IMG/VR virus record: IMGVR_UViG_2636415906_000001
Direction: 5' to 3' (one strand)
Source of the DNA: a virus
Taxonomy: Duplodnaviria; Heunggongvirae; Uroviricota; Caudoviricetes
Length of the DNA stretch: 18,744 nucleotides
The position numbers were made by a program, and so were the translations under genes. The notes below the pieces were generated by a model. The model saw only the letters and a program-made list of their open reading frames with translations. It was not told the origin of the DNA and made no database searches. Positions 1 to 18,744 of this stretch are shown piece after piece (positions within the stretch are counted from its first letter, which is position 1; the number at the start of each line of letters is the position of its first letter).

Positions 1-603
1 CTATTTCTTCTCTGTAATTTTTACACTGTTTTCCAACTGCTTGATGCTGACCTGCGGGGTCGGCAACTCCTCAGGCATGGTTCCGCCAAGTTCCTGAATG
101 GTTTGCCTCACCTTGCTACCCACGTCAAAGTGTGTGGTATTAGCTTGCTGTGCTGCCTCAACCAATTGTTTGTTATGTTCTTTCAACTCATTTCTCAGAA
201 ACAGACGCTTTTCGTCTTCACGAAGTTGCTTAAATGCTTCATCGTCAGCAAGCTCCTGCCGTCGGGTCTGGATAGCAAAATAAGTCTGCCCTGCCGCAAT
301 GACCGGTTTCGCGGGGTCGCCGTTTTGTACTACCAGGTAACAGGCATAGCGGGAGAGTACGATGTCTTTTAATGCTCTTTTGGCATTTGAGCCAATTTTG
401 ACCATATCGAGGATCTCCTCGAAATGGTCATCAATTGTGTGACCACTGTTCTCACAGGCCTCTTTGGCGCGCGTTAATACAGGTATAAAGTGACGATACT
501 CTGAATAACCCAGTAGTTTCCCAAGTTGTCTTGCTGACCATTGTTCTGCTCCGTTTGCATTAATCAGTTTTATCTCTTCAAAAGGTTGATGATGTTCGTT
601 CAT
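1..603 (-). CDS. dinD: DNA-damage-inducible protein D (DinD/RhuM family); start taken at the internal ATG (MNEHHQPF...), ORF track extends to 615
   Basis: Complete ORF with stop at 1-3. The N-terminus MNEHHQPFEEIKLINANGAEQWSARQLGKLLGYSEYRHF matches my recollection of E. coli DinD. A perfect LexA box sits about 45 bp upstream. Length (200 aa) is shorter than I recall for K-12 DinD, so an internal deletion is possible. Confidence 0.75.
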   Translation of the reverse strand: MNEHHQPFEEIKLINANGAEQWSARQLGKLLGYSEYRHFIPVLTRAKEACENSGHTIDDHFEEILDMVKIGSNAKRALKDIVLSRYACYLVVQNGDPAKPVIAAGQTYFAIQTRRQELADDEAFKQLREDEKRLFLRNELKEHNKQLVEAAQQANTTHFDVGSKVRQTIQELGGTMPEELPTPQVSIKQLENSVKITEKK

Positions 604-648
604 TGCCCACTCCATGTGATATCGATTGCAAAGAAAGTAAATCTGTAA

Positions 649-664
649 CTGTATTTATATACAG
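649..664 (-). promoter_or_regulatory. LexA (SOS) box CTGT-N8-ACAG upstream of dinD
   Basis: Plus strand reads aaCTGTATTTATATACAGtt; the reverse complement is AACTGTATATAAATACAGTT, a canonical palindromic SOS box, positioned 46-61 bp upstream of the dinD ATG. Confidence 0.8.
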
Positions 665-759
665 TTGTGAGTATCTCACGTTCTCAGTGTGCTGGGCAAA
701 AAAACATCGCAAAATCTGGAGCAGGCACGCAAAACAGAATTGAAGTTGCGGGGAAGAAA

Positions 760-788
760 AATGCCGCTCTGTTTGAGTGGGCGGCATT
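760..788 (-). terminator. Putative intrinsic terminator for leftward transcripts (8-bp stem AATGCCGC/GCGGCATT, then a U-rich tract on the minus strand)
   Basis: Inverted repeat 760-767 and 781-788 with a 13-nt loop; on the minus strand the stem is followed by TTTCTTCCC. It lies between the island-side genes and the dinD promoter. Confidence 0.35.
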
Positions 789-1311
789 TGTGAAGGCTGA
801 AAAGTAAGAATTAGTGTTACGAGTTACTCAATATTGAATCTGTTTGTAGAGTGTTGGCTTCAATGCCGCATTGTAGCTGGTTTCTTTCTAATGCGGTTTT
901 TGATTATGTACACCCTTATGTACACAGTTTTTTCTGGTGCTATCCGCGCAATTGAAGGTGTGGGCATAATTTTGCCTCTATTGTGATAATCACAATTCTT
1001 CTTGTGTTGTGCTCATCATCCAGTTCATCGAGTTTCTACCAAGAGCGTTTTACGCGCTGGCCGAAGCTATTTTGGTTGCTTTGGTCTGAAGCCATTACCT
1101 ACATCCCTCATGATTGAGGTGTGTAACCATGTTCAGGCTCGTTGTCCTGTGCGCGCGTATTGCTCGTGAAATTGCTGTACACAATTAAGCTCTGCGATAT
1201 TAGGTTTTATAAGGTTCTCGCATCCTTGTGAGGCGGCAGAATCAGTAAATACCTGATATTCCCGCCAACGAAAAAATGCGTTGGCTGGCAGAGTGCAAAT
1301 TTGCACGATGA

Positions 1312-1371
1312 CCTAACCCATTGATTCTTTCGAAAACCCCCATTGGGGGAAATCCTAACCCATTGATTCTT
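1312..1371. repeat. Two perfect 18-bp direct repeats (cctaacccattgattctt) flanking a C5-ATT-G5 hairpin
   Basis: Copies at 1312-1329 and 1354-1371 are identical; cccccattggggg at 1337-1349 lies between them. A tgcaaatttgca palindrome is just upstream at 1294-1305. Non-coding context. Confidence 0.8.
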
Positions 1372-1464
1372 CCACAATCCTCAATTTGAGGAAGCCGAAT
1401 AACACCATTTTTATAGCTCCGATCCCTTCAAAGTGAGGGGTAATTTGCCAAAACAGAGAGAGCA

Positions 1465-1752
1465 TTACTGTCTCTGGCAATCTTTATCGCGATAACGCCT
1501 GAAGTACCCTCTCGCTTCCTCATCCATACCAAGAGCCGAATGAGTTCGCTTAACTGCCTGTCTTAAATCTCCGAATCTGTCTGTAGTTGCTGGTGGGCGT
1601 GCCGCCTTACGGATACATTCAGAGCGCCTGTTTGCTGCATGTTCACGTTCTTTATCGCCATTTGCCAGCATCATGACTTCTGCCCATCGTGCGGCAGCTC
1701 TCCGGTATAGCCCTTTTGACTCCAGCTCTTCAGCTTTCCTGTCCCTTATCAT
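1465..1752 (-). CDS. PerC-family transcriptional activator-like protein (95 aa)
   Basis: The motif AEELESKGLYRRAAARWAEVM resembles the conserved PerC-family core (AExLExxGL(W/Y)RRAAxRW) common in P4-like and prophage islands. Basic small protein. Family assignment is from memory. Confidence 0.55.
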   Translation of the reverse strand: MIRDRKAEELESKGLYRRAAARWAEVMMLANGDKEREHAANRRSECIRKAARPPATTDRFGDLRQAVKRTHSALGMDEEARGYFRRYRDKDCQRQ

Positions 1753-1788
1753 TTCTGCCTCTCAGATTATATAGATAAGCAAAAAGGC

Positions 1789-1909
1789 GTTGGTTCAGTT
1801 GGTTCAGTTGGTTCAATTTGTAAAGGGTATTGTTTTTATTGTGTTTTTTCTAAAATATTGAACCAACATCAACTCATTTTGAACCAACACAGCCCAGCTC
1901 TGAACCAAC
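1789..1909. repeat. Iteron array: three tandem GTTGGTTCA 9-mers, then three inverted copies (TGAACCAAC) at exact 21-bp spacing
   Basis: Tandem copies at 1789-1797, 1798-1806 and 1807-1815. Reverse-complement copies at 1859-1867, 1880-1888 and 1901-1909. The array sits in the divergent intergenic region between the PerC-like and RHH genes. Confidence 0.85.
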
Positions 1910-1962
1910 AACACAGCGATAGATTTGTGATTGGTCCGTTATTTTCTGGCTGATATTTGAGC

Positions 1963-1993
1963 GTATAACAGTGTTATACAGTGGTATACTGTA
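1963..1993. promoter_or_regulatory. Two overlapping palindromes (GTATAAC-agt-GTTATAC and TACAGT-ggtat-ACTGTA) just upstream of the RHH gene; candidate operator
   Basis: Inverted repeats read directly at 1963-1979 and 1977-1993, 19-31 bp upstream of the candidate start codons at 2012 and 2024. Confidence 0.4.
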
Positions 1994-2011
1994 TGGATAT
2001 TACTCACTGAT

Positions 2012-2467
2012 ATGGTCTTTGCAATGAGCAAATCTAATCTGGTCGCGTTCCGCATCCCATCTGAATTGCAGGATGAGTTTAATCGGTCTGTTCTCGCTTC
2101 TGGAGGGGATAAAACCTCCTGGCTTGTTGATGCGATTCGCATGAAGCTGGGGCAGCCGGAAAAGTCTATTGATTCACGAATGCTTGGGCTGGTGGAGCGC
2201 ATGGAAAAAGCCGCTGCGTCGCTTATTGCCGGAAAGCCGAACATCCCACCAAAACCATATAACGAAACGGCAGTTATAAAGATCATTGCCGATACCATCC
2301 AACAGGGATTTGATAATGGGCGTGTGATAGCTGAACGGATCAATGAAGCAGGCTATCAAACAAAAGCTGGTAAAGCGTGGGATAAAGATATTTACAGCGC
2401 GTGGAAGCGTCAGGGAAGCAATGCTGAAAAGTTATCAGTGGCGCTACATTCAGCGCCATCGCTATAA
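2012..2467 (+). CDS. Ribbon-helix-helix (Arc/MetJ/CopG-like) DNA-binding protein with a C-terminal extension; alternative start at ATG 2024
   Basis: N-terminus NLVAFRIPSELQDEFNRSVLASGGDKTSWLVDAIRMKL has the beta-strand plus two-helix pattern of RHH regulators. No clear Shine-Dalgarno, so the start is ambiguous. Convergent with the Abi gene, 1 bp apart. Confidence 0.55.
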   Translation: MVFAMSKSNLVAFRIPSELQDEFNRSVLASGGDKTSWLVDAIRMKLGQPEKSIDSRMLGLVERMEKAAASLIAGKPNIPPKPYNETAVIKIIADTIQQGFDNGRVIAERINEAGYQTKAGKAWDKDIYSAWKRQGSNAEKLSVALHSAPSL

Positions 2468-2468
2468 T

Positions 2469-3431
2469 TTATTCAATATCAAATAAATGCCTTGGGAAAC
2501 CGTTATTATCAGGTAATCCCATGGCTGTCAGGTTACATCCTGGTAAGTTAGGCTTGTTATCTACAAGGTTGGCAACTTTTTTTATCCAGTCAGATCCCGG
2601 TCCAATTTTTTTCACTAAAAACCATAACACAGCGATCATTCCGTACATTCTTTCGTACGCATCATCATTCATATTTAATTGCTCAAAGTACGGCTCATTT
2701 GGCAAAGGCATTAATCTTGGTTCGTTGACCTTGTTCCAGATGCGTGAATGGTGAGCGCACCGATTCCTTAGCACATTCATTGCGCTAAGCCAGTTTTGGA
2801 AGATAGCTCCATTGCCTGCCGCTATCCCTAGCCTAGATAGTATCCTGTTGCGATAGCTGTCTTTTAGCATCGCATAATACTTTGACATTAAGCCGAAGTC
2901 CCATACTTCAATAACCACCCAGAAAGGAAGACCTTCGTACTTGTTTTCATGCCATTTGATAAAGTCTTCGCGACTTTTAGCAATCTCGGCATTATGTTTA
3001 TTTATCCATTCTTCTCTGGCGCTTGGGCGACCATGGGAACGTGGTCTAAAGTGTTTTGGATTTATTAGCGAGTCATCAAGATATGCTAAAGGAGATATCT
3101 TACCAAGCTCATGAGCAATAACTGACCGAACATAAACCTCAATGCGTTCTAACGCATTCATCATCTGCAAACGCAGATTTTTATCGAATAAATAGAGGTC
3201 ATATACTGCGCGAAAATTAGTACCTGGACGAACCTGATCGAGTCTGGTTCTAATATTGTCTGTTGTTATATGGGGGATTCGGCAGGGGTACCAAAAGCCT
3301 GATAATCGGTAGTAGCCTACTTGTGAGATTTTCTTGATAGCATGTTCGCGATCTGGCACATCCATACCCCGAGACAGCAATAAATCGACAAGTTCATCAT
3401 ATTCTTTATGAACCTTAACCGGAACAGCCAT
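2469..3431 (-). CDS. Abortive-infection protein, Abi_2 family (AbiD/AbiF/AbiD1-like), 320 aa
   Basis: Abi_2 hallmarks as I recall them: N-terminal EYDELVDLLLSRGM...GYYRLSGFW and the central motif LRNRCAHHSRIWN. The gene is visibly AT-rich compared with the core operon. Confidence 0.85.
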   Translation of the reverse strand: MAVPVKVHKEYDELVDLLLSRGMDVPDREHAIKKISQVGYYRLSGFWYPCRIPHITTDNIRTRLDQVRPGTNFRAVYDLYLFDKNLRLQMMNALERIEVYVRSVIAHELGKISPLAYLDDSLINPKHFRPRSHGRPSAREEWINKHNAEIAKSREDFIKWHENKYEGLPFWVVIEVWDFGLMSKYYAMLKDSYRNRILSRLGIAAGNGAIFQNWLSAMNVLRNRCAHHSRIWNKVNEPRLMPLPNEPYFEQLNMNDDAYERMYGMIAVLWFLVKKIGPGSDWIKKVANLVDNKPNLPGCNLTAMGLPDNNGFPRHLFDIE

Positions 3432-3810
3432 ACAAAAGGTTTCCTACCTCCAGATACAAGAAGGCCCGGCCATAACAATTTCTCATCTAAGACAAGATAA
3501 AGCCAGGGGGCCGGGCTCAGTTGAGTGTAACTCTATCCGAAGTTATCCACATGTCAATGCACAGTTACTTAGGAAACTAACATAGGTACTATCATCACTC
3601 ACGAAAAACCACTATATGTGGTTTTTATTCATATCGTTATCCACTACAGGCTGTGTCAATAACTTTTACCTATTAATTGGGTAATTTCTACATTTTCCTA
3701 TGCTGGCTAGTTTCTCTACTGAAAAGTTGGCACTCCTTAATCGCTTTTCGGTTAATACTATCGGTCTTCATATTGCCAGCAGCATACGCCATCCGATAAT
3801 TTCGATGCTA

Positions 3811-4112
3811 CGCGCGCGTACTTGTCGCAAAATATCAGGCAAAGGCCAGATTCAGAACGTCGTGATAACCACCAGCACAACATGAGATGTCATGTAACAC
3901 GATTTATCACATCAGATACATGTGATTGGTGTACCCGCATAAAACATCGTCATAGCGCGTCCTGTGCGCATATACGCCGATAATCAACACATCACCACCA
4001 CTCTGTCTCGTGTAGAGAACAGTTTCATGGTATCCCCCGCCATCGTGTGCGTACTGGTCGGACGTAGTTGCAAAATTTTTTGCAACTGATACCCCTCGCG
4101 CGCGTACTTGTC
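3811..4112. repeat. Perfect 16-bp direct repeat cgcgcgcgtacttgtc at 3811-3826 and 4097-4112
   Basis: Read directly. The copies flank about 270 bp of non-coding DNA in the gap between the Abi gene and the membrane-protein gene. An inverted aatttcga/tcgaaatt pair lies adjacent to the copies. Confidence 0.7.
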
Positions 4113-4305
4113 TCGAAATTGGTGTTTTGCTGTGGCAGTGATATCAGAAAAATCTTCCTGTTTCACATAAAGCGGATATGCGCGTACTGTAACGGCCCCA
4201 TCAACTGGGAGCGGATTTGAAATCCCGACCCAAGCTATGTACCAAATGCCATGTCTTGGATATATGATGATTGCCATTCTAAACAAAGCTAAAGGGAGGG
4301 TTGGT

Positions 4306-4662
4306 GTGAGGGGGCAGGCAGTTATAATTATTTTGTTGGGTTTAATTGTCGCAAAGTTATACCCGACTTTATCGATGGTGTTTTTTGCCATTATTGGCGC
4401 AGCCATCTTTACTTATATCATTAAACATACCGCCTTGTGGTTCTATAAAATTGATATAGTTCAGAAGTTTGTACGTCCTGTGTCAATGTTATTACTAGCA
4501 TTAATACCAATTGGTGTTGCTTATGTAATTGATGTTTTTTACCCTTCGGACACTGAAAGGTGGTTGATAGTTTTGTATTGTTATATTGGTGTAGCTCTCT
4601 TTTGTGGATTTCATTGGTGTTTCGAAAAGATCAATGACTCTATTTCAAAGAATAAAGATTGA
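4306..4662 (+). CDS. Small integral membrane protein (about 118 aa, 3-4 predicted TM helices), GTG start
   Basis: Strong RBS AGGGAGG 5 nt upstream of GTG 4306. Hydrophobic stretches (IIILLGLIVAKL, FFAIIGAAIFTYII, LLLALIPIGVAYVIDVF, LIVLYCYIGVALFCGF). AT-rich. Ends 20 bp from the convergent 705-aa gene. Confidence 0.45.
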   Translation: MRGQAVIIILLGLIVAKLYPTLSMVFFAIIGAAIFTYIIKHTALWFYKIDIVQKFVRPVSMLLLALIPIGVAYVIDVFYPSDTERWLIVLYCYIGVALFCGFHWCFEKINDSISKNKD

Positions 4663-4676
4663 GGCCATCCGTGGCC
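4663..4676. terminator. Short GC hairpin (GGCCA-tccg-TGGCC) between convergent genes; possible weak bidirectional terminator
   Basis: 5-bp stem with a 4-nt loop exactly between the stop codons at 4660-4662 (plus strand) and 4682-4684 (minus strand). No clear U-tract. Confidence 0.2.
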
Positions 4677-4681
4677 ATTCA

Positions 4682-6799
4682 CTAGTCATTATCTGGATCA
4701 TTAGATAGCCAAGTAATGATGCCCAGTCTGGCGATGGTCCGTTTTTCCTGTTCAGGAAGAGAGTTAAAAAAACTCTTCCATTGAGGGGAGCGCCTGATAC
4801 GTGAATCAACAATGTGCCCAGGCGCTTTTCCGTGTAGATTTTTTACTGCGCTCTGGAAGGCTGGCGAGGCAATTAATTTATCCGCAGCATCAGCCGCCCC
4901 TGCTCCACCAGCTAATCGAGCTTTACTCGCCAATCTTGCTCCAATATCAGCCCCAGCAATGGCTCCAAGCGATCCAAAATGAGCGCCTACCATCGTGCCT
5001 ATTTTTTGAATGTGTTTTGCTGCTAGTTCGTATGGAGCTGTTACCCGATTAAATCTGTTTACAAACTCATTCAGCTTACCAGTAGATATTTCATGCGCTT
5101 TAGCATTTTTTATTGCTCTGGCAACTTTGTATACATCATATAGTCCGCTCATTGTTTCTTTTGGCAAATGTTCAGCCAAAGTCTTTAGCTGTCCACTGTG
5201 TTGCAAGTTTTGCCACCAATCTGCAAAGCCAGATGGATTAAAGTCGGCCCCACGCTTCCCAGAGGAAAGCATATCTCTTAATGCTGTTCCTACTAGCTCC
5301 CTTCGCAATGTTCTTGATGGAGTATTTTGCATAATCTCACGAAACCCTCTCGCATCACCTTTTGCCATAGATTGAAGAGAATTCGTTACTTTATACGCTA
5401 TATCCCCATTAAGTGTTTTCCCGCGAAGATTTACCATTTGCCTTTCTAAGTTTTTTCTCATAGCTACAAGGCGTTGTGCGACTTCGAAATCTCGCAAGTA
5501 TCCAGTATTGGATAAGACAGATTTTTGGTCTTCAGCTAAAGCTCCATATAGTCTTGATAGCGCTTCTTTATCAGCATCTTTGTATGGCCCCTGCTTTTTA
5601 TTTAGGGCATCACCAACTAAACGCCTTTGCCTGTTTAAATTTGCATACGTTAGGATGCTATCTGGGCCGGGGTTTATTGCTGTAAAAACTCGCTTTTCTA
5701 TTGGGTCAAGATTATCCCACCCTCCTAAATCATCAGCGATTTTTTCCAGCATAGTGCTTGTGTTATTTGCTTCGACTTTTGTTCTTGGTGATAGAGCGGA
5801 ATCAACACGTTTATATAACTGATCACTACGGTTTTTTAGTGCTTCCATTCTACTATTTATCTGATAAATATATTTTTCGCTCATAGCTAACGCATCTGGC
5901 GCACCAGCAACATCATCGATTATCTTGCCAGCACTAGAGGCTAATTCGCTTATTGCTTTATCTTCTTGAGCTTTTAACGCTGATCCTGTCCGTGACTTTA
6001 GGGCTTGCTCTACAGCTTGGTATTGCTCATTTCCTGATAAATGAGAAGGAAGAACTGAATCAACATGAAGCCTATTTGCAGCCTCAACAATTTCTTTCTG
6101 AGGTTTTAGATCTAGCCCTTCAAGCGAAGAGGCAAGATTTGGGTTGCCTTGTGCAGATAACTTACGAATTTTCTCTTCGGCAGGAGTAATCCCCTCAATA
6201 TCTGGAATCGAAGAAACATTCTTCTTGGTTAATTTCCCAGCTATTTTATTAATTGCAGGGCCAGCAAGTTCGGCTACAGGGCCAGCCACAGCGCCAATAG
6301 CAGCGCCGGAAGCAACATCGCTATTTGTTCCATTGGCTACAATAGCCCCTTCTCCAGCACCAAGCCCTGCGGCGGCAGCCAGTCTTGCCGCCCCTTTGGG
6401 AACCTGAGAAATAATCCCACCACCACTAACAAATGGCGCTGCTTGTCCAACGAACTCACCAACATCTTGTGCGGTTGATGGTTTTGCCGCTAACTTCTGC
6501 TGTAGAGACTGAATTGCGGCTTGCTCTTCTGGTGTCATATCCTGAAACAGGCCAACACCTTTACCAACATCCATCAATCCACTGAGAACGCCATACATAA
6601 AACGGTCGAAACCGTTAGCATTATTAACAACATTTTCCTGTCTGGAATTTTCCTCTGGTGAAACCAAAGGTGATTGCTGCTGTTCTGGTTGGGCATCAAG
6701 CACAAAACCATCAGGAAGCTGTGAACTATCAGGAAACTGTGAGTTATCAGGTTGTTCATCGAGCACAAAACCTTCCGGTAAGATTACATTTGCTGCCAT
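4682..6799 (-). CDS. Large hypothetical protein (705 aa): acidic repeat N-terminus, Gly/Ala-rich segment, coiled-coil-like middle; no recognisable enzymatic motif
   Basis: Long uninterrupted ORF with ATG start at 6797-6799, overlapping the upstream 451-aa gene by 16 nt (translational coupling). N-terminus LPEGFVLDEQPDNSQFPDSSQLPDGFVLDAQPEQQQ; AAAAGLGAGEGAIVANG...GAVAGPVAELAGP tract. No signal peptide or Walker motif seen. Confidence 0.8.
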   Translation of the reverse strand: MAANVILPEGFVLDEQPDNSQFPDSSQLPDGFVLDAQPEQQQSPLVSPEENSRQENVVNNANGFDRFMYGVLSGLMDVGKGVGLFQDMTPEEQAAIQSLQQKLAAKPSTAQDVGEFVGQAAPFVSGGGIISQVPKGAARLAAAAGLGAGEGAIVANGTNSDVASGAAIGAVAGPVAELAGPAINKIAGKLTKKNVSSIPDIEGITPAEEKIRKLSAQGNPNLASSLEGLDLKPQKEIVEAANRLHVDSVLPSHLSGNEQYQAVEQALKSRTGSALKAQEDKAISELASSAGKIIDDVAGAPDALAMSEKYIYQINSRMEALKNRSDQLYKRVDSALSPRTKVEANNTSTMLEKIADDLGGWDNLDPIEKRVFTAINPGPDSILTYANLNRQRRLVGDALNKKQGPYKDADKEALSRLYGALAEDQKSVLSNTGYLRDFEVAQRLVAMRKNLERQMVNLRGKTLNGDIAYKVTNSLQSMAKGDARGFREIMQNTPSRTLRRELVGTALRDMLSSGKRGADFNPSGFADWWQNLQHSGQLKTLAEHLPKETMSGLYDVYKVARAIKNAKAHEISTGKLNEFVNRFNRVTAPYELAAKHIQKIGTMVGAHFGSLGAIAGADIGARLASKARLAGGAGAADAADKLIASPAFQSAVKNLHGKAPGHIVDSRIRRSPQWKSFFNSLPEQEKRTIARLGIITWLSNDPDND

Positions 6800-8127
6800 T
6801 TTCCGTTCCTGTAAATGATTTTCTGACCAGTTTTAGGGTTGGTTGCCGTTGCGCCTTCTGATATTCCTCCGGTTGCCGCTTTTGCCTGTCCAGTGCCAGC
6901 CTGTGATGTAGGCTGCCCGGAAACATCGTCAAATAGCTTCGCTTTCCTTCTTTCAAGGCTTTTTCTTAGCCCCTGAGGAATAGTTTCTCCATATGTATCG
7001 AGATACTCGTCAACCTGCTGGTTAAACTGCTGCCCCATAGCATTGGCGTTGATTTTTGCGGCGTTAACAATGTTATCCTTTGCCTCCTGCGACAGGCCGT
7101 TTCCAGCATTAAGCTGGTCTATGTATCCTTTGATTTGTCCCCATATGCCATCAGACCGCATTACCTGAACCTGTTCGCCTTCACGAACGACTGACTGCGG
7201 GTCAAGAGATTTCATGTAGTTGAAGATAATCCCAAGTTGGGCAGCGCCAGTATTTACCTTGCTAAGGGCTTGCAGAGAGTTTGCCGCCGCTCTGACAGAG
7301 TTATAATTTTTGCCAAAATTGGTAATGTCAGAATTTAATCCCTTAATTAAGTCTGCTGACGGCTTACCTTTTTGCCCCAGCTCCATTAGCTTCAATCCCA
7401 TCTCATCTGAGTGAATTTGTGCTCGCTGAGCCCTGTCTAGTTGAGCGTTCTGGATATTTGCCCATCCTCTCGCGTTCTCCATGTCAGCCTGACGCATACT
7501 TTCATCCAGTCGCCCTTGCTCAAGTCGACGACCTTCCATTTGATCTTTGATATCGAAATACTTCTCATGACCGAGAGAAAACAGCGCCAGATTACCTGCG
7601 AAATGCTGGAAGCCCTGCGGGTCATTAACCTGCATTTCAGCAATAGTTTCTGGAGGGATACCTAAACGACGCATCTCCTGCTCATTATCCATCATGAACC
7701 TGCCAAATGCGCCCTGACCAAGCGATGAGGCTACCTGTGCTTTGAGCGCCAGATTGCCATAATCATCCCTTTGAGCATCATCGACATAACTCATCCCTTT
7801 ACGGACTTCCTCAAACTCTTCTGGGAATGCTGTAATAAGATTACGCATCTGCTCCCTGTCACCGGACGCATAAGCATCTGCATAACCTTTCTGGAATGCC
7901 GCTTTACGCTCCTGCTGTTGCTGCTGCTTATAAATATCAGCAACTCCAGCCAGACCACGAAGACCTGTCAGAGCAACGTTATTTGCACCTGATCGAGCCA
8001 GTTCATTGTTTTCGCGGATCAGACCAAGCGTTGCGTTAATGTCGCTTGCCTTTGGCGCATTCTCATTTTGCGTACCGATGCCAGCCAGAAAACCACCAGA
8101 ATTAATACCCTGTTGCCACGTAGCCAT
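6784..8127 (-). CDS. Hypothetical coiled-coil, Gln-rich protein (about 447 aa from ATG 8127; ORF track extends to GTG 8139)
   Basis: Long ORF; the ATG at 8125-8127 overlaps the stop of the upstream 57-aa ORF. QQQQQ run and low-complexity A/Q/N/G-rich sequence. No enzymatic motif recognised. Confidence 0.8.
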   Translation of the reverse strand: MATWQQGINSGGFLAGIGTQNENAPKASDINATLGLIRENNELARSGANNVALTGLRGLAGVADIYKQQQQQERKAAFQKGYADAYASGDREQMRNLITAFPEEFEEVRKGMSYVDDAQRDDYGNLALKAQVASSLGQGAFGRFMMDNEQEMRRLGIPPETIAEMQVNDPQGFQHFAGNLALFSLGHEKYFDIKDQMEGRRLEQGRLDESMRQADMENARGWANIQNAQLDRAQRAQIHSDEMGLKLMELGQKGKPSADLIKGLNSDITNFGKNYNSVRAAANSLQALSKVNTGAAQLGIIFNYMKSLDPQSVVREGEQVQVMRSDGIWGQIKGYIDQLNAGNGLSQEAKDNIVNAAKINANAMGQQFNQQVDEYLDTYGETIPQGLRKSLERRKAKLFDDVSGQPTSQAGTGQAKAATGGISEGATATNPKTGQKIIYRNGKWQQM

Positions 8128-8131
8128 AAAT

Positions 8132-8305
8132 TTACCCACGTCCAGTTAAAGTGTAAGCCAGCGCCTTATCCATTAATCCCCGAGCAATTTCGTGGATCGT
8201 TGGCGCAACTCCTACCTCTGATTTTTTACGCTGCTCCTCCTGAATTTTCTTTATCGCTTCCATTTGCTTCTCACTTATCAATACTGGCTTTACTGAAATA
8301 GCCAT
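8132..8305 (-). CDS. Small protein (57 aa, MAISVKPVLISEKQMEAIKKIQEEQRKKSEVGVAPTIHEIARGLMDKALAYTLTGRG), first gene of the operon; possibly RHH-like
   Basis: Below the ORF-track length cutoff; translated by hand. Strong RBS AAGGGGG 4-5 nt upstream of ATG 8303-8305. The stop overlaps the start of the 451-aa gene. Confidence 0.5.
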   Translation of the reverse strand: MAISVKPVLISEKQMEAIKKIQEEQRKKSEVGVAPTIHEIARGLMDKALAYTLTGRG

Positions 8306-8320
8306 AACGCCCCCTTATAA

Positions 8321-8344
8321 CTGTATAAAACAACAGTCATTATA
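8321..8344 (-). promoter_or_regulatory. Candidate SOS-regulated promoter: perfect -10 TATAAT (8339-8344, minus strand) followed by a LexA-like box CTGT-N8-ACAG (8321-8336)
   Basis: Plus strand aaCTGTATAAAACAACAGtc resembles known SOS boxes such as umuDC, and overlaps the predicted transcription start about 30 nt upstream of the 57-aa ORF. No convincing -35 was found. Confidence 0.4.
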
Positions 8345-8400
8345 GTTTCATAAAACGCAACATTCATCATTGTGATTGCAAAATATGAAACAAATAGCAC

Positions 8401-8433
8401 AAAAAAATGCCACCGTTCAGTAGCTGGTGGCAT
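8401..8433 (-). terminator. Rho-independent terminator for leftward (minus-strand) transcription
   Basis: 8-bp stem ATGCCACC/GGTGGCAT (8407-8414 with 8426-8433), 11-nt loop, followed on the minus strand by TTTTTT (plus-strand A-run 8401-8406). It separates the satellite core operon from the cargo operon promoter. Confidence 0.65.
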
Positions 8434-8803
8434 CGTTCTGTATGTCAGGTTTTGACAGTTTTTTTATGGACTCTAAAAACTATATTTATGGAGTCGCATT
8501 ACTCTTCACGGCAGGCGCTTTCCAGTTCTGCCCTTGCTTCTGGCTCCATTGGTAATTTGATTCGCGATCAGCTATGCGGATGGTTTGCTGAACAGGCATA
8601 ACAACATCTCAGAGGCTATTTTTTGAACTACGAAAATTTCGTAGTGCTCACCTTCAAAAACGTCACGCCCTTGTACACTGGATTTTACAAAAGTCTCGTA
8701 AAACTCTTTGCTGTTCTGGGCTATGTGCCAAACCGCAGCGAATACCTCCGTCTGCCAGATGAGCAAAACATACCTTATAAAGAAAATCGCTGTTTTTGCT
8801 GTA

Positions 8804-8902
8804 CCACCTGTACCACCATGTCACAAACCCTTGTGTGGCGCGGCCTGCAGGTGGTACAGGTGGGTAAAAATGACCTCTCCCCACCTGTACAGACCTGTAC
8901 CA
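8804..8902. repeat. Cluster 1 of the GGTGGTACAGGT(GG) motif in both orientations
   Basis: Copies read at 8804-8817 (rc), 8850-8863 (fwd), 8881-8892 and 8893-8902 (rc, partial), immediately downstream of the 245-aa gene. Confidence 0.75.
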
Positions 8903-8907
8903 TTTAT

Positions 8908-9645
8908 TTAATTTTTACCCATAGCAGCACATAATCCCTTTTTTGAAATATTGAAAAATGCGTTCATTCTTCCCGCTGGCTTAACCTTGTAGCCGCTTGC
9001 CACCATCGCCGCAATAAATGCTCCGTTGGGGATATAGTGCGGGTGATCACTGTGCTGGTGGTTTATCTGGTTATATCGCTCCACTTCATGCTTCAACGTG
9101 TCAGATGTGGGGTTATCCTGCGGGAAGCTCTCAATCTGGGCATTACTCATCCCGTTGTCTCTGATCCATCTCAGGCAGCTTTTCGCCGATACGATAAATG
9201 ACGGGTTATCAAGCGGGTTTTCCCAGTCCGCATTCCGGTTGTGGAGCGCCAGTCCGTCAAGGTTAAATTGTGGGTATTCAGCGGTAATTACTGTCACTGC
9301 GTGGCGGATTTCAGTTTCGTCACAACATGGCTCATCTCCCACACCAGCAGGGTAATAATCTGAACCACCGGGACTGATACAGCTTTTACCACTGAAAGGC
9401 CATTGCTTCGCCATTTCGGGTGTTGAGTGATTACCGTCGCTCCGTTCGCGCTGTGCCTCTGTCCACTGGCTGGCATATTCAGTAAATGAAACTCTTTGCC
9501 CCTGGCGCATCCAGTGCGCAATCATAATTAAAGTGCGTTCCAGACTTTGGATGTCGCCAGCATTCCCGCACTGTGTAGCGAAACTTTTTAATTCTTCGCG
9601 CTCCGTTCTGGTCATTCCCTGCAGTATGCAATAGTTATTGTTCAT
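8908..9645 (-). CDS. Hypothetical protein (245 aa)
   Basis: ORF overlapping the upstream 76-aa gene by 11 nt. No family recognised. Confidence 0.65.
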   Translation of the reverse strand: MNNNYCILQGMTRTEREELKSFATQCGNAGDIQSLERTLIMIAHWMRQGQRVSFTEYASQWTEAQRERSDGNHSTPEMAKQWPFSGKSCISPGGSDYYPAGVGDEPCCDETEIRHAVTVITAEYPQFNLDGLALHNRNADWENPLDNPSFIVSAKSCLRWIRDNGMSNAQIESFPQDNPTSDTLKHEVERYNQINHQHSDHPHYIPNGAFIAAMVASGYKVKPAGRMNAFFNISKKGLCAAMGKN

Positions 9646-9865
9646 GTTTTACCTCTCTGATTTCTGCTGCCATATCTGTTGGCTCTATACAGCCGTCCCG
9701 ACTTGCCACGCAGGGAATAATGATTTCAACGGTATCGCCGTCAATACACATTTCAACATTCGCCCATGCCGCAATGGGTAGCCAGTCTGAACGCCCCTCA
9801 AACCGTAGCTGCCAGCCAGAGGAAGAAGCTAACTGGCGCACTTTGTAAAATGGTGTGCTCATCAT
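9635..9865 (-). CDS. Hypothetical small protein (76 aa)
   Basis: ORF with GAGG about 10 nt upstream of ATG. First gene after the primase-proximal motif cluster. Confidence 0.55.
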   Translation of the reverse strand: MMSTPFYKVRQLASSSGWQLRFEGRSDWLPIAAWANVEMCIDGDTVEIIIPCVASRDGCIEPTDMAAEIREVKHEQ

Positions 9866-9915
9866 TGGTTGTTTCCTCTCAGCCAGCCAGAAGAAATGCG
9901 TTTGTTAATGGTATA

Positions 9916-10012
9916 GGTGGTACAGGTCTGGTATAGGTAAGATATTGACCTGTACCACTATAACGCACTGTTTTTAATACTGAATTAGCAAAGTGGTATA
10001 GGTGGTACAGGT
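9916..10012. repeat. Cluster 2 of the GGTGGTACAGGT motif, between the primase stop and the next gene
   Basis: Copies at 9916-9927 (fwd), 9948-9958 (rc) and 10001-10012 (fwd), plus repeated GGTATAGGT. The same motif as cluster 1, about 1.1 kb away. Confidence 0.75.
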
Positions 10013-10041
10013 AAAAACGATCTTCTTGTAAAAAGACTATA

Positions 10042-12393
10042 TTAAAAAACATCATAACCCCCCATACCGATCAGACGGGCAAACGCAGCCTGTAGAACTC
10101 CGACCTCTGGTAGTTCGTAGAACACGCCATTCCCTCGGTCTGGTCTTCCATGCTTCACCAGCCCCATTTGTGCAAGTGATTTACCCAGTAGTGATCTGGC
10201 TGCTGGCTCTTTAAGCTTTTCCCCACGCTCAAGCGACCACGCTACAAATCGACTAACCATATCCTTTGCAAACAAACGGACTTCGCCATTAAACGGAGGT
10301 TCATTGATTAGCTCGCCATAAAGAAACAATTCAACGCCAGACAGCCCCAGCAAGATTTCTTCACGTAAGGCATCGGTCTGTGGCGCTCGTTGAGGGTCAA
10401 AACCTGAGAGATCCACCCCTTTAAGATGCCAAAGCAACTTTGCGGCACCGCCATCATTAAGCCAACTGTACAGCCGATCAAAATACTCCCGACTCTGTGC
10501 TTTTTCAGGAGATGGCTCAAGCACGAGATAGCGACGCTCTCTTATCCCTGCCTGTAATACCTGTGTGCTGTTACTGGCAAATATCAACCGGGCAAAATTC
10601 GGCATTGGTTCAGCATCAATTCCCTTGCGCTCAAGGTTAAACGTCGGTTCGCTAATAATCGCTTTAAGTCTGTCAGCTTCAGACGGCTTGTGGATCGTCA
10701 CTTCGTCAGCAAATACCAGTAGCTTGTTAGCAAGTATTGAATTGAAGCGCCCTGAAATATGTCCCGCCCCGTTAATGTGGGCGGCGTACTGCCCCAGTAT
10801 TTGCAGCAGCGGTTTAACCGTTGTGCCTTTCCCTGTGCCCGGGACAGATTTCATCACGATTGCCACGGACGGTTTTTCATCAGGCTTTTGGATAATGTGC
10901 GCCATCCACTGGATAAGATATTGGTATGCCTCCTCATTACCGGCACAGACAACCTGCAACAGGTGATTAAGGTATACCGTGCAATCTCCTTCAATTGGTT
11001 CCAGTGCCAGCCCCTCATACAGATTAAAAACATCGTCAGGGCATTTGTCTGGTACTGGATAAAATCCTACGCCTCCTGGCTTGTAGTTCTTCCCACTCCA
11101 TGACAGCCACGCCGATCCCGCCAGCTTTCTGGCGACTCTCGGTTTATGATGAAAATAATGCTGAAATTGTGATAAATCCTCGAAAACGTGCGATACACCG
11201 CCGGTTTGAGAAGGCTTTAGCGACACCACCTTGTGTTTCCCGCCGATGGTGACATGCGTAAACGTCCGGTTGATTTCTTCGAGGACAGCAATTTCATCAT
11301 CGCTTAACACCTCGCCAGAACTGATCTCATTCAGCGCCCCGACTGACTGTTTGTGATTTTTCACCTGCGCCCCTTTCCCCCGTGGCTGGTACATCGAATC
11401 TTTAAATGCTGCTGTGGCTGCCGCCAGCCCGTGTTGTTGGTGATAGTCGTTCCAGTCGGCTTTATAGTCAGTCGGTGGCAGAGACACCCAGCCAGCTACG
11501 GAAATAGCGGCCCTCTCTGCGGCATCTTTCCCCGTGTTGATCCCTCCACTTTCGGAGTTTCCTTGCTGGTGATCGTTATCTGCGGCAATGATGATTTGTG
11601 CCTGTGGATATGTTCTGCGCATGACTTCCGCTACTGGCAACAGGTTGCCAGCGTCGATTGCTGCCACTGTCATTGCGTCAGGGCGAATTAAATGGCACGA
11701 CAGGGCGGTAGCCACCCCCTCAGCAATTATGATGCTGTGAGGTCGTTTCTGTGCGTTTATGGCGTGATATGCCCCCCGCTTTGCTGAACCTGTCAGGAGT
11801 CTTTTTTCACCATGTGAGGTAATAGTCTGTGCTGCTGTTACTGCGCCGGATTTATCCACCAGCGCCAGCAACAGAGATCCATCGGGCAACACGGGGAATG
11901 TAAAATCACCTACCCCTTTCGCAACCAGATAATCAGATTTGCCGTTTACAGCCTTTCTGCGCATGTCATCAAACTGACGGGAAAACGTATCCCGTCTTTG
12001 TTGTTCGTCCTTCTCTGCCCTTTTCAGGCGCTCCTGTTCGCGTCGCTGGCGCTCGGTTTCCAGTTGTTCCCGTTTCTGGCTGGTGGCTTCTGGTGTTTCC
12101 GTTGTCCGGTAATCAATACCCAGAACATCAGCGGCAAGAAGCGCCGCCTCTGTTGTGTCGCAGTTATTTACGCGTTTAATTAAATCCAGCCCATCACCAG
12201 CGCCGCACTGATTACAGATGAAGCTACCGCGCCCGTTGTCATCGAACCGGAATCGATCTTTGCCCCCACATGCAGGGCAGGGAGCATGACGGCGCGGAGA
12301 GTCAGGGACATTTATGTTCAGGCAGCCCAGCACATGAGGCCAGTTGTTTTCAGACGCACTGATAACCTGACGGATAAGATCAATGTTTCGCAT
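10042..12393 (-). CDS. P4 alpha-like primase-helicase (zinc-binding N-terminus, TOPRIM primase, C-terminal P-loop NTPase/helicase), 783 aa
   Basis: Cys-rich motif CPACGG...CNQCG near the N-terminus; toprim-like IIIAEGVATALS and AADNDHQ; Walker A VPGTGKGT in the C-terminal half. This is the typical P4-family satellite replication protein architecture. Confidence 0.9.
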   Translation of the reverse strand: MRNIDLIRQVISASENNWPHVLGCLNINVPDSPRRHAPCPACGGKDRFRFDDNGRGSFICNQCGAGDGLDLIKRVNNCDTTEAALLAADVLGIDYRTTETPEATSQKREQLETERQRREQERLKRAEKDEQQRRDTFSRQFDDMRRKAVNGKSDYLVAKGVGDFTFPVLPDGSLLLALVDKSGAVTAAQTITSHGEKRLLTGSAKRGAYHAINAQKRPHSIIIAEGVATALSCHLIRPDAMTVAAIDAGNLLPVAEVMRRTYPQAQIIIAADNDHQQGNSESGGINTGKDAAERAAISVAGWVSLPPTDYKADWNDYHQQHGLAAATAAFKDSMYQPRGKGAQVKNHKQSVGALNEISSGEVLSDDEIAVLEEINRTFTHVTIGGKHKVVSLKPSQTGGVSHVFEDLSQFQHYFHHKPRVARKLAGSAWLSWSGKNYKPGGVGFYPVPDKCPDDVFNLYEGLALEPIEGDCTVYLNHLLQVVCAGNEEAYQYLIQWMAHIIQKPDEKPSVAIVMKSVPGTGKGTTVKPLLQILGQYAAHINGAGHISGRFNSILANKLLVFADEVTIHKPSEADRLKAIISEPTFNLERKGIDAEPMPNFARLIFASNSTQVLQAGIRERRYLVLEPSPEKAQSREYFDRLYSWLNDGGAAKLLWHLKGVDLSGFDPQRAPQTDALREEILLGLSGVELFLYGELINEPPFNGEVRLFAKDMVSRFVAWSLERGEKLKEPAARSLLGKSLAQMGLVKHGRPDRGNGVFYELPEVGVLQAAFARLIGMGGYDVF

Positions 12394-12405
12394 TCTGGCC
12401 CCCGT

Positions 12406-13008
12406 TTAGTGCGTCACTGGTGCTTCTGGGATGCCGTTTTCGTTTAGTTCGGCAATAAAGCTGTTGTGAAGATCGGCAAGCACTTCTCGCCCAAACGAAG
12501 TGAGTGTTCCCTGTTCGACATCGAACATGTTGCTGTAAAAAATGATGGCATTCTTTGTTCCGACATCAACACCATATTTCTCGATCATTGCGCCCTCAAT
12601 GTTGTTTGCCATAGCGAGGCGCTCTGCTACTGGATACAGCGGCATGGCGACGATGCCATTGGAATAAACAGAAACCACGGAATGATTGCCACTGTCATCA
12701 ATAATGCTGACGGTGCCGTTTTCCTTTCTCATTTCATTGATGAATGCTGTTGCTATCAGCCAGCGCCACATAATCACGTGATGCTGTGATGTGTAATCGA
12801 AATATCCCTGGTTGCCGCCATCGGCTATAGCGAGATGTATTGACATACCTTCATCTGGTTTATCGTCATAATCCCCGGCATCCAGACGATTTACGGCATC
12901 AATATATGAGACGGTCTCAACGCGTTCTGTCATGCCATCGTTGCTGCGGTGCATGATGTTTACGCCGTCAGGCGTTGCTTCTGCCTGGAAAGTTAAGAAA
13001 TTATTCAT
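12406..13008 (-). CDS. Hypothetical protein (about 200 aa from ATG 13008; ORF track extends to 13113)
   Basis: The ATG at 13006-13008 overlaps the upstream gene's stop by 8 nt. Located 12 nt upstream of the primase start. Confidence 0.6.
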   Translation of the reverse strand: MNNFLTFQAEATPDGVNIMHRSNDGMTERVETVSYIDAVNRLDAGDYDDKPDEGMSIHLAIADGGNQGYFDYTSQHHVIMWRWLIATAFINEMRKENGTVSIIDDSGNHSVVSVYSNGIVAMPLYPVAERLAMANNIEGAMIEKYGVDVGTKNAIIFYSNMFDVEQGTLTSFGREVLADLHNSFIAELNENGIPEAPVTH

Positions 13009-13222
13009 GTTTCGCCTCGCCTGAATGATTCTGTAACTCATATTTGCCCAACAATTCGTCTGCTTCCTGAATAGCTTCTGGTACGCCATTGAGCAGTGAC
13101 ATAACCGCGCCAATCATTAACTTGTCTCTGTTGCTGGGGCTGGCCCCTTCAAGCCAGAACCCTAAAACAGCCTGAACCTGTTCGATGCGACATTGCGCTT
13201 CAATGAGCTGGATGTTGGTCAT
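13001..13222 (-). CDS. Hypothetical small protein (73 aa)
   Basis: ORF with a 4-nt ATGA-type overlap with the upstream gene; part of the coupled operon. Confidence 0.55.
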   Translation of the reverse strand: MTNIQLIEAQCRIEQVQAVLGFWLEGASPSNRDKLMIGAVMSLLNGVPEAIQEADELLGKYELQNHSGEAKHE

Positions 13223-13482
13223 TTCGCACTCTCCGCATCGATTAAACTGATATCTATCAGGGAGGTAACTTTTTGTAGCCAGCTATTGATTACTGTCGCC
13301 TGTTCCCCTCCCACCGAGGGAATAATCTCATTCATCACATGAACCAGACCTGTGCGCGCTCTGGTAAGCCGTTCAGTCGCGCAATCTGCGGGAGTGAATG
13401 TGTCTGGATATGGCTCTTCGCGCCCCAGCAATGATTCAATTTCCAGCTCACACGGATGACGATAAATTAAGTTGATATTCAT
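13219..13482 (-). CDS. Hypothetical small protein (87 aa)
   Basis: ORF with GGGGGTG RBS 5 nt upstream of ATG; 4-nt overlaps with both neighbours. Confidence 0.55.
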   Translation of the reverse strand: MNINLIYRHPCELEIESLLGREEPYPDTFTPADCATERLTRARTGLVHVMNEIIPSVGGEQATVINSWLQKVTSLIDISLIDAESAK

Positions 13483-13673
13483 TTTTCACCCCCAAGAATT
13501 ACCAGCTCGGCACGGGCATCGTTAACCAAAGATGAGCACGCTTTAATCGCATCCACGACATCAGCAGCGTCCATTTCTTCAGCCGAAAGACTGACAGCAA
13601 CCAGGACATCCGCTGCTTGCTCGATTAATTGAAGTGCGGACGTAAGGCGAGGGGTATTAATTGAGTTATTCAT
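13479..13673 (-). CDS. Hypothetical small acidic protein (about 64 aa from ATG 13673)
   Basis: The internal ATG at 13671-13673 overlaps the stop (13666-13668) of the upstream 342-aa ORF; the ORF track's longer version would overlap that gene. Confidence 0.5.
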   Translation of the reverse strand: MNNSINTPRLTSALQLIEQAADVLVAVSLSAEEMDAADVVDAIKACSSLVNDARAELVILGGEK

Positions 13674-14694
13674 TGGTTGCCCCCGTTTTGCATGGCATTT
13701 GTCCACCTTCCAGCAGGAAATGAACGTCACGAACGGCGAGATCCAATATCGCGAGTAACGCCTTCAGCCTTTCGTCTCGTGAGGGAGAGTTGCTCACCAG
13801 AATGTCGTTAATCACTTCTGTCAGTGTGATGATCTGGCTTGTGCGTTCGAGGGGATCCATATGCACATCGTAGGTTTTAATCATGTGCCACCTCCATGCG
13901 GATACGACCAGCAAAAAAGCAGACGTGATCGCGCACCAGAGAACGGCGAGCATCGCGTTCAGACTCGGCAGCAATATGATGAATTTTGGCGGTAATTGTC
14001 GGGCAATCGCGGCGAACTGCGGCGATAATCCAGATAAATTGCGGTTTTTGGGTAGGGGTAGTAGCCAGCATGTGGCAGCCTCCTTGATTGATGGTTTATA
14101 GCCACCGCCCAAGAGACCAATCTTGCTGGCGGTGGACTGTACGGAGTTGGCCTTACTGGCAATCAAGGAAACCAGCCTACCCGAAGGTAGCCCCATACAG
14201 CCCACCATTGATAAGGTGTGCGTGTGCGCCGATACAAAAAAAGACGCTGGCGCGTCATGTATCGCCTCGATTGTCAGCGGGAGGCCAATCCCGGCACCCG
14301 TTTTATGAGGTGCCTTATAACCATAAACCGTGTTGCCGCATAACGGCAAGCTCTTTTTTATGGACTCCGAAAACTCACTATTGGAAGAACCAGAAGCACA
14401 GTACATCGCGCTCATTTCGTTAACGTCACGCGCATGGACGAAGGTTTTTGTGGAGTCACTACGCGAGAAGAGAAAGCCATCTACGACCAGAAATTCTCTG
14501 GCGCAGCCGCTGACCTTCTCAACGCTAACACCATCGACCGTAATTTCTGACATGGTTAAGGCATCCGCTCCTACCACCAGCAAATGACAAACTTTGCTTG
14601 TATCTGCTGTATTAATGCCTGACTTTGCTGTCATATTGCTGGATTTTGGCGACATACCAGCCAGTGAAAATATCTTCTTCTGGACGGTTAGCAT
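13666..14694 (-). CDS. Hypothetical protein (342 aa); Ser/Thr/Gly-rich N-terminal two-thirds, hydrophobic segment, C-terminal helical tail
   Basis: Long uninterrupted ORF with GGAGG RBS 8 nt upstream of ATG 14694. No family recognised. Composition changes along its length, so a sequencing frameshift or fused domains cannot be excluded. Confidence 0.5.
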
Positions 14695-14870
14695 TTGTTA
14701 ACCTCCGCGAACTCCTTCATGAAACGTGCCAGCGGTTGTACGCATGGCGATTGATACCCGTCGCGATAAAACGTCACTCGGTTGTGAGACACGCTTTCGA
14801 CAGTAACGAGTGCTCCGTGGGCACCTTTGTAGCGTTTTTGTGGTTGTGGTGTTCCTGTCGGCTTAAACAT
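14688..14870 (-). CDS. Hypothetical small protein (60 aa, [60 protein letters not shown])
   Basis: GGAGG RBS 7 nt upstream of ATG 14870. The start overlaps the AntA-like gene's 3' end by 8 nt and the stop overlaps the next gene's start. Confidence 0.45.
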   Translation of the reverse strand: MFKPTGTPQPQKRYKGAHGALVTVESVSHNRVTFYRDGYQSPCVQPLARFMKEFAEVNKC

Positions 14871-15696
14871 GGACCGCCTCCAGACGCTTGGCGAGCCAGC
14901 GTTGCGACAGGCGGGTGAGTTCTCCTTTGCGCTGCCCATATTCCATGCCCATATCAATTAACGTGATATTGGTGCTTTCGAGATATGAGAGGTGCTCAAG
15001 CTGTTCTGCGTTCATATGGTCGCGAGGTTCGCCAGAATAGCCATTTATCCGCGCCCACTGCTTAGCAGTTAGCCCACCAAGAACGATACGAGAAATCATA
15101 TTGCTCTCGTTTGTGTAGTGGTGTTGCTGCGTCGTTTTCCCCTGCTCGGCACGGGCCATGTTCAGCGCATCGCACATTGGCTTAAAGTTGTTTGCGGCAC
15201 TGATACGGGCTTTTAGCTGGCGACGATAGCGGGCGGCGATTTCAGGCACGGTACGCTGTAATTCTTCCTCGCACTGGATGAAATAACGACGGATAGCGCG
15301 ACCCTGATCATTGCGTTCGATCATTGCCAGTTCTTTCGCCATTCCGACACTTAACAGATAGTCTTTGCCGGGTCTGCCAGAGTGCTTAATCTTGCTGTAA
15401 GCCGCGCCATTCGGGCTTTTCCCCAAATTTGGGGAAATTGTTTTATGGACTGAGTAATCGTGCCCAATGGTGAAGTCATATTCAGAGATGCGATCAGTGA
15501 TCCATGTAGAGAAGTCTTTTCCCACGCCCAACGCTTTGTGTAACGCTTTTGCGCTAACAATATTGGTTTCACGCCCACCTATATGACCAGAAATAACCGG
15601 GACAATTGCGGCAAATTCATTACCGTTAATTGTGCCCAGAGAGGCGTTCAGATGAGGGGCGGCCTCAGAAATTAATCTGCTTTTTTCGATGTTCAT
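14863..15696 (-). CDS. Phage antirepressor-like protein, AntA/AntB (Rha-like) N-terminal domain with a C-terminal extension (277 aa)
   Basis: SAKALHKALGVGKDFSTWITDRISEYDFTIGHDY...GRPGKDYLLSVGMAKELAMIERNDQGRAIRRYFIQCEEEL follows the AntA-domain pattern as I recall it. GGAG RBS 9 nt upstream of ATG. Confidence 0.7.
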   Translation of the reverse strand: MNIEKSRLISEAAPHLNASLGTINGNEFAAIVPVISGHIGGRETNIVSAKALHKALGVGKDFSTWITDRISEYDFTIGHDYSVHKTISPNLGKSPNGAAYSKIKHSGRPGKDYLLSVGMAKELAMIERNDQGRAIRRYFIQCEEELQRTVPEIAARYRRQLKARISAANNFKPMCDALNMARAEQGKTTQQHHYTNESNMISRIVLGGLTAKQWARINGYSGEPRDHMNAEQLEHLSYLESTNITLIDMGMEYGQRKGELTRLSQRWLAKRLEAVHV

Positions 15697-15708
15697 TTTC
15701 AGTCTCCG

Positions 15709-16140
15709 TTAGGCGGCGTTAAACGCGTCCGGGTAGAGTTTCAGAATGTCGGCAATTTCCTGCTGAGAAAGTCCGTTGTGATCATTTATGTTCGCAAGAT
15801 GGTTAACATGAGTGATCACTTTCAGAACATCACCACGGCAGGAGAAACGGTAGCGAAGGTGTGTTCCGATACCATCAGGATTCTTTTCGTCGATACGCTC
15901 CAGAGTGATTCCAAGCTGGCGTTCTAACTCTGTTGCATAGTTACGACCAGAAGACAGACGGCAGTAGCGAAGAATGTCATTTTCTGTCCATCCCTCTATA
16001 CCAGTACGCAGCATATAGACTCGGGCACGATGCTTTTTCGGTGTGCGCTTTGGTGCTTGAAGGGATTTTGTAAGGGGCGTAATATCAGATACGCGAATAT
16101 CTGAATTAGCCGCCTGTAATGGGCGGTTTTTCTTTTCCAT
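15709..16140 (-). CDS. Hypothetical basic protein (143 aa)
   Basis: The ORF start overlaps the alpA stop (ATGA). No family recognised. Confidence 0.6.
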   Translation of the reverse strand: MEKKNRPLQAANSDIRVSDITPLTKSLQAPKRTPKKHRARVYMLRTGIEGWTENDILRYCRLSSGRNYATELERQLGITLERIDEKNPDGIGTHLRYRFSCRGDVLKVITHVNHLANINDHNGLSQQEIADILKLYPDAFNAA

Positions 16141-16358
16141 CAGGCCACCTTCCCGCGGCGTTCTGCCAGCCAGTTATTAATTTCCACCGCATCAAACGCA
16201 GTCACGTTATCTGTTAGCTTCACTGGGCGTGGAAGAGTGCCATTTTTAACCCATCTATCAATAGTAGGCAGTGAAACACCTAGCAATTCCGGCATGCGAA
16301 AGCGACGGATGTATCCAGTTGTTGGGATAGCTGATGATGCTGGCTTGTGTGCTGTCAT
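16140..16358 (-). CDS. alpA: AlpA-family prophage transcriptional regulator / excisionase-like protein (72 aa)
   Basis: IRRFRMPELLGVSLPTIDRWVKNGTLPRPVKLTDNVTAFDAVEINNWL matches the AlpA (Phage_AlpA) HTH pattern. Position between int and the primase operon is typical of P4-like and CP4-57-like elements. Confidence 0.8.
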   Translation of the reverse strand: MTAHKPASSAIPTTGYIRRFRMPELLGVSLPTIDRWVKNGTLPRPVKLTDNVTAFDAVEINNWLAERRGKVA

Positions 16359-16440
16359 ATCTCTAGTAACCTCTCTGATAGCTCATGAAGTTACTTAAAG
16401 TTTAGTGGTTGCCCATACAGTATTTCTATTAAGACTAGAA

Positions 16441-16492
16441 TCTATTGAAAGAAATTATAAATCTATTGAAAAAATACCGATCCACTGAAAGA
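16441..16492. repeat. Three direct repeats (tctattgaaa, tctattgaaa, ccactgaaag) at about 21-bp spacing in the AT-rich region upstream of alpA; candidate operator or arm-type sites
   Basis: Copies start at 16441, 16462 and 16482, in the 470-bp intergenic region between the 216-aa gene and alpA. Confidence 0.5.
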
Positions 16493-16828
16493 TTGCAAAT
16501 GCAGGTGGGATAATTATTTTCTTTATTTTCAATTAGTTACCAGTTTAAAAAATCATTGTTTTATCAAAGAGTTATATCTTTCATCGTCATTCATCATGTT
16601 TTTACATTTCTTTTTATCTTTTATTATTCAATTGGTTGAGTCGGTTTATAATGGCTCATGATGGCTTAAAATGGCTAATGATAGCTGGCGTATCTTTTAG
16701 AGATGGGGTGATTACAGATGAACTAAGCCGAACAGATATAGCAATAGCTAGGCGAGAATTATCTATGCTGGTGGAGATGGGTAAACAGGTAATGCCCCGC
16801 CATTGCTTTGGAGGGGCGTGAAAAGTGA

Positions 16829-17479
16829 TTAGTCGAGATCGTGGACAGCTAATAAAGCCCGTGAGATTTTTTCTAGGAATGTGGCTTTTGCTATTCCTTT
16901 ATGGGATATCCCTTCATCCTTGATTAAGGTTTCTATGTCACGGTATATAGCTGTGCGATTAGGTTTCCCATTTTGGATGTAGGAAGATGAGCCTGATTTT
17001 TTTATCAGCAGATGTACTATCAACCCCATCATTTTCATTGTCCCGTTTTCCTCATCCTGCTTTCTATGCTGCCCACGTCCGCTGCGGTTGGTTTCTTTGA
17101 TGTAGTTTACTAACTGGAGTCCTCCAAGGTTTCGGGCTTTTTCTTCCCAGCCCTTGGTGCCACGCAAATCATCAATCGCTTCTGATATTTTCTGAACAAT
17201 TATTTCTGGTGTATTTGTGTCAATAAATGGGTAAGAAGCTAAGAAAATATCAAGGGCATGGCAAGGCTCATCTTTACTAGTTTTTTCACCTCTGTACACC
17301 TTGATAGCTCTGGCAAGATGAGTTCTGACAAAATCGACATATTCGAAATTTTCCTCAGGCACATCGCTAATGCGCATAGATGGGTTTAGGCCAGCCAAGG
17401 CCACAGCCATTTCATGAGGGGTAATCGATACAGATGAACAAAGCCGTTCGATTGGCGATTTTCTCAAGATGTTGTTCAC
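16829..17479 (-). CDS. Hypothetical protein (216 aa) translationally coupled to the integrase; GTG start
   Basis: GTG at 17479 overlaps the int stop (GTGA) with GGAGG 5-6 nt upstream. AT-rich relative to int. No family recognised. Confidence 0.65.
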   Translation of the reverse strand: MNNILRKSPIERLCSSVSITPHEMAVALAGLNPSMRISDVPEENFEYVDFVRTHLARAIKVYRGEKTSKDEPCHALDIFLASYPFIDTNTPEIIVQKISEAIDDLRGTKGWEEKARNLGGLQLVNYIKETNRSGRGQHRKQDEENGTMKMMGLIVHLLIKKSGSSSYIQNGKPNRTAIYRDIETLIKDEGISHKGIAKATFLEKISRALLAVHDLD

Positions 17480-18744
17480 ATTTGCCTCCGGGCTTTATCG
17501 AATGGCGTTACGTTGTAGTCTTTCCCGCTTTCCAGTGCCACCAGCAGATCTGCCCACTGTGCCAGTGCTGCTTTACGCTCATCAAAATACTGATGACGGT
17601 TATAAATCCCCTCTACGCCCTTAATGCGATGATTGAGGCATCGTTCCGCCACGACAGGATCAACACCCAATGCTGCTAAATGAGTACGTGCGGTGCGTCG
17701 GAAGTCGTGAATCGTGAAATTAGGCACATCCGGCATTTCGGCGCGAACCTTAGCCAGTGCTACGGGTAAAGTGCTTTCCTGAATATGTGGGATCATTCTG
17801 TTTTGCATCTTCCTGGCCGGAAGCACCCATGCGCTATTACATGAAAAGGTGTGTAGCTCTCTCAACCATTCAACGGCTGGGGAAGGTAGAGGTATATCAA
17901 TAGGGTCTCCGTTTTTGCTGCGTTCTTCCGGCAAATGCCATACCGCACCATCTAAATCAAACTCTTCCCATCGTGCGGCGCATAACTCCATCTTACGAAC
18001 GCATAGTGCCAGCAATAGCTTAAATGTCAGTTCGTTCTGGCGGCTGAATCCTTTTGCGGTGCGCATAGCCTCGAATAGCCTGATAAGCTCATCGCGAGTT
18101 AGCCAACGGTCGCGGGAAACCTCTTTACCACCAGCATCAGATACTTCAAACGCTGAACAAGGGTTTATCTCCAGAGCGTGGCGTTTTATCCCATAGTCAA
18201 AGATACGGCGTGTCCAGCGTAATACATCTGTTGCTATCGTTGGTGCTCCTCGGTCAACGATACCTTTTAACATGTCGTCAATGTGACGTGGCTTAACGTC
18301 CTCTACCTTCATATGCCCAATGCAGGGGTTAATATCCTTATCAATTCTCCGGCGAAGGATATCGGGATGTTTCCATCTCGGAAGTATCTGGCGCTCGAAG
18401 TATTCGGAGGCCAGATCTGAAACACGCATGGCGTTTTTCTCAGCCTCCATTTTTGCCAGTGCTTCAGCTTTTCGTTCCTGTTTCTCTGCTGCTACGTCAT
18501 AGCCAAGAGCAACTCTGGCTGACAGCTCTTTTGCTGTTTCTCTGGCTTTTGATAGTGACAGTTCGGAGTAAGAGCCTATAACCATAGCCCGCTGCTTTCC
18601 TGCGAGCTTATAGCGGAATCGCCAGAACGGGACTGTGTAGTTTTTGGGGTAGCAAATATAAAGGCCGTTGCCGTCTGCCTTGCCATCAAATCTGTCTCCC
18701 GCCTTTATCCATGCGCGGATCTGCATATCTGTGAGTTTTGGCAT
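17476..18744 (-). CDS. int: Tyrosine site-specific integrase, P4 family (422 aa); start codon is the last three bases of the window
   Basis: N-terminal arm-binding-like region (GLYICYP...WRFRYKLAGKQRAMVIGSY), catalytic-domain motifs HDFRRTARTHL and LNHRIKGVEGIYNRHQY (R/H-x-x-R and the Tyr nucleophile). Confidence 0.9.
   Translation of the reverse strand: MPKLTDMQIRAWIKAGDRFDGKADGNGLYICYPKNYTVPFWRFRYKLAGKQRAMVIGSYSELSLSKARETAKELSARVALGYDVAAEKQERKAEALAKMEAEKNAMRVSDLASEYFERQILPRWKHPDILRRRIDKDINPCIGHMKVEDVKPRHIDDMLKGIVDRGAPTIATDVLRWTRRIFDYGIKRHALEINPCSAFEVSDAGGKEVSRDRWLTRDELIRLFEAMRTAKGFSRQNELTFKLLLALCVRKMELCAARWEEFDLDGAVWHLPEERSKNGDPIDIPLPSPAVEWLRELHTFSCNSAWVLPARKMQNRMIPHIQESTLPVALAKVRAEMPDVPNFTIHDFRRTARTHLAALGVDPVVAERCLNHRIKGVEGIYNRHQYFDERKAALAQWADLLVALESGKDYNVTPFDKARRQM

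Follow-up and report, generated by a model that had tools for sequence, protein, structure and literature searches.

Integrase-distal junction of a probable EcCIMP1-like PICI at the 3' end of yicC, followed by non-coding modules that may include an IHF/Roi platform

EcCIMP1 is an Escherichia coli PICI that is mobilised by the P22-like phage Kapi1 (Pick et al. 2025, PMC11773190). Helper-dependent excision and transfer have been demonstrated for EcCIMP1 only, and for EcCIMP1-like satellites both the signal of helper infection and the packaging mechanism are not known (PMC11773190). The stretch of DNA analysed here (18,744 nt; hereafter, the window, to which all coordinates refer) stops at the int start codon of an island of ~18 kb. 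Pfam searches identify int, AntA, Ash, a DUF5906/Toprim primase, a P22 injectosome protein, and PerC in this island. According to these domains, the RefSeq annotation of a closely related genome (L002), and comparison with EcCIMP1, the gene set comprises int, an AlpA-type regulator, a primase, and PerC, without capsid, terminase, or lysis genes. This gene content indicates an EcCIMP1-like PICI satellite. The two elements are of similar size, neither has capsid and terminase genes, and both have the order int, AlpA-type HTH, AntA antirepressor, DUF4222, Ash, primase, P22-like ejection-protein genes, and PerC. The ejection-protein genes (6279-7545) include an Inj_translocase domain and are 89% identical at the DNA level to those of Kapi1, which shares with the island only these genes and the roi segment described below. 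EcCIMP1 differs in its integrase and att site (tRNA-Thr; here, the 3' end of yicC), in its primase (TOPRIM/DUF927; here, DUF5906), and in the genes downstream of perC, where it has neither the terminal module nor the two phage-gene fragments of the present island.

The DNA that separates the start codon of dinD (615) from the PerC-like stop codon (1465) is 849 bp long. The initial annotation described it as gene-free, repeat-rich, and located at the probable island boundary. No open reading frame of at least 60 aa lies wholly within the interval (the largest are 57, 56, and 55 aa), consistent with the first of these statements. A 69-aa frame (578-787, minus strand) spans the dinD start within the chromosomal backbone and has no annotation in the RefSeq relatives that were compared; the equivalent interval of L002 is likewise free of annotated genes in RefSeq. 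Two candidates were rejected as genes: a plus-strand frame (MFRLVVL..., start 1129) comes with a good ribosome-binding site yet ends differently among islands and lacks its start in L010, and conservation of the minus-strand 57-aa frame was not found. The interval is a composite, in which a chromosomal spacer is followed by the att site of the island and then by satellite non-coding DNA built of modules (Table 1). Overall, it is probably the int-distal junction of an ~18-kb EcCIMP1-like PICI at the 3' end of yicC, with the P' arm and non-coding modules that may hold an IHF/Roi platform.

Table 1 Features of the dinD-perC interval. L numbers are our labels for the genomes and islands compared.
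Feature	Position	Strand	Evidence or remark
dinD-yicC intergenic spacer	616..835 (att core from 824)		Unchanged chromosome, also in island-free genomes
LexA-box-like CTGT-N8-ACAG upstream of dinD	649-664		Within backbone spacer
Predicted Rho-independent terminator of yicC, orphaned by the island	760..788	minus	-12.4 kcal/mol, z = -4.9, then UUUUUCUU
int-distal att core copy	824..842		Remnant of last yicC codons and stop, TTACTCAATATT + GAATCTG; without CT of attB
P' arm of island attachment site	843..934		Near-identical in L002, L003, L008, L009, L043
Inverted repeat CCGCATT...AATGCGG with T-run, between core and arm-type sites	866..901	plus	Fold; largely conserved in sister island L005
Predicted arm-type integrase-binding repeats, TTATGTACAC x2	904..925	plus	Partner copies in P arm upstream of int (L002)
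139-bp segment, this island lineage only	935..1073		Absent from L003, L008, L009, L043
Non-coding block tied to this att/P' arm type	1074..1186		Conserved in L003, L008, L009, L043
Swapped cassette with terS fragment	1187..1245	minus	Prophage terS matches
Terminal non-coding module, several PICI lineages	1246..1464		1,010 records match 926-1464
Hairpin	1261-1288		Module component
Palindrome GTGCAAATTTGCAC	1293-1306		Module component
IHF box 1 (predicted) + palindrome	1312-1329 + 1337-1349		Perfect IHF consensus
IHF box 2 (predicted) + palindrome	1354-1371 + 1379-1391		Perfect IHF consensus
roi copy, 63 bp, internal segment of lambdoid roi (antirepressor/KilAC)	1351..1413	minus	85-97% identity
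Hairpin	1424-1440		Module component
perC-proximal hairpin	1453-1476		Module component

Alignment with the dinD-upstream regions of island-free genomes locates the junction. The query is matched by 4,781 of 5,426 complete E. coli genomes. In most of the sampled island-free genomes, the match ends at or just before 842, with yicC annotated directly beneath. In K-12 (L001) and ACN002 (L004; 99.3% identical over 560-842), yicC lies directly at the junction. Since most sampled island-free genomes match only to 842 and yicC adjoins there, the left boundary of the island is placed at 842/843. These alignments, together with the att core copies, make insertion of the ~18-kb island at the 3' end of yicC a solid reading. 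The proposed boundary is thus present inside the interval, at 824-842, but ~135 bp of the stretch assigned to it (700-835, with the first hairpin) are chromosomal backbone conserved in island-free genomes, not island DNA. The hairpin at 760-788, noted initially as terminator-like for leftward transcripts, is real, and K-12 has the same hairpin just 3' of the yicC stop codon. Because a stable hairpin with a U-run directly follows that stop codon in island-free genomes, it is most likely the intrinsic terminator of yicC.

The interval had been suggested to hold a distal att remnant with a partner next to int, beyond the window, and both copies were found. The int-side core and the P arm were read from L002, which is 98.9% identical, the window itself stopping at the int start codon. 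In that genome, the entire island lies between dinD and yicC, int adjoins yicC, and the partner copy starts 189 bp beyond the int start codon. The empty site reads ...GAGTTACTCAATATTCTGAATCTGCTCGCG, the window ...GAGTTACTCAATATT--GAATCTGTTTGTAG, and the int-side copy of L002 reads ...GGCTTATTCGATATTCTGAATCTGCTCGCG. The core copies at both ends of the element match the empty chromosomal site (L001 and L004 compared with 824-842 and with the int side of L002 and L014). On the dinD side, the core occurs in at least four length forms, which are full (L043), lacking CT (the window, L005, and L003), and 9-11 bp shorter (L002; L008/L009). At its yicC flank, the island would provide the gene with a replacement end and with a new transcription terminator. 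As a junction, the site is unremarkable; it sets the left boundary and leaves dinD and its SOS operator untouched.

The P' arm is kept in islands with the same type of integrase and is absent from islands at other att sites (L010 and L011). The inverted repeat at 866-901, described initially as a second hairpin with a T-run, is present and is followed by UUUUU on the plus strand, but it is the weaker structure, with a 9-bp stem, a 15-nt loop, -12.8 kcal/mol, and z = -2.9. It may be terminator-like, or it may be a bending or accessory-factor site. The tandem repeat that follows is exact, with TTATGTACAC at 904-913 and 916-925. Two TTATGTACAC matches per window are not unusual by chance (reached in 44 of 200 shuffles); their adjacency and the partner copies at the other end of the island argue that they are non-random. 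In 41 kb of L002, the 9-mer TATGTACAC has five matches with at most one mismatch, all within the two island arms, and the P arm also shows a fourth copy with two mismatches, AATGTACATG. In the YPE3 island, a sister island, all six homologous repeat positions read GGGTACAC/TGTGTACAC, having changed together. The YPE3 Int carries 27 residue differences, 17 of which fall in residues 1-90, with a cluster in residues 15-40. In Pfam searches, Int comprises Arm-DNA-bind_3 (E = 9e-20), Phage_int_M, and Phage_integrase domains. The arm-only distribution, the covariation with the arm-binding domain of Int, and the presence of Arm-DNA-bind_3 indicate that the TTATGTACAC pair represents arm-type integrase sites of the island att site. 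The N-terminal arm-binding domain of Int would bridge the arm repeats to the core for integration and excision, as in lambda/P4-type intasomes, and each Int would prefer its own repeat, TATGTACAC or TGGGTACAC. The IHF consensus WATCAANNNNTTR has no match with at most one mismatch in 820-1100 of the window or in the P arm of L002.

Beyond the P' arm, at least 80% of 926-1464 is covered in only 16 genomes. The 139-bp segment at 935-1073 contains the palindrome TTGTGATAATCACAA and a promoter-like site on the plus strand (TGGGCA-18-TG-GATAAT, 961-990). A transcript from this site would be antisense to both phage-gene fragments described below, and the initial annotation had raised the possibility of a small RNA. 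In such a reading, a regulatory RNA would pair with perC and with the terS and roi mRNAs of the helper as an antisense transcript, or the structure would be that of a perC 3' UTR; several stable hairpins, and a palindrome variant (CCTTAATTTGAGG) that pairs only via G-U on the plus strand, are consistent with it. However, the promoter scan finds one site compared with a mean of 3.8 in shuffled sequence, the promoter-bearing 139 bp is restricted to this lineage, and the terminal module can face either way with respect to its neighbouring genes. In addition, no Rfam 15 covariance model matches 500-2200 on either strand at E <= 1. A regulatory RNA is therefore very unlikely.

The block at 1074-1186 is followed in L043 by a different gene in place of the terminal module. 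Next to this block in the window is a cassette in which 1193-1243 is a 51-bp piece of prophage terS (nt 97-147 of the 555-nt gene) in the minus-strand sense. By our own reading of the motif, the piece corresponds to the recognition-helix part of the terS HTH. It is 96.1% identical to terS in nine genomes and 87% identical in two, and differs from the L006 allele by two synonymous changes. A search of E. coli genomes retrieved just these 11 prophage terS genes, and a search of the phage collection retrieved no match to the fragment. In an unannotated, island-type context, the terS cassette is found in 17 genomes. Other islands carry at this position an unrelated cassette of ~80 bp (L003-type; 252 genomes), which lies outside annotated genes in every case and for which the phage collection gave no match. 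A general reading of the cassette as a terS mimic was rejected on these grounds.

A packaging role, for which the evidence is the 51-bp terS fragment of this one island lineage, is only a possibility. In several phages, the pac site lies within terS. The cassette and the terminal module could, on such a model, be a region of packaging initiation, with the fragment mimicking a pac site inside helper terS and with IHF sites and palindromes aiding terminase assembly, much as IHF assists at lambda cosB (PMC9026076). The island has no terS of its own, the fragment is sharp-edged with only synonymous changes relative to the closest live allele, and in islands that bear capsid and terS genes the module is close to the end of the island, with the packaging genes a few hundred bp upstream of it. 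We nevertheless consider a packaging-initiation region rather unlikely for several reasons. The cassette is confined to 17 genomes and the common one matches no phage gene; the 51-bp stretch is no more conserved between alleles than the remaining terS; and EcCIMP1 is transduced without the module. By our reading of the annotations, the head genes of the prophage that carries the donor terS (DUF1073 protein, minor head protein) are unlike the P22-type module of Kapi1, whereas the ejection-protein genes of the island point to P22-like helpers. Neither lambda cosN, P2 cos, nor P22 pac is found in 616-1464 within the mismatch limits used, so that the cos-type site proposed initially receives no support. 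Published work on PICI cos sites and on cf-PICIs, checked for a matching element, describes none.

Islands inserted at yagU/tRNA-Thr, clpS, and yejO carry the terminal module, as do an O157-type island and seven IMG/VR contigs. In an evenly spaced sample of the 1,010 records that match 926-1464, non-coding island contexts and roi genes each account for about half. The direct-repeat/hairpin/direct-repeat unit recognised earlier at 1312-1371 is real but larger: a 42-nt unit occurs twice in tandem (1312-1351 and 1354-1393), both times with the same 18-nt box ahead of a palindrome. Two of the three perfect IHF consensus sites in the window are these boxes. With one genome taken per species, the 18-nt box has 25 matches compared with ~17 expected by chance (our own estimate), mostly in unrelated contexts, and these do not point to a wider family. 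The roi segment at 1351-1413 holds IHF box 2 and the palindrome CCTCAATTTGAGG, and reads KNGVIRLPQIEDCGRINGLG on the minus strand. Its matches to roi, at 85-97% identity, come from more than 100 phage records and from prophages numbering in the hundreds; Kapi1_032, HK620, and CUS-3 are among them. Both spacer variants of the 42-nt unit are seen in roi alleles and in satellites. The number of units ranges from one to three among islands, and L003, L008, and L010 have a degenerate second IHF box. In L011, both altered stem pairs of the palindrome are compensated (CCTCAATTTGAGG to CCTGCAATGCAGG); other island variants have a mismatch.

The Roi protein of HK022 reportedly binds a site within its own gene, near an IHF site. 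We tentatively propose that the module serves host IHF and a Roi-type protein of the helper as a DNA platform, a possibility that falls somewhat short of likely. Through the 42-nt units, which are copies of a roi-internal segment and each combine a perfect IHF consensus with a palindrome, the satellite would sense or sequester an early protein of the helper. No Roi homologue encoded by the island was found. The hairpins of the module on the minus strand would also keep perC transcripts from running on into dinD or, once the island has excised as a circle, into int. A broader proposal, that several E. coli satellite lineages share a cis module of helper roi-site copies for detecting or sequestering a helper early protein, to which one lineage has added a 51-bp terS packaging signal or decoy, is doubtful at present. 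The module is missing from EcCIMP1, which Kapi1 mobilises, and is therefore not essential for the transfer of that family.

The same absence, shared by L043, would be expected if everything beyond the P' arm were non-functional debris, that is, scars of lambdoid recombination (the roi and terS fragments) beside ordinary terminators of perC. Both fragments are indeed pieces of coding sequence in sense orientation, indels, cassette swaps, and variation in unit number are frequent, and perC is followed on the minus strand by hairpins with U-runs (1453-1476 and 1337-1349). Against this, several PICI lineages that differ in integrase and cargo have retained the module as non-coding DNA. The sequence of box 1 hardly changes among islands, if at all, and the palindromes vary but mostly remain palindromic. 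The edges of the fragments are sharp, with no decaying roi homology on the flanks. Debris is an unlikely account of this DNA. The conserved module is the useful lead, as it places non-coding copies of helper-gene segments beside predicted host-factor sites; in the attachment site, natural covariation identifies the arm-type sites of the integrase.

The attachment site resembles those of the lambda/P4 type in that the core is duplicated at both island ends over the 3' end of a host gene, short non-core repeats lie on both arms (here at ~+62 to +90 bp from the core in P' and ~110-160 bp in P), the integrase has an N-terminal arm-binding domain, and island DNA takes the place of the target-gene end and brings a terminator. 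It differs in that the target is a protein gene, yicC, rather than a tRNA gene, in that neither arm has a recognisable IHF consensus, and in that the int-distal core copy varies in length among strains. As in satellites that carry a packaging site of their helper (P4 with P2 cos; cos-type SaPIs; EcCICFT073 with cos1/cosB and Rpp), a satellite without terminase has short helper-derived non-coding DNA near one end; here, however, there is no cos sequence and the candidate is a fragment of terS coding sequence in one small lineage. For the Roi/IHF site reported within roi of HK022 and other lambdoid phages, the counterpart in the module would be 63 bp with 85-97% identity to an internal roi segment, a candidate Roi-binding site in which a perfect IHF consensus lies by a 13-bp palindrome, but the satellite version is non-coding, occurs in tandem duplicate, and is combined with other palindromes. 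Finally, the RIP/RIB elements of E. coli are a BIME subclass in which an IHF site is flanked by REP palindromes at the 3' ends of transcription units. The module likewise consists of short repeated units with an IHF consensus and palindromes past the end of a gene, but it has no sequence similarity to REP, and its units reside in PICIs and inside roi genes rather than being dispersed over the chromosome.

When 560-1800 was compared by megablast with 5,426 complete E. coli genomes, 4,781 of them gave a match and only 141 covered at least 80% of the query. In most of the island-free genomes sampled, the match ends at or just before 842, with yicC annotated directly beneath. The empty site in K-12 and ACN002 comprises dinD, a 220-bp spacer, and the 3' end of yicC; ACN002 is 99.3% identical to 560-842. 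We assign 616-835 to the conserved chromosomal backbone because island-free genomes match to about 842 and present this empty site. The island boundary proposed in the initial annotation does fall within the gene-free interval, but at 842/843 rather than 700. Because the hairpin at 760-788 comes after the yicC stop codon at the empty site, it is the yicC terminator, now parted from yicC. As initially noted, no ORF of at least 60 aa lies wholly within the interval; a 69-aa minus-strand ORF (578-787), unannotated in the RefSeq relatives examined, only straddles the dinD start.

The window is E. coli DNA; right of the junction it consists of a mobile island as far as 18744, where it stops exactly at the int start codon. 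In SW070919 (98.9% identical), the complete element of ~18 kb separates dinD from yicC, and int adjoins yicC. The suspected distal att remnant is the core copy on the dinD side, and its predicted partner next to int is found on the yicC side in SW070919. The core copies share TTAYTCRATRTT plus GAATCTG, and the strand exchange point could fall within the 12-bp block or within GAATCTG. On the yicC side, an island-borne hairpin with T-runs precedes the core; this equips yicC with a new terminator and stop-codon region. That copy remains intact, unlike the dinD-side copy, which occurs in at least four length forms depending on the strain (full length, one lacking CT, and two distinct forms with 9-11 bp deleted). 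Therefore, some islands may have lost the ability to excise and be locked in place. In the genome of L003 (NZ_CP160104, 19742-20020), dinD is absent and unrelated AT-rich DNA, which may be the remnant of a second element, meets the P' arm at a core that has been shortened (TTACTCGATTGAATCTG).

Features of the gene-free interval, its att site and the flanking genes (window coordinates unless another genome is named)
Feature	Position	Strand	Remarks
dinD	1-615	minus	
LexA-box-like CTGT-N8-ACAG	649-664		within backbone
Hairpin	760-788	minus	-12.4 kcal/mol, z = -4.9, then UUUUUCUU; within backbone
att core, empty site			GAGTTACTCAATATTCTGAATCTGCTCGCG
att core, dinD side	824-842, then island		GAGTTACTCAATATT--GAATCTGTTTGTAG
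att core, yicC side	in SW070919 (L002)		GGCTTATTCGATATTCTGAATCTGCTCGCG
dinD-side core, full length	L043 (~2890)		
dinD-side core, minus CT	window 824-842; sister island L005; L003 (~20000)		
dinD-side core, 9-11 bp shorter	L002 (~20260); L008 and L009 (~2400)		
Inverted repeat	866-901		between core and arm-type sites; largely conserved in both island types
Lineage-specific 139-bp segment	935-1073		only this lineage
Conserved block	1074-1186		accompanies this att type; a different gene comes next in L043
Swapped cassette	1187-1245		window version carries terS fragment 1193-1243
Terminal module	1246-1464		also contains two weaker hairpins
CCAACG/CGTTGG hairpin	1261-1288		terminal module
Palindrome GTGCAAATTTGCAC	1293-1306		terminal module
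Two units, each CCTAACCCATTGATTCTT + palindrome	CCCCCATTGGGGG at 1337-1349; CCTCAATTTGAGG at 1379-1391		terminal module
PerC-family gene	1465-1752	minus	Pfam PerC, E = 3e-33
Tyrosine integrase (int)	17476-18744	minus	Arm-DNA-bind_3, central and catalytic domains

In SW070919, the P arm upstream of int contains GTGTACATAA (inverted), AATGTACATG, TTATGTACAC, and CTATGTACAC. With at most one mismatch, TATGTACAC occurs five times in 41 kb of that genome, always within the two island arms, and the repeats are situated roughly 62-90 bp (P' side) and 110-160 bp (P side) from the core. The YPE3 island (L005, L014), a different island at the same site, has an integrase identical to that of the window type at 390 of 417 aligned residues; 17 of the 27 differences fall in residues 1-90, and 13 of the 27 in residues 15-40. 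All six homologous repeat positions in the YPE3 island read GGGTACAC or TGTGTACAC. We read the tandem repeat of the P' arm as a pair of arm-type integrase sites because the repeat sequence and the arm-binding domain change together, a covariation that is the strongest evidence obtainable here short of a binding assay. Int would bridge the arm and core sites. The IHF consensus is found in neither arm.

Beyond the P' arm, the non-coding DNA of the satellite is modular, and two of its segments originate from phage genes. Coverage of 926-1464 reaches 80% or more in only 16 genomes. An extended -10 promoter-like site lies on the plus strand of the 139-bp segment (961-995) and overlaps a perfect palindrome of 15 bp, TTGTGATAATCACAA, centred on a sequence similar to a Fur box. 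The terS fragment shares 96% identity with a prophage terS gene of 555 nt (nucleotides 97-147) and, relative to the closest allele, has two changes, both synonymous; by our reading of the motif it corresponds to the recognition-helix part of the terS HTH. The terS cassette is present in an unannotated, island-type context in 17 genomes; a matching terS gene occurs in 11. In most islands the position is taken by an unrelated cassette of ~80 bp (252 genomes); in these genomes it never lies inside an annotated gene, and the phage collection contains no match to it. One alternative reading, akin to the packaging or cos-type site suggested initially, is that the terS fragment acts as a pac mimic within a packaging region; no cos or P22 pac sequence was found.

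All four sequence features listed initially (hairpins at 760-788 and 866-901, the tandem repeat at 904-925, and the repeat/hairpin unit at 1312-1371) are present at these coordinates. The last, however, is larger: it comprises two 42-nt units in tandem (1312-1351 and 1354-1393), in each of which the same 18-nt box precedes a palindrome. On the minus strand, the boxes read AATCAATGGGTTA, a perfect WATCAANNNNTTR, to which the whole window has only three matches. Box 1 is nearly invariant, and box 2 is degenerate in three islands (L003, L008, L010). The palindromes vary among islands; a clean double compensatory change (CCTCAATTTGAGG to CCTGCAATGCAGG) occurs only in L011, and the variants in L015, L009, and IMG/VR each contain a mismatch or a G-U-only pair. 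The region could alternatively encode a regulatory RNA, the small RNA suggested at first, but no Rfam family was found.

Islands with different integrases, att sites, and cargo share the module core in non-coding DNA close to their int-distal end. They are an EcCIMP1-like island at yagU/tRNA-Thr (L011), an island of O157 type that has a Q-family gene and three PerC genes (L016), two capsid/terS-bearing islands, one near clpS (L017, with three units) and one near yejO (L044, with a single unit), and seven IMG/VR contigs. In the island near clpS, a ~80-bp direct repeat (L017 2195-2280 and 2790-2870) flanks a ~600-bp stretch with the three IHF-box units. The exact 18-mer CCTAACCCATTGATTCTT is also found immediately next to the 3' ends of tRNA genes in Acidobacteriota and Betaproteobacteria (L020, L026, L037, L038), in part forming one arm of a hairpin that resembles a terminator. 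Its 25 matches in genome contigs are near our own chance estimate (~17).

The second phage-derived segment, 1351-1413, has 85-97% identity to a stretch inside the roi (antirepressor/KilAC) genes of over 100 phage records, including Kapi1_032, HK620, and CUS-3, and of hundreds of prophages. The similarity has sharp edges, and the minus-strand reading, KNGVIRLPQIEDCGRINGLG, matches Roi residues 37-57. No Roi homologue was found in the island. Both unit spacer variants, TCTTTCGRAAA and TCTTCCACAAT, are found in roi alleles and in satellite units. In addition, two near-identical roi alleles (L007 2448-3170 and L013 13120-13842) differ in a single patch, residues ~47-63, which coincides with the IHF box and spacer common to the satellite units. 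Together, the shared spacer variants and the single differing patch suggest that sequence has passed repeatedly between roi genes and satellite modules. Roi of phage HK022 reportedly binds a site inside roi itself, with an IHF site close by (Clerget & Boccard, J Bacteriol 1996). By analogy, 1351-1413 may be an HK022-type Roi-binding site, and the module would act as a nucleoprotein platform on which IHF and a Roi-type protein of the helper assemble. Such segments could instead be non-functional recombination debris. Besides serving as a platform, the module would limit perC read-through toward dinD by its minus-strand hairpins with U-runs (1453-1476, 1337-1349); in the excised circle, the same hairpins would limit read-through toward int, then downstream on the same strand.

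The island encodes int, an AntA-family protein, Ash, a Zn-ribbon/Toprim/DUF5906 primase, a P22 injectosome protein, and PerC. An Abi-family gene (2469-3431) occupies the accessory slot beside perC, where related islands have an ImmA/IrrE pair, and the slot looks like a variable defence-gene hotspot. The perC/orf-2012 intergenic region (1789-1909) contains six exact copies of GTTGGTTCA, three tandem and three inverted at 21-bp spacing, a number reached in none of 200 shuffles. The homologous stretch of EcCIMP1 sits just downstream of its primase gene, and the copies may therefore be replication-origin iterons or an operator array. The 1.27-kb stretch 6279-7545, within ejection-protein genes, has 89% DNA identity to the P22-like phage Kapi1. 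Across the satellite's own P22-type ejection-protein genes (6279-8128), identity to the Kapi1 counterparts is 85-89%, which implies a recent exchange of this DNA with P22-like helpers.

The architecture of the island is that of EcCIMP1, an E. coli PICI satellite for which excision and transduction were demonstrated with Kapi1 as helper and the packaging mechanism is unknown (PMC11773190). EcCIMP1 differs in its integrase and att site (tRNA-Thr), and the terminal module is absent from it. The junction itself is of a familiar and ordinary kind, and the papers searched do not describe the conserved terminal module, parts of which are copies of helper genes.

Follow-up and report, generated by a model that had tools for sequence, protein, structure and literature searches.

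The array of six 9-mers at 1789-1909 of the window, by which is meant the whole 18,744-bp stretch of DNA analysed in this study, is probably the distal core of a replication origin for a DUF927-type Rep, orphaned when the helicase and its iterons were exchanged as a cassette, rather than an operator of the neighbouring genes. That it is an iteron array of the origin type, cognate to DUF927 helicases, is very likely; that it is now functionless for the island that carries it is also favoured, with less assurance.

The array consists of six exact copies of GTTGGTTCA, and no further exact copies were found when all 18,744 bp were searched. Three perfect tandem copies with a 9-bp period (1789-1797, 1798-1806 and 1807-1815, plus strand) would form the outer end of the origin core. 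They are followed by a 43-bp spacer (ATTTGTAAAG...TTGTTTT, 1816-1858) and then by three spaced, inverted copies on the minus strand (1859-1867, 1880-1888 and 1901-1909), which read TGAACCAAC, the reverse complement of GTTGGTTCA, on the plus strand and are set 21 and 21 bp apart from start to start. The spacer is 81% A+T compared with 54% across the window, and is a candidate DNA-unwinding region. Only 0.14 copies of GTTGGTTCA per window would be expected by chance, and none of 200 dinucleotide-preserving shuffles reached six. The ordered array of three tandem and three inverted units described in an earlier note on this DNA was thus recovered in full, and its statement that such regularity exceeds chance holds against the shuffles. 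The same note read the 21-bp spacing (two helical turns) as a sign of cooperative binding on one face of the helix, which would suit an origin equally well.

The window represents a P4-style integrative island of E. coli located between dinD and yicC, and is 100% identical to NZ_CM129861. The yicC-dinD interval is a PICI attachment site according to the supplement of PMC6092414; the published yicC-dinD att core, GAGCAGATTCAA, was not found in the window. On the minus strand the gene order is integrase, AlpA-like HTH protein, AntA/DUF4222/Ash, primase-helicase, P22-type DNA-ejection homologues with Abi_2, and perC at the far end. Two P4-type immunity RNAs, the C4 antisense RNA (14125-14212, minus strand, 79 bits) and isrK (14237-14313, minus strand, 65 bits), scored above the Rfam gathering thresholds and constitute a likeness to P4; both fall within a long "Ash family protein" ORF (13666-14694). 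The cargo at 4682-8139 and 2469-3431 (both minus strand) includes an abortive-infection protein, Abi_2, and P22-type DNA-ejection (injectosome) homologues (PF16928; phrog "DNA transfer protein"); by comparison with the 12-kb sister L001, this block is inserted. On the stretch from perC to the dinD end lies a 40-nt direct repeat (CCTAACCCATTGATTCTT..., 1312-1351 and 1354-1393, 80% identity, spaced 42 bp), which may be a sign of the island boundary or of arm sites for the integrase. Related islands have been deposited as circular "plasmids" of 12-19 kb (L001, NZ_CP148430.1, 12 kb; L003, NZ_CP069874.1; L005, CP031370.2); these small circles are probably excised, replicating satellite forms caught in assemblies. 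L003 encodes capsid, portal and protease, like capsid-forming PICI.

The layout of the array is that of a PICI-type origin. PICI and SaPI origins lie directly 3' of rep and consist of opposed iteron sets, to which the C-terminal domain of Rep binds, with A+T-rich DNA between them (PMC6092414; PMC9371898). In the SaPI origin two or more iterons stand on each side of the A+T-rich centre, in opposite directions (PMC9371898), and the SaPI Reps are self-loading initiator-helicases whose C-terminal winged-helix domain binds the iterons just downstream of rep (PMC9371898). The window array shares with these origins the opposed iterons around an A+T-rich centre and, in homologous islands, the immediate 3' position and a Rep/Cch-family initiator. 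The origin of EcCICFT073, which has been tested, was read here as a CTRTCTACC tandem pair from 14 bp after the stop codon, an A+T-rich stretch, inverted copies and a closing inverted tandem pair; its layout and 9-bp period are those of the window array, and its 9-mer is different. SaPI iterons are also shorter, being 5-6 nt compared with 9 nt here. The window copy differs further from known PICI and SaPI origins in being inverted, beside perC and 8 kb from a helicase gene of another type with other iterons. By analogy, the array would be an origin core in which inverted iteron sets flank an A+T-rich melting region, and GTTGGTTCA would be the cognate site of DUF927-type initiator-helicases. The initiator C-terminal domain would bind the iterons on both sides, the A+T-rich centre would melt and the helicase would load itself, a mechanism that is established for the SaPI Reps and presumed to operate here.

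Plasmid origins built on iterons (pPS10, RK2, F) and the operator arrays of RHH proteins (omega, ParG, Arc/Mnt) also have phased short direct repeats and cooperative binding in common with the window array. The window, in contrast to these systems, is without a Rep_3-type initiator or a partition ATPase, no DnaA boxes were identified in it, and comparison ties its repeats to a helicase rather than to the RHH-like gene nearby.

That tie came from a search for the iteron in related elements, a check suggested in the earlier note, which decided between the operator and the replication reading. Scanning IMG/VR for two tandem GTTGGTTCA units gave 120 loci, with 93 clusters of at least three exact copies. 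Seventy-four of these clusters sit 27-89 bp (median 45) beyond the 3' end of a gene for a DUF927-type helicase and seven adjoin perC, the other 12 being at locus edges or probably chance matches. The DUF927-type helicases at the 74 loci are 63-100% identical to that of L001, with varying N-terminal domains and integrases. In DNA searches, several Klebsiella records match the window in the array alone. The 9-mers begin 25 bp after the primase-helicase stop codon in the 19-kb Klebsiella circle L005, and fill the space after the primase-helicase gene in the 16-kb Klebsiella circle L003, where no PerC or RHH gene is adjacent; the A+T-rich spacer is similar in both. Homology extends to both parts of the array: the tandem triplet of the window is homologous to triplets starting 25-30 bp after DUF927 helicase stop codons, and its spacer aligns (alignment A1) with the helicase-proximal origin spacers of L001, L005, L025 and L054. 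The DUF927 half of the L001 protein (DUF927 Rep WP_075362680.1) has its matches in PDB 8tch (E=1e-11), a "Pathogenicity island protein", and in 5dgk, the Cch helicase of SCCmec, with a weak match to the NCBIfam Cch1 model; judging from these matches, DUF927-type helicases are related to the SaPI Rep and Cch self-loading helicases. One locus outside this pattern is L103, where a canonical array of three tandem and three spaced copies at 12857-12977 lies 8 kb from the helicase-proximal array of the same island and adjoins a chloramphenicol acetyltransferase-like ORF, not perC.

The primase-helicase of the window itself (10042-12393, minus strand) is of another type, with matches to Zn-ribbon, Toprim and DUF5906 domains. 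Its N-terminal 351 amino acids are 85% identical to the L001 protein, and in protein comparison its DUF5906 C-terminal half has no detectable similarity to the DUF927 half. No DUF927 match, and hence no cognate initiator on the same element, was found anywhere in the window; the cognate DUF927 initiator is encoded by the sister islands L001, L175, L176 and L179. Nor is the GTTGGTTCA array directly 3' of the window's helicase gene, as cargo genes separate it from the stop codon (10042), which is about 8.1 kb away. That position is occupied by a second iteron family. Six copies of TGGTAYAGG (five direct and one inverted, with a 9-bp tandem period) are arranged at 9909-10011 around a stretch of 71% A+T, 30 bp after the DUF5906 helicase stop codon, and a second TGGTAYAGG cluster (ACCTGTACCA/TGGTACAGG, in both orientations) lies at 8795-8902, 1.1 kb from the first. 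Iterons of this family follow the gene at every DUF5906 locus, including L153, where the helicase is only 52% identical. From its position and composition, the set at 9909-10011 is a candidate cognate origin for the window's own helicase, and the two TGGTAYAGG clusters together are likely the true origin of the island in a P4-like two-site layout.

Mapped by blastn against L001, a replication cassette of 2.7 kb (8708-11371, minus strand), made up of the DUF5906 half, two small genes and both TGGTAYAGG clusters, stands in for L001 5457-7388, that is, for the DUF927 half with its proximal GTTGGTTCA array. The flanks are 96-99% identical, and the array on the perC side falls outside the exchanged cassette. 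The two iteron families are alike (TTGGTTCAG compared with GTGGTACAG), with seven of nine positions identical in the best register. A 9-bp tandem period and a common core are in fact shared by the iterons of three unrelated-looking helicase types, the third core being GGTAGACAG in reverse complement (window 1789-1815 and 9909-9935; L172 7510-7527), a hint that the DNA-binding domains of these helicases may be distantly related.

In DUF927 islands that have perC, the GTTGGTTCA iteron stands at two sites. A helicase-proximal array and an inverted distal array beside perC were found in L001, L156, L157, L160, L162, L166, L175, L176 and L179; the window has GTTGGTTCA at the distal site only, and its own two-site iteron is TGGTAYAGG (9909-10011 and 8795-8902). 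The window copy would accordingly correspond in place to the distal, inverted second copy beside perC, at the far end of the island. In the Klebsiella islands both cores lie back to back within a single origin of 260-290 bp, so the E. coli layout resembles a bipartite origin whose halves have been driven apart by inserted genes. The pair of proximal and distal arrays in the E. coli sister islands may be seen as parallel to ori and crr of phage P4, in which crr directly follows the alpha gene, ori is 4.7 kb away in a divergent intergenic region, and the 8-mer TGTTCACC occurs at both sites in both orientations (X51522 annotation). Both P4 sites have been proven necessary. The window retains only the distal site of the old GTTGGTTCA pair. 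The N-terminal primase of P4 alpha is homologous to that of the island (34% identity over about 335 aa), whereas its helicase half resembles the EcCICFT073 protein and neither the DUF927 nor the DUF5906 helicase.

The state of the distal array follows the type of helicase. Among islands found regardless of array state (nine DUF927 and eight DUF5906), the distal array is canonical, with three tandem and three spaced copies, in all nine DUF927 islands, and the distal tandem counts in the eight DUF5906 islands are 3, 3, 3, 4, 2, 2, 0 and 0 (canonical state by helicase type, Fisher one-sided p=0.009, uncorrected for shared ancestry). The zero counts are due to a 107-bp deletion that removed the tandem triplet, the spacer and one spaced copy and left both ORFs intact. 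The deletions of L169 and L170 were considered as independent events and rejected as such, since they have a common junction and a nearby SNP; they were counted as one event, and the changes in copy number together with the deletion trace to as few as three independent events. Four additional genomes with deviant arrays (the deletion in three of them, two tandem copies in the other), chosen for being deviant and fetched as a test of the prediction, all proved to be DUF5906 islands. An identical 107-bp deletion was also observed at two chromosomal sites, in L170 and L180 (yicC-dinD) and in L181 and L182 (pao/ykgJ side), with two perC alleles; the island therefore moved or recombined after the deletion arose. 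Six islands with intact arrays, sampled at random, comprised three DUF5906 and three DUF927 islands, so the non-cognate combination is common.

These observations are best accounted for by recombination that would have exchanged the DUF927 half and the proximal array for the DUF5906 half with its own TGGTAYAGG iterons. The distal array would have been left behind, unused by the island's own replication protein and free to drift or vanish. The GTTGGTTCA array is most likely an orphan because the half of the initiator to which it belongs, together with the proximal array, has been replaced by a helicase half that brought iterons of its own. Decay is not universal, since the window copy is perfect (six of six exact), as are the arrays in three of the eight DUF5906 islands found regardless of array state. 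With the whole module 95-99% identical from strain to strain, point mutations have had little time to reveal relaxed selection. A second version of the distal array preserves the three iterons and their 21-bp register amid unrelated inter-iteron sequences, which points to selection on the iterons themselves. Given that about half of the sampled intact arrays occur in DUF5906 islands, the array could also have a use independent of the DUF927 protein.

One such use would be as a working cis site, a second origin or enhancer comparable to P4 ori/crr, read, by virtue of the related iteron core, by the DUF5906 helicase that the island encodes. Since the two iteron families share seven of nine positions in the best register, this helicase might still recognise the array. 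The perfect window copy, the intact arrays in DUF5906 islands (half of those sampled) and P4, as a precedent for a true origin at a distal site between divergent genes, all speak for it. Nevertheless, this reading is unlikely. The gene-proximal iteron is always that of the helicase's own family, at 74 DUF927 loci and at seven DUF5906 loci including the 52%-identical one; the DUF5906 cassette already carries two clusters of its own iteron; and drift in copy number and deletion are confined to DUF5906 islands, with the deletion-bearing island present at two attachment sites.

Alternatively, the distal array may be a deliberate second landing pad for the DUF927 initiator, although we consider this improbable. 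In DUF927 islands it would couple the induction of replication to expression of perC, a homologue of a virulence regulator. In DUF5906 islands it would allow the initiator of a co-resident rival to amplify the island, or would titrate that initiator. An effect on perC of initiator bound at the array, next to a probable promoter, is speculation. A related and likewise doubtful proposal is that a sister island resident in the same cell supplies a DUF927 Rep in trans and that the array is its target, with co-replication, titration of a competitor's initiator, or coupling of perC to satellite induction as the outcome. Sibling islands often coexist, as E. coli genomes with this region have a median of two and up to six places matching it; the iteron sequence and register are kept against diverged spacers, and the tandem triplet abuts the likely perC promoter. 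Against this, the genome identical to the window has only one place that matches the region, and strong selection is made less likely by the drift and deletion seen in DUF5906 islands.

The main reading of the earlier note was that the array, bound cooperatively by a protein, is probably the control region of the cargo; as an operator, it would serve the RHH-like protein and/or PerC in controlling the divergent perC and RHH promoters. The genes on either side were described there as both encoding small proteins of the DNA-binding type. For the PerC-family gene (1465-1752, minus strand) this is confirmed by Pfam (PF06069, E=3e-33). The divergent 147-aa gene (2024-2467, plus strand) has no Pfam or NCBIfam match and only a weak match to phrog_30270 (function unknown), and the resemblance of its N-terminal sequence to ribbon-helix-helix proteins is by eye; the RHH label was not confirmed by Pfam, NCBIfam or PHROGs. 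The array does occupy the divergent intergenic region. Its tandem triplet (1789-1815) is 37 bp upstream of the perC start codon (1752) and 18 bp from a perfect TATAAT on the perC strand (1771-1766, minus strand), although a scan of 1400-2100 for sigma-70 promoter and terminator consensus found no full site beyond this lone TATAAT. The 5' end of perC and the array also form a conserved module that moves together across perC alleles, and RHH proteins bind cooperatively to tandem or inverted short repeats.

Even so, an operator is a poor explanation of the array, and the co-occurrence of repeat and regulator across relatives that an RHH or PerC operator would lead one to expect was not observed. 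At 74 of the 93 IMG/VR arrays the same repeats and A+T-rich spacer are present with neither a PerC nor an RHH gene adjoining. Arrays on the perC side without the RHH gene are common (L161, L157, L159, L165 and L166), and perC homologues have no array upstream in L088, L099 and EcCICFT073. The RHH-like gene already has a palindrome of its own, a perfect GTATAACA-G-TGTTATAC at 1963-1979 followed by another GTATAC, between the array and the gene and about 45 bp upstream of the latter. This palindrome is a candidate for a separate operator of the RHH-like gene, judging by its symmetry and position, and it is kept in the array-deletion variants. The 107-bp deletion of the array spares both ORFs, in islands at two chromosomal sites, and the state of the array follows the helicase type and not the neighbouring genes. 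On these comparisons the RHH-like gene is a neighbour of the array and dispensable for its presence. The alternative offered in the same note, a replication or partition-like site, fared better in its first half, which is borne out by the position of the array after DUF927 helicase genes and by spacer homology. Its second half, a plasmid-style partition (centromere) site for an RHH-type centromere-binding protein, was rejected as extremely improbable: arrays of short repeats beside an RHH-like gene do resemble type Ib/II par loci and a related island is recorded as a 12-kb circle, but no ParA or ParM-family match was found by Pfam among window ORFs of at least 80 aa, the array mostly occurs without the RHH-like gene, and its position and spacer match those of origins.

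The architecture of PICI origins and the two-site origin of P4 are already known. A full-text literature search for the 9-mer returned unrelated primers and oligonucleotides only; PMC6092414 draws E. coli PICI iterons in a figure, and its supplements do not list them. Within the literature searched, the assignment of the 9-mer to DUF927 helicases, the split proximal and distal layout beside perC, and the orphan state after the swap appear to be new, three modest additions to a known kind of element.

With the array taken as an orphaned distal origin core, an apparent regulatory site is reassigned to the replication machinery of a phage satellite, which is a caution against annotating such arrays as operators. 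If the landing-pad reading were true, it would mean cross-talk or piracy at the level of the origin between satellites in one cell. The comparison also points to a two-site origin layout, proximal and distal, in one PICI lineage, parallel to P4 ori/crr. Among these E. coli islands, the initiator's helicase half has been exchanged jointly with its iterons, as one cassette, and this amounts to a natural experiment, in which the distal array is invariant with its cognate helicase and drifts or is deleted where the helicase has been swapped. Because the constancy of the distal array depends on the helicase, the assignment of helicase to iteron is supported from sequence alone.

Follow-up and report, generated by a model that had tools for sequence, protein, structure and literature searches.

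The abi gene in this stretch of viral DNA (18,744 nt in total, hereafter the window) raises the question of whether it is a self-sufficient defence gene or one half of a two-component system, and what kind of element carries it. Annotation pipelines and the original prediction treat abi as a single-gene system. We find that a conserved promoter and RNA unit belongs with the gene, and we consider it probable that positions 2469-3557 (minus strand) constitute a complete AbiF-type type III toxin-antitoxin/abortive-infection module with a divergent RNA partner. Taken alone, the abi gene is ordinary, being already annotated (its RefSeq label is “Abi family protein”) and picked up by standard defence finders; the RNA variant is the moderately interesting part of the locus. 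The features discussed below are collected in Table 1.

Table 1 Features of the abi locus and of the island that carries it (window coordinates)
Feature	Position	Strand	Basis
EcCIMP1-like PICI at the 3' end of yicC	843..18744, extending about 190 bp past the window end	minus	K-12 empty-site comparison
Integrase gene of the island	17476-18744		
Exchangeable cargo cassette (upstream segment, promoter, leader, abi)	about 2447..3740	minus	sister islands compared
Sigma-70-type promoter (TTGACA, 16-nt spacer, TAGAGT)	3530..3557	minus	10/12 consensus matches
Structured 5' leader RNA, candidate antitoxin and attenuator	3446..3524	minus	covariance model R1
T-rich tail (CTTCTTGTATCT) right behind the outer stem, terminator-like	3452..3463	minus	homologous leaders compared
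abi gene, predicted toxin RNase of the Abi_2/AbiD-F family, HEPN type	2469..3431	minus	ORF and translation
Codons for the HEPN motif R222-N-R-C-A-H227, predicted catalytic Arg and His	2751..2768	minus	alignment with PbAbiF

The Abi protein and its predicted active site

The abi ORF begins with ATG, and its 320-aa product is a genuine member of the Abi_2/AbiF family. The Pfam search suggested alongside the original prediction matches PF07751 (Abi_2) at 177.8 bits against a curated cutoff of 25.6 bits (E 3.6e-52; profile positions 3-184 of 184), and both motifs quoted at the time are in place, with GYYRLSGFW at residues 39-47 and LRNRCAHHSRIWN at residues 221-233. The PADLOC model AbiD also matches the protein full length (E 2.7e-57; positions 4-270 of 277), and its PHROGs match is phrog_2158. 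By sequence the protein matches PDB 8VZ6, the structure of PbAbiF bound to its own ncRNA, at E 7.5e-34 with approximately 28% identity, and a Foldseek search with an AlphaFold2 model of the protein (pLDDT 92.9) returned 8VZ6 as its sole match (E 1.7e-16, TM 0.77/0.83, rmsd 3.2). This allele is found, at an identity of at least 99%, in 54 of 5,426 complete E. coli genomes, always in the chromosome.

The HEPN motif R-phi-x-x-x-H is present as RNRCAH, and we predict that the catalytic pair is formed by its R222 and H227, which align with R210 and H215 of PbAbiF. Among 26 homologues, R222, N223, A226, H227 and H228 are invariant. This pair, and not primarily the “HH dyad” earlier suggested for mutation, is the predicted active site. 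A PbAbiF variant carrying both R210A and H215A has been reported to be inactive (PMC12373285).

A conserved leader RNA and promoter precede abi

The gene had been described as bracketed by long non-coding stretches. Upstream, it is correct that no gene is annotated between 3432 and about 4236, yet this interval contains the abi promoter and a structured leader RNA; downstream there is no gap, the ORF at 2012-2467 (plus strand), which is convergent, conserved and annotated in RefSeq, ending one base from the abi stop codon.

The leader folds into an 8-bp outer stem (3516-3509 pairing with 3471-3464), a conserved internal loop (CCCUG / UAUG) and a variable inner hairpin, with an MFE of -30.5 kcal/mol (z -2.2). 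A covariance model, R1, built from 46 non-redundant homologous leaders, scores the window leader at 65.4 bits (E 1.5e-17). Compensatory changes are seen at 12 of its 16 base pairs, 94% of the alignment cells are paired, versus 28-46% in slid controls, and none of 500 shuffles reached the observed values.

The position of this structure is conserved too. Our homologue set comprises 80 loci from Gamma-, Beta- and Deltaproteobacteria, Nitrospirae and Cyanobacteria, with proteins 41-88% identical to the abi product, and in 76 of them a strong R1 match lies immediately 5' of the abi homologue on the same strand; in all but a few truncated loci the motif stands 13-30 nt ahead of the start codon. Elsewhere in the 593 kb searched on both strands R1 has just three matches, all weak (E 0.01 or above), and none was found in the Abi-less cassettes of two loci (L003 and L004). 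At the abi locus of the window the leader RNA is present as a single copy. Furthermore, a tract of at least five T in 8 nt follows the stem at a distance of 0-2 nt in 71 of 75 distinct homologous leaders, GGGCCTTCTT is nearly invariant, and the unpaired nucleotides CC.CUG, UAYG and GGGCCUUCUU are conserved across phyla.

No Rfam family matches the leader in scans of the whole window and of the slice 3300-4100 (801 nt, E up to 10), and RF03085, the Rfam abiF family, likewise goes undetected at nine further loci from this clade. With R1, the PbAbiF leader gives a weak score (13.8 bits, E about 0.1), and the match covers the outer stem and U tract only. Homology of the leader to abiF RNA is thus undemonstrated, and the antitoxin function that we propose for it is transferred by position and architecture alone. 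The original prediction had overlooked an RNA partner upstream of abi.

A guide-like role for the leader was also considered and rejected: when the 79-nt leader was compared by blastn with 50,697 phage records, all hits were at chance level, and these partial matches, to Vibrio, Stenotrophomonas and Streptomyces phages, leave complementarity to a target unsupported.

Ahead of the leader, 77 distinct homologous upstream regions were compared: 71 have a promoter that agrees with at least 9 of 12 consensus positions, and for 67 of these the distance from the end of the -10 hexamer to the outer stem is 11-14 nt, which would place the start of the transcript some 5-6 nt ahead of that stem. The region as a whole shows no excess of promoter-like sites (3 found versus 6.1 expected), and the promoter call rests on cross-species conservation. 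By sequence criteria only, then, the RNA has a promoter of its own and the toxin ORF is preceded by a terminator-like element. Further upstream, the two E. coli Abi cassettes have in common a box, TTGACACAG...GATATGAAT, with the palindrome AAAAACCACATATAGTGGTTTTT (about 3668-3596); this box failed the promoter scan and is not kept in distant homologues.

An exchangeable cassette in an EcCIMP1-like island

The suggestion that abi occupies a variable satellite slot is well founded. Sister islands lose homology to the window at 2422-2446 and regain it at 3741-3802, and between the same flanks other islands carry a second Abi allele, an ImmA/IrrE peptidase pair or a small ORF. The GC content of the abi CDS (41.4%) and of the cassette (41.0%) is lower than that of the core (49.5% over 8908-16358) or the primase gene (51.0%), as had been noted, although “AT-rich” holds in a relative sense only, the difference from the core being about 8 GC points and not extreme.

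The wider claim that the whole 1.4-8.4 kb segment is defence cargo is not supported by this comparison, in which only approximately 1.3 kb is exchanged. The interval 4682-8139 encodes P22-type ejection proteins (gp20- and gp16-type), and these are conserved island genes, given that EcCIMP1 has their counterparts at the same position. The conserved flank also includes perC and ORF 2012-2467. We rejected the latter as a partner in the module, since it belongs to a flank common to islands without Abi; its product has no Pfam, PADLOC or NCBIfam match and one weak PHROG match of unknown function.

The island itself is an EcCIMP1-like PICI and not, as first supposed, a P4-like satellite. EcCIMP1 is the PICI of E. 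coli MP1, and its mobilisation by the P22-like phage Kapi1, including helper induction and packaging, has been shown (PMC11773190). The gene order of the island in the window is that of EcCIMP1 (int, alpA, antA, DUF4222, ash, icd, primase, P22-type ejection proteins, perC), and nucleotide identity to EcCIMP1 reaches 94% over 3.8 kb (12408-16150), 88% in the 3' part of the primase gene and 97% in the slot flank 3746-4231. Relative to the K-12 empty site, 21 bp of the 3' end of yicC are duplicated at the insertion; exact matching for att repeats gave only a 12-mer, and the island end was settled by the empty-site comparison. The integrase carries the domains Arm-DNA-bind_3, Phage_int_M and Phage_integrase, the primase Zn_Ribbon_Prim, Toprim_3 and DUF5906, and Phage_AlpA is also represented. 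A P4-type integrase, AlpA and an alpha-like primase are features common to Gram-negative PICIs. The only phage-structural genes of the island are those for the gp20- and gp16-type ejection proteins, and it has no capsid, tail or lysis genes. None of the sizeable ORFs tested matched Psu, Sid or Delta in Pfam or PHROGs, and a search allowing up to 3 mismatches found no match to the 19-nt P2/P4 cos sequence. We therefore rejected a P4-like identity, there being no psu, sid, delta or cos.

A proposed type III toxin-antitoxin module and its alternatives

In AbiF systems, the toxin and its upstream ncRNA form a type III toxin-antitoxin pair in which premature termination is a second effect of the RNA, besides neutralisation of the HEPN toxin (PMC12373285; PMC13064643; PMC12737573). 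For the locus in the window, we infer RNA-protein binding, toxicity, termination and an anti-phage phenotype from these AbiF homologues, and the leader is most likely, by this analogy, the RNA antidote of the Abi toxin. We propose that the constitutive sigma-70 promoter would initiate transcription a few bases ahead of the conserved RNA structure of approximately 55-60 nt, and that the G+C-rich outer stem and U-rich tail would terminate most transcripts to give an abundant small RNA, while read-through transcripts would bear the Shine-Dalgarno sequence and the abi ORF. The Abi protein would be a HEPN RNase (RNRCAH), presumably dimeric by homology to PbAbiF, and RNA bound over its active site would, by the same homology, keep the RNase off, as in a type III toxin-antitoxin arrangement. 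Phage infection, we assume, may shift the balance of RNA to protein or displace the RNA, and the released RNase would arrest the cell ahead of phage progeny, i.e. cause abortive infection. The module as a whole is cargo that was gained by horizontal transfer and sits in the variable slot of a phage-inducible chromosomal island (PICI) of the EcCIMP1-like kind.

A leader that is a cis-acting attenuator and nothing more, terminating or occluding toxic Abi expression until relieved by a phage factor and neither binding nor neutralising the protein, is in our view unlikely. A terminator-like structure does stand directly ahead of the Shine-Dalgarno sequence, RF03085 has no match to the leader, and a precedent exists in AbiD1, whose translation is switched on when phage Orf1 binds the AbiD1 mRNA (PMC13064643). 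However, unpaired nucleotides conserved across phyla are unexpected in a plain terminator and suggest sequence-specific recognition, and both AbiF systems characterised so far have an RNA that combines a cis-acting role with toxin binding (PMC12373285). An attenuator role and a toxin-binding role of the leader are mutually compatible.

The antidote reading may also be extended: the leader could represent a distinct and undescribed class of structured RNA, rather than a mere sequence variant of abiF, that partners AbiF-family HEPN toxins in Proteobacteria and beyond, its internal loop, conserved phylum-wide, acting as a sensor through cleavage, titration or remodelling by a phage product, and its variable inner hairpin setting specificity between co-resident paralogues. 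Such an RNA would be a second, independent solution on the path from AbiF to Cas13. We offer this as speculation, and the full set of propositions seems rather unlikely to hold.

That the module serves mainly as an addiction or stabilisation pair for the island, acting through post-segregational arrest with little or no anti-phage role, appears distinctly improbable. A toxin-antitoxin architecture carried on an excisable mobile element would suit that role, and prophage maintenance was raised by Saunier et al. as a possible function of AbiF in C. difficile (PMC12373285). Yet the majority of sister islands have no Abi at the slot and are widespread nonetheless, the slot also carries other defence-type cargo, e.g. 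the CapP-like ImmA/IrrE peptidase, and it was phage-resistance phenotypes in Lactococcus that defined the family (PMC13064643).

We would give still less weight to a riboswitch-like leader that switches on abi upon sensing a ligand or signal related to infection, which we judge very improbable. Highly conserved internal-loop nucleotides surround a variable hairpin, the structure overlaps what would be the expression platform (terminator and Shine-Dalgarno sequence), and Saunier et al. have speculated in the same direction (PMC12373285). Against this, only some 15 unpaired nucleotides are conserved, which makes for a very small core, an alternative anti-terminator pairing is not conserved in the leader alignment, and the gene context yields no ligand candidate. 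Finally, the original reading, in which abi is an Abi_2 defence gene acting alone and set in AT-rich, non-coding DNA that a P4-like satellite carries as cargo, is scarcely credible: the Abi_2 match, the lower GC and the variable slot agree with it, whereas its single-gene, non-coding and P4-like points are already contradicted by the conserved promoter and RNA element upstream of abi, by the absence of P4 hallmark genes and cos, and by the EcCIMP1-like island.

The type III reading that we prefer has practical implications. The promoter and RNA unit has to be cloned together with the gene: toxicity is to be expected of the ORF by itself, and functional tests that omit 3446-3557 are likely to fail or mislead. 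The RNA partner of a large proteobacterial clade lies outside Rfam coverage, and a covariance model for the leader would make it possible, across thousands of genomes, to annotate AbiF-type modules as two-component systems. The leader would additionally offer a second RNA architecture for the restraint of HEPN toxins by RNA, which bears on the relationship between AbiF and Cas13. Moreover, the EcCIMP1 family of PICIs, in which a defence-like phenotype had been reported without a known system, is now seen to carry a recognised defence module in its cargo slot.

Comparison with known systems

AbiFr, the ncRNA of the Prevotellaceae PbAbiF, is reportedly described by Zilberzwige-Tal et al. 2025 (Cell). 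As a positive control we used a locus found in a metagenome scan (viral_contigs gave no PbAbiF match); its product agrees at every position with the 278 residues that were recovered from the 8VZ6 chain and aligned. There, the Rfam abiF RNA (58.5 bits) is followed by a U tract and, 18 nt later, by the ATG, and the window leader occupies the same position as this RNA; the phiC2 AbiF locus also contains the Rfam abiF RNA (37.6 bits). With PbAbiF-AbiFr and with AbiF-RCd22 of the C. difficile phages phi027/phiC2 (PMC12373285) the module in the window shares protein family, fold and RNxxxH motif, carriage on a mobile element, and a layout in which a promoter is followed by a structured RNA (G+C-rich outer stem, U tract) and, within approximately 20-40 nt, by the toxin ORF. 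The RNAs themselves differ. The window leader lies outside RF03085, and its stem-loop spans 53 nt, with an 8-bp outer stem, a 5' CCYCUG loop and a long variable inner helix, whereas that of abiF RNA spans 37 nt and consists of a 6+3-bp hairpin with an 11-nt loop and a 6-nt 3' bulge. RCd22 contains two motifs and the window leader one, and in contrast to the tandem repeats of ToxI-type antitoxins the RNA here is single copy. The host element also differs, being a Gram-negative PICI.

The Pfam and PADLOC models of lactococcal AbiD, AbiD1 and AbiF (AbiD/Abi2 of PADLOC/DefenseFinder) match the abi product full length and the HEPN domain is present, although the sequences are distant. For these lactococcal genes, upstream sequences have been reported to be necessary (PMC13064643). 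Relatives of the Abi protein detected by tblastn among phage records are all less than 32% identical and come exclusively from Gram-positive or gut phages.

EcCIMP1 shares the gene order of the island but is integrated at tRNA-Thr next to proA rather than at the 3' end of yicC, and differs in the integrase and the N-terminal part of the primase. Its authors report no PADLOC/DefenseFinder system in EcCIMP1 (PMC11773190), whereas the island in the window carries the Abi cassette. With P4-like satellites, the island has in common the P4-family integrase architecture, a P4-type primase (Zn ribbon, Toprim, DUF5906), AlpA, Ash, a C4-type antisense RNA with an icd-like gene, and anti-phage cargo in a variable slot; it is set apart from them by its P22-type ejection-protein genes, and its nearest characterised relative uses a P22-like helper.

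Leader RNA upstream of abi

The DNA upstream of abi, a gene for an Abi_2/AbiF-family protein, was taken in the original prediction as merely non-coding, yet it carries a structured RNA that is conserved (here called the leader) together with a predicted promoter, and is probably the other half of the abi system, which that prediction missed. AbiD and AbiF proteins are regarded as type III toxin-antitoxin toxins whose small-RNA antitoxin is encoded just upstream (PMC12373285; PMC13064643 section 15; PMC12737573), and the upstream gap of abi was tested because of this placement. In E. coli, the same island slot holds two Abi alleles whose proteins are merely 51% identical; their upstream DNA is common until just beyond the -10 box and divergent thereafter, and a long-range stem is kept in both with compensatory changes (CCCGGCC/GGCCGGG vs CCCGATC/GGTCGGG). 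Scanning one genome per species gave 80 homologue loci (protein identity 41-88%) from Gamma-, Beta- and Deltaproteobacteria, Nitrospirae and Cyanobacteria, nearly all of which possess the element 13-30 nt 5' of the start codon, with the consensus CAAYNGNGCCCRRYCCYCUG, a variable hairpin, and YUAYGRYYGGGCCUUCUUNUUU.

For 46 non-redundant leader copies, RNAalifold predicted 16 base pairs, 12 of which show double compensatory changes. Standard pairs fill 94.0% of cells in this alignment, against 28-46% with partners slid by 1-3 columns, and for every measure none of 500 column shuffles reached the observed value. A covariance model built from the alignment (R1) was searched on both strands of the window and 85 loci (593 kb), and matched the window leader with 65.4 bits (E 1.5e-17). 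Strong same-strand matches lie immediately upstream of the abi homologue at 76 of the 80 loci, and of the Abi gene at all E. coli Abi loci examined; the other matches in the 593 kb are three, all weak (E 0.01 or above), and nothing matched in the sister islands with Abi-less cassettes (L003, L004). Covariation strongly supports the leader RNA as a predicted partner of abi, widespread in Proteobacteria.

A promoter scan predicts a site with 10 of 12 matches (TTGACA, 16 nt, TAGAGT) 5' of the leader, which carries little weight by itself, since sites resembling promoters show no enrichment around abi. Of 77 distinct homologous upstream regions, however, 71 have a promoter with at least 9 of 12 matches, and in 67 of these 71 the -10 hexamer ends 11-14 nt (usually 12-13) short of where the outer stem begins; this fixed distance puts the leader structure right at the start of the transcript. 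The T tract after the outer stem qualifies as terminator-like under a simple intrinsic-terminator criterion in 71 of 75 distinct leaders, and a Shine-Dalgarno sequence and the abi ORF come immediately after the leader. As a rival reading, the leader may be an attenuator acting only in cis, which is partly compatible with the main toxin-antitoxin reading. However, the bases left unpaired in the structure (CC.CUG, UAYG and GGGCCUUCUU) keep at least 80-95% conservation from one phylum to another, more than a plain terminator would need. Further upstream, a second TTGACA...GTGGATAAC box followed by the perfect palindrome AAAAACCACATATAGTGGTTTTT is common to both E. coli Abi cassettes. It is missing where the cassette has no Abi and at distant homologues, and may serve as an operator or as an insulating terminator.

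The Abi protein

The abi gene by itself is ordinary. Its claimed 320-aa Abi_2 product is borne out, with an ATG start and both motifs in place (GYYRLSGFW, residues 39-47; LRNRCAHHSRIWN, residues 221-233), and a Pfam search for Abi_2 (PF07751), as originally proposed, was positive (177.8 bits, E 3.6e-52, profile positions 3-184 of 184). The PADLOC AbiD model matches end to end (E 2.7e-57), PHROG 2158, ‘abortive infection resistance protein’, matches at E 8.7e-54, and the identical RefSeq gene (WP_000290520.1) is already named ‘Abi family protein’. The predicted low GC also holds (CDS 41.4%, cassette 41.0%, vs 49.5% in the island core and 51.0% in the primase gene). Of the non-coding stretches said to bracket the gene, the upstream one has no annotated gene as far as ~4236 but holds the promoter and leader, and downstream a conserved convergent ORF reaches to within one base of the abi stop.

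Among all PDB chains, phmmer finds a sole relative, 8VZ6 (E 7.5e-34, residues 10-307), entitled ‘PbAbiF dimer bound to ncRNA’, PbAbiF being a Prevotellaceae AbiF. An AlphaFold2 model built with 26 homologues (mean pLDDT 92.9) likewise has 8VZ6 as its only significant Foldseek match in the PDB (E 1.7e-16, TM 0.77/0.83). R222 and H227 of the RNRCAH motif align in phmmer with PbAbiF R210 and H215, whose double-alanine variant is reported inactive in the Discussion of PMC12373285, citing Zilberzwige-Tal et al. 2025. R222, N223, A226, H227 and H228 are invariant across the 26-sequence alignment, and R222 and H227 are the expected catalytic pair; the ‘HH dyad’ originally proposed includes H227 but leaves out R222. 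With its catalytic motif intact and an AbiF fold, Abi is a predicted HEPN RNase.

Island context and cassette exchange

The view of abi as cargo in a satellite agrees with our comparison of sister islands, which carry other contents in the same slot: a second Abi allele in L002 and L005 (AbiD match, E 7.3e-58), a 73-aa ORF in L004, and in L003 (3443-4306) an ImmA/IrrE M78 peptidase (PADLOC capP 8e-25, RmrA-like) followed by a 125-aa ORF. The protein of the latter is without a family match, and the two may form a further small pair with a defence or regulatory role. A cargo region of 1.4-8.4 kb was, however, too generous, because the ejection-protein genes, ORF 2012-2467 and perC are conserved island parts; the exchange points delimit a cassette of ~1.3 kb, which runs from a segment ahead of the promoter through promoter and leader to abi, and the promoter-leader-abi unit is exchanged whole. 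The abi allele occurs at at least 99% identity in 54 of 5,426 complete E. coli genomes, always on the chromosome. In Candidatus Electrothrix laxa (L032:2370-2730), an Abi module with leader lies ~180 nt downstream of a tmRNA gene, which points to an ssrA-integrated element as its carrier and is an example of how mobile the unit is.

On the minus strand, the island reads int, orf216, an AT-rich gap, alpA, orf143, antA, DUF4222, ash (with C4 and isrK RNAs in its region), an icd-like gene, small ORFs, a P4-type primase, orf76, orf245, P22 gp20-like and gp16-like ejection-protein genes, a divergent membrane ORF, the Abi cassette, the convergent ORF, iterons and perC. We reject its supposed P4-like identity: Psu, Sid and Delta were not found among the sizeable window ORFs (Pfam, PHROGs), nor was a P2/P4 cos in the window, and the architecture is instead that of EcCIMP1, a PICI from E. 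coli MP1 for which the P22-like phage Kapi1 serves as inducing and transducing helper (PMC11773190). Identity to EcCIMP1 is 94% over 12408-16150 and 97% over 3746-4231, and Kapi1 is the best phage match of the gp20-like gene (90% DNA identity). According to its authors, EcCIMP1 contains no PADLOC/DefenseFinder system (PMC11773190), which fits its slot holding other genes.

Several further elements were observed. The C4 and isrK RNAs, inside the ash ORF and just upstream of the icd-like ORF, form a P1/P4-type immunity RNA cassette in an island whose nearest characterised relative, EcCIMP1, uses a P22-like helper. The ejection proteins could replace or compete with those of the helper, or could be tied to the superinfection immunity reported for EcCIMP1. 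Directly upstream of perC, GTTGGTTCA iterons (9 pattern matches vs 1.5 expected) form two facing blocks of three, one of direct copies spaced by 9 bp and the other of inverted copies spaced by 21 bp; a related block lies near the EcCIMP1 primase region, and they may be an operator, origin or packaging signal. The PerC-family gene has a sub-threshold NCBIfam ANR_neg_reg match (4.2e-06), in line with the reported repression, and not activation, of LEE by the PerC homologue of EcCIMP1 (PMC11773190). Between orf245 and the gp20-like operon, CCACCTGTACCACC recurs in both orientations, in a cluster that looks like a protein-binding array, possibly an origin. The AT-rich gap is probably the main regulatory region of the island; a weak CRISPR-DR10 Rfam match in it (21 bits, E 0.94) looks like chance.

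Coordinates of features in the window (L001 where stated)
Feature	Position	Strand	Remark
Chromosome	1-842		dinD, intergenic region, 21-bp duplicate of yicC 3' end
Island ends	822-930; L001:30860-31031		duplicated 21 bp = att core; ATGTACAC-type repeats near both ends, probably integrase arm sites
Island	843 to beyond right end		reaches yicC
perC	1465-1752	-
Iterons	1789-1913		direct 1789-1821; inverted 1859-1913
Convergent ORF	2012-2467	+
Exchange points	2422-2446; 3741-3802
abi	2469-3431	-
Leader (R1)	3446-3524	-
Predicted promoter	3557-3530	-
Second box and palindrome	3596-3668	-
gp16 homologue	4682-6799	-	phrog_6704/770
gp20 homologue	6784-8139	-	Pfam Inj_translocase 3e-73
CCACCTGTACCACC cluster	8799-8902
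Island core	8908-16358
icd-like ORF	13877-14071
C4 antisense RNA	14125-14212	-	Rfam, 79 bits
isrK	14237-14313	-	Rfam, 65 bits
AT-rich gap	16359-16828		GC ~0.34-0.37, between orf216 and alpA

Proposed mechanism

By analogy with PbAbiF and C. difficile AbiF, most transcripts would stop at the leader and yield an excess of small RNA, while read-through would yield toxin; the RNA would bind the toxin dimer and block its active site, until infection shifted the balance and the RNase arrested the cell. Alternatively, the module may be an addiction system for the island, or the leader may be a sensor RNA. A guide-like role is unsupported, as no meaningful complementarity to phage DNA was found among 50,697 phage records. 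The leader as putative toxin partner raises the interest of abi somewhat, and alters the design of any experiment on it.

Relationship to the abiF RNA

The Rfam 15 abiF family (RF03085) had no match in the whole window (E up to 1), in an 801-nt window slice (E up to 10), or at nine other loci of the same Abi clade. As a positive control, 278 residues of the 8VZ6 chain, taken from the phmmer alignment, served as a metagenome query and were 100% identical at two loci (L094, L095); here RF03085 scores 58.5 bits (L094:309-345), and its motif scores 37.6 bits at phiC2 AbiF. The PbAbiF-locus RNA reads CCCGCCAAGCCUCUCAACGAUGCUCAAAUGUGCGGGU, then CGUUUUAUUUUUAUACA, then ATG, and hence has the same layout as the window leader: the experimentally characterised antitoxin RNA and the leader share a G+C-rich outer stem, a CCUCU-type segment, a U tract and a nearby start codon. 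R1 matches the exact RNA spot in all PbAbiF-like loci, weakly (~13.8 bits, E ~0.1) and aligning only to the outer stem and tail, and clearly matches 5' of two distant AbiF genes on human-gut phage contigs (E 3.4e-07, 5.7e-06), whose proteins are 31% identical to Abi. R1-type leaders are absent from Rfam and unmentioned in the searchable literature, a scope that does not include the Cell paper describing AbiFr, the ncRNA partner of PbAbiF. Compared with abiF RNA, the inner helix of the window leader is longer and its conserved loops lie elsewhere, and as modelled here by covariance the leader is a separate family; on our reading, it corresponds to abiF RNA in position and architecture and is probably related to it, though divergent.

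Follow-up and report, generated by a model that had tools for sequence, protein, structure and literature searches.

On one strand of an 18,744-nucleotide stretch of DNA from a virus of the Caudoviricetes (IMG/VR record IMGVR_UViG_2636415906_000001; the whole stretch is referred to as the window), a small open reading frame with hydrophobic segments terminates a few bases from the stop codon of a 705-codon gene on the opposite strand. This raises the question of which function the small gene fulfils and whether that function is connected to the larger neighbour. A preliminary description of the locus, made from the letters of the sequence, had likened the arrangement to that of immunity genes located next to SOS-controlled genes for pore-forming bacteriocins. 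Here, we analyse the gene, its neighbours, its relatives and the element which carries it.

Results

The gene and its putative membrane-spanning product

The gene and its ribosome-binding site are located as follows:
4306..4662, plus strand: coding sequence of a small, putative membrane protein of 118 aa, in a position which we refer to as the "sieA slot" (from the open reading frame, hydropathy, an AlphaFold2 model and homologues).
4293..4299, plus strand: Shine-Dalgarno sequence AGGGAGG, 6 nt before GTG 4306 (read directly from the sequence).

The stop-free frame harbouring the gene extends from 4237 to 4662 on the plus strand with the stop codon at 4660-4662. The product is labelled "hypothetical protein" by PGAP, which places the start such that a protein of 118 aa results in one genome and a protein of 131 aa, starting from ATG 4267, in others. 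The start with the strongest support is GTG 4306, in view of the spacing of the ribosome-binding site, the starts of the homologues, the edge of DNA identity and the 118-aa PGAP call. The AGGGAGG sequence is kept in sister islands ahead of differing slot genes, and prophage homologues possess ATG or GTG at the equivalent codon following AGGAGG or GGGAGG. Furthermore, DNA identity between the window and its sister islands amounts to more than 97% through the GTG plus one base and is then lost, even where the gene that follows is unrelated. Longer variants starting from ATG 4237 or ATG 4267 were discarded since the upstream "MMIAILNKAKGRVGV" stretch is common to non-homologous slot genes.

A Kyte-Doolittle plot of the 118-aa protein displays four hydrophobic segments (residues ~4-19, 22-39, 58-77 and 86-106), and the AlphaFold2 model (mean pLDDT 73, pTM 0.41) consists of four helices comprising residues 2-18, 20-47, 50-78 and 84-115. 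The three to four hydrophobic helices of the preliminary description can thus be specified as four. Its account of size, AGGGAGG ribosome-binding site, GTG start and convergent orientation is borne out by open reading frame, hydropathy and sequence; the stop codon does lie close to that of the 705-aa gene on the opposite strand, the gap being 19 nt rather than 20. The loop formed by residues 40-57 carries a net positive charge, that formed by residues 78-85 is acidic and the tail, which ends in FHWCFEKINDSISKNKD, is charged, a distribution which fits a topology with both termini inside the cell.

The G+C content of the open reading frame amounts to 34.7% compared to 46% in the window. At this composition 118 stop-free codons are expected by chance with a probability of ~2.5e-4 per start. 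Since, in addition, an unrelated prophage encodes an indel-free homologue of 118 aa sharing 48% identity, the gene is real and not a chance open reading frame. That the frame is non-functional, whether arisen by chance or as a decaying remnant, is a reading for which the inconsistent PGAP starts (131 versus 118 aa) and the lack of an assigned family might be adduced. We regard it as highly improbable: not only does the chance probability count against it, but homologues with 26-48% identity retain length, start position, strong ribosome-binding site and hydrophobic pattern, the N-terminal motif GQxxIIILLxLxVxKLY is conserved, closer homologues share a C-terminal FHWCFxKxN, and 82 of 86 genomes contain an intact copy with ≥99% identity.

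The convergent neighbour and its operon

The opposite strand harbours the following features:
4682..6799, minus strand: 705-aa homologue of P22 gp16-type ejection (DNA-transfer) proteins (phrog_6704, phrog_770, tblastn).
6784..8139, minus strand: 451-aa homologue of P22 gp20-type ejection proteins (PF16928, phrog_917).
8132..8305, minus strand: 57-aa leader open reading frame of the ejection-protein operon (annotated as WP_001018522.1 in sister islands).
8321..8336, no strand assigned: LexA box CTGTATAAAACAACAG ahead of the ejection-protein operon (exact match to CTGT-N8-ACAG).

For the 705-aa protein, the PHROGs search yielded phrog_6704 (E 1e-174) as well as phrog_770, annotated as "DNA transfer protein" (E 1e-50). 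In tblastn the protein shares 41-63% identity with the gene-16 products of the Lederbergviruses Sf101, E212 and Kapi1, and its identity to gp16 of the prophage at locus L006 amounts to 62%. The 451-aa protein matches PF16928, Inj_translocase, the P22 injectosome translocase gp20 (E 3e-73), as well as phrog_917 (E 3e-132), and is 53% identical to the N-terminal 212 aa of P22 gp20. The 57-aa leader, for which family searches yielded no match, is conserved in the EcCIMP1-like PICI family. A TATAAT hexamer immediately precedes the LexA box, of which all nine PICI loci retrieved possess an identical copy. A perfect LexA box thus precedes the operon of the 57-aa, 451-aa and 705-aa frames, in accordance with the earlier remark that these genes are SOS-controlled.

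The bacteriocin analogy, on the other hand, does not hold. Both large neighbours are phage ejection proteins and neither is a toxin, no bacteriocin with a pore-forming domain adjoins the small gene, and the window is an EcCIMP1-like PICI by its sequence (see below) rather than a toxin locus; bacteriocin immunity was discarded on these grounds. Among colicin-immunity families no match to the 118-aa protein was obtained, the only Pfam signal being a sub-threshold one for Bax1-I (18.8 bits against a cut-off of 34.1) and the only NCBIfam signal a sub-threshold one for CBO0543 (23.7 bits against 35). What persists of the suggested tie between the membrane protein and the 451/705 pair is the strict synteny; most likely, the link consists in superinfection exclusion aimed at the ejection proteins of an incoming phage rather than in immunity to a self-made toxin, the 705-aa gp16-type protein representing the presumed kind of target.

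Own P22-type ejection genes behind a LexA box are a property of several EcCIMP1-like satellites (window 6784-8336; L014, L015, L016 and L020). The window copy comprises gp20 and gp16 only, without a homologue of gp7 or gp14, and the elements EcCIMP1, NC101 and that of strain 6409 encode DUF2824, gp7, gp20 and gp16. In the SEC470 island gp20 (L026 11474-12817) contains an internal stop, and the small membrane-protein gene and gp16 are intact.

The carrier element

A near-identical copy of the island is present in E. coli MSB1_8G between dinD and yicC. Its annotated gene order reads integrase, HTH, antirepressor, ash, primase, two small genes, ejection genes, 118-aa open reading frame, Abi and PerC. 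In the regulatory and replication region, a segment of 3.7 kb (window 12408-16150) shares 94% nucleotide identity with EcCIMP1; the C-terminal part of the primase, the LexA-box region and the block upstream of the slot are further shared. Based on the MSB1_8G annotation and the identity to EcCIMP1, the window is, as judged from its sequence, an EcCIMP1-like satellite (PICI), with a backbone of integrase, AlpA, antirepressor, ash and primase inserted into the chromosome. EcCIMP1 itself, a PICI of E. coli MP1, is mobilised by a P22-like helper phage, Kapi1, against which it adds superinfection immunity (Pick et al., ISME J 2025, PMC11773190).

Several further features of the island and of related elements were noted. 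Positions 1-664, at the left end of the window, are occupied by the host gene dinD with its own LexA box at 649-664, and a PerC-family gene is found at 1465-1752 on the minus strand, the island being situated between dinD and yicC. The accessory region harbours an AbiD-family (Abi_2) abortive-infection gene (2469-3431, minus strand) which adjoins a 151-aa gene (2012-2467) and is present in some island copies and missing from others. C4 antisense RNA (79 bits) and isrK (65 bits) are predicted at 14125-14313 on the minus strand within a region annotated as ash family, as in P4-like elements. Ultimately, the JGI metagenome contig L007 joins satellite-type AlpA and the upstream block to a complete P22-like virion module (needle, gp10, gp4, coat, scaffold, portal). 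The junction runs through a P0014-type slot gene and gp16 which are 99.8% identical to those of strain 6409, and the contig results either from recombination between satellite and phage or from a chimeric assembly.

A small family convergent with gene 16

An exhaustive profile search of 1.84 billion representative proteins retrieved only 13 members of the family, and a word-indexed search 14. Barring a few shorter fragments, the members measure 115-147 aa and start with M-x-[GA]-Q-x-[IV]-I-I-I-L-L-x-L-x-V-x-K-L-Y. No relative was found in the GTDB species-representative genomes scanned, nor did tblastn of the 118-aa protein against 50,697 phage records yield a match. Pfam, PHROGs, PADLOC and NCBIfam report nothing above threshold for the 118-aa protein, nor for SieA itself, and a holin or a member of another family known to these databases was dismissed on this account. 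A GtrA-like four-helix O-antigen conversion protein was likewise rejected as Pfam reveals no GtrA and no glycosyltransferase genes are located nearby. Compared to viral predicted structures, the AlphaFold2 model retrieves generic helical hairpins only, all with E >0.5, its pTM being too low for more.

In 11 of the 12 loci of relatives outside the window the gene lies directly downstream of, and convergent with, a homologue of gene 16; in the twelfth, from an O111:H8 strain, the ejection genes are lost. Including that of the window, six distinct alleles are found within ~30 nt of the convergent gene-16 homologue:
Window: the 118-aa gene described here.
L006: allele P0008.
L007-L012 and strain 6409: P0014 type, with which L020 is grouped.
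L017: allele P0020.
L018: allele P0026.
L023-L025 (IMG/VR): a 118-aa variant with 39% identity.

True P22-like prophages are represented by L006, L017 and L023-L025, while the other loci include PICIs. These prophages display the order gp14-7-20-16, slot, mnt/arc/ant, tailspike, such that the family gene is situated between genes 16 and 9 with mnt-like genes on the same strand upstream of it; sieA is defined by this very position. Slot alleles are not strictly paired with one class of gp16, as 118-aa variants are found together with gp16 of the window class as well as of the P22 class.

The window allele is present in 86 of 5426 complete E. coli genomes, always as a single copy, and each of the 86 carriers also contains the adjoining 3' end of the 705-aa gene. 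Three of the 86 copies were inspected and represent the same kind of island at two integration sites.

Exchange with a SieA homologue

SieA, of which types A, B and C are distinguished, belongs to the Salmonella phage P22 system (Leavitt et al., mBio 2024, PMC10883804). In P22-like prophages, all known sieA genes are situated in the interval from gene 16 to gene 9, and mutations which enable escape from SieA map to the C-terminal regions of gp16 and gp20 (PMC10883804). In P22, gene 16 is followed after 22 nt by the convergent sieA. The window exhibits the same layout, its small gene ending 19 nt from the stop of the gp16 homologue; the window island possesses no gene 9, but the homologues in prophages lie between genes 16 and 9. 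The position of the window gene is accordingly equivalent to that of sieA.

In the SA186 island, behind an identical upstream block, ribosome-binding site and GTG, the slot contains a gene for a 204-aa SieA homologue which possesses the RYPGEA motif and aligns with P22 SieA over 108 aa at 29% identity (E 9e-8), whereas the slot of the PICIs of strain 6409 and L008 is occupied by a 116-aa member of the window-protein family. Identity of the flanking DNA amounts to 97% on the side which ends with the GTG and to 95.5% on the other side, which extends from the stop codon across gp16 and gp20. Since only the slot gene differs between near-identical flanks, a SieA homologue and a member of the window family replace one another exactly within a single expression slot. 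A comparison of the window with SA186 reveals a larger exchanged block (window 4311-7528), which includes gp16 and the C-terminal half of gp20 in addition to the slot gene, while the N-terminal 212 aa of gp20 are 97% identical. The swapped parts of gp16 and gp20 thus match the regions to which SieA-escape mutations map.

In spite of this allelic relationship the 118-aa protein is not a member of the SieA family, as judged from BLASTP, motif inspection and hhalign. BLASTP of the 118-aa protein yields E 1.7 against P22 SieA and E 0.63 against the SA186 SieA homologue, hhalign of the family against a four-member SieA alignment a probability of 1%. The window protein lacks the conserved cytoplasmic motif FxRYPxEAxxFNK, which SieA proteins carry close to their C terminus and which is present as RYPGEA throughout the SieA alignment. 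SieA proteins are integral to the inner membrane with three to four transmembrane helices; for the 118-aa protein, four hydrophobic helices are predicted. In the literature, we found no description of the family, of its lack of kinship to SieA or of its carriage by PICIs together with ejection genes.

The borders of the exchanged segment

Two further features delimit the slot:
3746..4310, plus strand: PICI-specific conserved block upstream of the slot gene (94-98% identity among islands).
4664..4675, no strand assigned: 12-nt palindrome GCCATCCGTGGC in the 19-nt gap between the stop codons (one match in the window versus 0.01 expected).

The upstream block shares its 94-98% identity with EcCIMP1, SA186, strain 6409 and L007, and the homology to other islands stops one base past the GTG. 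Part of it occurs in 534 of 5426 complete E. coli genomes, and no match was found in the 50,697 phage records. Presumably, the block constitutes the promoter and the 5' leader of the slot gene; the sole strong sigma-70-like site predicted on its plus strand is located at 3773-3800. A structured RNA is not indicated, as the block displays no excess folding energy (z -0.36) and contains no Rfam family. The block further includes a run of C at 4034-4038 whose length varies from five to seven depending on the locus and a perfect inverted repeat, AGTTGCAAAA-TT-TTTTGCAACT, at 4066-4087. An unannotated minus-strand frame of 140 aa (3984-4406) has no family match.

On the other side, GCCRTCCNTGGC is found just past the gene-16 stop in P22 (L002 4323-4334), Kapi1 (L004 6201-6212), EcCIMP1, NC101, SA186, strain 6409, L007-L012 and L017; in L016 the palindrome is located at 12560-12571. 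It is kept whatever the class of gp16 or the nature of the next gene and forms the right edge of the exchanged block. An intrinsic terminator was discounted since the palindrome is missed by a terminator scan and forms only a weak hairpin (z -0.76). It may represent a joint formed by recombination or the point at which the late operon ends.

Discussion

Proposed function

The reading we lean towards is that the 118-aa protein would be a non-homologous functional analogue of SieA. It is founded on the P22 sieA layout of the locus, on the six gene-16-adjoining alleles, on the cassette swap and on the linkage to the 705-aa gene in all 86 genomes. Moreover, the block swapped between the window and SA186 covers the SieA-escape regions, and EcCIMP1 confers superinfection immunity to Kapi1. 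The gene also opposes an SOS-controlled operon, has its own ribosome-binding site and a low G+C content. Orientation, own ribosome-binding site and low G+C content of this kind are typical of prophage genes acquired as add-ons. The protein would be expressed from the integrated island without induction and would sit in the cytoplasmic membrane, probably with both termini inside, its four helices being connected by very short loops. There it might prevent the gp20/gp16 conduit of an incoming phage from assembling or from opening. A P22-like podovirus would then still adsorb while its DNA stayed outside, which is how P22 SieA acts.

Counting against a SieA analogue is that the protein shares neither homology nor motif nor architecture with SieA. 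Besides, the slot is variable and also accommodates non-membrane genes, for instance an Arc-like one in Sf101 and, in Kapi1 and EcCIMP1, genes for secreted or lipoprotein-like products. With occupants this diverse, function cannot be deduced from the position alone, which we consider suggestive but not conclusive for exclusion. Nor can the phenotype of EcCIMP1 be credited to the 118-aa gene, as EcCIMP1 lacks it. In EcCIMP1 the slot encodes a 232-aa protein (L016 11749-12447, minus strand, identical to L015 9436-10134, minus strand) which contains the lipoprotein signal LLAGC, has no family match and is a candidate for the superinfection immunity of that island. In the slot of phage E212 we observe an unannotated frame of 75 aa (L003 6118-6345, minus strand) with two hydrophobic helices which overlaps the gene-16 stop in convergent orientation and is unrelated to the window family.

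Alternative functions

The main rival holds that the gene encodes an accessory membrane protein of prophages and satellites which resides in the insertion-tolerant region between genes 16 and 9 and has another job, such as exclusion of another type of phage, abortive infection together with the AbiD-family gene or a change in the physiology of the host envelope. The presence of unrelated slot genes in different phages is what one would expect from such a region, the AbiD-family gene is only ~870 bp away (2469-3431), and the protein resembles no exclusion factor in sequence or fold. Nevertheless, we take this reading to be rather unlikely. In phages as well as PICIs the six alleles keep within 30 nt of the gene-16 stop whatever lies on the far side, the Abi gene is missing from most of these contexts, and the precise swap with a SieA homologue behind the same ribosome-binding site and start codon suggests that both functions are interchangeable.

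Alternatively, in an adapted version of the idea in the preliminary description, the protein might protect the producing cell from its own membrane-active ejection proteins gp16 and gp20, which build up after SOS induction, in the manner of an immunity or antitoxin-like partner. The tight linkage to gp16, the LexA box of the ejection operon and the exchange of slot gene, gp16 and C-terminal half of gp20 as one block between the window and SA186 would all be in line with this. Yet many P22-like phages produce gp16 and gp20 without any family member (tblastn, 50,697 phage records), and the slot gene is swapped while gp16 and gp20 remain 95% identical. It is furthermore oriented against the ejection operon instead of being placed behind the LexA box, and in the SEC470 island it is intact although gp20 is a pseudogene. 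Self-protection thus appears quite improbable, and exclusion of incoming P22-like phages remains the reading we prefer.

Implications

Entry exclusion encoded by prophages at the sieA locus is an already known kind of function. Beyond this, we tentatively propose, as a possibility that is on the whole rather doubtful, that a new family unrelated to SieA provides SieA-like exclusion on satellites equipped with their own gp20 and gp16, and that the exclusion gene, gp16 and the C-terminal half of gp20 are exchanged as cassettes in a satellite-phage arms race over the conduit for DNA entry. If true, this cassette reading would define a mechanism class for satellite-mediated superinfection immunity. 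To our knowledge, SieA is the only protein family known to block the conduit formed by P22-type ejection proteins. A second, smaller and unrelated blocker would offer an independent handle on the passage of gp20/gp16 across the inner membrane. It would also mean that satellites, and not prophages alone, encode entry exclusion in combination with ejection proteins of their own, and superinfection immunity of the EcCIMP1 type would narrow down to a short list of slot genes. Should the protein turn out not to act in phage exclusion, an ordinary accessory membrane protein would be left.

Comparison with known systems

With pore-forming colicin immunity the locus has in common a small, predicted multi-pass membrane protein whose gene is convergent with a larger one at a distance of few bases, the larger gene being part of an operon bearing a LexA box. 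Unlike in colicin loci, however, this large gene encodes a phage ejection protein, a lysis gene is lacking and the locus belongs to a phage satellite.

EcCIMP1 and the window island share the order int, AlpA, antirepressor, ash, primase, ejection-protein genes, slot and PerC. They differ in their ejection module, which comprises DUF2824, gp7, gp20 and a 906-aa gp16 in EcCIMP1 but gp20 and a gp16 of another class in the window. In addition, the lipoprotein-like 232-aa gene in the slot of EcCIMP1 is placed on the other strand and does not belong to the 118-aa family, and the AbiD-family gene of the window island sets it apart from EcCIMP1.

T4 Imm and HK97 gp15 are small inner-membrane proteins which block phage entry. 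The proposed function would resemble theirs in that a small, hydrophobic protein expressed by a resident element halts genome entry after adsorption. Sequence, genomic context and delivery machine are different, such that this likeness serves as a lead only.

The closest parallel is SieA. Both genes occupy the slot directly after and convergent with gene 16, in prophages on the strand of mnt, both products are small multi-pass membrane proteins (in case of the window protein by prediction), and the same 12-nt palindrome follows the gene-16 stop. In contrast to SieA, which measures 162-212 aa and contains a long soluble loop, the window protein is predicted to pack four helices tightly into 118 aa, and its gene resides on a PICI instead of a prophage.

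Follow-up and report, generated by a model that had tools for sequence, protein, structure and literature searches.

The DNA analysed here (the window, 18,744 nucleotides; IMG/VR virus record IMGVR_UViG_2636415906_000001) contains three ORFs of 57, 451 and 705 aa, all on the minus strand, which agrees with an initial annotation that placed three co-directional genes behind one promoter. The short leader gene lies at 8132–8305, and the 705-aa gene at 4682–6799. The middle gene spans 6784–8139 as the longest ORF (451 aa, GTG start). Its start in RefSeq and in every phage homologue, however, is the ATG at 8127, which gives a 447-aa product (6784–8127). The 8-nt overlap that had been described between the first two genes appeared because the longest ORF, from the GTG at 8139, was taken; with the ATG start it is replaced by a 4-nt gap behind the leader's stop codon. 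The 16-nt overlap between the two large genes was confirmed and is identical in phages Kapi1 and E212.

Judging from its family matches, the 451-aa ORF is a P22 gp20-type ejection protein. It matched PF16928 (Inj_translocase; E 3e-73, with a score of 246 bits where the cut-off is 29.7) over profile positions 1–208 of 218 and phrog_917 (E 3e-132), and is 74% identical to the gp20 of phage Kapi1. The gene is mosaic along its length and lies directly upstream of the 705-aa ORF, which homology identifies as a gp16-type ejection protein of P22-like phages. The latter matched phrog_6704 (E 1.4e-174) and, by blastp, Kapi1_058 (E 4e-147), both over residues 1–701, as well as phrog_770 'DNA transfer protein' (E 1e-50). 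Identity to Kapi1 gp16 is 41% over the full length but about 98% over residues 1–150, and identity to Sf101 is 63% over residues 204–701. No similarity was detectable to P22 gp16 itself, which is consistent with the several gp16 sequence types that are known. Searches with tblastn and blastp returned full-length matches to Lederbergvirus gp20 and gp16, with the same gene order and 16-nt overlap, and positions 6279–7545 of the window share 89% nucleotide identity with Kapi1. The acidic-repeat N-terminus and Gly/Ala tract noticed earlier in the 705-aa protein are real features, and the repeat LP(E/D)GFVLD-QP and the tract recur nearly residue for residue in Kapi1 gp16. The initial annotation had called all three proteins unrecognisable. 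This no longer applies to the two large ones (Pfam and PHROG E values of 1e-73 to 1e-174), whose family matches bear out its remark that their composition recalls phage internal or ejection proteins.

For the leader the description stands: no match was found in Pfam, PHROG, NCBIfam or PDB profiles, nor in a Foldseek fold search, and no phage homologue was found. Its predicted structure (pLDDT 74) has an extended N-terminus followed by two helices, a shape compatible with RHH proteins though without a Pfam, PDB-profile or Foldseek match. The protein is characterised by the motif VKPVL-x-Q-x-I-x-E...GVAPTIHEIARGLMDKAL and by dN/dS values of 0.07–0.13. The leader gene and its promoter are a conserved backbone component of an island family: both occur in 503 of 5,426 E. 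coli genomes, and 10 further genera have islands that carry them.

Upstream of the leader, on the minus strand, an intrinsic terminator (8409–8424; GCCACC...GGTGGC hairpin and a run of seven T) ends the replication/ori region, where a terminator had been proposed; it is also kept in E. coli islands (alignment A1). The leader-operon promoter has the perfect TATAAT reported previously, read on the minus strand at 8339–8344 and shared by 21 of 24 promoters of the family that were compared. Its -35 element is weak (ATGAAT, 3/6), and the promoter was not called in a sigma-70 scan. Conserved TTTCAT...TGCAAT...ATGAAAC motifs lie upstream of the -10 hexamer, at about 8345–8392. Directly after TATAAT, and spanning the predicted transcription start, comes a LexA-type SOS box, GACTGTTGTTTTATACAGTT (8319–8338, minus strand), whose CTGT-N8-ACAG core at 8321–8336 is where it had been described. 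Two such cores occur in the window against 0.23 expected by chance; the second (649–664) is immediately upstream of the known SOS gene dinD. Scoring the box against a LexA position weight matrix, as the initial annotation proposed, gave roughly 18.0, with a heterology index of about 6.2; both values are approximate and fall within the range of a training set of 24 E. coli SOS boxes.

The arms of the box are conserved while its spacers diverge across E. coli, Serratia, Pantoea and Lonsdalea. These features suggest that the operon is putatively under LexA/SOS control, such that LexA would bind at the start site and expression would rise on induction. This control is not family-wide, since the full canonical box is present in 10 of the 24 family promoters and the other 14 carry a 15-nt variant, CTGTATAAATATCAGG, which is one nucleotide short and whose right arm overlaps the ribosome-binding site.

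The surrounding island is an EcCIMP1-like PICI, a published family. Its backbone order (int, AlpA, AntA, Ash, small ORFs, primase, leader, PerC) is common to EcCIMP1 and relatives and bears out the earlier placement of the locus in a phage satellite. EcCIMP1 itself is a PICI of E. coli MP1, and its mobilising phage is the P22-like vB_EcoP_Kapi1 (Pick, Stadel & Raivio, ISME J 2025; PMC11773190). The label 'P4-like' does not hold in the strict sense, because a Pfam scan of 19 ORFs of the window found no sid, psu or delta families. The operon does occupy an exchangeable slot, as had been suspected: the cassette flanks (3746–4368 and 8157–8707) are 93–97% identical in other islands. Upstream of the terminator, CCACCTGTACC(ACC) repeats cluster at 8799–8902, some in one orientation and some in the other; they are candidate replication-origin iterons, a reading suggested only by their position downstream of the primase region.

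On the other side of the operon, a 19-nt gap holds a GGCCA-N4-TGGCC hairpin (4663–4681), likely a bidirectional terminator between the gp16-type gene and a convergent plus-strand gene (4267–4662) for a small membrane protein of 131 aa with about four hydrophobic segments. The latter gene occupies the place that sieA has after gene 16 in P22. In sequence its product does not resemble SieA of P22 (type A), and no phage homologues of it were found. Its N-terminus is common to the equivalent gene of the 83972-type island. The protein is not conserved in Serratia or Klebsiella islands.

The contents of the slot were compared at 24 loci, and in all 24 the leader is followed by envelope-penetrating or DNA-delivery virion proteins. 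The slot held gp20/gp16 of the P22 type, accompanied at some loci by gp14/gp7; a set of three internal virion proteins of podovirus kind; a complete tape measure protein; the baseplate hub and gpV spike of a myovirus; or an injection-transglycosylase-like protein. At the Rahnella and Raoultella loci a small terminase follows. One slot has been filled from four virion architectures in 11 genera. The copies inside Serratia islands are under purifying selection (dN/dS between islands of 0.04 for gp20 and 0.11 for gp16). With 87 genomes at ≥99% identity, the window-type allele is close to clonal, so its intactness alone says little, and the evidence for selection comes from the Serratia copies.

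These observations bear on the proposal that the operon is an undescribed, SOS-controlled defence or toxin system of large non-enzymatic proteins. The module does adjoin an Abi gene that matches AbiD in PADLOC, where the island gathers its defence genes, and the lack of a match to any known defence family would by itself leave room for novelty. Nevertheless, PADLOC-DB gave no match for any of the three operon proteins or for the membrane protein, both large proteins are confidently assigned as ejection proteins of the P22 gp20/gp16 type, and the slot consistently holds virion DNA-delivery proteins, sometimes a small terminase, rather than defence genes. We therefore regard such a system as highly improbable, and the candidate system of the initial annotation is not upheld.

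Another possibility is that the operon has no function, either as a neutrally carried fragment of a P22-like prophage or as a homology patch kept only for helper recombination. It is true that the genes are mosaic with Kapi1-like phages, as in the 89%-identical segment, that the window-type allele is almost clonal, and that a few copies bear IS insertions. Against this, the ORFs are intact and full-length, they stand behind a conserved promoter and leader of their own with no other virion genes, island copies are under the selection noted above, and the same slot accommodates functionally equivalent proteins from several architectures and genera. We consider a functionless passenger very unlikely. 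The initial annotation had coupled homology to known phage virion proteins with a prophage remnant; the homology was found, but the module is not a remnant, because no other virion genes accompany it (capsid, tail and lysis genes were not found in the island), its promoter and leader are conserved across genera, and purifying selection acts on it inside islands.

While the locus itself belongs to a known kind of island, the cross-genus pattern is the new part. We tentatively suggest, as a possibility to which we give somewhat less than an even chance, that EcCIMP1-like PICIs of Enterobacterales share a promoter–leader 'socket' that is LexA-wired (SOS) in E. coli and Serratia and that takes up the genome-delivery device of whichever temperate phage is parasitised, be it the ejection proteins of P22, the internal virion proteins of podoviruses, the tape measure proteins of siphoviruses or the hub and spike of myoviruses. 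The satellite would thereby replace the part of the hijacked virion that crosses the recipient cell's envelope, most likely to evade superinfection exclusion or host-factor requirements, which would act on exactly the swapped proteins. If true, this would add an undescribed strategy to those of satellites, as distinct from capsid remodelling or packaging redirection.

For the operon in the window, the best explanation is helper exploitation, in which an EcCIMP1-like PICI that parasitises P22-like temperate phages supplies a matched gp20/gp16 pair; we would put this at about an even chance. In an undamaged cell, LexA on the start-site box would keep the operon off. DNA damage would cleave LexA and simultaneously induce the resident P22-like helper prophage, and the island would then produce its own gp20 and gp16. 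These proteins may enter helper procapsids in place of their helper counterparts or together with them, and at the next infection would be ejected and build the periplasmic and inner-membrane conduit for the packaged DNA. The satellite would in this way govern the DNA-delivery step of the particles that carry it. The most likely benefit would be entry into cells in which the helper's ejection-protein type works poorly or meets a block such as SieA-type exclusion in lysogens. Both the entry of the island proteins into virions and an advantage for the satellite are inferred. As to why a pair is carried, in P22 gp16 and gp20 have to match each other, gp7 can be exchanged, a foreign gp16 is still built into virions, and SieA-escape mutations map to gp16 and gp20 (PMC10883804). 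A different allotype also speaks for this reading: EcCIMP1 has a gp20 with 26% and a gp16 with 24% identity to their counterparts in Kapi1, its proven helper. Several observations count against helper exploitation: neither gp14, gp7 nor a recognisable small terminase was found in the window's island, EcCIMP1 is transduced at very low frequency with Kapi1 titres unchanged, and a Kapi1-like prophage is present in only 2 of 21 EcCIMP1 strains (PMC11773190).

A rival reading is that divergent island gp20 and gp16 act as poison subunits. They would enter the virions of a P22-like phage, induced or infecting, and mismatch the phage's own proteins so that particles fail in DNA delivery, a population-level block with an outcome like that of tail-assembly inhibitors. 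P22 carrying only gene 16 or only gene 20 of Sf6 yields no plaque-forming phage, yet Sf6 gp16 is assembled into particles (PMC10883804). Island and helper alleles differ greatly in sequence, and satellites commonly interfere with their helpers, with Tai systems adjoining pri in PICIs (PMC11364771). However, EcCIMP1, despite the 24–26% identity of its gp20 and gp16 to the Kapi1 proteins, leaves Kapi1 titres after induction undiminished, the satellite's own particles would be equally poisoned, and what the island retains is not one subunit but both, matched and full-length. Poisoning is in our judgement unlikely.

Superinfection exclusion or immunity is a further reading, according to which the conduit of an incoming P22-like phage would be blocked in the resident cell by the gp20 and gp16 homologues or by the membrane protein encoded convergently. 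EcCIMP1 confers additional immunity to superinfection by Kapi1, and known defence systems were not detected in this island, but the phenotype was seen only in lysogens and mapped to no gene (PMC11773190). SieA acts on gp16 and gp20 (PMC10883804), and the membrane gene has the position of sieA, convergent with gene 16. That protein nonetheless has no similarity to P22 SieA and is not conserved in the Serratia and Klebsiella islands, gp20 and gp16 lack export signals and normally reach the envelope via the tail, and a LexA-repressed operon would be off in the very cells, healthy ones, that need exclusion. We find this reading improbable and retain helper exploitation as the preferred one.

EcCIMP1 is among the closest known systems. 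The window's island and EcCIMP1 both carry, in the same order, AlpA, a 143-aa protein, AntA, DUF4222, Ash/Icd, small ORFs and a primase, followed by about 600 bp of non-coding DNA, the leader, ejection-protein genes, accessory genes and PerC. The leaders are 87% identical, and the promoter, box and flanks 93–97%. The two differ in integrase and site (yicC/dinD in the window, tRNA-Thr/proA in EcCIMP1) and in primase (DUF5906 and DUF927, respectively). EcCIMP1 encodes gp14, gp7, gp20 and a 906-aa gp16 with an SLT domain, whereas gp20 and gp16 are the only ones in the window; identity between the gp20s is 25%, and no similarity is detectable between the gp16s. The window adds genes of 245 and 76 aa after the primase, plus AbiD. 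EcCIMP1 excises only on induction of Kapi1, which transduces it. Its authors saw a resemblance of EcCIMP1_017-019 to 'DNA transfer proteins' and to proteins with DUF2824 and guessed at a packaging role, without mention of LexA, and they identified no phage structural genes (PMC11773190).

P22-like phages (Lederbergvirus) share with the window full-length gp20 and gp16 homologues, their gene order and 16-nt overlap, the mosaic pattern of variation, and, in P22, a convergent small membrane gene after gene 16. In contrast, the window genes stand outside a phage late operon, with no coat, portal, tail, gp14 or gp7 genes, and have their own promoter, SOS box and a leader that lacks a phage homologue.

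P4-like satellites have Ash/Icd-type genes, an AlpA-type regulator, a C4/CI-type antisense RNA (Rfam RF01695) and an alpha-like primase with Zn-ribbon and Toprim domains in common with the window's island. Their helper is P2, unlike the P22-like podovirus type here, and they have capsid-size determinants where this island has ejection proteins. A precedent for such regulation is the packaging and interference operon I of staphylococcal PICIs (SaPIs), a LexA-repressed satellite operon that acts on helper virion assembly and is switched on with SOS induction of the helper (PMC5052747). Some SaPIs also have a homologue of a helper structural protein, the capsid-protein homologue Ccm (PMC8569155). 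LexA control has been demonstrated for operon I and is predicted for the window operon. Operon I contains terS, cpmAB and pti genes and targets capsid size and packaging, whereas the window operon encodes ejection proteins and would target DNA delivery.

The three open reading frames of the operon (57, 451 and 705 aa) were recovered as the initial annotation had described them, with one start-codon correction for the 451-aa ORF. Its view that the two large products are unrecognisable did not hold, as Pfam and PHROG matches identified the 451-aa protein (6784-8139, minus strand) as gp20-type and the 705-aa protein (4682-6799, minus strand) as gp16-type. Specifically, the 451-aa protein matched PF16928, the 'DNA/protein translocase of phage P22 injectosome' (gp20; E = 3e-73), and phrog_917 (E = 3e-132), and along its entire sequence it shared 74% identity with gp20 of Escherichia phage vB_EcoP_Kapi1. 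The 705-aa protein matched phrog_6704 end to end (E = 1.4e-174) as well as phrog_770 ('DNA transfer protein'), and its alignment with Kapi1_058, which Kapi1 gene 16 encodes, spans the full protein (E = 4e-147); the acidic repeat (LPxGFVLD) and the Gly/Ala tract pointed out previously both align with Kapi1_058. PDB sequence searches with gp20 and gp16 returned no solved relative. With these ejection-protein matches, and no match to PADLOC defence models for the leader, gp20 or gp16, the earlier suggestion of a new defence system has no positive support.

The arrangement of the genes is also that of the phages, in which the order 14-7-20-16 is found (Kapi1, E212, ST104 and P22). The 16-nt overlap between gp20 and gp16 is real, and the same 16 nt are shared by genes 20 and 16 in Kapi1 and E212. 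The 8-nt overlap initially drawn between the leader (8132-8305, minus strand) and gp20 depends on an upstream GTG that gives the 451-aa form; RefSeq and every phage homologue start at ATG 8127 (447 aa), and therefore the two genes are most likely separated by a 4-nt gap. Both island proteins are mosaics of phage alleles. When compared with Kapi1, gp20 was 92-100% identical at residues 1-50 and 201-400 and 24-58% identical at residues 51-200, gp16 was ~98% identical at residues 1-150 and ~25% in the rest, and positions 6279-7545 shared 89% nucleotide identity.

No match to the 57-aa leader protein was found in Pfam, PHROGs, NCBIfam, PADLOC or the phage collection (tblastn), and a PDB profile search gave only noise. 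Its AlphaFold model (pLDDT 74) has an extended N-terminus followed by two helices, which is compatible with a ribbon-helix-helix fold, and Foldseek comparison of the model with the PDB returned nothing below E = 3.8. Comparison with gp7 ruled out that the leader is a gp7 fragment.

Upstream of the leader, an intrinsic terminator (hairpin and T-run) was located at 8409-8424 (minus strand), and the positions first assigned to a perfect TATAAT -10 (8344-8339, minus strand) and a CTGT-N8-ACAG core (8336-8321, minus strand) were confirmed. The core lies within a LexA-type box, GACTGTTGTTTTATACAGTT, directly 3' of the TATAAT, and a ribosome-binding site (AGGGGG) stands between the box and the leader ATG at 8305. 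The window holds two CTGT-N8-ACAG boxes, when 0.23 were expected from shuffles. The second (649-664) adjoins dinD, a known SOS gene, and can thus serve as an internal positive control. With a rough weight matrix built from 24 E. coli SOS boxes, whose scores are approximate, the dinD-proximal box scored highest in the window (26.9) and the leader-operon box ranked second (18.0), with a heterology index of 6.2 (range of the 24 training boxes, 0.9-9.3). The dinD ORF itself (1-615, minus strand) has this canonical LexA-type box just upstream and encodes 204 aa; K-12 DinD is ~274 aa long, and the window copy seems to be without an internal segment after ...EAAQQA. On the same approximate scale, the third-best LexA-like site of the window (TACTGTATGGGCAACCACTA, 16403-16422) scored 11.7, under the range of the known boxes, and has the left half-site only; it lies ~45 nt upstream of the alpA start.

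Among the 24 leader promoters compared across E. coli and 10 other genera, TATAAT was kept in 21, and most continued with the left half-site ACTGTAT (ATTGTAT in Leclercia and Pectobacterium). Canonical CTGT-N8-ACAG boxes (approximate scores of 18-21) were present in four E. coli-type and three Serratia promoters and in those of Pantoea sp. 1.19, Lonsdalea and P. coffeiphila. The spacers of canonical boxes differ (TGTTTTAT, GTCTATAT, ATAAAATA and ATAAATAA) while the arms stay canonical, which argues for selection on the arms. The remaining 14/24 promoters carry CTGTATAAATATCAGG, 1 nt short, with the right arm merging into the ribosome-binding site. LexA control is therefore not family-wide; as a prediction, it is well supported for the window and for related islands of E. 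coli and Serratia. PMC5052747, citing Ubeda et al. 2007, offers a direct precedent in operon I, the SaPI packaging module, which LexA controls. The leader promoter has a poor -35 and was not called by a generic promoter scan. Upstream of the -10 (8345-8392), the motifs TTTCAT, TGCAAT and ATGAAAC are conserved from E. coli to Raoultella, with TTTCAT and ATGAAA forming an inverted repeat ~33 nt apart. Together with the weak -35, these motifs suggest an additional activator, for which AlpA may be the obvious candidate.

The promoter and leader segment was detected in 503/5,426 complete E. coli genomes (~9%). In part of these carriers gp20 comes right after the leader, which is the arrangement of the window; in the others gp14-gp7-gp20-gp16 follows, as in strain 83972 and in EcCIMP1, the phage-inducible chromosomal island (PICI) of E. 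coli MP1. A survey of the kind first proposed for this slot showed that its flanks (3746-4368 and 8157-8707) are 93-97% identical to those of EcCIMP1 and 83972, whereas the cassette between them is completely different; the cassette thus behaves as an exchangeable slot. Beyond E. coli, 10 genera have leader homologues: Serratia, Klebsiella, Raoultella, Leclercia, Pantoea, Erwinia, Lonsdalea, Rahnella, Chimaeribacter and Pectobacterium. In all of them the leader lies downstream of the island primase, and in some PerC stands between the two.

We compared the content that follows the leader in 24 loci; in those of the 10 other genera, the delivery genes lie at ~10,000-18,000 of each locus. P22-type gp20 and gp16 follow in E. 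coli and Serratia, and three large podovirus internal virion proteins (phrog_1044/992, phrog_3003/1145 and phrog_684, one with an SLT domain) in Klebsiella, Leclercia and Pectobacterium; a phrog_418 'internal virion protein' is additionally present in the Leclercia island, and a Rap1a-like protein in those of Klebsiella and Leclercia. In Chimaeribacter, Pantoea, Erwinia, Lonsdalea and Serratia silvae, the leader is followed by a 108-aa protein and a tape measure protein. Most of these tape measure proteins are full length (PF20155) and share 59% identity with the one in Erwinia phage Midgardsormr38; the exceptions are Lonsdalea, where the gene is split into two ORFs, and S. silvae, where only an N-terminal fragment is left. 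Rahnella carries a baseplate hub and a gpV-type spike with an Apex motif, and Raoultella a protein of 605 aa whose C-terminus is injection-transglycosylase/tape-measure-like; in both, a small terminase then follows. All of these protein types exit the virion or pierce the envelope for DNA delivery.

Near-identical copies (at least 99%) of the window gp16 allele were found only in 87 E. coli genomes, its next relatives being prophage genes at 66% identity, and for this reason selection was estimated from island copies in Serratia. Between two Serratia islands, gp20 differed at 42 synonymous vs 7 non-synonymous positions (dN/dS 0.04) and gp16 at 62 vs 23 (dN/dS 0.11), and the leader gave dN/dS values of 0.07-0.13. 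A few copies of the window-type allele carry IS insertions. The conserved promoter and leader, the exchangeable slot, the consistent delivery-protein content and the low dN/dS all contradict the idea that the module is a prophage remnant carried neutrally. Judged from these comparisons, the module is a conserved feature of the island family and neither random cargo nor a remnant.

E. coli ACN001 has, between yicC and dinD, a 17.5-kb island identical to the window. Its order runs from an integrase, a 216-aa protein, an AlpA-type HTH regulator, a 143-aa protein, an AntA antirepressor, DUF4222 and Ash through several small ORFs to a Zn-ribbon/Toprim/DUF5906 primase and 76-aa and 245-aa ORFs. Next comes non-coding DNA that contains repeats and the terminator; the leader operon follows, and after it a membrane protein encoded convergently, AbiD, a 151-aa protein and PerC. 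Among the 19 window ORFs scanned against Pfam, none matched the sid, psu or delta families. Two Rfam RNAs, a C4-type antisense RNA (RF01695, 79 bits; 14125-14212, minus strand) and isrK (RF01394, 65 bits; 14237-14313, minus strand), lie within the 'ash family protein' ORF. Their presence suggests that an RNA immunity switch of the P1/P4 kind lies upstream of Icd/Ash and that the long 342-aa 'ash' ORF is over-called. The 245-aa and 76-aa genes (8908-9865, minus strand), between the primase and an ori-like region, gave no family match and are missing in both EcCIMP1 and the 83972-type island. Their position is that of the accessory region downstream of pri from which Tai tail-assembly inhibitors were reported in PICIs (PMC11364771). 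Repeats of CCACCTGTACC(ACC), in both orientations, are clustered at 8799-8902, between the 245-aa gene and the terminator; placed downstream of the primase region, they resemble origin iterons. The 151-aa gene (2012-2467, plus strand) adjoins AbiD (2469-3431, minus strand) and opens with an RHH-like motif (MSKSNLVAFRIPSELQDEFNR...GGDKTSWLVDAIRMKL). Proteins 54-76% identical to it occur near the far island end in at least nine genera; since islands conserve them whether Abi is present or not, the gene seems to belong to the backbone and not to be an Abi partner. The PerC-family protein (1465-1752, minus strand) is 100% identical to the copy in the E. coli 83972 island, and EcCIMP1_025, of the same PerC group, is reported to be a silencer, not an activator, of LEE1 expression.

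P22 injects ~12, 12 and 30 molecules of its gene 7, 16 and 20 proteins, respectively (PMC10883804). In Sf6 gene-swap hybrids, foreign gene 7 alone was tolerated, foreign gene 16 or 20 alone yielded no plaque-forming phage, and swapping all three gave essentially normal yields (PMC10883804), so that gp16 and gp20 function only as a matched pair. This need for matching would account for a minimal island module of exactly gp20/gp16. Foreign gp16 was still assembled into P22 particles, and mutations escaping SieA exclusion map to gp16 and gp20 (PMC10883804). What the genes are, how the operon is built, which island family it belongs to, and its conservation and selection were observed directly; the function is inferred, and the best model has four steps: SOS induction would remove LexA during helper prophage induction; the island would then make its own matched gp20/gp16 pair; the pair would be incorporated into helper procapsids; and the resulting particles would deliver DNA through the satellite's conduit. 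A possible gain would be entry into cells that exclude the helper's allotype. Several points stand against this sequence of events: EcCIMP1 transfers poorly, Kapi1 titres are unchanged and most EcCIMP1 carriers have no Kapi1-like prophage (PMC11773190), and the window island is without gp14, gp7 and a recognisable terminase. Poison-subunit interference, a less likely reading, agrees with the P22/Sf6 mismatch data but conflicts with the unchanged Kapi1 titres and would cripple the satellite's own particles too.

It is also possible that the module has a role in EcCIMP1 superinfection immunity. A small membrane protein with ~4 hydrophobic segments (4267-4662, plus strand) converges on gp16 across a 19-nt gap, exactly at the sieA position of P22, where gene 16 and sieA are in the same convergent arrangement. 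However, the protein has no similarity to P22 SieA, its gene is not conserved from one genus to another, and an operon repressed by LexA would be silent at the time exclusion is required. No phage homologue of the protein was found. Its first 33 residues share 79% identity with the counterpart in the 83972-type island, and the remainder diverges. Matches to Bax1-I and CBO0543 were weak, sub-threshold and reflect hydrophobic helices. As the Serratia counterpart is a different, single-pass protein and similarity to P22 SieA is lacking, a family-wide SieA-like partner cannot be claimed.

The window island shares the architecture of EcCIMP1, described in 2025, which excises only upon induction of the P22-like Kapi1 prophage and is transduced by Kapi1 at low frequency (PMC11773190). 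The EcCIMP1 leader is 87% identical to that of the window, and behind it lie DUF2824/gp14, a gp7 homologue, gp20 and a gp16 of 906 aa that includes a transglycosylase domain; the window has a reduced gp20/gp16-only module and another integrase, primase and integration site. The EcCIMP1 gp20 and gp16 share only 26% and 24% identity with those of Kapi1, its proven helper, and therefore the islands carry an alternative allotype and not a spare copy. The island family and its 'DNA transfer protein-like' genes are already published; the EcCIMP1 authors proposed a packaging role, identified no phage structural genes and did not mention LexA (PMC11773190). In the literature that we searched, there was no description of satellites encoding ejection proteins as a class, no clear identification of the island genes as the P22 ejection-protein set, no SOS box on the conserved leader promoter, and no cross-genus rule that the leader operon always comes with the helper's genome-delivery proteins. 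This rule would amount to a new satellite strategy if incorporation and benefit are confirmed experimentally, and the gp20/gp16 module is a direct experimental handle on readily testable biology. In these islands the ejection-protein genes carry 'hypothetical' annotations or give the island the appearance of a defective prophage, so that recognising the module improves annotation of prophages and satellites alike. Satellite-borne ejection proteins would, if true, also bear on the Kapi1-specific immunity of EcCIMP1. Satellites are known to steal capsids, shrink capsids, redirect packaging and steal tails; with a satellite that brings its own DNA-ejection proteins, genome delivery would, if this reading is true, be a new manipulated step.

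Follow-up and report, generated by a model that had tools for sequence, protein, structure and literature searches.

The PICI-like island and its two repeat clusters

The window analyzed here, the full 18,744-nucleotide stretch of the virus record IMGVR_UViG_2636415906_000001, is a PICI-like Escherichia coli island integrated between yicC and dinD and is present in about 129 of 5,426 complete genomes. All island genes lie on the minus strand, and with an integrase (17476-18744), an HTH/AlpA-like gene (16140-16358), a single gene direction, and an att site, the genetic context is that of a PICI. The putative initiator is a 783-amino-acid primase-helicase (10042-12393, minus strand), composed of a Zn-ribbon primase, a Toprim domain, a DUF5906 helicase of the SF3 type, and a C-terminal domain. 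It has matches in Pfam and PHROG, with Zn_Ribbon_Prim and Toprim_3 detected by Pfam. Two clusters of a short repeat lie beyond the 3' end of this gene, and between them are two further minus-strand genes, encoding proteins of 76 (9635-9865) and 245 amino acids (8908-9645).

Both of these genes, predicted by an earlier sequence-only reading, are real and conserved across genera. The 76-amino-acid protein shares 41 to 86% identity with relatives in five genera and belongs to a family of 20 members, found in Enterobacterales only. The 245-amino-acid protein is a fusion of two domains, each of which is also known as a separate small protein. Neither protein was assigned a function by Pfam, PHROGs, NCBIfam, or PADLOC, and profile searches likewise provided none for the standalone relatives of the two halves. 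The model of the 245-amino-acid protein contains a small, weak winged-helix-like part, and because of this part, the protein might bind DNA.

The repeat had been described as at least seven copies of the 12-mer GGTGGTACAGGT in two clusters. This count was too high, since only four exact copies are present in the window (8806-8817 on the minus strand; 8850-8861, 9916-9927, and 10001-10012 on the plus strand), and the repeat unit is shorter. With up to two mismatches allowed, the 12-mer has 10 matches against 0.72 expected, a number reached in none of 200 shuffles, and 8 of these fall inside the clusters. The core repeat is the 9-mer GGTAYAGGT (ACCTRTACC on the other strand), frequently arranged in tandem with a spacing of 9 bp. 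Its nine exact copies, a count likewise reached in 0 of 200 shuffles, are confined to 8806-8901 and 9910-10012, and both orientations occur in each cluster, so the two-cluster arrangement itself stands. With up to one mismatch, there are 13 matches (3.8 expected; 13 reached by 0 of 200 shuffles), 10 of them in the clusters. Elsewhere in the window (1789-1909), there is an orphan array of a noncognate repeat, TGAACCAAC. Rfam contained no family matching the clusters, no DnaA box was detected within 800 bp of them, and no promoter- or terminator-like sites were found in them. When the motif was looked for in the full text of the literature, only unrelated papers came up, with matches due to chance.

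The cluster adjoining the primase-helicase gene, here termed array A (9910-10012), contains six exact GGTAYAGGT copies. In the direction of the primase, it consists of two direct 9-mers (10004-10012 and 9995-10003), an AT-rich spacer of about 36 nucleotides, one inverted 9-mer (9948-9956), and three further direct 9-mers (9930-9938, 9919-9927, and 9910-9918). This layout is kept in seven aligned loci from different genera, with 80% identity in the iteron columns versus 36% in the others. GC content is 0.30 to 0.33 over 9940-9999 and 0.225 at 10020-10059. The low-GC spacer (9957-9994) is likely a DNA-unwinding element, making it a candidate melting site; the stretch beside the array (10013-10041) is likewise AT-rich. 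Comparison of five E. coli alleles revealed six single-nucleotide polymorphisms in the clusters, three in the 9957-9994 spacer and none in the 9-mer cores. The end of array A at 10012 is separated from the primase-helicase stop codon (10042-10044) by 29 nucleotides, in agreement with the approximately 30 bp estimated earlier.

Array B (8797-8901) is an inverted copy of the same layout, with five good and two weak copies: 8797-8805 (minus, two mismatches), 8806-8814 (minus), 8853-8861 (plus), 8863-8871 (plus, weak), 8873-8881 (minus, weak), 8883-8891 (minus, one mismatch), and 8893-8901 (minus). The inverted-repeat relation between the arrays was seen in pairs I1, I3, and I4 of the repeat comparison. 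The spacer of array B (8815-8852) is GC-rich, with a GC content of 0.625 at 8820-8859, and contains a conserved GCCGCG...AGGSTTTG motif. The B spacers of loci L005, L032, L034, and L036 share this motif, as does the single array of L053. This spacer also holds a small palindrome of 5 bp, whose sequence varies among loci and which we judged too short to interpret. Array B is less conserved than array A. The Buttiauxella and Raoultella relatives retain it; among the split loci, identity is 75% in the iteron columns of this array and 50% in the others. It has decayed in the Pantoea relative and is missing in the Salmonella (L051) and Providencia (L052) relatives and in L053, all of which still have the 76-amino-acid gene. 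Because of this lower conservation, the GC-rich spacer, and the loss or decay in relatives, array B may be dispensable.

Iteron sequence and the C-terminal module

The primase-helicase had been called P4 alpha-like, a description that holds for its N-terminal primase domain, which is homologous to that of alpha (33% identity over 335 amino acids in BLASTP; E value, 1e-40), but not for the helicase and DNA-binding part. BLASTP against alpha produced no alignment past amino acid 337, and the P4-family helicase model TIGR01613 scored 20.4 bits against a cutoff of 108.7. The sole match of the helicase region in a phmmer search of the PDB was the helicase of phage NrS-1. The origin-binding domain of P4 (1KA8) was absent from the phmmer PDB matches and from the top 50 Foldseek matches. 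The C-terminal domain (approximately amino acids 684 to 775; 10069-10344, minus strand) is predicted to be a winged helix. Its AlphaFold2 model, built from a shallow alignment of eight sequences, has a pLDDT of about 90 and a helix-helix-helix-strand-strand order, and its best Foldseek matches were all winged-helix domains, none of them significant (E values of at least 0.076).

In a comparison of about 50 related loci, the C-terminal helicase/winged-helix module is the part of the replication protein that the repeat sequence tracks; the repeat follows neither the N-terminal primase domain nor the flanked 76- and 245-amino-acid genes. GGTAYAG arrays were present in every fetched locus with this module, and no cluster was found in loci without it. 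The combination of the module, at 50 to 90% identity, with GGTAYAG occurs in E. coli, Buttiauxella, Pantoea, Raoultella, Xenorhabdus, Salmonella, Providencia, and metagenomes. DUF927-type proteins have a primase domain 88% identical to the one studied here, yet their iteron is TGAACCAAC; within the DUF927 group, five distinct C-terminal tails pair with five distinct iterons at the same position. An AAA_25 helicase pairs with AAAGTGGGGA. The family of the 245-amino-acid protein, on the other hand, is found with three iteron types, and similarity within it does not follow the iteron type; a 67%-identical copy adjoins AAAGTGGGGA repeats. The near-identical E. coli copies (at least 98% identity) are of little use for such covariation. 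In every related primase-helicase locus, the iterons begin about 25 nucleotides past the stop codon. The same holds for a distant homolog that is the sole replication-type gene of pMP1, an autonomous plasmid of 7.6 kb; this plasmid is an indirect hint that a gene of this type, together with its iterons, may drive autonomous replication. From this covariation, we infer that the primase-helicase recognizes the GGTAYAGGT iterons through its C-terminal domain, which would thus act as the iteron reader.

In a blastn comparison of the window with the sister island L003, homology stops at 8707 and restarts at 11372, delimiting an exchanged replication module (8708-11371, minus strand) that runs from the helicase and the C-terminal domain through array A and the two genes to array B. 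In sister islands, this position is taken by a DUF927 helicase and a TGAACCAAC origin; L003 and L007 have N-terminal primase domains 88% identical to the one in the window. The textbook form of a PICI origin is seen in sister islands both at this att site and at others. A precise origin and an initiator specificity can now be proposed for a common E. coli satellite island. Across this family, the C-terminal module of the replication protein reveals which iteron sequence is used, which helps to annotate satellite origins and incompatibility groups.

Relation between the two arrays

Nine distinct relatives lacking both cassette genes have the two arrays next to each other, in one origin of about 215 to 250 bp directly 3' of the gene. 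This suggests that the window holds one composite origin split by a two-gene cassette of 1.05 kb, whose position coincides exactly with the linker that joins the halves. Arrays A and B repeat one layout in opposite orientation and would make up a single, roughly palindromic origin. We consider it probable that a PICI-like phage satellite in E. coli has its replication origin here, with the two clusters as the iteron arrays. The sequence-only reading had interpreted them as replication sites of the neighboring primase with an iteron sequence of their own, which is supported by the covariation with the C-terminal module and by the P4-like layout. It had also suggested a pair resembling ori and crr. 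P4 does have a second, inverted iteron region; however, two halves of one composite origin appear to be a better description than an origin with an independent crr.

Initiation at such an origin might proceed as follows. The primase-helicase would bind the 9-bp repeats via its C-terminal winged-helix domain, and the AT-rich stretches within or next to array A (9957-9994 and 10013-10041) would then be opened. Needing no DnaA, the protein would load itself as the helicase and go on to prime synthesis, in the manner described for P4 alpha and the Rep proteins of PICIs and SaPIs. Array B could provide a second site for loading, or it could be a looping partner of the crr type. Since the arrays appear to be inverted halves of a composite origin and are contiguous in relatives, array B most probably continues to be a partner site of this primase-helicase.

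Two other roles of array B have to be weighed against that of a partner site. Array A alone could be the working origin and array B a slowly decaying relic, stranded by the insertion of the cassette. The lower iteron conservation of array B (0.58 to 0.75, compared with 0.80 to 0.85 in array A), several degenerate copies in the Raoultella array B, its loss in the Pantoea relative, the single array of the Salmonella, Providencia, and L053 relatives, and the GC-rich spacer in the window agree with this. However, three genera have kept array B, which in the window still shows three exact and two near-exact cores, its cores lack polymorphisms among the E. coli alleles compared, and conservation of its outer element GGTGGTACAGGTGGnACAGCAAAAAC.GC.ATTTT extends even to systems in which the C-terminal domain is only about 50% identical. 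Second arrays also recur among other iteron families, and the GC-rich spacer is compatible with function, because the single array of L053 has a spacer of this type. We therefore regard a relic as rather unlikely. Less probable still is a negative control site that titrates or handcuffs the initiator in the manner of P1 incA or F incC. Array B is without an AT-rich unwinding region and lies about 1 kb from the origin, the classic arrangement of iteron plasmid control, but P1 and F have their arrays on either side of the initiator gene itself, whereas the genes enclosed here are unrelated ones. The contiguity of the arrays in relatives, as one palindromic unit, resembles a single initiation site, and the burst replication of a satellite after induction needs little copy number control.

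Explanations of the repeats other than replication fare worse. It is very unlikely that they are operators of a non-replication regulator, for example the 245- or the 76-amino-acid protein, that controls the cassette. The arrays do bracket the cassette, and the winged-helix-like part of the 245-amino-acid model would suit such a regulator, but both arrays are present in nine distinct loci with neither gene, the 245-amino-acid family occurs with three unrelated iterons, its internal similarity being independent of the iteron type, the clusters lack promoter-like sites, and the iteron type tracks the C-terminal module of the helicase without exception. An operator for the flanked genes was thus rejected, given that the repeats exist without these genes and covary with the Rep module. 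We find it scarcely credible that the clusters are the terminal inverted repeats of a small mobile two-gene cassette, even though a 24-nucleotide inverted repeat, 88% complementary, marks the outer ends (8793-8816 and 9993-10016) and only some of the relatives have the cassette. No transposase or recombinase was found inside it, the same inverted arrays occur with no cassette between them, the Xenorhabdus genes are placed differently relative to the arrays, and the repeats are multicopy 9-mers that covary with the Rep protein. Transposon ends were rejected on the same two grounds as the operator. RNA hairpins were also discarded: besides occurring without the flanked genes and covarying with the Rep module, the repeats include tandem copies, which cannot pair.

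The separation of the two arrays differs among relatives. The insert between them ranges from none in metagenomic and IMG/VR relatives, through 0.9 to 1.05 kb in the window and L033, to 7.6 kb in sister islands. It is tempting, if speculative, to generalize that double inverted arrays are common to replicons with P4/PICI-type primase-helicases and that the linker between the arrays is a recurrent landing place for cargo. If this were true, the window would represent an intermediate between a contiguous palindromic origin and the bipartite ori/crr of P4, crr would derive from one half, the second, of an origin that had been split, and distant arrays would still cooperate with the origin by looping.

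Comparison with known replication systems

The island resembles the Gram-negative PICI EcCICFT073, as described in the text of Fillol-Salom et al. 2018 (PMC6092414), in its integrase gene, AlpA-like regulator, single gene direction, and pri-rep gene. According to this text, pri-rep in Gram-negative PICIs is followed directly on its 3' side by ori, where two sets of iterons surround an AT-rich region, and the pri-ori segment drives replication of a plasmid (PMC6092414). Array A conforms to this pattern, with two plus four copies around a spacer with a GC content of 0.30, and it lies directly 3' of the replication gene, at 29 nucleotides in the window and similarly in all examined relatives; array B, with its GC content of 0.625, does not conform. 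The island differs in having a second, inverted array and two interrupting genes, whereas a single region after pri-rep is given in the text of PMC6092414. The GGTAYAGGT iteron and this helicase type were not found in that text.

In SaPIs, the C-terminal winged-helix domain of Rep binds the iterons, Rep loads itself, and loading as a double hexamer was proposed for Rep and PriRep (Qiao et al. 2022, PMC9371898). The island shares with SaPI Rep/PriRep a putative initiator that is itself a helicase and iterons located directly downstream of its gene around an AT-rich center (PMC9371898). A C-terminal winged-helix iteron reader would be a further likeness to SaPI Rep, predicted in the island from its model.

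Two arrays of one repeat with about 1 kb of coding DNA between them are also known from P1 (incC/incA) and F (incB/incC). In these plasmids, the gene between the arrays is that of the initiator, on which the second array acts as a negative control element. The genes enclosed in the island are, in contrast, unlinked to iteron specificity. No Rep family match was obtained among them, and the arrays thus do not flank an initiator gene as in P1 and F.

The closest parallel in layout is P4, whose features were taken from its annotated record. Both elements have a multifunctional primase-helicase with a homologous N-terminal primase domain and short repeats that occur in either orientation, and P4 ori, in the direction of alpha, likewise consists of two repeats, an AT-rich spacer of 35 to 36 nucleotides, one inverted repeat, and three repeats. 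Both have a second, inverted iteron region, and in both, one region starts a few tens of nucleotides past the stop codon. They differ in the iteron, which is TGTTCACC in P4 and GGTAYAGGT in the island, and in the helicase and C-terminal domain, which in the island do not belong to the P4 family; sid, psu, and delta are also missing from the island. In P4, it is crr, made of two 120-bp direct repeats, that adjoins the alpha gene, and ori is 4.5 kb away. In the island, the AT-rich, ori-like array adjoins the gene and is paired with just one inverted copy at a distance of 1.1 kb. A comparison with the P4 ori/crr iterons, proposed along with the original pairing, thus found the same ori layout but a different iteron sequence and no direct repeats of the 120-bp crr type. 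The proposed split origin is a known kind of element with a build like that of the P4 origin, in an unusual split form. The occurrence of this form alongside the contiguous one in relatives suggests how the two-part origin of P4, long a puzzle, could have evolved in a simple way.

Repeat arrays beside the primase-helicase gene

In the window, the 12-mer GGTGGTACAGGT occurs in four exact copies and, with up to two mismatches, in ten matches, against 0.72 expected and with ten reached in none of 200 shuffles. The true repeat unit is the 9-mer GGTAYAGGT. All nine exact copies lie inside 8806-8901 and 9910-10012, and 10 of the 13 matches with at most one mismatch (3.8 expected; 13 reached in 0/200 shuffles) fall within the two clusters. 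Thus, the clusters noticed in the sequence-only reading are real and far above chance. Its placement of one cluster (array A, 9910-10012) just past the primase-helicase gene (783 amino acids, 10042-12393, minus strand) also holds, with 29 nt between the cluster end and the stop codon (10042-10044). The two small genes between array A and array B (8797-8901), encoding proteins of 76 amino acids (9635-9865, minus strand) and 245 amino acids (8908-9645, minus strand), share the strand of the primase-helicase gene. Comparison of related loci supports in substance the further proposal that the clusters are candidate replication sites with their own iteron sequence, and suggests that they form the iteron origin, P4-like in layout, of a PICI-like satellite. 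New here are the repeat sequence and the putative helicase/DNA-binding module; division of the origin by a two-gene cassette is unusual.

The stretch is a chromosomal island of Escherichia coli, integrated between yicC and dinD, with near-unchanged copies in about 129 of 5,426 complete genomes. Genes for an integrase, an AlpA-like HTH protein, AntA, Ash, the primase-helicase, the two small proteins, P22-type ejection proteins, and AbiD run in a single direction, an organization that is that of Gram-negative phage-inducible chromosomal islands (PICIs). The P22 ejection homologs, Inj_translocase (injectosome; 6784-8139, minus strand) and a DNA-transfer-protein-like protein of 705 amino acids (4682-6799, minus strand), together with the AbiD/Abi_2 abortive-infection gene (2469-3431, minus strand), are unusual satellite cargo and point to a P22-like helper. 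Within the open reading frame called Ash (13666-14694), Rfam matches above the gathering score were found to C4 antisense RNA (79 bits, 14125-14212, minus strand) and the Hfq-binding RNA isrK (65 bits, 14237-14313, minus strand); this pair is a P1/P7/P4-type immunity RNA module. A piece of about 105 bp at 8600-8707 is 92-95% conserved in over 300 E. coli genomes, where the islands carry another primase, and contains a perfect 19-bp palindrome (ACTACGAAAATTTCGTAGT, 8627-8645). Its 38-bp segment 8620-8657 matches a gene of the P22-like Klebsiella phage phiKp_30 at 100% identity and resembles an "anti-repressor" gene of a different phage. The piece could be either a regulatory site connected with the helper or the remnant of a gene. 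Downstream of it and of array B, a terminator-like hairpin followed by a T run (GCTACTGAACGGTGGC ATTTTTTTG, 8409-8424, minus strand) probably marks the end of the replication operon.

Association of the repeats with the helicase C-terminal module

About 50 related loci were compared. The sister islands L003 and L004, inserted at the same att site or at others, are 88-94% identical to the window in DNA on both sides. They encode a DUF927-type helicase, and right after its stop codon four copies of TGAACCAAC, an AT-rich stretch, and three copies of GTTGGTTCA form a textbook origin. Homology between the window and L003 ends at 8707 and returns at 11372; the exchanged module therefore comprises the helicase, its C-terminal domain, array A, the two genes, and array B, and the primase N-terminal domain, 88% identical in the sister islands, lies outside it. 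Residues 1-340 of the primase-helicase are likewise 88% identical to the DUF927-type primases of the sister islands (L003 and L007), whereas the remainder, a DUF5906 helicase with the C-terminal domain, is unrelated to these, with the junction near nucleotide 11372. Judged from these alignments, the primase-helicase is a recent chimera.

GGTAYAG arrays were present in all loci with the C-terminal domain of the window protein (50-90% identity in this domain; Buttiauxella, Pantoea, Raoultella, Xenorhabdus, Salmonella, Providencia, two metagenome contig types, and seven IMG/VR contigs), and no GGTAYAG cluster was found in any collected locus without it. In 16 DUF927-type loci of other genera, the iterons always start about 25 nt past the stop codon, and five distinct C-terminal tails pair with five distinct repeats: RG[YF]QRKSPRI with GAACCAAC (10 loci), GRGYQGRVREDGRQ with AGACAACA (3 loci), and the tails of L010, L025, and L017 with ACGGGTTA, CGGTCACA, and ATCCCTAC, respectively (one locus each). 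An AAA_25 helicase pairs with the iteron AAAGTGGGGA. The 7.6-kb non-mobilizable plasmid pMP1 encodes a 34%-identical primase-helicase, with the homology extending to the C-terminal part; here too, 9-bp repeats follow the gene over about 300 bp.

A probable origin split by two genes

In L034/L035, L036, and L044-L050, loci sharing the C-terminal domain, the arrays are contiguous, about 25 nt apart and 215-250 bp in total, directly past the stop codon. In the window and its Buttiauxella and Raoultella relatives, the two genes fill exactly the linker between the array halves: the ribosome-binding region of the 76-amino-acid gene comes after the last iteron of array A, and the stop codon of the 245-amino-acid gene is 5 nt from the first array B iteron. 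Arrays A and B are inverted copies of a single layout (pairs I1, I3, and I4), sharing at their outer ends GGTGGTACAGGT..AAAAAC.G.GAT, which is kept even where the C-terminal domain is only about 50% identical. Column identity is 0.80 in the iterons versus 0.36 in the surroundings for array A, and 0.75 versus 0.50 for array B in split loci; among five E. coli alleles, the clusters contain six SNPs, all outside the 9-mer cores. In array A, both the spacer (GC 0.30) and a flank (GC 0.225) are AT-rich, and the array B spacer is GC-rich (0.625), with a conserved GCCGCG...AGGSTTTG motif.

The sequence-only reading had named beforehand, as the case against itself, that the motif is the operator of an unrelated regulator. 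Nine distinct loci carry both GGTAYAG arrays and neither flanked gene, which removes this possibility together with the distribution of the 245-amino-acid family. Its 29 members, all from Enterobacterales and without a known domain, are encoded behind replication proteins of three kinds, each with a different iteron, and across islands with three replication systems the gene always adjoins the origin; AAAGTGGGGA repeats accompany a 67%-identical copy, and GGTACAG repeats a 44%-identical one. Comparative data thus indicate that the flanked genes are not the iteron readers. The 245-amino-acid protein consists of two fused domains that are also found standalone (about 100 or 130 amino acids; 836 profile hits); these belong to no Pfam family and match only PHROGs without assigned function. 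In a Xenorhabdus locus (L031), the main GGTACAG array (4762-4870) is inverted, with an AT-rich spacer, between genes for proteins of 73 and 260 amino acids, and just two degenerate repeats (4455-4475) lie beside the stop codon of the primase gene; the genes thus do not occupy a fixed position relative to the arrays.

The role of array B is the weakest point of this explanation. Most likely, it is a second site for the primase-helicase, the other half of a palindromic loading site, which, now 1.1 kb away, might be reached by looping as in P4. Alternatively, array B might be a negative control site or a relic. Its conservation is lower than that of array A; three relatives that retain the 76-amino-acid gene lack it, and in Pantoea it has decayed. 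Second arrays recur elsewhere. Two arrays of ACCGACAA repeats flank the 260-amino-acid protein gene of L033, and 10 of the 16 DUF927 loci have 8-12 repeats over 170-310 bp, more than one array. L003 and L004 carry, 7.6 kb from the origin and just upstream of perC, a second TGAACCAAC array in inverted orientation. The two arrays of each island (4564-4684 and 12155-12274 in L003; 4380-4500 and 12155-12265 in L004) lie on either side of the module for P22-type ejection proteins, and the spacer of the distal array is the reverse complement of that in the proximal array. The window has kept the distal array at 1789-1909, just upstream of a PerC-like gene (1465-1752, minus strand), with six exact TGAACCAAC copies (three inverted, a 43-nt AT-rich spacer, three direct) and 93% identity to that of the sister islands. 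The DUF927 primase that uses TGAACCAAC there is of a type no longer encoded in the window; with its cognate module replaced, this array is an orphan. Together, these loci suggest that double arrays occur commonly in this replicon superfamily, with a tendency for cargo to be placed in between. The series of split origins merits follow-up.

Proposed initiation and comparison with known systems

The C-terminal 90 residues of the primase-helicase were modelled as a winged helix (pLDDT ~90); the best fold matches, none significant, were all winged-helix domains, ORC/Cdc6 among them. We propose that the protein would bind the 9-mers via this domain, melt AT-rich DNA in or beside array A, load itself independently of DnaA, and prime synthesis; no DnaA box was found near the clusters. 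SaPI Rep, with a C-terminal winged helix and iterons immediately downstream of its gene, is described as working by this mechanism, and double-hexamer loading was proposed for it (PMC9371898). In Gram-negative PICIs, ori lies immediately 3' of pri-rep, with an AT-rich region flanked by two iteron sets, and pri-ori drives plasmid replication (PMC6092414).

Detectable homology between the island primase-helicase and P4 alpha is confined to the N-terminal primase domain, and the DUF5906/SF3-type helicase scores under the threshold of the P4 family model. P4 alpha reportedly binds the type I repeats of ori and crr via a C-terminal winged helix (Ziegelin et al.; Yeo et al., PDB 1KA8). As annotated in the P4 record, the crr units lie 46 nt past the alpha stop codon, inverted relative to ori. 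Read in the alpha direction, P4 ori comprises two copies of TGTTCACC, a 35-nt AT-rich spacer, one inverted copy, 13 nt, and three copies; array A in the primase direction comprises two copies of ACCTRTACC, a 36-nt AT-rich spacer, one inverted copy, 9 nt, and three copies. The comparison with the P4 iterons called for in the sequence-only reading thus revealed the same layout with a different repeat sequence.

Follow-up and report, generated by a model that had tools for sequence, protein, structure and literature searches.

The locus at positions 12406-16358 of the 18,744-nt stretch of DNA analyzed here (the window) raises the question of what kind of element carries a tightly packed string of genes from alpA to a primase without the capsid-size and late-control genes of phage P4, and how such an element would be controlled and packaged. 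Judged from its sequence, the element is an E. coli phage satellite of a known kind, an EcCIMP1-like PICI, and the locus is its control-and-replication core. The fuller reading, which is considered quite probable, takes the locus as the 'Bro plus replication' core, working with the control logic of the phage P4 left operon, of a Gram-negative PICI of the EcCIMP1 family; the island lies between yicC and dinD, and pac-like sites would recruit the helper terminase to it (features in Table 1).

Table 1. Features of the element, with positions in the window and the basis of each assignment
Feature	Position	Strand	Basis
Tyrosine integrase, 422 aa	17476..18744	-	Pfam Arm-DNA-bind_3, Phage_int_M, Phage_integrase; 24.6% identity to P4 Int, E=8e-19
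orf216, fills int-alpA interval	16829..17479	-	phrog_30524 (unknown-function PHROG), 3e-34; start overlaps int stop by 4 nt
AT-rich 470-nt interval 5' of alpA, presumed helper-inducible promoter region	16359..16828	-	GC ~0.40; role presumed
alpA, AlpA-family regulator, 72 aa	16140..16358	-	Pfam Phage_AlpA 6e-6, 26.5 bits (cut-off 21)
orf143, conserved alpA partner	15709..16140	-	611 homologs; those listed are from Enterobacterales, 73-99% identity
AntA-like (Bro-network) protein, 277 aa	14863..15696	-	Pfam AntA 2e-21; phrog_5817 (anti-repressor Ant) 4.5e-38
DUF4222 protein, 60 aa	14688..14870	-	Pfam DUF4222 7e-23
ORF342, Eta-like read-through ORF, annotated 'ash family protein'	13666..14694	-	Pfam Phage_ASH aa 124-219, 3e-13
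P22-type terS fragment (gene 3 nt ~268-374), begins at pac site	14440..14546	+	BLAST to P22, APC_JM3.2 and others, 85-87%, E 1e-28
IsrK/seqA-like RNA, a1b1 decoy sites, intrinsic terminator at end	14237..14313	-	Rfam isrK 65 bits (GA 50)
C4/CI-type antisense immunity RNA	14125..14212	-	Rfam C4 79.2 bits (GA 45), full length
Target sites a' (14121..14113) and b' (14090..14079)	14079..14121	-	b' covers icd Shine-Dalgarno
icd/kil-like ORF of 64 aa, inside ORF342 but out of frame with it	13877..14071	-	NCBIfam phage_ICD_like (NF033153) 3.7e-20; phrog_1743
orf72, begins at an ATG with its own GGAGG, shares the ORF342 frame	13666..13884	-	No family match (PHROGs, NCBIfam, Pfam)
orf64	13479..13673	-	No significant family match (Pfam, PHROGs, NCBIfam)
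orf87	13219..13482	-	No family match (Pfam, PHROGs, NCBIfam)
orf73	13001..13222	-	phrog_20558
orf200, at the position of cnr in P4	12406..13008	-	phrog_1515 1e-48
Primase-helicase, 783 aa	10042..12393	-	Pfam Zn_Ribbon_Prim, Toprim_3, DUF5906
Candidate replication origin, TGGTACAGGTGG-type iterons	8799..8902	.	Repeat search
Ejection-protein genes: orf57, P22 gp20-like (451 aa), gp16-like (705 aa)	4682..8305	-	Pfam Inj_translocase 3e-73; phrog_917, phrog_770
Second pac-like cluster	3811..4188	-	Sf6/Kapi1-type terS 18-mers (3815-3832, 4101-4118) flanking a weak P22-type unit (4130-4157)

The architecture of the island is common to hundreds of genomes at two integration sites, the integrase end adjoins yicC in relatives, and one relative (L001) is 98.8% identical to the window. 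EcCIMP1, the PICI of E. coli MP1 mobilized experimentally by the P22-like phage Kapi1 (Pick, Stadel & Raivio 2025, PMC11773190), resembles the window in gene order from alpA to orf200, in ~90% nucleotide identity over 13600-14900 (terS/pac fragment included), in its small ORFs (the 73-aa protein has the same accession as that in L001), in having ejection-protein genes of P22 type beyond the primase and in PerC cargo. Conversely, EcCIMP1 is integrated at tRNA-Thr near proA rather than at yicC/dinD, encodes a 918-aa TOPRIM+DUF927 primase with two extra small ORFs, has other iterons and another C4 specificity allele, carries four ejection/assembly genes (gp14, gp7, gp20 and gp16-SLT) against two, and lacks the orf216 and Abi_2 of the window. 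Iteron sequence co-varies with primase type (EcCIMP1, L072 and L073).

The correspondence with P4 lies in a shared order and shared Rfam and Pfam matches: an AlpA-family gene (orf88), isrK/c4-a1b1 (seqA), C4 (the CI RNA) within a Phage_ASH (Eta) ORF that has an Icd/Kil-like C-terminus, small ORFs and the alpha primase, to which the primase of the window has 33.7% identity (alpha aa 5-314, E=5e-41). The window differs from P4 in the extra orf143, AntA-like and DUF4222 genes between alpA and eta, in lacking orf151 and a P2-type cos, and in a helper that would be P22-like instead of P2-like. The earlier note had offered a P4-related but distinct lineage or a PICI-like element, and the two halves hold together, given the gene order of P4, the absence of sid, delta, psu, epsilon and cnr, and the identity to EcCIMP1.

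The compact arrangement described in the earlier note is borne out at every junction. Nine consecutive minus-strand genes run from alpA to orf200, followed by the primase, with overlaps of 1 nt (alpA/orf143), 4 nt (orf64/orf87 and orf87/orf73), 7 nt (DUF4222/ORF342) or 8 nt (antA-like/DUF4222, ORF342/orf64 and orf73/orf200) and gaps of 12 nt at orf143/antA-like and orf200/primase. Shine-Dalgarno sequences precede most starts, as had been claimed (GGAG, GGAGG or GGGGG), and the annotation of the variant islands L072 and L073 has a matching overlap pattern. The string of coupled genes therefore stands, but an intrinsic terminator inside ORF342 (14256..14243 plus a T-run, from a terminator scan) makes the claim of a single operon conditional, as there is one transcript only with read-through. 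Also too narrow was the statement that AlpA, the AntA-like protein and the primase alone are recognizable, since DUF4222, Phage_ASH and Icd-like (NF033153) families are matched as well. The AlphaFold2 (AF2) model of orf143 (pLDDT 75) has a helix-helix-helix-strand-strand core with only weak winged helix-turn-helix matches in Foldseek (E>=0.1), and the protein may possibly be a winged-helix DNA-binding protein. Homologs of orf200 number 484, those listed being all enterobacterial and mostly named hypothetical; its model is too poor for use (pLDDT 48), and in a comparison with Cnr similarity was not found.

ORF342, the largest 'gene' of the string, is by its embedded elements a composite and not a simple gene. 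The Phage_ASH match corresponds to nt 14325-14038 and overlaps the DNA of both RNAs. The c4-a1b1 model (RF03163) matches the corresponding part in P4 and in a further island (L008), the C4 model likewise matches the P4 CI RNA, and tblastn with P4 proteins gives the icd/kil-like ORF 43% identity to aa 73-130 of the P4 'cI ORF137'. A b2 x b' duplex is predicted at -17.3 kcal/mol (RNAduplex), and across seven alleles the cognate partner is the best in 7/7 for b2 x b' (-16.5 vs -7.8 kcal/mol for non-cognate), a2 x a' (-10.7 vs -4.4) and b2 x b1 (-11.7 vs -6.5); this covariation supports pairing of the C4 loop with the icd ribosome-binding site. Within the RNA module of the same number of alleles, P4 included, one frame is stop-free in constant register, the remaining frames are interrupted by 1-6 stops, and indels leave the open frame intact.

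An open frame in every allele would also be expected of a genuine Ash/Bro-network protein whose amino-acid sequence is important, for example as a helper anti-repressor, with the RNAs merely embedded. The good Shine-Dalgarno and the 7-nt overlap with DUF4222 fit such a protein, as does the grouping of Phage_ASH with Bro-network domains by Mageeney et al., and a slight synonymous excess in the 5' part (6 synonymous and 6 non-synonymous changes by codon position) may do so too. This explanation is nonetheless unlikely: amino-acid conservation is confined to stretches in which the RNA itself is conserved, loop alleles cause radical replacements, island variants share no homology in the N-terminal third, the frame relation of ORF342 to icd depends on the allele, and in Gifsy-1 the counterpart orf45 shows conservation of its nucleotides and not of its amino acids (PMC4825925).

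With ORF342 taken as a composite, the translational coupling is best read as the published immunity-bypass device of P4 (coupled translation through Eta, PMC10111431), because the backbone of AlpA homolog, seqA, CI, Eta/Kil and primase is alike. The layout of a1b1, c4 (a2b2) and a'b', with b' over the icd ribosome-binding site and allele-specific pairing, is also that of P1/P7 immI (c4-icd-ant) and Gifsy-1 isrK-orf45-anrP. Structurally, IsrK and seqA are homologs; in Gifsy-1 the overlapping orf45 must be translated for the downstream gene (PMC4825925). The window differs from these systems in having a primase operon, where they have an antirepressor, downstream of the RNA module, and in the upstream position of its AntA-like gene. 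It should be noted that ORF342 is out of frame with icd, while P4 Eta is in frame with Kil, and the nested-gene detail therefore differs from P4.

By homology to P4 and P1, transcripts in the quiescent state would begin just upstream of the IsrK-like element and either end at its terminator or be processed into a stable C4/CI-like RNA. The single-stranded a2 and b2 of this RNA would pair with a' and b' over the icd/kil-like ribosome-binding site, leaving icd and the coupled downstream genes, including the primase, untranslated and transcription stopped early. Upon induction the helper phage would turn on the alpA promoter; in EcCIMP1, the alpA region (-449..+50) is induced only upon induction of the helper Kapi1 (PMC11773190). 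Ribosomes would then be passed through the 1-8-nt start/stop overlaps from alpA to orf143, antA, DUF4222 and the Eta-like ORF342, and in crossing the terminator and a'/b' they would exclude the hairpin, the antisense RNA (and Rho) from the transcript, such that the replication genes are expressed in spite of immunity. On that reading, the overlaps would be working parts of the switch.

Sid, Delta, Psu, Epsilon and Cnr were not found in the window by Pfam, PHROGs or tblastn, with no match to Pfam Psu or Ogr_Delta or to PHROGs of the sid/delta/psu kind, and tblastn of all P4 proteins matched solely Int, the N-terminal portion of alpha and, in the 'cI ORF', the Kil portion. The failure of the earlier note to recognize sid, delta and psu is thus upheld, and the clear homology that would have made this a typical P4-like satellite was not found in profile or tblastn searches. 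With only 3-4/7 P4 core markers, the island could be a P4-like satellite in decay, with sid, delta, psu and mobility all lost. This is very unlikely: all of its ORFs are intact and coupled, the architecture recurs in hundreds of genomes and at two integration sites, tblastn finds no pseudogene remnants of the three genes, and excision and transduction are known for the close relative EcCIMP1 (PMC11773190). Capsid-remodeling or terminase genes were also not found in the element. The suggestion of novel helper-exploitation genes is not borne out for the small ORFs, to which no function is assigned; the candidates are instead the cis-acting pac-like DNA sites and the P22-type ejection genes beyond the primase. 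The region of the latter is 88% identical to Kapi1 in nucleotides, and the gp20-like and gp16-like proteins have 74.5% and 41% amino-acid identity to Kapi1 gp20 and gp16.

On these sequence comparisons, 14440-14546 and 3811-4188 are proposed to be pac-site mimics. The first, a terS fragment of ~110 nt on the strand opposite to ORF342, has homology that begins at the pac site, and annotated pac features underlie the match in the matched phages. Its pac-like 28-mer (14440-14467) agrees with that of P22 at 22/28 positions, and matches across the window, L072 and L073 reach 22-24/28, where 300 shuffles yield at most 21. The core is one position short of the published pseudo-pac consensus, and 16/17 matches to it are estimated to arise ~1 time per window by chance (from PMC11226127). 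Variant bases of the core are shared with the terS of a co-resident E. coli prophage in strain W284, and the exact variant was found in none of the phages in the collections searched. In the second cluster, the Sf6/Kapi1-type 18-mer gives two matches in the window against 0.02 expected (0/200 shuffles), and each satellite examined has 1-3 copies beside P22-type units and co-oriented with them. The Sf6 pac site is presumed to lie in the part of terS that encodes the DNA-binding domain, a location reportedly given by Leavitt et al. in 2013.

The core is the most diverged portion of the terS fragment (16/22 positions vs P22), EcCIMP1 transfer by Kapi1 is very inefficient, and the ejection genes make DNA exchange between satellite and helper clear. 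These observations could indicate that the fragment and the 18-mers are non-functional recombination scars, with packaging by generalized or lateral transduction or by an unrecognized protein. Such an origin appears somewhat unlikely given the start at the pac site, the presence of the fragment in ~480 complete E. coli genomes and its retention at 96-99% identity beside a diverging C4 allele. In variant islands, L072 among them, the similarity to terS is reduced to ~31 nt (3 nt beyond the pac-like 28-mer), oppositely oriented and tandemly repeated, and the motifs of two unrelated terS families are adjacent and co-oriented in every island. From a cpxR::kan control, the authors of the EcCIMP1 study infer that transfer is specific and that generalized transduction by Kapi1 does not occur (PMC11773190). 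Short, repeated and clustered like iterons, the 18-mers and GAAGATTT units might otherwise serve as operators or iterons to which a protein of the satellite binds (the possibly winged-helix orf143, AlpA or the primase), acting in replication or regulation and not packaging. This seems decidedly improbable, as they are common to islands with three primase types and the second cluster does not co-vary with primase type, unlike the separate primase-adjacent iterons, and as they match internal terS of two helper families far above chance.

As pac-site mimics, both sites would be copies of internal sequence of the helper gene for the small terminase subunit, which in P22-like phages contains the pac site. 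In the cos-mimicking PICIs SaPIbov5 and EcCICFT073, a copy of the helper packaging signal stands in for a full terminase; both use cos sites, and EcCICFT073 needs the Rpp adaptor too. No Rpp-like protein was identified in the element, and its candidates differ in being headful pac sites from inside terS of two TerS families. Both would draw the helper terminase to the element for packaging by the headful mechanism, and pac-site mimicry and ejection genes, in place of the capsid-shrinking genes of P4, are proposed as the means by which the satellite would exploit a P22-like helper.

The minus-strand gene string that the earlier note had read from alpA to the primase is borne out by the ORF listing and the junction table, and a GGAG, GGAGG or GGGGG motif lies 5-10 nt 5' of most of its starts. 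An identical pattern of overlaps is present in the PGAP annotation of L072 and L073, two diverged islands at the window's chromosomal site, so that the overlaps count as a conserved trait, not a chance feature of the window's copy. The accompanying view that only AlpA, an AntA-like protein and the primase could be recognised holds for these three: AlpA matches Pfam Phage_AlpA (PF05930; 26.5 bits, cut-off 21, E 6e-6), the 277-aa ORF matches Pfam AntA and a PHROG anti-repressor, and the primase matches Pfam Zn_Ribbon_Prim, Toprim_3 and DUF5906. It was too narrow for the remainder, as families are also matched by a 60-aa ORF (DUF4222, 7e-23), by residues 124-219 of the 'ash family' ORF342 (Phage_ASH, PF10554, 3e-13) and by a 64-aa ORF at 14071..13877 in another frame than ORF342 (NCBIfam 'host cell division inhibitor Icd-like', 3.7e-20). 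No informative family in Pfam, PHROG or NCBIfam was found for orf143, orf72, orf64, orf87, orf73 and orf200. There are 611 homologs of orf143 (those listed are 73-99% identical and from Enterobacterales) and no match in a PDB sequence search; its predicted model, of medium confidence, has a helix-helix-helix-strand-strand core and matched winged-helix regulators weakly in Foldseek (E at least 0.1). Orf200 has 484 homologs, the best-scoring all enterobacterial, but nothing credible in a PDB profile search and an unusable AF2 model (pLDDT 48); it shows no similarity to P4 Cnr (hhalign probability 1%).

Coordinates and sequences of features in the window and in the islands compared with it
Feature	Position	Strand	Remarks
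alpA	16358..16140	-	1-nt overlap with orf143
orf143	16140..15709	-	12-nt gap to antA-like
antA-like	15696..14863	-	8-nt overlap with DUF4222
DUF4222	14870..14688	-	7-nt overlap with ORF342
ORF342	14694..13666	-	8-nt overlap with orf64
orf64	13673..13479	-	4-nt overlap with orf87
orf87	13482..13219	-	4-nt overlap with orf73
orf73	13222..13001	-	8-nt overlap with orf200
orf200	13008..12406	-	12-nt gap to primase
primase	12393..10042	-	last of string
isrK	14313..14237	-	Rfam, 65 bits
C4 antisense RNA	14212..14125	-	Rfam, 79 bits
a'	14121..14113	-	target of a2
b'	14090..14079	-	target of b2; covers icd AGGAGG
Phage_ASH (PF10554) model	window 14038-14325; P4 (L074) 8329-8521		IsrK/C4 locus
orf76			first after primase
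orf245			follows orf76
candidate ori	8799-8902		follows orf245
terminator-like hairpin			follows candidate ori
orf57			follows hairpin
gp20-like gene			follows orf57; Inj_translocase 3e-73; 74.5% aa identity to Kapi1 gp20
gp16-like gene			follows gp20-like gene; 41% aa identity to Kapi1 gp16
distal pac-like cluster			follows gp16-like gene
Abi_2 abortive-infection gene	2469-3431		follows distal cluster; 3.6e-52; dinD-end cargo
PerC-family regulator	1465-1752	-	follows Abi_2; 3e-33; dinD-end cargo
141-aa membrane-like ORF	4237-4662		weak Bax1-I match; dinD-end cargo
iteron clusters, just 3' of replication modules	window 8799-8902; L004 12275-12396; L072/L073 4583-4835
iterons, window and L001			TGGTACAGGTGG
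iterons, EcCIMP1			TGTTGGTTCAAAATACCGTGT
iterons, L072 and L073			TATCCCTAC
GAAGGTTTTT	14400-14600 / 3790-4200		in candidate pac-like segments, alongside 18-mers
pac-like unit, L072			GAAGATTTATTAGGGGTCGTTACGCGAG; 24/28
pac-like unit, L073			GAAGATTTATTGGGGGTCACTACGCGAG; 22/28; two weaker tandem copies
18-mer, window	3815-3832, 4101-4118
18-mer, L001			2 copies
18-mer, EcCIMP1			3 copies
18-mer, L072			2 copies
18-mer, L073			2 copies
18-mer, Shimwellia (L007)			1 copy

The definition of a P4-like satellite (Moura de Sousa & Rocha 2021) lists seven core markers, of which at most two may be missing. The integrase is present (Pfam Phage_integrase; P4 Int by tblastn, 8e-19), AlpA falls just inside the 1e-5 limit of that paper (6e-6; Moura de Sousa & Rocha 2021), and ORF342 carries PF10554 (3e-13), the 'epsilon' marker in the usage of Moura de Sousa & Rocha 2021. 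On P4 itself PF10554 matches the cI/eta ORF, formerly called 'cI ORF137', rather than epsilon, so that as an epsilon marker it really detects the immunity-RNA locus; true epsilon (PF25738) is absent from the window. The alpha primase marker PF03288 has no match; the window's primase has Zn_Ribbon_Prim, Toprim_3 and DUF5906 instead, and homology to P4 alpha (first 314 residues) covers its N-terminal 335 aa (tblastn, 5e-41). Pfam, PHROG and tblastn searches agree with the earlier note, which had recognised no P4 sid, delta or psu, no clear homology to any of the three having been found: Sid reaches a best tblastn E of 0.6 in the window without a PHROG match, and Delta (PF04606; tblastn E>2) and Psu (PF07455; E>0.1) have no Pfam match there, with strong Pfam positive controls on P4 (Psu 1e-88, Ogr_Delta 6.5e-22). 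Only three of 13 P4 proteins match the whole window by tblastn, namely Int (8e-19), alpha (5e-41) and residues 73-130 of 'cI ORF137', which align with the window's icd-like ORF (4e-7). With three markers absent and one doubtful, the island lies outside the P4-like definition.

Gram-negative PICIs are divided into Integration, Bro, Replication and Late zones (Mageeney et al. 2023, PMC10111431), with int and alpA at one end reading inward, a Bro-network zone, a primase with its ori and captured late genes. The window, which spans dinD (1-615) through the integrase, has this layout: int and alpA, AntA with Ash/Eta, the primase with iterons, and P22 gp20/gp16 genes. This order fits the four-zone layout and the idea of 'late-gene capture' (PMC10111431). 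Membership of the EcCIMP1-like group was defined by its authors through a conserved antirepressor, an Ash family protein and a primase, and the antirepressor and Ash region of the window has ~90% nucleotide identity to EcCIMP1, the E. coli MP1 PICI. The primase of EcCIMP1 is of another type, which would make the window one of the partial 'types' of the EcCIMP1 paper. The island is an ordinary Gram-negative PICI and a member of the EcCIMP1 group, with a predicted RNA immunity switch of the P4 type; induction of excision, replication and packaging by a helper has been demonstrated for the relative EcCIMP1 only, at low frequency (PMC11773190). Few true relatives came out of a search of species genomes anchored on AntA. 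Iteron sequence varies with primase type (DUF5906, DUF927, P4-family), and the iteron clusters are likely replication origins.

Cargo at the window's site differs in relatives and includes, among others, SSB, an M41-like peptidase, ImmA/IrrE and IS elements. Downstream of the PerC gene, directly after its 3' end, 63 nt (1351-1413) show 86% identity to a segment of Kapi1_032, the anti-repressor gene of Kapi1 (Kapi1 13227-13289). Between int and alpA, relatives L006, L009, L010, L072 and L073 carry the Rfam 'int-alpA RNA' motif (RF02996), L072 and L073 together with an ORF; the window has no RF02996 match at E<=1, and its interval holds a 216-aa ORF (16829-17479, phrog_30524) and a 470-nt AT-rich gap. 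The satellites have P22-type ejection proteins of their own, gp20 and gp16 in the window (4682-8305) and gp14/gp7/gp20/gp16 in EcCIMP1-like loci (L077-L084). In one of the latter, L079, a gene beside the ejection genes has a weak precomputed PF26849 SIEA match; the window's membrane ORF beside the gp16-like gene and the corresponding ORFs tested have no Pfam match to SieA. Exclusion encoded by an island may thus be linked to the ejection proteins that the island brings along.

The interior of ORF342 contains, on the strand of the ORF, tandem full-length Rfam matches above the gathering score to isrK and to the C4 antisense RNA. The isrK match ends 3' in a GC hairpin and T-run, in agreement with a terminator scan (14256..14243), and the Phage_ASH match (nt 14325-14038) corresponds to both RNAs and a stretch 3' of them. 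The same tandem occurs in EcCIMP1, L006, L007, L008, L072 and L073, the RF03163 model ('a1, b1 targets of C4') matches its upstream part in L008 and P4, and C4 and isrK models match several Gram-negative PICIs (PMC10111431). Alignment of seven C4 alleles (window, EcCIMP1, L072, L073, Shimwellia, Acerihabitans and one Orbaceae genome) places the variation in the loop of hairpin 2 (b2) and the 3' single-stranded stretch (a2), and each change is mirrored twice, in a'/b' downstream and in a1/b1 of the IsrK-like element upstream. Counts of in-register pairs between C4 and its targets did not discriminate, and RNAduplex energies (kcal/mol) were used instead. Cognate pairing was the best in all seven alleles for b2 with b' (-16.5 versus -7.8 non-cognate), a2 with a' (-10.7 versus -4.4) and b2 with b1 (-11.7 versus -6.5), and in five of seven for a2 with a1 (-15.8 versus -8.5). 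Two features of C4/CI immunity are found: a C4 RNA with an upstream a1b1/seqA copy, and a co-varying a'b'/seqC over the ribosome-binding site of the next ORF. The co-variation across seven alleles points to a predicted pairing of the C4-like RNA with the icd ribosome-binding site. We take this layout of a1b1, C4 and a'b' to be that of immI in P1/P7 and of immunity in P4. The P4 case is summarised in PMC4825925.

P4 shares the backbone order. Its AlpA-family gene orf88 (1.7e-20) comes first, followed by isrK and c4-a1b1 matches at 8615-8705 (seqA) and a C4 match at 8420-8507 that is the CI RNA; the Phage_ASH model matches the old 'cI gene product' ORF overlying CI, and epsilon (PF25738, a separate family), orf151, cnr and alpha come next. 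The C-terminal 58 residues of P4 'cI ORF137' are 43% identical to Icd-like proteins (window 13877-14071 versus P4 8168-8584). P4 Kil is a 65-aa cell-killing product, and the sequence similarity fits a putative role for it as an Icd-family division inhibitor. Kil is a truncated Eta, the full-length form being translated only from an upstream late promoter (Mageeney et al., PMC10111431).

ORF342 appears to be an ORF of this Eta kind. One frame of the RNA module, in constant register, is free of stops in 7/7 alleles including P4, the two remaining frames carry 1-6 stops, and shuffled modules retain any open frame in only 6-12% of cases. Indels in ORF342 preserve the frame (+39 nt in EcCIMP1). In L072, L073, L007 and L008 the frame continues into icd, a nested Eta/Kil arrangement; in the window and EcCIMP1 a 1-nt difference shifts it away from the icd frame, and it stays open through icd and joins orf72. 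A spurious ORF lying over RNA genes was rejected in view of the frame being open in every allele, with the 39-nt insertion and in P4, and of the literature on P4 Eta (PMC10111431). Disruption of the Ash ORF in EcCIMP1, annotated by PGAP as a 'pseudogene', was likewise rejected, as the ORF is intact there. The ORF342 product could have a function as a protein; its amino acids are conserved solely where the RNA is conserved, its N-terminal third is unrelated between island variants, and a synonymous/non-synonymous and codon-position test of nt 14694-14326 against L001, L004 and L006 had few changes on which to draw. In Gifsy-1, orf45 overlaps a C4-like RNA with conserved nucleotides but not amino acids, and the gene downstream needs orf45 translation (PMC4825925). 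We infer that ORF342 is a read-through ORF in which the act of translation probably outweighs the product. On this Eta-like reading the gene overlaps would let transcripts from the alpA promoter escape RNA immunity. The 'translationally coupled operon' is best read as the Eta device known from P4, and an RNA switch with a coupled Eta-type ORF is already published biology. A problem of annotation comes to light as well: both Pfam PF10554 ('Phage_ASH') and the PGAP name 'ash family protein' stand for a conceptual translation of the seqA/CI (IsrK/C4) RNA locus.

One copy of the motif (G/A)GAGTCCATAAAAAA, at 14354-14368 (-), precedes the 5' end of the IsrK-like element by 41 nt; another, at 8460-8474 (-), precedes orf57 and the ejection genes by 155 nt and adjoins a perfect palindrome, TGTCAGGTTTTGACA (8443-8457). 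Related copies are found in the L072 and L073 slots. These copies may be a common promoter or operator.

A fragment of a helper small-terminase gene (terS) lies within ORF342. In a megablast search of phage genomes, window positions 14431/14440-14546 (+) match terS of P22, APC_JM3.2, EC.P3, SEN22 and ~110 other P22-like phages at 85-87% identity (E down to 1e-28), and several P22 records have annotated 'pac site' features beneath the match. The P22 pac site is an asymmetric 22-bp site (PMC9611059) inside gene 3, with the consensus AAGATTTATCTG (PMC11226127). Homology between satellite and phage starts at the GAAG of the pac site and extends ~110 nt, with a 53-nt identical stretch. At ~36 codons without a credible start, the fragment cannot encode TerS. 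It is near-identical in EcCIMP1 and L001, the window's 98.8%-identical relative, despite their different C4 alleles, and eight further EcCIMP1-like loci also contain it. The segment 13870-14870 is present in satellite context in ~480 of 5,426 complete E. coli genomes and a prophage with full-length gp3-type (P22-kind) terS in 258, the two together in at least two strains, 19451123 (NZ_CP191548) and W284 (NZ_CP162987). One candidate pac mimic lies antisense inside the immunity switch, within its Eta-like read-through ORF.

The terS homology itself is certain (E 1e-28). The pac-like core, GAAGGTTTTTGTGGAGTCACTACGCGAG, agrees with P22 at 22/28 positions (best of 300 shuffles, 21) and with the 22-bp site at 16/22; its 16/17 agreement with the pseudo-pac consensus (PMC11226127) is about the chance level for this window size and was given no weight. 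At the bases where the core departs from P22 (G at position 5, T at position 9, GTCAC) it agrees with terS from the W284 prophage, GAAGGTTTTTCTGACGTCAC. BLAST detects no terS fragment in L072 or L073, and neither island has ejection genes; a motif scan of the corresponding slot found short pac-like units in the opposite orientation. The variable slot between DUF4222 and IsrK in L072, L073, L007 and L008 had no BLAST match among phages, the pac-like units being too short for such a search. Kapi1 has no similarity to window 13600-14900. L076 (E. coli 702/18, 701-818) has a terS fragment with the flank CAGAACAGGTC, just as P22 and APC_JM3.2 do, in place of the window's AAGAGAAAGCC, which suggests that satellites and helper terS genes have undergone gene conversion repeatedly.

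Kapi1 is the proven helper of EcCIMP1 (PMC11773190). Its TerS is of the Sf6/HK620 type, 98.6% identical in nucleotides to Sf6 gene 1 and unrelated to gp3. An 18-mer inside Kapi1 terS, TTTCGCGACAAGTACGCG (nt 172-189, codons FRDKYA), recurs in every satellite examined when copies with <=2 mismatches are counted. It sits where we take the Sf6 pac site to lie, in the part of gene 1 that codes for the DNA-binding domain (Leavitt et al. 2013). The two matches in the window compare with 0.02 expected, and 0/200 shuffles reach two. The 18-mers adjoin, and are co-oriented with, P22-type units (window 4130-4157, L072 9528-9555, L073 9538-9625). An origin of replication is an unlikely explanation for the 18-mer cluster, because the cluster is independent of primase type, unlike the separate iteron set after each replication module, which follows it.

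From these two sets of sites we infer that the islands carry candidate pac mimics for two TerS families, which would have been copied from inside the gp3-type and Sf6/Kapi1-type terS genes of P22-like phages. No description of the two sites was found in the literature searched. The wider proposal, to which we give an even chance, is that PICIs of the EcCIMP1 family package without a terminase, capsid-remodelling or adaptor gene, by means of a shuffled two-family toolkit of pac mimics and their own ejection proteins. Mimics for two TerS families would explain that Kapi1 moves EcCIMP1 at all, and they predict that phages with gp3-type TerS are much better helpers than Kapi1. The authors of EcCIMP1 described its packaging mechanism as unknown, with no terminase or capsid genes (PMC11773190), and pac mimicry offers a testable answer to how these widespread islands are packaged, the question that the EcCIMP1 paper left open. 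If true, whichever P22-like helper is at hand would serve the islands, making them polyvalent parasites.

Follow-up and report, generated by a model that had tools for sequence, protein, structure and literature searches.

A conserved four-site direct-repeat array at the putative alpA promoter of an EcCIMP1-like phage-inducible chromosomal island and its association with the integrase-coupled gene ORF216

Since 2018 the phage-inducible chromosomal islands (PICIs) of Gram-negative bacteria have generally been pictured as switched on by AlpA, with the helper phage somehow switching on alpA (PMC6092414). In EcCICFT073, AlpA is an auto-activating master activator and alpA is induced by the helper phage; for these islands the existence of a repressor has been described as unclear and the phage inducer as unidentified (PMC6092414), and their alpA promoter regions are silent before helper-phage induction (PMC6092414; PMC11773190). 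The locus analyzed here raises the question of what a set of short direct repeats does in the non-coding DNA upstream of alpA, and whether the protein that recognizes them comes from the island or from a helper. A preliminary description of this stretch of DNA, which is 18,744 nucleotides long (IMG/VR record IMGVR_UViG_2636415906_000001) and is referred to below as the window, had offered two roles, operator sites for a repressor of the element or sites for a helper-encoded activator. Based on the comparative data presented herein, we consider it very probable that the repeats form a functional cis-regulatory element at the alpA promoter.

The window is an EcCIMP1-like PICI of E. coli. All of its long open reading frames lie on the minus strand, and it has the layout of a PICI, with the integrase gene at one end, a co-directional alpA and a primase/replication gene, and is without capsid or lysis genes, its size being in the range of about 10-20 kb expected of such islands. 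The tyrosine integrase gene (int, 17476-18744, minus strand; Pfam Arm-DNA-bind_3, Phage_int_M and Phage_integrase) is upstream of ORF216 (216 aa, 16829-17479, minus strand), the start of which overlaps the int stop codon. A non-coding gap of 470 bp (16359-16828) follows, and beyond it lies alpA (72 aa, 16140-16358, minus strand; Pfam Phage_AlpA and HTH_17), the gene that the repeats are placed to control. Past alpA the order is a 143-aa ORF, an AntA-family protein, an Ash-family protein, the primase (Zn-ribbon/Toprim/DUF5906, 10042-12393, minus strand) and then homologues of P22-type ejection proteins. Strain AHM8C212RI has the island between yicC and dinD. The reference element, the EcCIMP1 island of E. 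coli MP1, is a PICI mobilized by the P22-like phage Kapi1; its helper-induced excision, replication and packaging have been demonstrated with Kapi1, and its -449 to +50 region, the equivalent of the DNA upstream of alpA in the window, is a helper-induced promoter boosted by AlpA (PMC11773190). The segment of the window from ORF143 through antA to ash is 97.6% identical to that of EcCIMP1 and the onward stretch to the primase about 93%, and the similarity ends at window position ~16150, so that alpA, its upstream region, ORF216 and int represent a different allele. The 470-bp region was found in 110 of 5426 complete E. coli genomes, nearly always at ≥98.5% identity, and carries no annotation in any record listed. 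The distant blastn search of E. coli genomes returned near-identical copies only, which are uninformative for footprinting.

The region is AT-rich, as the preliminary description had stated (GC 0.28-0.38), and it does separate the int-proximal ORF from alpA. The repeats within it had been described as three related 10-mers phased at two helical turns, and of these TCTATTGAAA is present exactly as given, on the plus strand at 16441-16450 and 16462-16471. The third copy had been read as ccactgaaag at 16482 and requires correction: the copy that is in register is TCCACTGAAA at 16481-16490, so that the spacing is 21 and then 19 bp, not 21 and then 20. A fourth copy had been overlooked, TCTATTAAGA on the plus strand at 16425-16434, which lies 16 bp to the alpA side of the first. 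Read on the strand of alpA (minus), the array therefore comprises a distal site 1 (TTTCAGTGGA, 16481-16490), which can be aligned to site 1 of every related array without a gap, site 2 (TTTCAATAGA, 16462-16471) at 19 bp from site 1, site 3 (TTTCAATAGA, 16441-16450) at 21 bp from site 2, and a promoter-proximal site 4 (TCTTAATAGA, 16425-16434) at 16 bp from site 3. The consensus of the four direct repeats on the alpA strand is TTTYRNWRGAW. That the copies are related thus stands, with a unit of 11-13 nt that is longer than the 10 nt proposed, and two-helical-turn phasing holds for one of the three intervals and fails for the other two. When a 13-mer with up to two mismatches was searched for throughout the 18.7-kb window, just the three copies seen originally were recovered. 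Dinucleotide shuffling of the 470-bp region gave a pair as good as the one observed in 7 of 1000 trials and a triple as good in none of 1000. The four-site architecture scores 39 out of 40, to be compared with a maximum of 33 in 200 shuffles and with values of at most 32 in unrelated loci, P4 included.

The position of the array relative to the alpA promoter was read from the sequence. The 3′ half of site 4 contains a putative -35 hexamer, TAGAAA (16423-16428, minus strand), and 18 nt past it is a putative -10 hexamer, TAAACT (16399-16404, minus strand). A consensus promoter scan does not report this pair because just 8 of 12 positions match. The hexamers at the -35 position in relatives are TGGAAA, TGGAAT and TAGAAT, and a TAnnnT hexamer lies 18-19 nt past the site-4 11-mer in 11 of the 12 lineages tabulated, in the forms TAAACT, TACACT, TAGACT, TAGAAT, TAAAGT and TAATCT. 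A perfect TATAAT is present between sites 2 and 3 (16459-16454, minus strand), but it is unconserved, relatives having TTTAGT, GATATA, CTGTGA and other sequences at this position, and for that reason it was dropped as the -10 element in favor of the conserved TAAACT. If TAGAAA-18 nt-TAAACT is the alpA promoter, as we infer, transcription is predicted to start near 16392, where a conserved inverted repeat with the ribosome-binding site inside it begins. The array would then occupy about -98 to -33 of the promoter, at spacings of 19-20, 20-21 and 16-17 bp across the related islands, with its proximal site coinciding with a weak -35 element.

The inverted repeat, a predicted hairpin in the 5′ leader of alpA (16365-16395, minus strand) with the Shine-Dalgarno sequence inside it, is the downstream boundary of the swappable cassette described below. 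Over 16 loci, and with the structure specified by hand, compensatory changes are found in five of the eight pairs of the stem; in the same 16 loci the stem is 84% paired, versus at most 44% after the 3′ partner is slid by 1-3 columns. RNAalifold, run on an automatic alignment of the leader, gave no consensus structure. An Rfam search of the intergenic region returned nothing above threshold, the sub-threshold hit being CRISPR-DR10 at 16782-16824 (21 bits; gathering score 39), and a sequence scan between ORF216 and alpA detected no intrinsic terminator.

Related loci were gathered by three routes: via AlpA (20 species genomes), via ORF216 (19 metagenome and 7 IMG/VR loci, plus six look-ups of distant family members) and, independently of either protein, by the motif alone through a pattern scan of IMG/VR. 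At least nine lineages, which come from Escherichia, Klebsiella, Yersinia, Serratia and metagenomes, share the sequence, orientation and geometry of the array. When ten distinct intergenic regions were aligned, no other block was as well conserved as the four sites, and the spacers between them were unconserved. This is what an operator array looks like, a repeated motif that is conserved in orthologous regions while its spacers diverge. Scoring that favored the consensus but allowed mismatches gave, over 44 sites from 11 lineages, the counts T40 T38 T43 Y43 R44 N W44 R44 G44 A44 W44, so G9 and A10 are invariant (44 of 44). The E. coli, Klebsiella and metagenome lineages, with the L173 group among them, have a spacing of (19,21,16), L048 has (20,21,16), and Yersinia and Serratia have (20,20,17). 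In every lineage the array spans 56-57 bp in total, the interval between sites 3 and 4 is always 16-17 bp, and the orientation relative to alpA is constant in all of them. The general idea that the repeats are regulatory sites of the alpA promoter is thus supported by the comparative evidence (the best-conserved block, the free spacers and the fixed distance to a -10-like hexamer), and the same pattern suggests that they are bound by a protein. One further locus, L166, has an ORF216 of 26% identity in the same layout, and its motif is the variant TTTTATCGGAC; this may be a hint, and is the sole one, of site and ORF216 protein changing together.

The array travels with ORF216. When the first 22 loci were searched by tblastn with ORF216, the matches were L001, L007 and L010, exactly the loci that bear the array. 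The search gave no match in 17 loci with other genes between int and alpA, and the array is absent from 18 loci of this kind. Among the array-less loci are 11 in which int is ~86-90% identical to that of the window, and the closest of them have an alpA that is ~89-93% identical; in these islands a different gene, for a protein of 250-340 aa, is found between int and alpA and other repeats or palindromes are found upstream of alpA. Further ORF216 homologues with an alpA-type gene downstream all have the array. They include groups with ORF216 of 68-72% identity, L048 (31%), loci from Yersinia enterocolitica (L163) and Serratia fonticola (L167) at ~24%, and L173/L189; in L173 the downstream gene codes for a 94-aa AlpA-like protein that the AlpA queries did not detect. 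The scan of all of IMG/VR with a three-site pattern yielded 21 arrays, 19 of which have an ORF216 homologue ~0.5 kb upstream and two of which have the upstream DNA cut by the end of the locus, so that every array that can be evaluated lies in a satellite-sized contig downstream of ORF216. A blastn search of 50,697 deposited phage genomes with the array found no similar array. ORF216 itself abuts or overlaps the end of the integrase gene in every context seen. This includes three islands, L161, L165 and L168, in which distant ORF216 homologues sit beside integrases and which are without alpA and without the array.

No such constancy is seen with the other genes of the island. The array is present with at least three AlpA types, namely that of the window, an EcCIMP1-like type (L048) and the 94-aa type (L173), and with both DUF5906-type and DUF927-type primases. 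The identity of int is 63-100% where the array is present and ~86-90% where it is absent. Between the window and L001 the intergenic region is 100% identical, and the primases are alike over the N-terminal 351 aa only (at 86% identity), the whole C-terminal half being different. The unit that is exchanged between islands begins at the int stop codon, ends at the alpA leader hairpin and includes the alpA promoter, and the cassette types are without any common core promoter. Since the array is confined to ORF216 loci, we regard ORF216 as the best candidate for the regulator of this PICI. It is favored because the association is exclusive in both directions, because the link holds across genera and across differing int, AlpA and primase partners, and because the whole int-to-leader interval swaps with the alpA promoter included, as expected if a gene in the cassette sets the regulation of alpA. 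Of the two roles offered originally, an operator for an element-encoded regulator therefore fits better, given the strict co-occurrence with ORF216, and the helper-activator option is the less probable of the two.

The ORF216 family is very small, with 35 representatives at E ≤ 0.001 among 1.84 billion cluster representatives. ORF216 has no match in Pfam, NCBIfam, PADLOC or PDB sequences, and a profile search of the PDB gave nothing at E values up to 10. A first AlphaFold2 model (pLDDT 65) was poor, and its Foldseek matches were meaningless. With a deeper alignment AlphaFold2 gave a confident all-helical model (pLDDT 90.6, pTM 0.60), for which Foldseek found no match in the PDB or BFVD, the best E-value being >1. 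By all of these routes (Pfam, NCBIfam, PADLOC, PDB profile and Foldseek) no DNA-binding domain was recognized. A C-terminal stretch, IS.KG...STF..K, we take to resemble a resolvase-type helix-turn-helix, which is an impression that the searches do not support. Kinship with the other proteins encoded between int and alpA was rejected by hhalign (probability 0.1%), and PADLOC returned no match for ORF216 or for five of these other cassette proteins, the positive controls, P4 cII and the AbiD-like gene of the window, being matched. Neither the array nor ORF216 was found mentioned in the searchable literature.

We now propose a mechanism in which the array is bound, most likely, by the product of the adjacent ORF216 gene. 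The assignment of the promoter, binding by ORF216, the choice between repression and activation and the part played by the helper phage are all inferred. ORF216 is translationally coupled to int and should thus be made in the integrated, quiescent state of the island. In this state it would repress alpA by sitting on the -35 element and the region upstream of it, and a product of the helper phage would relieve the repression, by analogy with Stl of SaPIs and with P2-type C repressors. As the proximal site lies on the weak -35 element, occupancy of the array would decide whether alpA transcription starts and, via AlpA, would decide the whole satellite cycle. Repression was chosen over activation because a protein coupled to int is made when the island is quiescent and because the proximal site covers the -35 hexamer, as do the C half-sites of P2 Hy dis. 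An ORF216 that activates, the last repeat taking the place of the -35 element as it does at PhoB-type promoters, would be almost as compatible with the data, and a weak -35 element beneath the last of several direct repeats may fit an activator, whether PhoB-like or Cox-like, equally well. We hold the complete proposal, an operator bound by ORF216 that controls the alpA promoter with ORF216 as the repressor, only tentatively, at slightly less than an even chance.

Several observations count against a role of ORF216 at the array. The co-occurrence is one of adjacent DNA, and a cassette that is exchanged wholesale could give an identical pattern whatever ORF216 does. The motif is near-constant while ORF216 diverges to 24% identity, so that specificity shows almost no co-variation, L166 being the one locus with a variant motif. 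ORF216 has no recognizable DNA-binding domain, and there are homologues without an array in L161, L165 and L168. The cargo hotspot at the int-proximal position and the failure of the scan to detect an intrinsic terminator between ORF216 and alpA also count against it.

In the strongest rival of the ORF216 operator, an activator encoded by the helper phage binds the repeats and recruits RNA polymerase to a weak alpA promoter, much as Cox of P2 acts at PLL of P4. ORF216 would then be cargo, for example for anti-phage defense or helper interference, and would co-travel with the array by a shared adaptation to the helper or by adjacency. We consider this reading unlikely. In its favor, induced lambda or phi80 lysogens of C600/594 switch on a plasmid fusion of the EcCICFT073 alpA promoter, which fits direct action by a phage product, and the same paper states that the phage-encoded inducer was still under study (PMC6092414). 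Cox of P2 binds direct repeats upstream of the P4 promoter PLL, which drives vis, an AlpA homologue, and derepresses P4 (PMC3936717). The weak -35 element overlapped by the last repeat is as seen at activator-dependent promoters, and the motif stays constant while ORF216 diverges to 24% identity. Moreover, P4-like satellites have their main hotspot of anti-phage cargo at the int-proximal position (PMC13586616), so ORF216 could be such cargo. Against this reading, no array like this one is found in the 50,697 deposited phage genomes searched by blastn, the evaluable IMG/VR arrays are all in satellite-sized contigs downstream of ORF216, and the two-way association across genera and across int, AlpA and primase types exceeds what a loose co-adaptation would give. 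Nor does ORF216 have a PADLOC match.

The remaining alternatives (origin iterons, host architectural proteins and AlpA auto-regulation) are unlikely even when taken jointly. The first would have the repeats as iterons of a P4-like replication origin, bound by the primase-helicase or by an accessory initiator. The ori of P4 is in the same position, upstream of vis, with three tandem 10-bp repeats and TGTTCACC iterons, and the distal half of the region in the window and its relatives holds 10-bp tandem arrays and GTTCAnC-like repeats beside AT-rich DNA. In the window these distal repeats, a 10-bp tandem array at 16643-16690 and GTTCAnC-like repeats at ~16704-16735, are outside the four-site array. 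Each ORF216 lineage has 10-bp tandem repeats of its own in the distal position: AGTTGCCATC four times in Yersinia, CATTCAACAG six times in L173 together with ACACGTAATG and a GTTCATC series, and in Serratia repeats that resemble the GCTTTAAGTG of P4. The corresponding position in P4 has the type 2 (10-bp tandem) and type 1 (TGTTCACC) repeats of ori, the type 1 iterons being bound by the C-terminal domain of the alpha primase, so that repeats of this type should track the kind of primase. The likely counterparts of ori and the Cox boxes of P4 are these distal repeats and not the four sites. The P4-like features sit in these distal repeats, and the four-site array is in register with a -10-like element. 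In addition, the arrays of the window and L001 are identical and the C-terminal halves of their primases differ, the array accompanies DUF5906-type as well as DUF927-type primases, and loci without ORF216 are without the array regardless of their downstream replication genes. The array thus does not track the type of primase and its motif is unrelated to TGTTCACC, so the four sites were rejected as primase iterons, a reading that we regard as improbable.

Sites for host nucleoid proteins (IHF, Fis or H-NS) that shape an AT-rich promoter are, if anything, a shade more improbable. The core consensus of IHF is WATCAANNNNTTR, and some copies of the repeat, such as TATCAATAGATTT in L007, resemble it; the region is AT-rich (27-36% GC), and the motif is constant across host genera. 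However, the invariant G9 and A10 are outside the IHF consensus, whose TT is unconserved in the array, and a host protein gives no reason for the confinement of the array to ORF216 cassettes or for its absence from sister islands in the same hosts. Four sites at a fixed 19/21/16 geometry would also be untypical. An informal comparison with the consensuses for IHF, OxyR, DnaA, ArgR, RcsB and CsrA (the last an RNA motif) found none that fits the invariant positions.

That the array consists of auto-activation sites for AlpA is very improbable. AlpA is a positive autoregulator in both EcCICFT073 and EcCIMP1 (PMC6092414; PMC11773190), and direct repeats are common targets of excisionase/AlpA-type proteins, but this fold usually binds at ~10 bp spacing, not at 16-21 bp (PMC3936717). 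AlpA proteins of 89-93% identity are encoded downstream of quite different regions without the array (L003-L009), and AlpA proteins of 33-58% identity or of another subtype are encoded behind the same array (L038-L040, L048, L173). AlpA type and array do not co-vary, and AlpA was rejected as the binder. Arm-type attP sites for the integrase were likewise rejected, since such sites should lie no more than a few hundred bp from the att core and co-vary with the integrase, and the array is ~2.3 kb from the att-side end of int and does not co-vary with int.

If ORF216 is indeed the binder, a broader interpretation suggests itself, which we offer as possible but doubtful. Control of Gram-negative PICIs of this type would then involve more than an activator and a phage inducer. 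The interval between int and alpA would be a swappable cassette of regulator, operator and promoter, in which the int-coupled protein is the master regulator that reads the helper. ORF216 and the array would perhaps constitute one allele of this cassette, and the 250-340-aa proteins of L003-L022, with palindromes or repeats of their own, might constitute the others. It may further be, with the same reservation, that ORF216 founds a new family of DNA-binding proteins without known fold relatives.

The essence of the analysis is that a DNA element of ~70 bp and one uncharacterized gene are now singled out as candidates for the control of a PICI. If ORF216 binds the array, this provides a handle on helper sensing in a widespread family of islands, related elements being found in Klebsiella, Yersinia, Serratia and Enterobacter, and adds a DNA-binding fold without known relatives. 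If a protein of the helper binds it instead, the array can serve as the bait with which to obtain the inducer.

The closest parallel to the proposed regulation is found in the P2 family of phages. In P2, the gene for the C repressor shares an operon with int. The C repressors of this family (P2, P2 Hy dis and WPhi) cooperatively bind short, non-palindromic direct-repeat half-sites, which are separated by 2, 2.5 or 3 helical turns and span the -10 or the -35 element of Pe, the promoter under their control; in P2 Hy dis they span the -35 element, and the family has many heteroimmune classes, each with its own operator (PMC2995052). The array is similar in that short direct repeats lie over a promoter element and the candidate regulator gene is linked to int. 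It is different in having four sites, not two, of an unrelated 11-bp motif, and ORF216 is a protein of 216 aa with no similarity to the 99-aa helix-turn-helix protein of P2 and with no fold match. The controlled gene also differs, being the satellite activator alpA and not the early operon of a phage as with Pe. The Stl (Rpr) proteins of SaPIs and PICIs in Gram-positive cocci are encoded by the satellite, are insensitive to SOS and are highly diverse between islands, with helper specificity residing in Stl (PMC6092414). The logic proposed for ORF216 would be like that of Stl, a regulator of the quiescent state at the promoter of the lytic cycle. Unlike stl, which is divergent from the genes that it controls, ORF216 is co-directional with them and coupled to int; the two proteins have no similarity in sequence or fold, the only Stl entries in the Foldseek lists being at E ~6, and Gram-negative PICIs are described as using an activator (AlpA), unlike the islands with an Stl-type repressor.

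Among satellites, the PLL region of P4 is similar in that non-coding DNA upstream of an AlpA/Vis homologue heads an operon that ends with the primase and has direct repeats preceding the promoter; the helper-dependent activation of the satellite operates through this DNA, which also holds the ori repeats of P4. The Cox boxes are 9-bp units, TTAAA(G/C)NC(A/C), placed every 10-11 bp and bound by a helper protein (PMC3936717). They are unlinked to any satellite gene, whereas the array is strictly linked to ORF216. Cox boxes and the type 2 repeats of P4 ori come at intervals of 10-11 bp in at least about six copies, and the array has four copies of its unrelated motif at 16-21 bp. The tandem repeats at 16643-16690 of the window are a better positional counterpart of the Cox boxes than is the array. 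EcCIMP1 belongs to the same island family and also has a non-coding region of ~430-470 bp upstream of alpA. Unlike the window, it has an alpA allele of 32% identity, no ORF216, an upstream region of normal GC content and no TTTCAATAGA array, its own repeats being TCTTTTATAAAAGA, present twice, and a 15-nt inverted repeat. PhoB-type promoters, finally, have phased direct repeats of which the proximal unit replaces the -35 element and further units lie upstream, with a period of 11 bp within each pho box and a host response regulator as the binder. The array resembles them in having its proximal unit at -35 and further units upstream, with a motif that differs from theirs. Direct-repeat operator arrays at the master promoters of satellites are a known theme, and what is new here is the particular motif, the geometry of its four sites and the pairing with a protein that is int-coupled and unclassified.

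The gene found between int and alpA differs from island to island. Among the related loci L003-L022 are sister islands in which the int-alpA interval, roughly the 1000 bp ahead of alpA (itself at locus position 3001), carries different genes of at least three types, encoding proteins of 250-340 aa that are partly mosaic and that gave no match in Pfam, NCBIfam or PADLOC. Eleven of these sister islands have an int gene about 86-90% identical, and in the closest of them alpA is about 89-93% identical. Immediately upstream of alpA lies a palindrome or a set of direct repeats that differs with the cassette type, examples being TCGCAACGAAAA..TTTTCGCTGCGA and GGTACAGTA..TACTGTGCC, and an inverted repeat in the alpA leader marks where the exchangeable cassette ends on its downstream side.

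This inverted repeat (AGTAAC..GTTACT, 16365-16395, minus strand) has the Shine-Dalgarno sequence inside it, and among the loci the sequence of its arms varies while their complementarity is kept. Compensatory changes occur in five of the eight pairs of the stem, and 84% of cells are paired compared with at most 44% in slid controls. The element may act on DNA, as a palindromic site, or in the transcript, as a hairpin controlling translation.

In the window the cassette gene is ORF216 (16829-17479, minus strand), for which the AlphaFold2 model is confident (pLDDT 90.6). A Foldseek search with this model against PDB and BFVD returned no match, and as modeled the protein may represent a new fold. 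The family is small, with 35 cluster representatives in 1.84 billion. Distant homologues, about 23% identical, are present at three loci (L161, L165, and L168) in islands that have neither alpA nor the array of four direct repeats that lies upstream of alpA in the window; one E. coli cluster of these distant homologues comprises 1438 member sequences. In L161 and L168 the homologue starts at the stop codon of an integrase gene; the L165 homologue overlaps a short ORF upstream. The L168 island also contains Abi_alpha and Mrr-like genes. Directly after the ORF216 stop codon is a GC-rich stem (GCCCC..GGGGC, 16794-16817, minus strand), which is found at the equivalent position in relatives with a different sequence; it is without a T-run, and the terminator scan made no call there. 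A perfect TATAAT (16454-16459, minus strand) lies between array sites 2 and 3 but is kept in none of the relatives and therefore probably arose by chance in AT-rich DNA.

The int-ORF216-alpA regions of the window and of locus L001 are identical despite differing primases. The two primases (window 10042-12393, L001 11239-13995) have only the N-terminal 351 aa in common, at 86% identity, whereas their C-terminal halves differ in type (DUF5906-type in a protein of 783 aa versus DUF927-type in one of 918 aa), a difference that is a domain swap within the replication gene. An AbiD-like abortive-infection gene of 320 aa (2469-3431, minus strand; PADLOC AbiD, 2.7e-57; phrog_2158), located at the island's far end, probably represents anti-phage cargo. 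The part of L001 that matches window 1465-1752 has an annotated PerC-family regulator. Two large genes (4682-8139, minus strand; phrog_917 and phrog_6704/phrog_770) encode homologues of P22-type ejection or DNA-transfer proteins, which are unusual for a satellite and hint at a P22-like helper phage; such homologues are likewise found in the related PICI EcCIMP1.

In its distal half, the intergenic region upstream of alpA contains a 10-bp tandem array, ATGGCTCATG ATGGCTTAAA ATGGCTAATG ATAGCTGG (16643-16690, plus strand), together with GTTCAnC-like repeats at about 16704-16735, and every ORF216 lineage has a separate set of 10-bp tandem repeats at the distal position. In the satellite phage P4, the ori type 2 and type 1 repeats upstream of vis, the alpA homologue, occupy the position of these distal repeats, and Cox, the P2 helper protein, binds near the ori repeats at the matching position.

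Follow-up and report, generated by a model that had tools for sequence, protein, structure and literature searches.

Accounts of phage satellite excision usually name two players, Int and AlpA. Vis/ORF88 of P4, AlpA of CP4-57, and TorI work with a P4-type tyrosine integrase in excision, and their genes lie near the regulatory region. A possible third, int-coupled protein was raised by work on the PICMI satellites of Vibrio, in which the integrase-overlapping gene was designated iolg (Barcia-Cruz et al. 2024, PMC10803314). In PICMI115, iolg overlaps int by 4 nt (ATGA) and is located between int and alpA; int and iolg behaved as constitutive genes and alpA was phage-induced (PMC10803314). Deletion of iolg in PICMI115 abolished helper-induced excision, packaging, and transfer, and the deletion was complemented only with an int/iolg construct (PMC10803314). 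Hence, the published excision requirement is not fully separated from effects on int. Among the 35 PICMI subfamilies, the gene overlaps int in 21, is contiguous in 4, and is missing in 3, and the overlapping and contiguous genes (iolg and icg) belong to 13 unrelated families with no known function (PMC10803314).

The DNA analysed in this study (the window, 18,744 nucleotides) carries the following genes in this order, all on the minus strand: int (17476–18744), a 216-codon ORF (16829–17479), alpA (16140–16358), and a primase gene (10042–12393). The product of int is a P4-type tyrosine integrase of 422 amino acids, which matched the Pfam families Arm-DNA-bind_3 (9e-20), Phage_int_M (1e-16), and Phage_integrase (7e-17); its equivalent in E. 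coli is annotated as a tyrosine recombinase and adjoins yicC. The first gene of the downstream operon, alpA, is predicted to encode an HTH regulator or excisionase of the AlpA/Vis family (Pfam Phage_AlpA, 6e-6) and matched PHROG 66, which is annotated as excisionase and transcriptional regulator. Further genes in the window encode a 143-aa protein, an AntA-family protein, an Ash-family ORF, the zinc-ribbon/Toprim primase, P22-injectosome-like proteins including a DNA/protein translocase homologue (6784–8139, minus strand), a PerC regulator (1465–1752, minus strand), and an Abi_2 protein of the abortive-infection type (2469–3431, minus strand). In E. coli, yicC and dinD flank the element. This phage satellite resembles the PICI EcCIMP1, for which a P22-like phage serves as the helper (PMC11773190), and the far end of the window with Abi_2, PerC, and the injectosome homologue is similar to EcCIMP1 in content. 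EcCIMP1_002 was considered as the same gene as the 216-codon ORF and was found to be different and much smaller. Unlike the window, the best-matching E. coli genome (L001) has annotated hypothetical proteins and no Abi-like gene on the dinD side, and the Abi_2/PerC region may be variable.

Two RNA genes were detected with Rfam on the minus strand, namely the C4 antisense RNA (14125–14212, 79 bits) and isrK (14237–14313, 65 bits). Both lie inside the ORF of the Ash family protein (13666–14694), the call of which partly overlaps the RNA genes. Since the element carries these RNAs, the satellite seems to use RNA immunity of the P4/P1 type. Furthermore, two clusters of TGGTACAG-type iterons of 8–9 bp in mixed orientation were observed at 9909–10010 and 8799–8902, one directly past the 3' end of the primase gene and the other at a distance of about 1.1 kb. 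This arrangement resembles the ori/crr pair of P4, and the clusters are probably the replication origin elements of the satellite, with the repeats likely serving as primase iterons.

The junction between int and the ORF was then read directly from the sequence. The 3' end of int on the coding strand is CGG AGG CAA ATG TGA, in which the TGA of int (17478–17476) and the GTG of the ORF (17479–17477) have two bases in common, giving a GTGA overlap. A GGAGG is located at 17489–17485, 5 nt ahead of the GTG, and the whole coupling junction is contained in 17476–17489 on the minus strand. This agrees with the preliminary description of the locus, which had placed the GTG inside the stop codon of int with GGAGG just upstream and had called the ORF more AT-rich than int; the GC contents are 42.4% for the ORF and 49.4% for int. 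The co-expression with int that it proposed is also well supported, because the overlapping or abutting junction is kept across lineages sharing only 20–30% protein identity. Such a tight int-ORF junction is far beyond chance. The best explanation is that int and the ORF form an operon, with the ORF as the second cistron, in a phage satellite that is integrated beside yicC.

The ORF protein matched PHROG 30524, annotated as function unknown, over its full length with an E-value of 3e-34 (residues 11–209 against positions 14–213 of the 220 in the profile). No match was found in Pfam, NCBIfam, or PADLOC for the ORF protein or any of the 43 members of the family, and no sequence match was found in the PDB. 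The earlier statement that the protein has no recognisable family accordingly holds for Pfam, NCBIfam, and PADLOC and does not hold for PHROG. The family is small and was seen only in Enterobacterales: a profile search of 1.84 billion representative proteins gave only 35 clusters of homologues, most of them 206–241 aa long and aligned over the whole length. Named members come from Escherichia, Salmonella, Klebsiella, Buttiauxella, Serratia, Yersinia, Pantoea, Erwinia, Providencia, Morganella, and Rouxiella. Two candidates were dismissed as homologues, P0045 being a PPR-repeat protein and P0018 an IS-transposase fusion. The alignment of the homologues begins at residue 1 (M-K/N-x-I-L-R/K-K-S-P-I-E-R-L), in support of the GTG start. 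When the alleles of the ORF were compared, pN was 0.03–0.27 against a pS of 0.60–0.91, with synonymous sites saturated. Judged from these comparisons of sequences, the ORF is a real gene, and purifying selection acts on it. It was found in the same surroundings, from the end of int to the start of alpA, in about 110 complete E. coli genomes; strains AHM8C212RI and PK5 are examples of carriers of the island. Our literature search found no paper naming the protein (WP_001059729), the PICI and capsid-forming PICI papers do not discuss the gene, and neither the term iolg nor the ORF protein was found in the other papers of the library searched.

Structure prediction, which the preliminary description had suggested as a check, gave a confident model and did not bring a known family to light. 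An AlphaFold prediction with 11 close sequences reached a pLDDT of only 63.5, and the 43-sequence alignment was needed to obtain a mean pLDDT of 89.9 and a pTM of 0.60. The model is all-alpha, with nine helices, one small hairpin, and a low-confidence loop at about residues 131–140, and has no structural neighbour among PDB or viral structures. Conserved in the family are T90-P91, L-G-G (118–120), a loop between two long helices with the sequence G-R-G-x-H-R-K-x-D-E, and the C-terminal motif K-P-N-x-S-x-I-Y ... G-L-x-K-S-T-F. The last third of the protein is basic (pI 9.35). We found no hydrophobic or transmembrane segment and no enzymatic motif in the ORF protein, and no catalytic-looking invariant residues stand out in the family. 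None of the 43 members has a significant HTH domain, and the ORF protein showed no homology to a recombination factor, an excisionase, or a DNA-binding fold. We infer that it is a binding or architectural protein, possibly a DNA-binding one.

Subsequently, the position of the gene was compared in about 20 loci of about 10 lineages, in which the homologues are 20–83% identical. In every one of these loci, a full-length homologue follows a P4-type integrase, and in nearly all of them its start overlaps or nearly abuts the stop of int. The 4-nt ATGA/GTGA overlap was observed in the window and in L017, L020, L015, L013, L004, L100, L048, L037, L035, L072, L022, L141, and L142. The overlap is 1 nt (TAATG) in L002, the induced capsid-forming PICI vB_KppS-Ant, and a 1-nt spacer separates the two genes in L003 and L007. 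The exception is L128, in which the ORF script called the start 35 nt past the int stop, an uncertain offset. The order int, ORF, gap, alpA, and primase is kept across satellites of many Enterobacterales genera. The carriers include PICI-like satellites with AntA/Ash, a capsid-forming PICI, P4-like satellites with DUF5375 and Ogr/Delta, and one satellite with P2-type capsid and scaffold genes, and their att sites are at yicC, ssrA/smpB, and der. P0046, a distant relative sharing only the N-terminal motif and the C-terminal module with the family, sits between an integrase gene and an HTH_17 gene with gaps of 95 nt.

In the E. coli satellite L003, located at the ssrA/smpB site, a PD-T7-5 defence gene (6995–8167, minus strand; PADLOC, 2.4e-137) lies between the homologue and alpA, and the homologue is still attached to int. 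The int-alpA interval can therefore also accept defence cargo. Searches for further loci gave 2 loci in the genome scan, 8 true loci among 120 in a degenerate-motif scan of metagenomes, and none in the viral-contig scans. The gene is also present in records labelled Chryseobacterium sp. and Vibrio vulnificus (L019, CACSKA010000004.1, and L141/L142), all of which show the typical enterobacterial context dut-slmA-pyrE-rph-yicC. This context suggests contamination or mislabelling of the records, and no Vibrio homologue with a Vibrio genomic context was recovered among the homologues found.

The divergence of the ORF protein is uncoupled from that of Int in 12 loci compared: the yicC-type integrases are 70–77% identical where the ORF proteins are 20–30% identical. 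ORF identity tracks AlpA (Spearman 0.57) somewhat more than Int (0.40) in these loci, correlations that are descriptive only because the pairs are not independent.

When the window was compared by blastn with sibling islands at the same yicC site (L010, L011, and L012), breakpoints delimited an exchangeable cassette at 16331–17503. The cassette takes in the ORF, the AT-rich gap, and the alpA promoter, together with ~9 codons at the 3' end of int and ~9 codons at the 5' end of alpA. Outside the cassette, int is 98.7–99.4% identical and the downstream genes are about 95% identical. Within it, the sibling islands have unrelated sequence with a gene for either a 321-aa protein (L010, 1859–2824, minus strand) or a 281-aa protein (L011, 1857–2702, minus strand). 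The sibling gene does not overlap its neighbours and is separated from int by 95 nt and from alpA by about 113 nt. The accessions of the two E. coli proteins are WP_001555743.1 and WP_000735991.1. Neither protein has a Pfam domain; the two have in common an N-terminal motif of the type T-I-E-R-A-x-x-L-L and a C-terminal motif R-H-x-x-N-R-E ... Y-P-x-E-C-x-G-K. Distant homology of these proteins to the ORF protein was not supported (hhalign probability about 0.2%). In related PICIs at tRNA-Thr, nothing is annotated in the 427-bp gap between int and alpA. The 321- and 281-aa proteins may be functional analogues of the ORF protein. Either the slot proteins are functional analogues, as the authors of the PICMI study imply, or the partner of the ORF protein is on the alpA side.

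The gap between the ORF and alpA in the window (16359–16828) is 470 bp long, non-coding, and AT-rich, with a GC content of 34% (0.340). In related loci where the homologue directly precedes alpA, the gaps are about 280–655 bp. Three direct repeats (TTTCAATAGAT-like on the alpA strand) with a spacing of ~20 bp were found at 16440–16492, 74–135 nt upstream of the alpA start. The relatives have 3–4 such repeats, of the form TTTCAATRGAW and with the same ~20-bp spacing, 60–135 nt upstream of alpA. They were observed in nearly all loci with the homologue directly before alpA (the window, L002, L004, L007, L013, L015, L017, L020, L030, L100, and L141), including the lineages of 20–30% identity (L002, L004, L007, and L141), and are kept across satellites whose AlpA proteins share only 21–32% identity. 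The repeats are absent from the controls without the ORF (L010–L012, L146/L147, and P4). They are also absent from L003, which has a homologue, and L022 has one repeat only.

A different array of four tandem 10-bp units (ATGGCTNATG) is located at 16643–16686. Tandem arrays with a 10-bp period were also present in relatives, at 6766–6815 of L004, 7125–7178 and 7271–7330 of L002, and 11045–11084 of L072, and resemble the three "ori type 2 repeats" that P4 has upstream of vis. Each lineage has its own unit in these arrays, and even copies of one ORF allele are followed by different units. We rejected the arrays as operators of the ORF protein: the same allele (98.6% identical to P0007) precedes different arrays, and P4 has the equivalent "ori type 2" repeats without the gene. 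Since changes in the array sequence do not follow the ORF allele, the arrays are not assigned to the ORF protein. The gap as a primase-bound replication origin was likewise not supported in the window, where the TGGTACAG iterons cluster outside the gap, and no second cluster of the gap units was found outside it. An Rfam search of the gap gave only a sub-threshold match to a CRISPR direct repeat (16782–16824, plus strand; 21 bits, E 0.075). This match was dismissed as chance; it coincides with a GCCCC...GGGGC hairpin just past the stop of the ORF, which is most likely a weak terminator-like stem.

The locus was compared with the described systems on these grounds. Like iolg, the start of which overlaps the int stop by 1–13 nt and typically by ATGA, the ORF overlaps int (GTGA, 17476–17479). 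Both genes lie between int and alpA on the same strand of a primase-encoding satellite, and both lack known domains. The slot is filled in PICMI by many unrelated families or a contiguous gene or is empty, and the same pattern was seen in the sibling islands here. The two differ in their hosts, which are Vibrionaceae for iolg and Enterobacterales for the ORF, and in their satellites, since the ORF is carried by PICI-like, capsid-forming PICI, and P4-like elements with temperate helpers, unlike the PICMI type. The excision requirement was shown only for iolg of PICMI115. By position alone, the ORF would be the enterobacterial counterpart of iolg; it falls within the positional definition, in new hosts and new types of satellite. 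The feature is real and ordinary, being a member of a recently described positional class.

Other known classes agreed less well. Vis/ORF88, AlpA of CP4-57, and TorI are about 65–90 aa in length with an HTH_17/winged-helix fold, whereas the ORF protein is a 216-aa all-alpha protein with no such match, and it does not have the small size with a basic character and this fold that define an excisionase or RDF. Stl/Rpr of Gram-positive PICIs resembles the ORF in being Int-proximal by the regulatory region, in its high sequence diversity, and in its expression in the quiescent state (PMC6092414). However, Stl has a recognisable HTH and is divergent from the operon it represses, whereas the ORF protein has no HTH match, its gene is co-directional with alpA, and the element has C4-RNA immunity. 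The gop-beta-cII region of P4 and PD-T7-5 in L003 are, like the ORF slot, variable intervals beside int with conserved flanks. Such int-adjacent defence hotspots hold interchangeable cargo, whereas the ORF family keeps a fixed, int-coupled position and is not a recognised defence protein; in PADLOC-DB 2.0 no match at E <= 1 was obtained for the ORF protein, nor did two distant homologues give a match. Compared in this manner, the labels of classical RDF and known defence protein both fail. Among the accessory, defence, and RDF functions offered in the preliminary description, the recombination-linked one gains most from the iolg arrangement, whereas the classical RDF form of it is contradicted by the length of 216 aa, by the lack of an excisionase or winged-helix match, and by the AlpA/Vis-type excisionase-like gene that the element already carries.

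The ORF might instead be non-functional or mis-called, a chance product downstream of int. Only the absence of a known domain or fold speaks for this, and the conservation seen in the sequences already refutes it: the full-length PHROG match, the 35 clusters of homologues with conserved length, the confident model from the 43-sequence alignment, and a pN far below pS leave it extremely improbable. A second explanation concerns the alpA side. The ORF protein, made constitutively with int, could be a DNA-binding regulator of the alpA upstream region, which would bind the TTTCAATRGAW repeats or the AT-rich, P4-ori-like region and set the threshold for helper-induced alpA expression or for replication; in this case, protein and target promoter would be exchanged jointly, as a single module. 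Indeed, the cassette joins the ORF to the entire region upstream of alpA and has its end within alpA, the repeats accompany homologues directly before alpA and are lacking in the controls without the ORF, the divergence of the ORF tracks that of AlpA, and the basic C-terminal third is accompanied by weak HTH-like hints. None of these hints, nor any other DNA-binding domain, reaches significance, however, and the homologues of L003 and L022 occur with no repeats and with one repeat, respectively. The repeats could equally be sites of AlpA auto-activation, as the alpA promoter of EcCICFT073 is activated by AlpA itself (PMC6092414). There is no co-variation between the 10-bp arrays and the ORF allele, and a protein repressor is not needed because the element carries the C4 RNA and isrK, so that P4-type RNA immunity is already there. 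We consider a regulator of alpA unlikely.

Alternatively, the ORF could be accessory cargo that uses the constitutive expression of int and has no role in the satellite cycle, such as an anti-phage or superinfection-exclusion factor that consists of one protein. Defence hotspots are known in satellites (PMC10803314), and the int-alpA interval is prone to swapping, with alternative unrelated genes and with PD-T7-5 in L003. The cassette has a higher AT content than the remainder of the element, and expression in the integrated state suits a host-protective gene. These points are set against the lack of a PADLOC match for the ORF protein or its relatives and of any enzymatic motif or transmembrane segment. 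Unlike typical cargo, moreover, the gene has a constant position and stays coupled to int in satellites that differ in helper and host, and the defence gene of L003 sits beside the homologue and does not replace it. A defence function as such is neither supported nor excluded by these data, and we regard cargo without a role in the satellite cycle as a rather doubtful explanation.

The explanation that we tentatively prefer, while holding it somewhat less probable than its absence, is that the ORF protein is an Int-coupled accessory factor for excision or integration. The ORF protein would be made with Int constitutively and in a fixed proportion while the satellite is integrated, and would act as an accessory component of Int-mediated site-specific recombination. 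When a helper phage switches on AlpA, then Int, AlpA, and the ORF protein would assemble an excisive complex, in which the basic helical region at the C-terminus of the ORF protein and its conserved, flexible GRGxHRK loop would probably make the contacts to DNA. We count for this explanation the GTGA junction with its Shine-Dalgarno sequence; the overlap or abutment, conserved in about 20 loci of about 10 lineages; the partner, which is always a P4-type Int across several att sites and satellite types; the homologue of L003, which stayed on int despite the inserted PD-T7-5; the distant P0046, also between int and an HTH_17 gene; the purifying selection; the conserved basic loop and basic C-terminal third; and, by analogy, the deletion phenotype of iolg in PICMI115. 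Counted against it are the lack of homology to recombination factors, excisionases, or DNA-binding folds, the other relatives with nothing annotated between int and alpA, and the iolg excision requirement, itself not fully separated from int effects. Two observations argue against a strict partnership with Int, namely the sibling islands, which have a 99%-identical Int and an unrelated, non-overlapping gene in the slot, and the divergence of the ORF, which is uncoupled from Int and tracks AlpA more.

A broader form of the accessory explanation seems to us more doubtful still: in enterobacterial satellites, recombination by P4-type integrases may include a third core component that has so far escaped notice, namely the ORF family, with a new all-alpha fold. 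The family would then make up a new class of accessory or directionality factors that work alongside Int and AlpA in recombination, and the unrelated slot proteins, namely the 321- and 281-aa proteins and the IOLG/ICG proteins of PICMI, would be its functional analogues. If the ORF protein instead controls the alpA promoter, the finding would bear on how helper phages switch on Gram-negative satellites. The confident model and the motifs (TP, LGG, GRGxHRKxDE, and the C-terminal KPNxSxIY...GLxKSTF) offer targets for mutation, and since the family occurs in E. coli, where genetics is easy, the question is directly testable in standard systems. Across Enterobacterales, a single conserved family holds the same int-coupled position in satellites of the PICI-like, capsid-forming PICI, and P4-like types.
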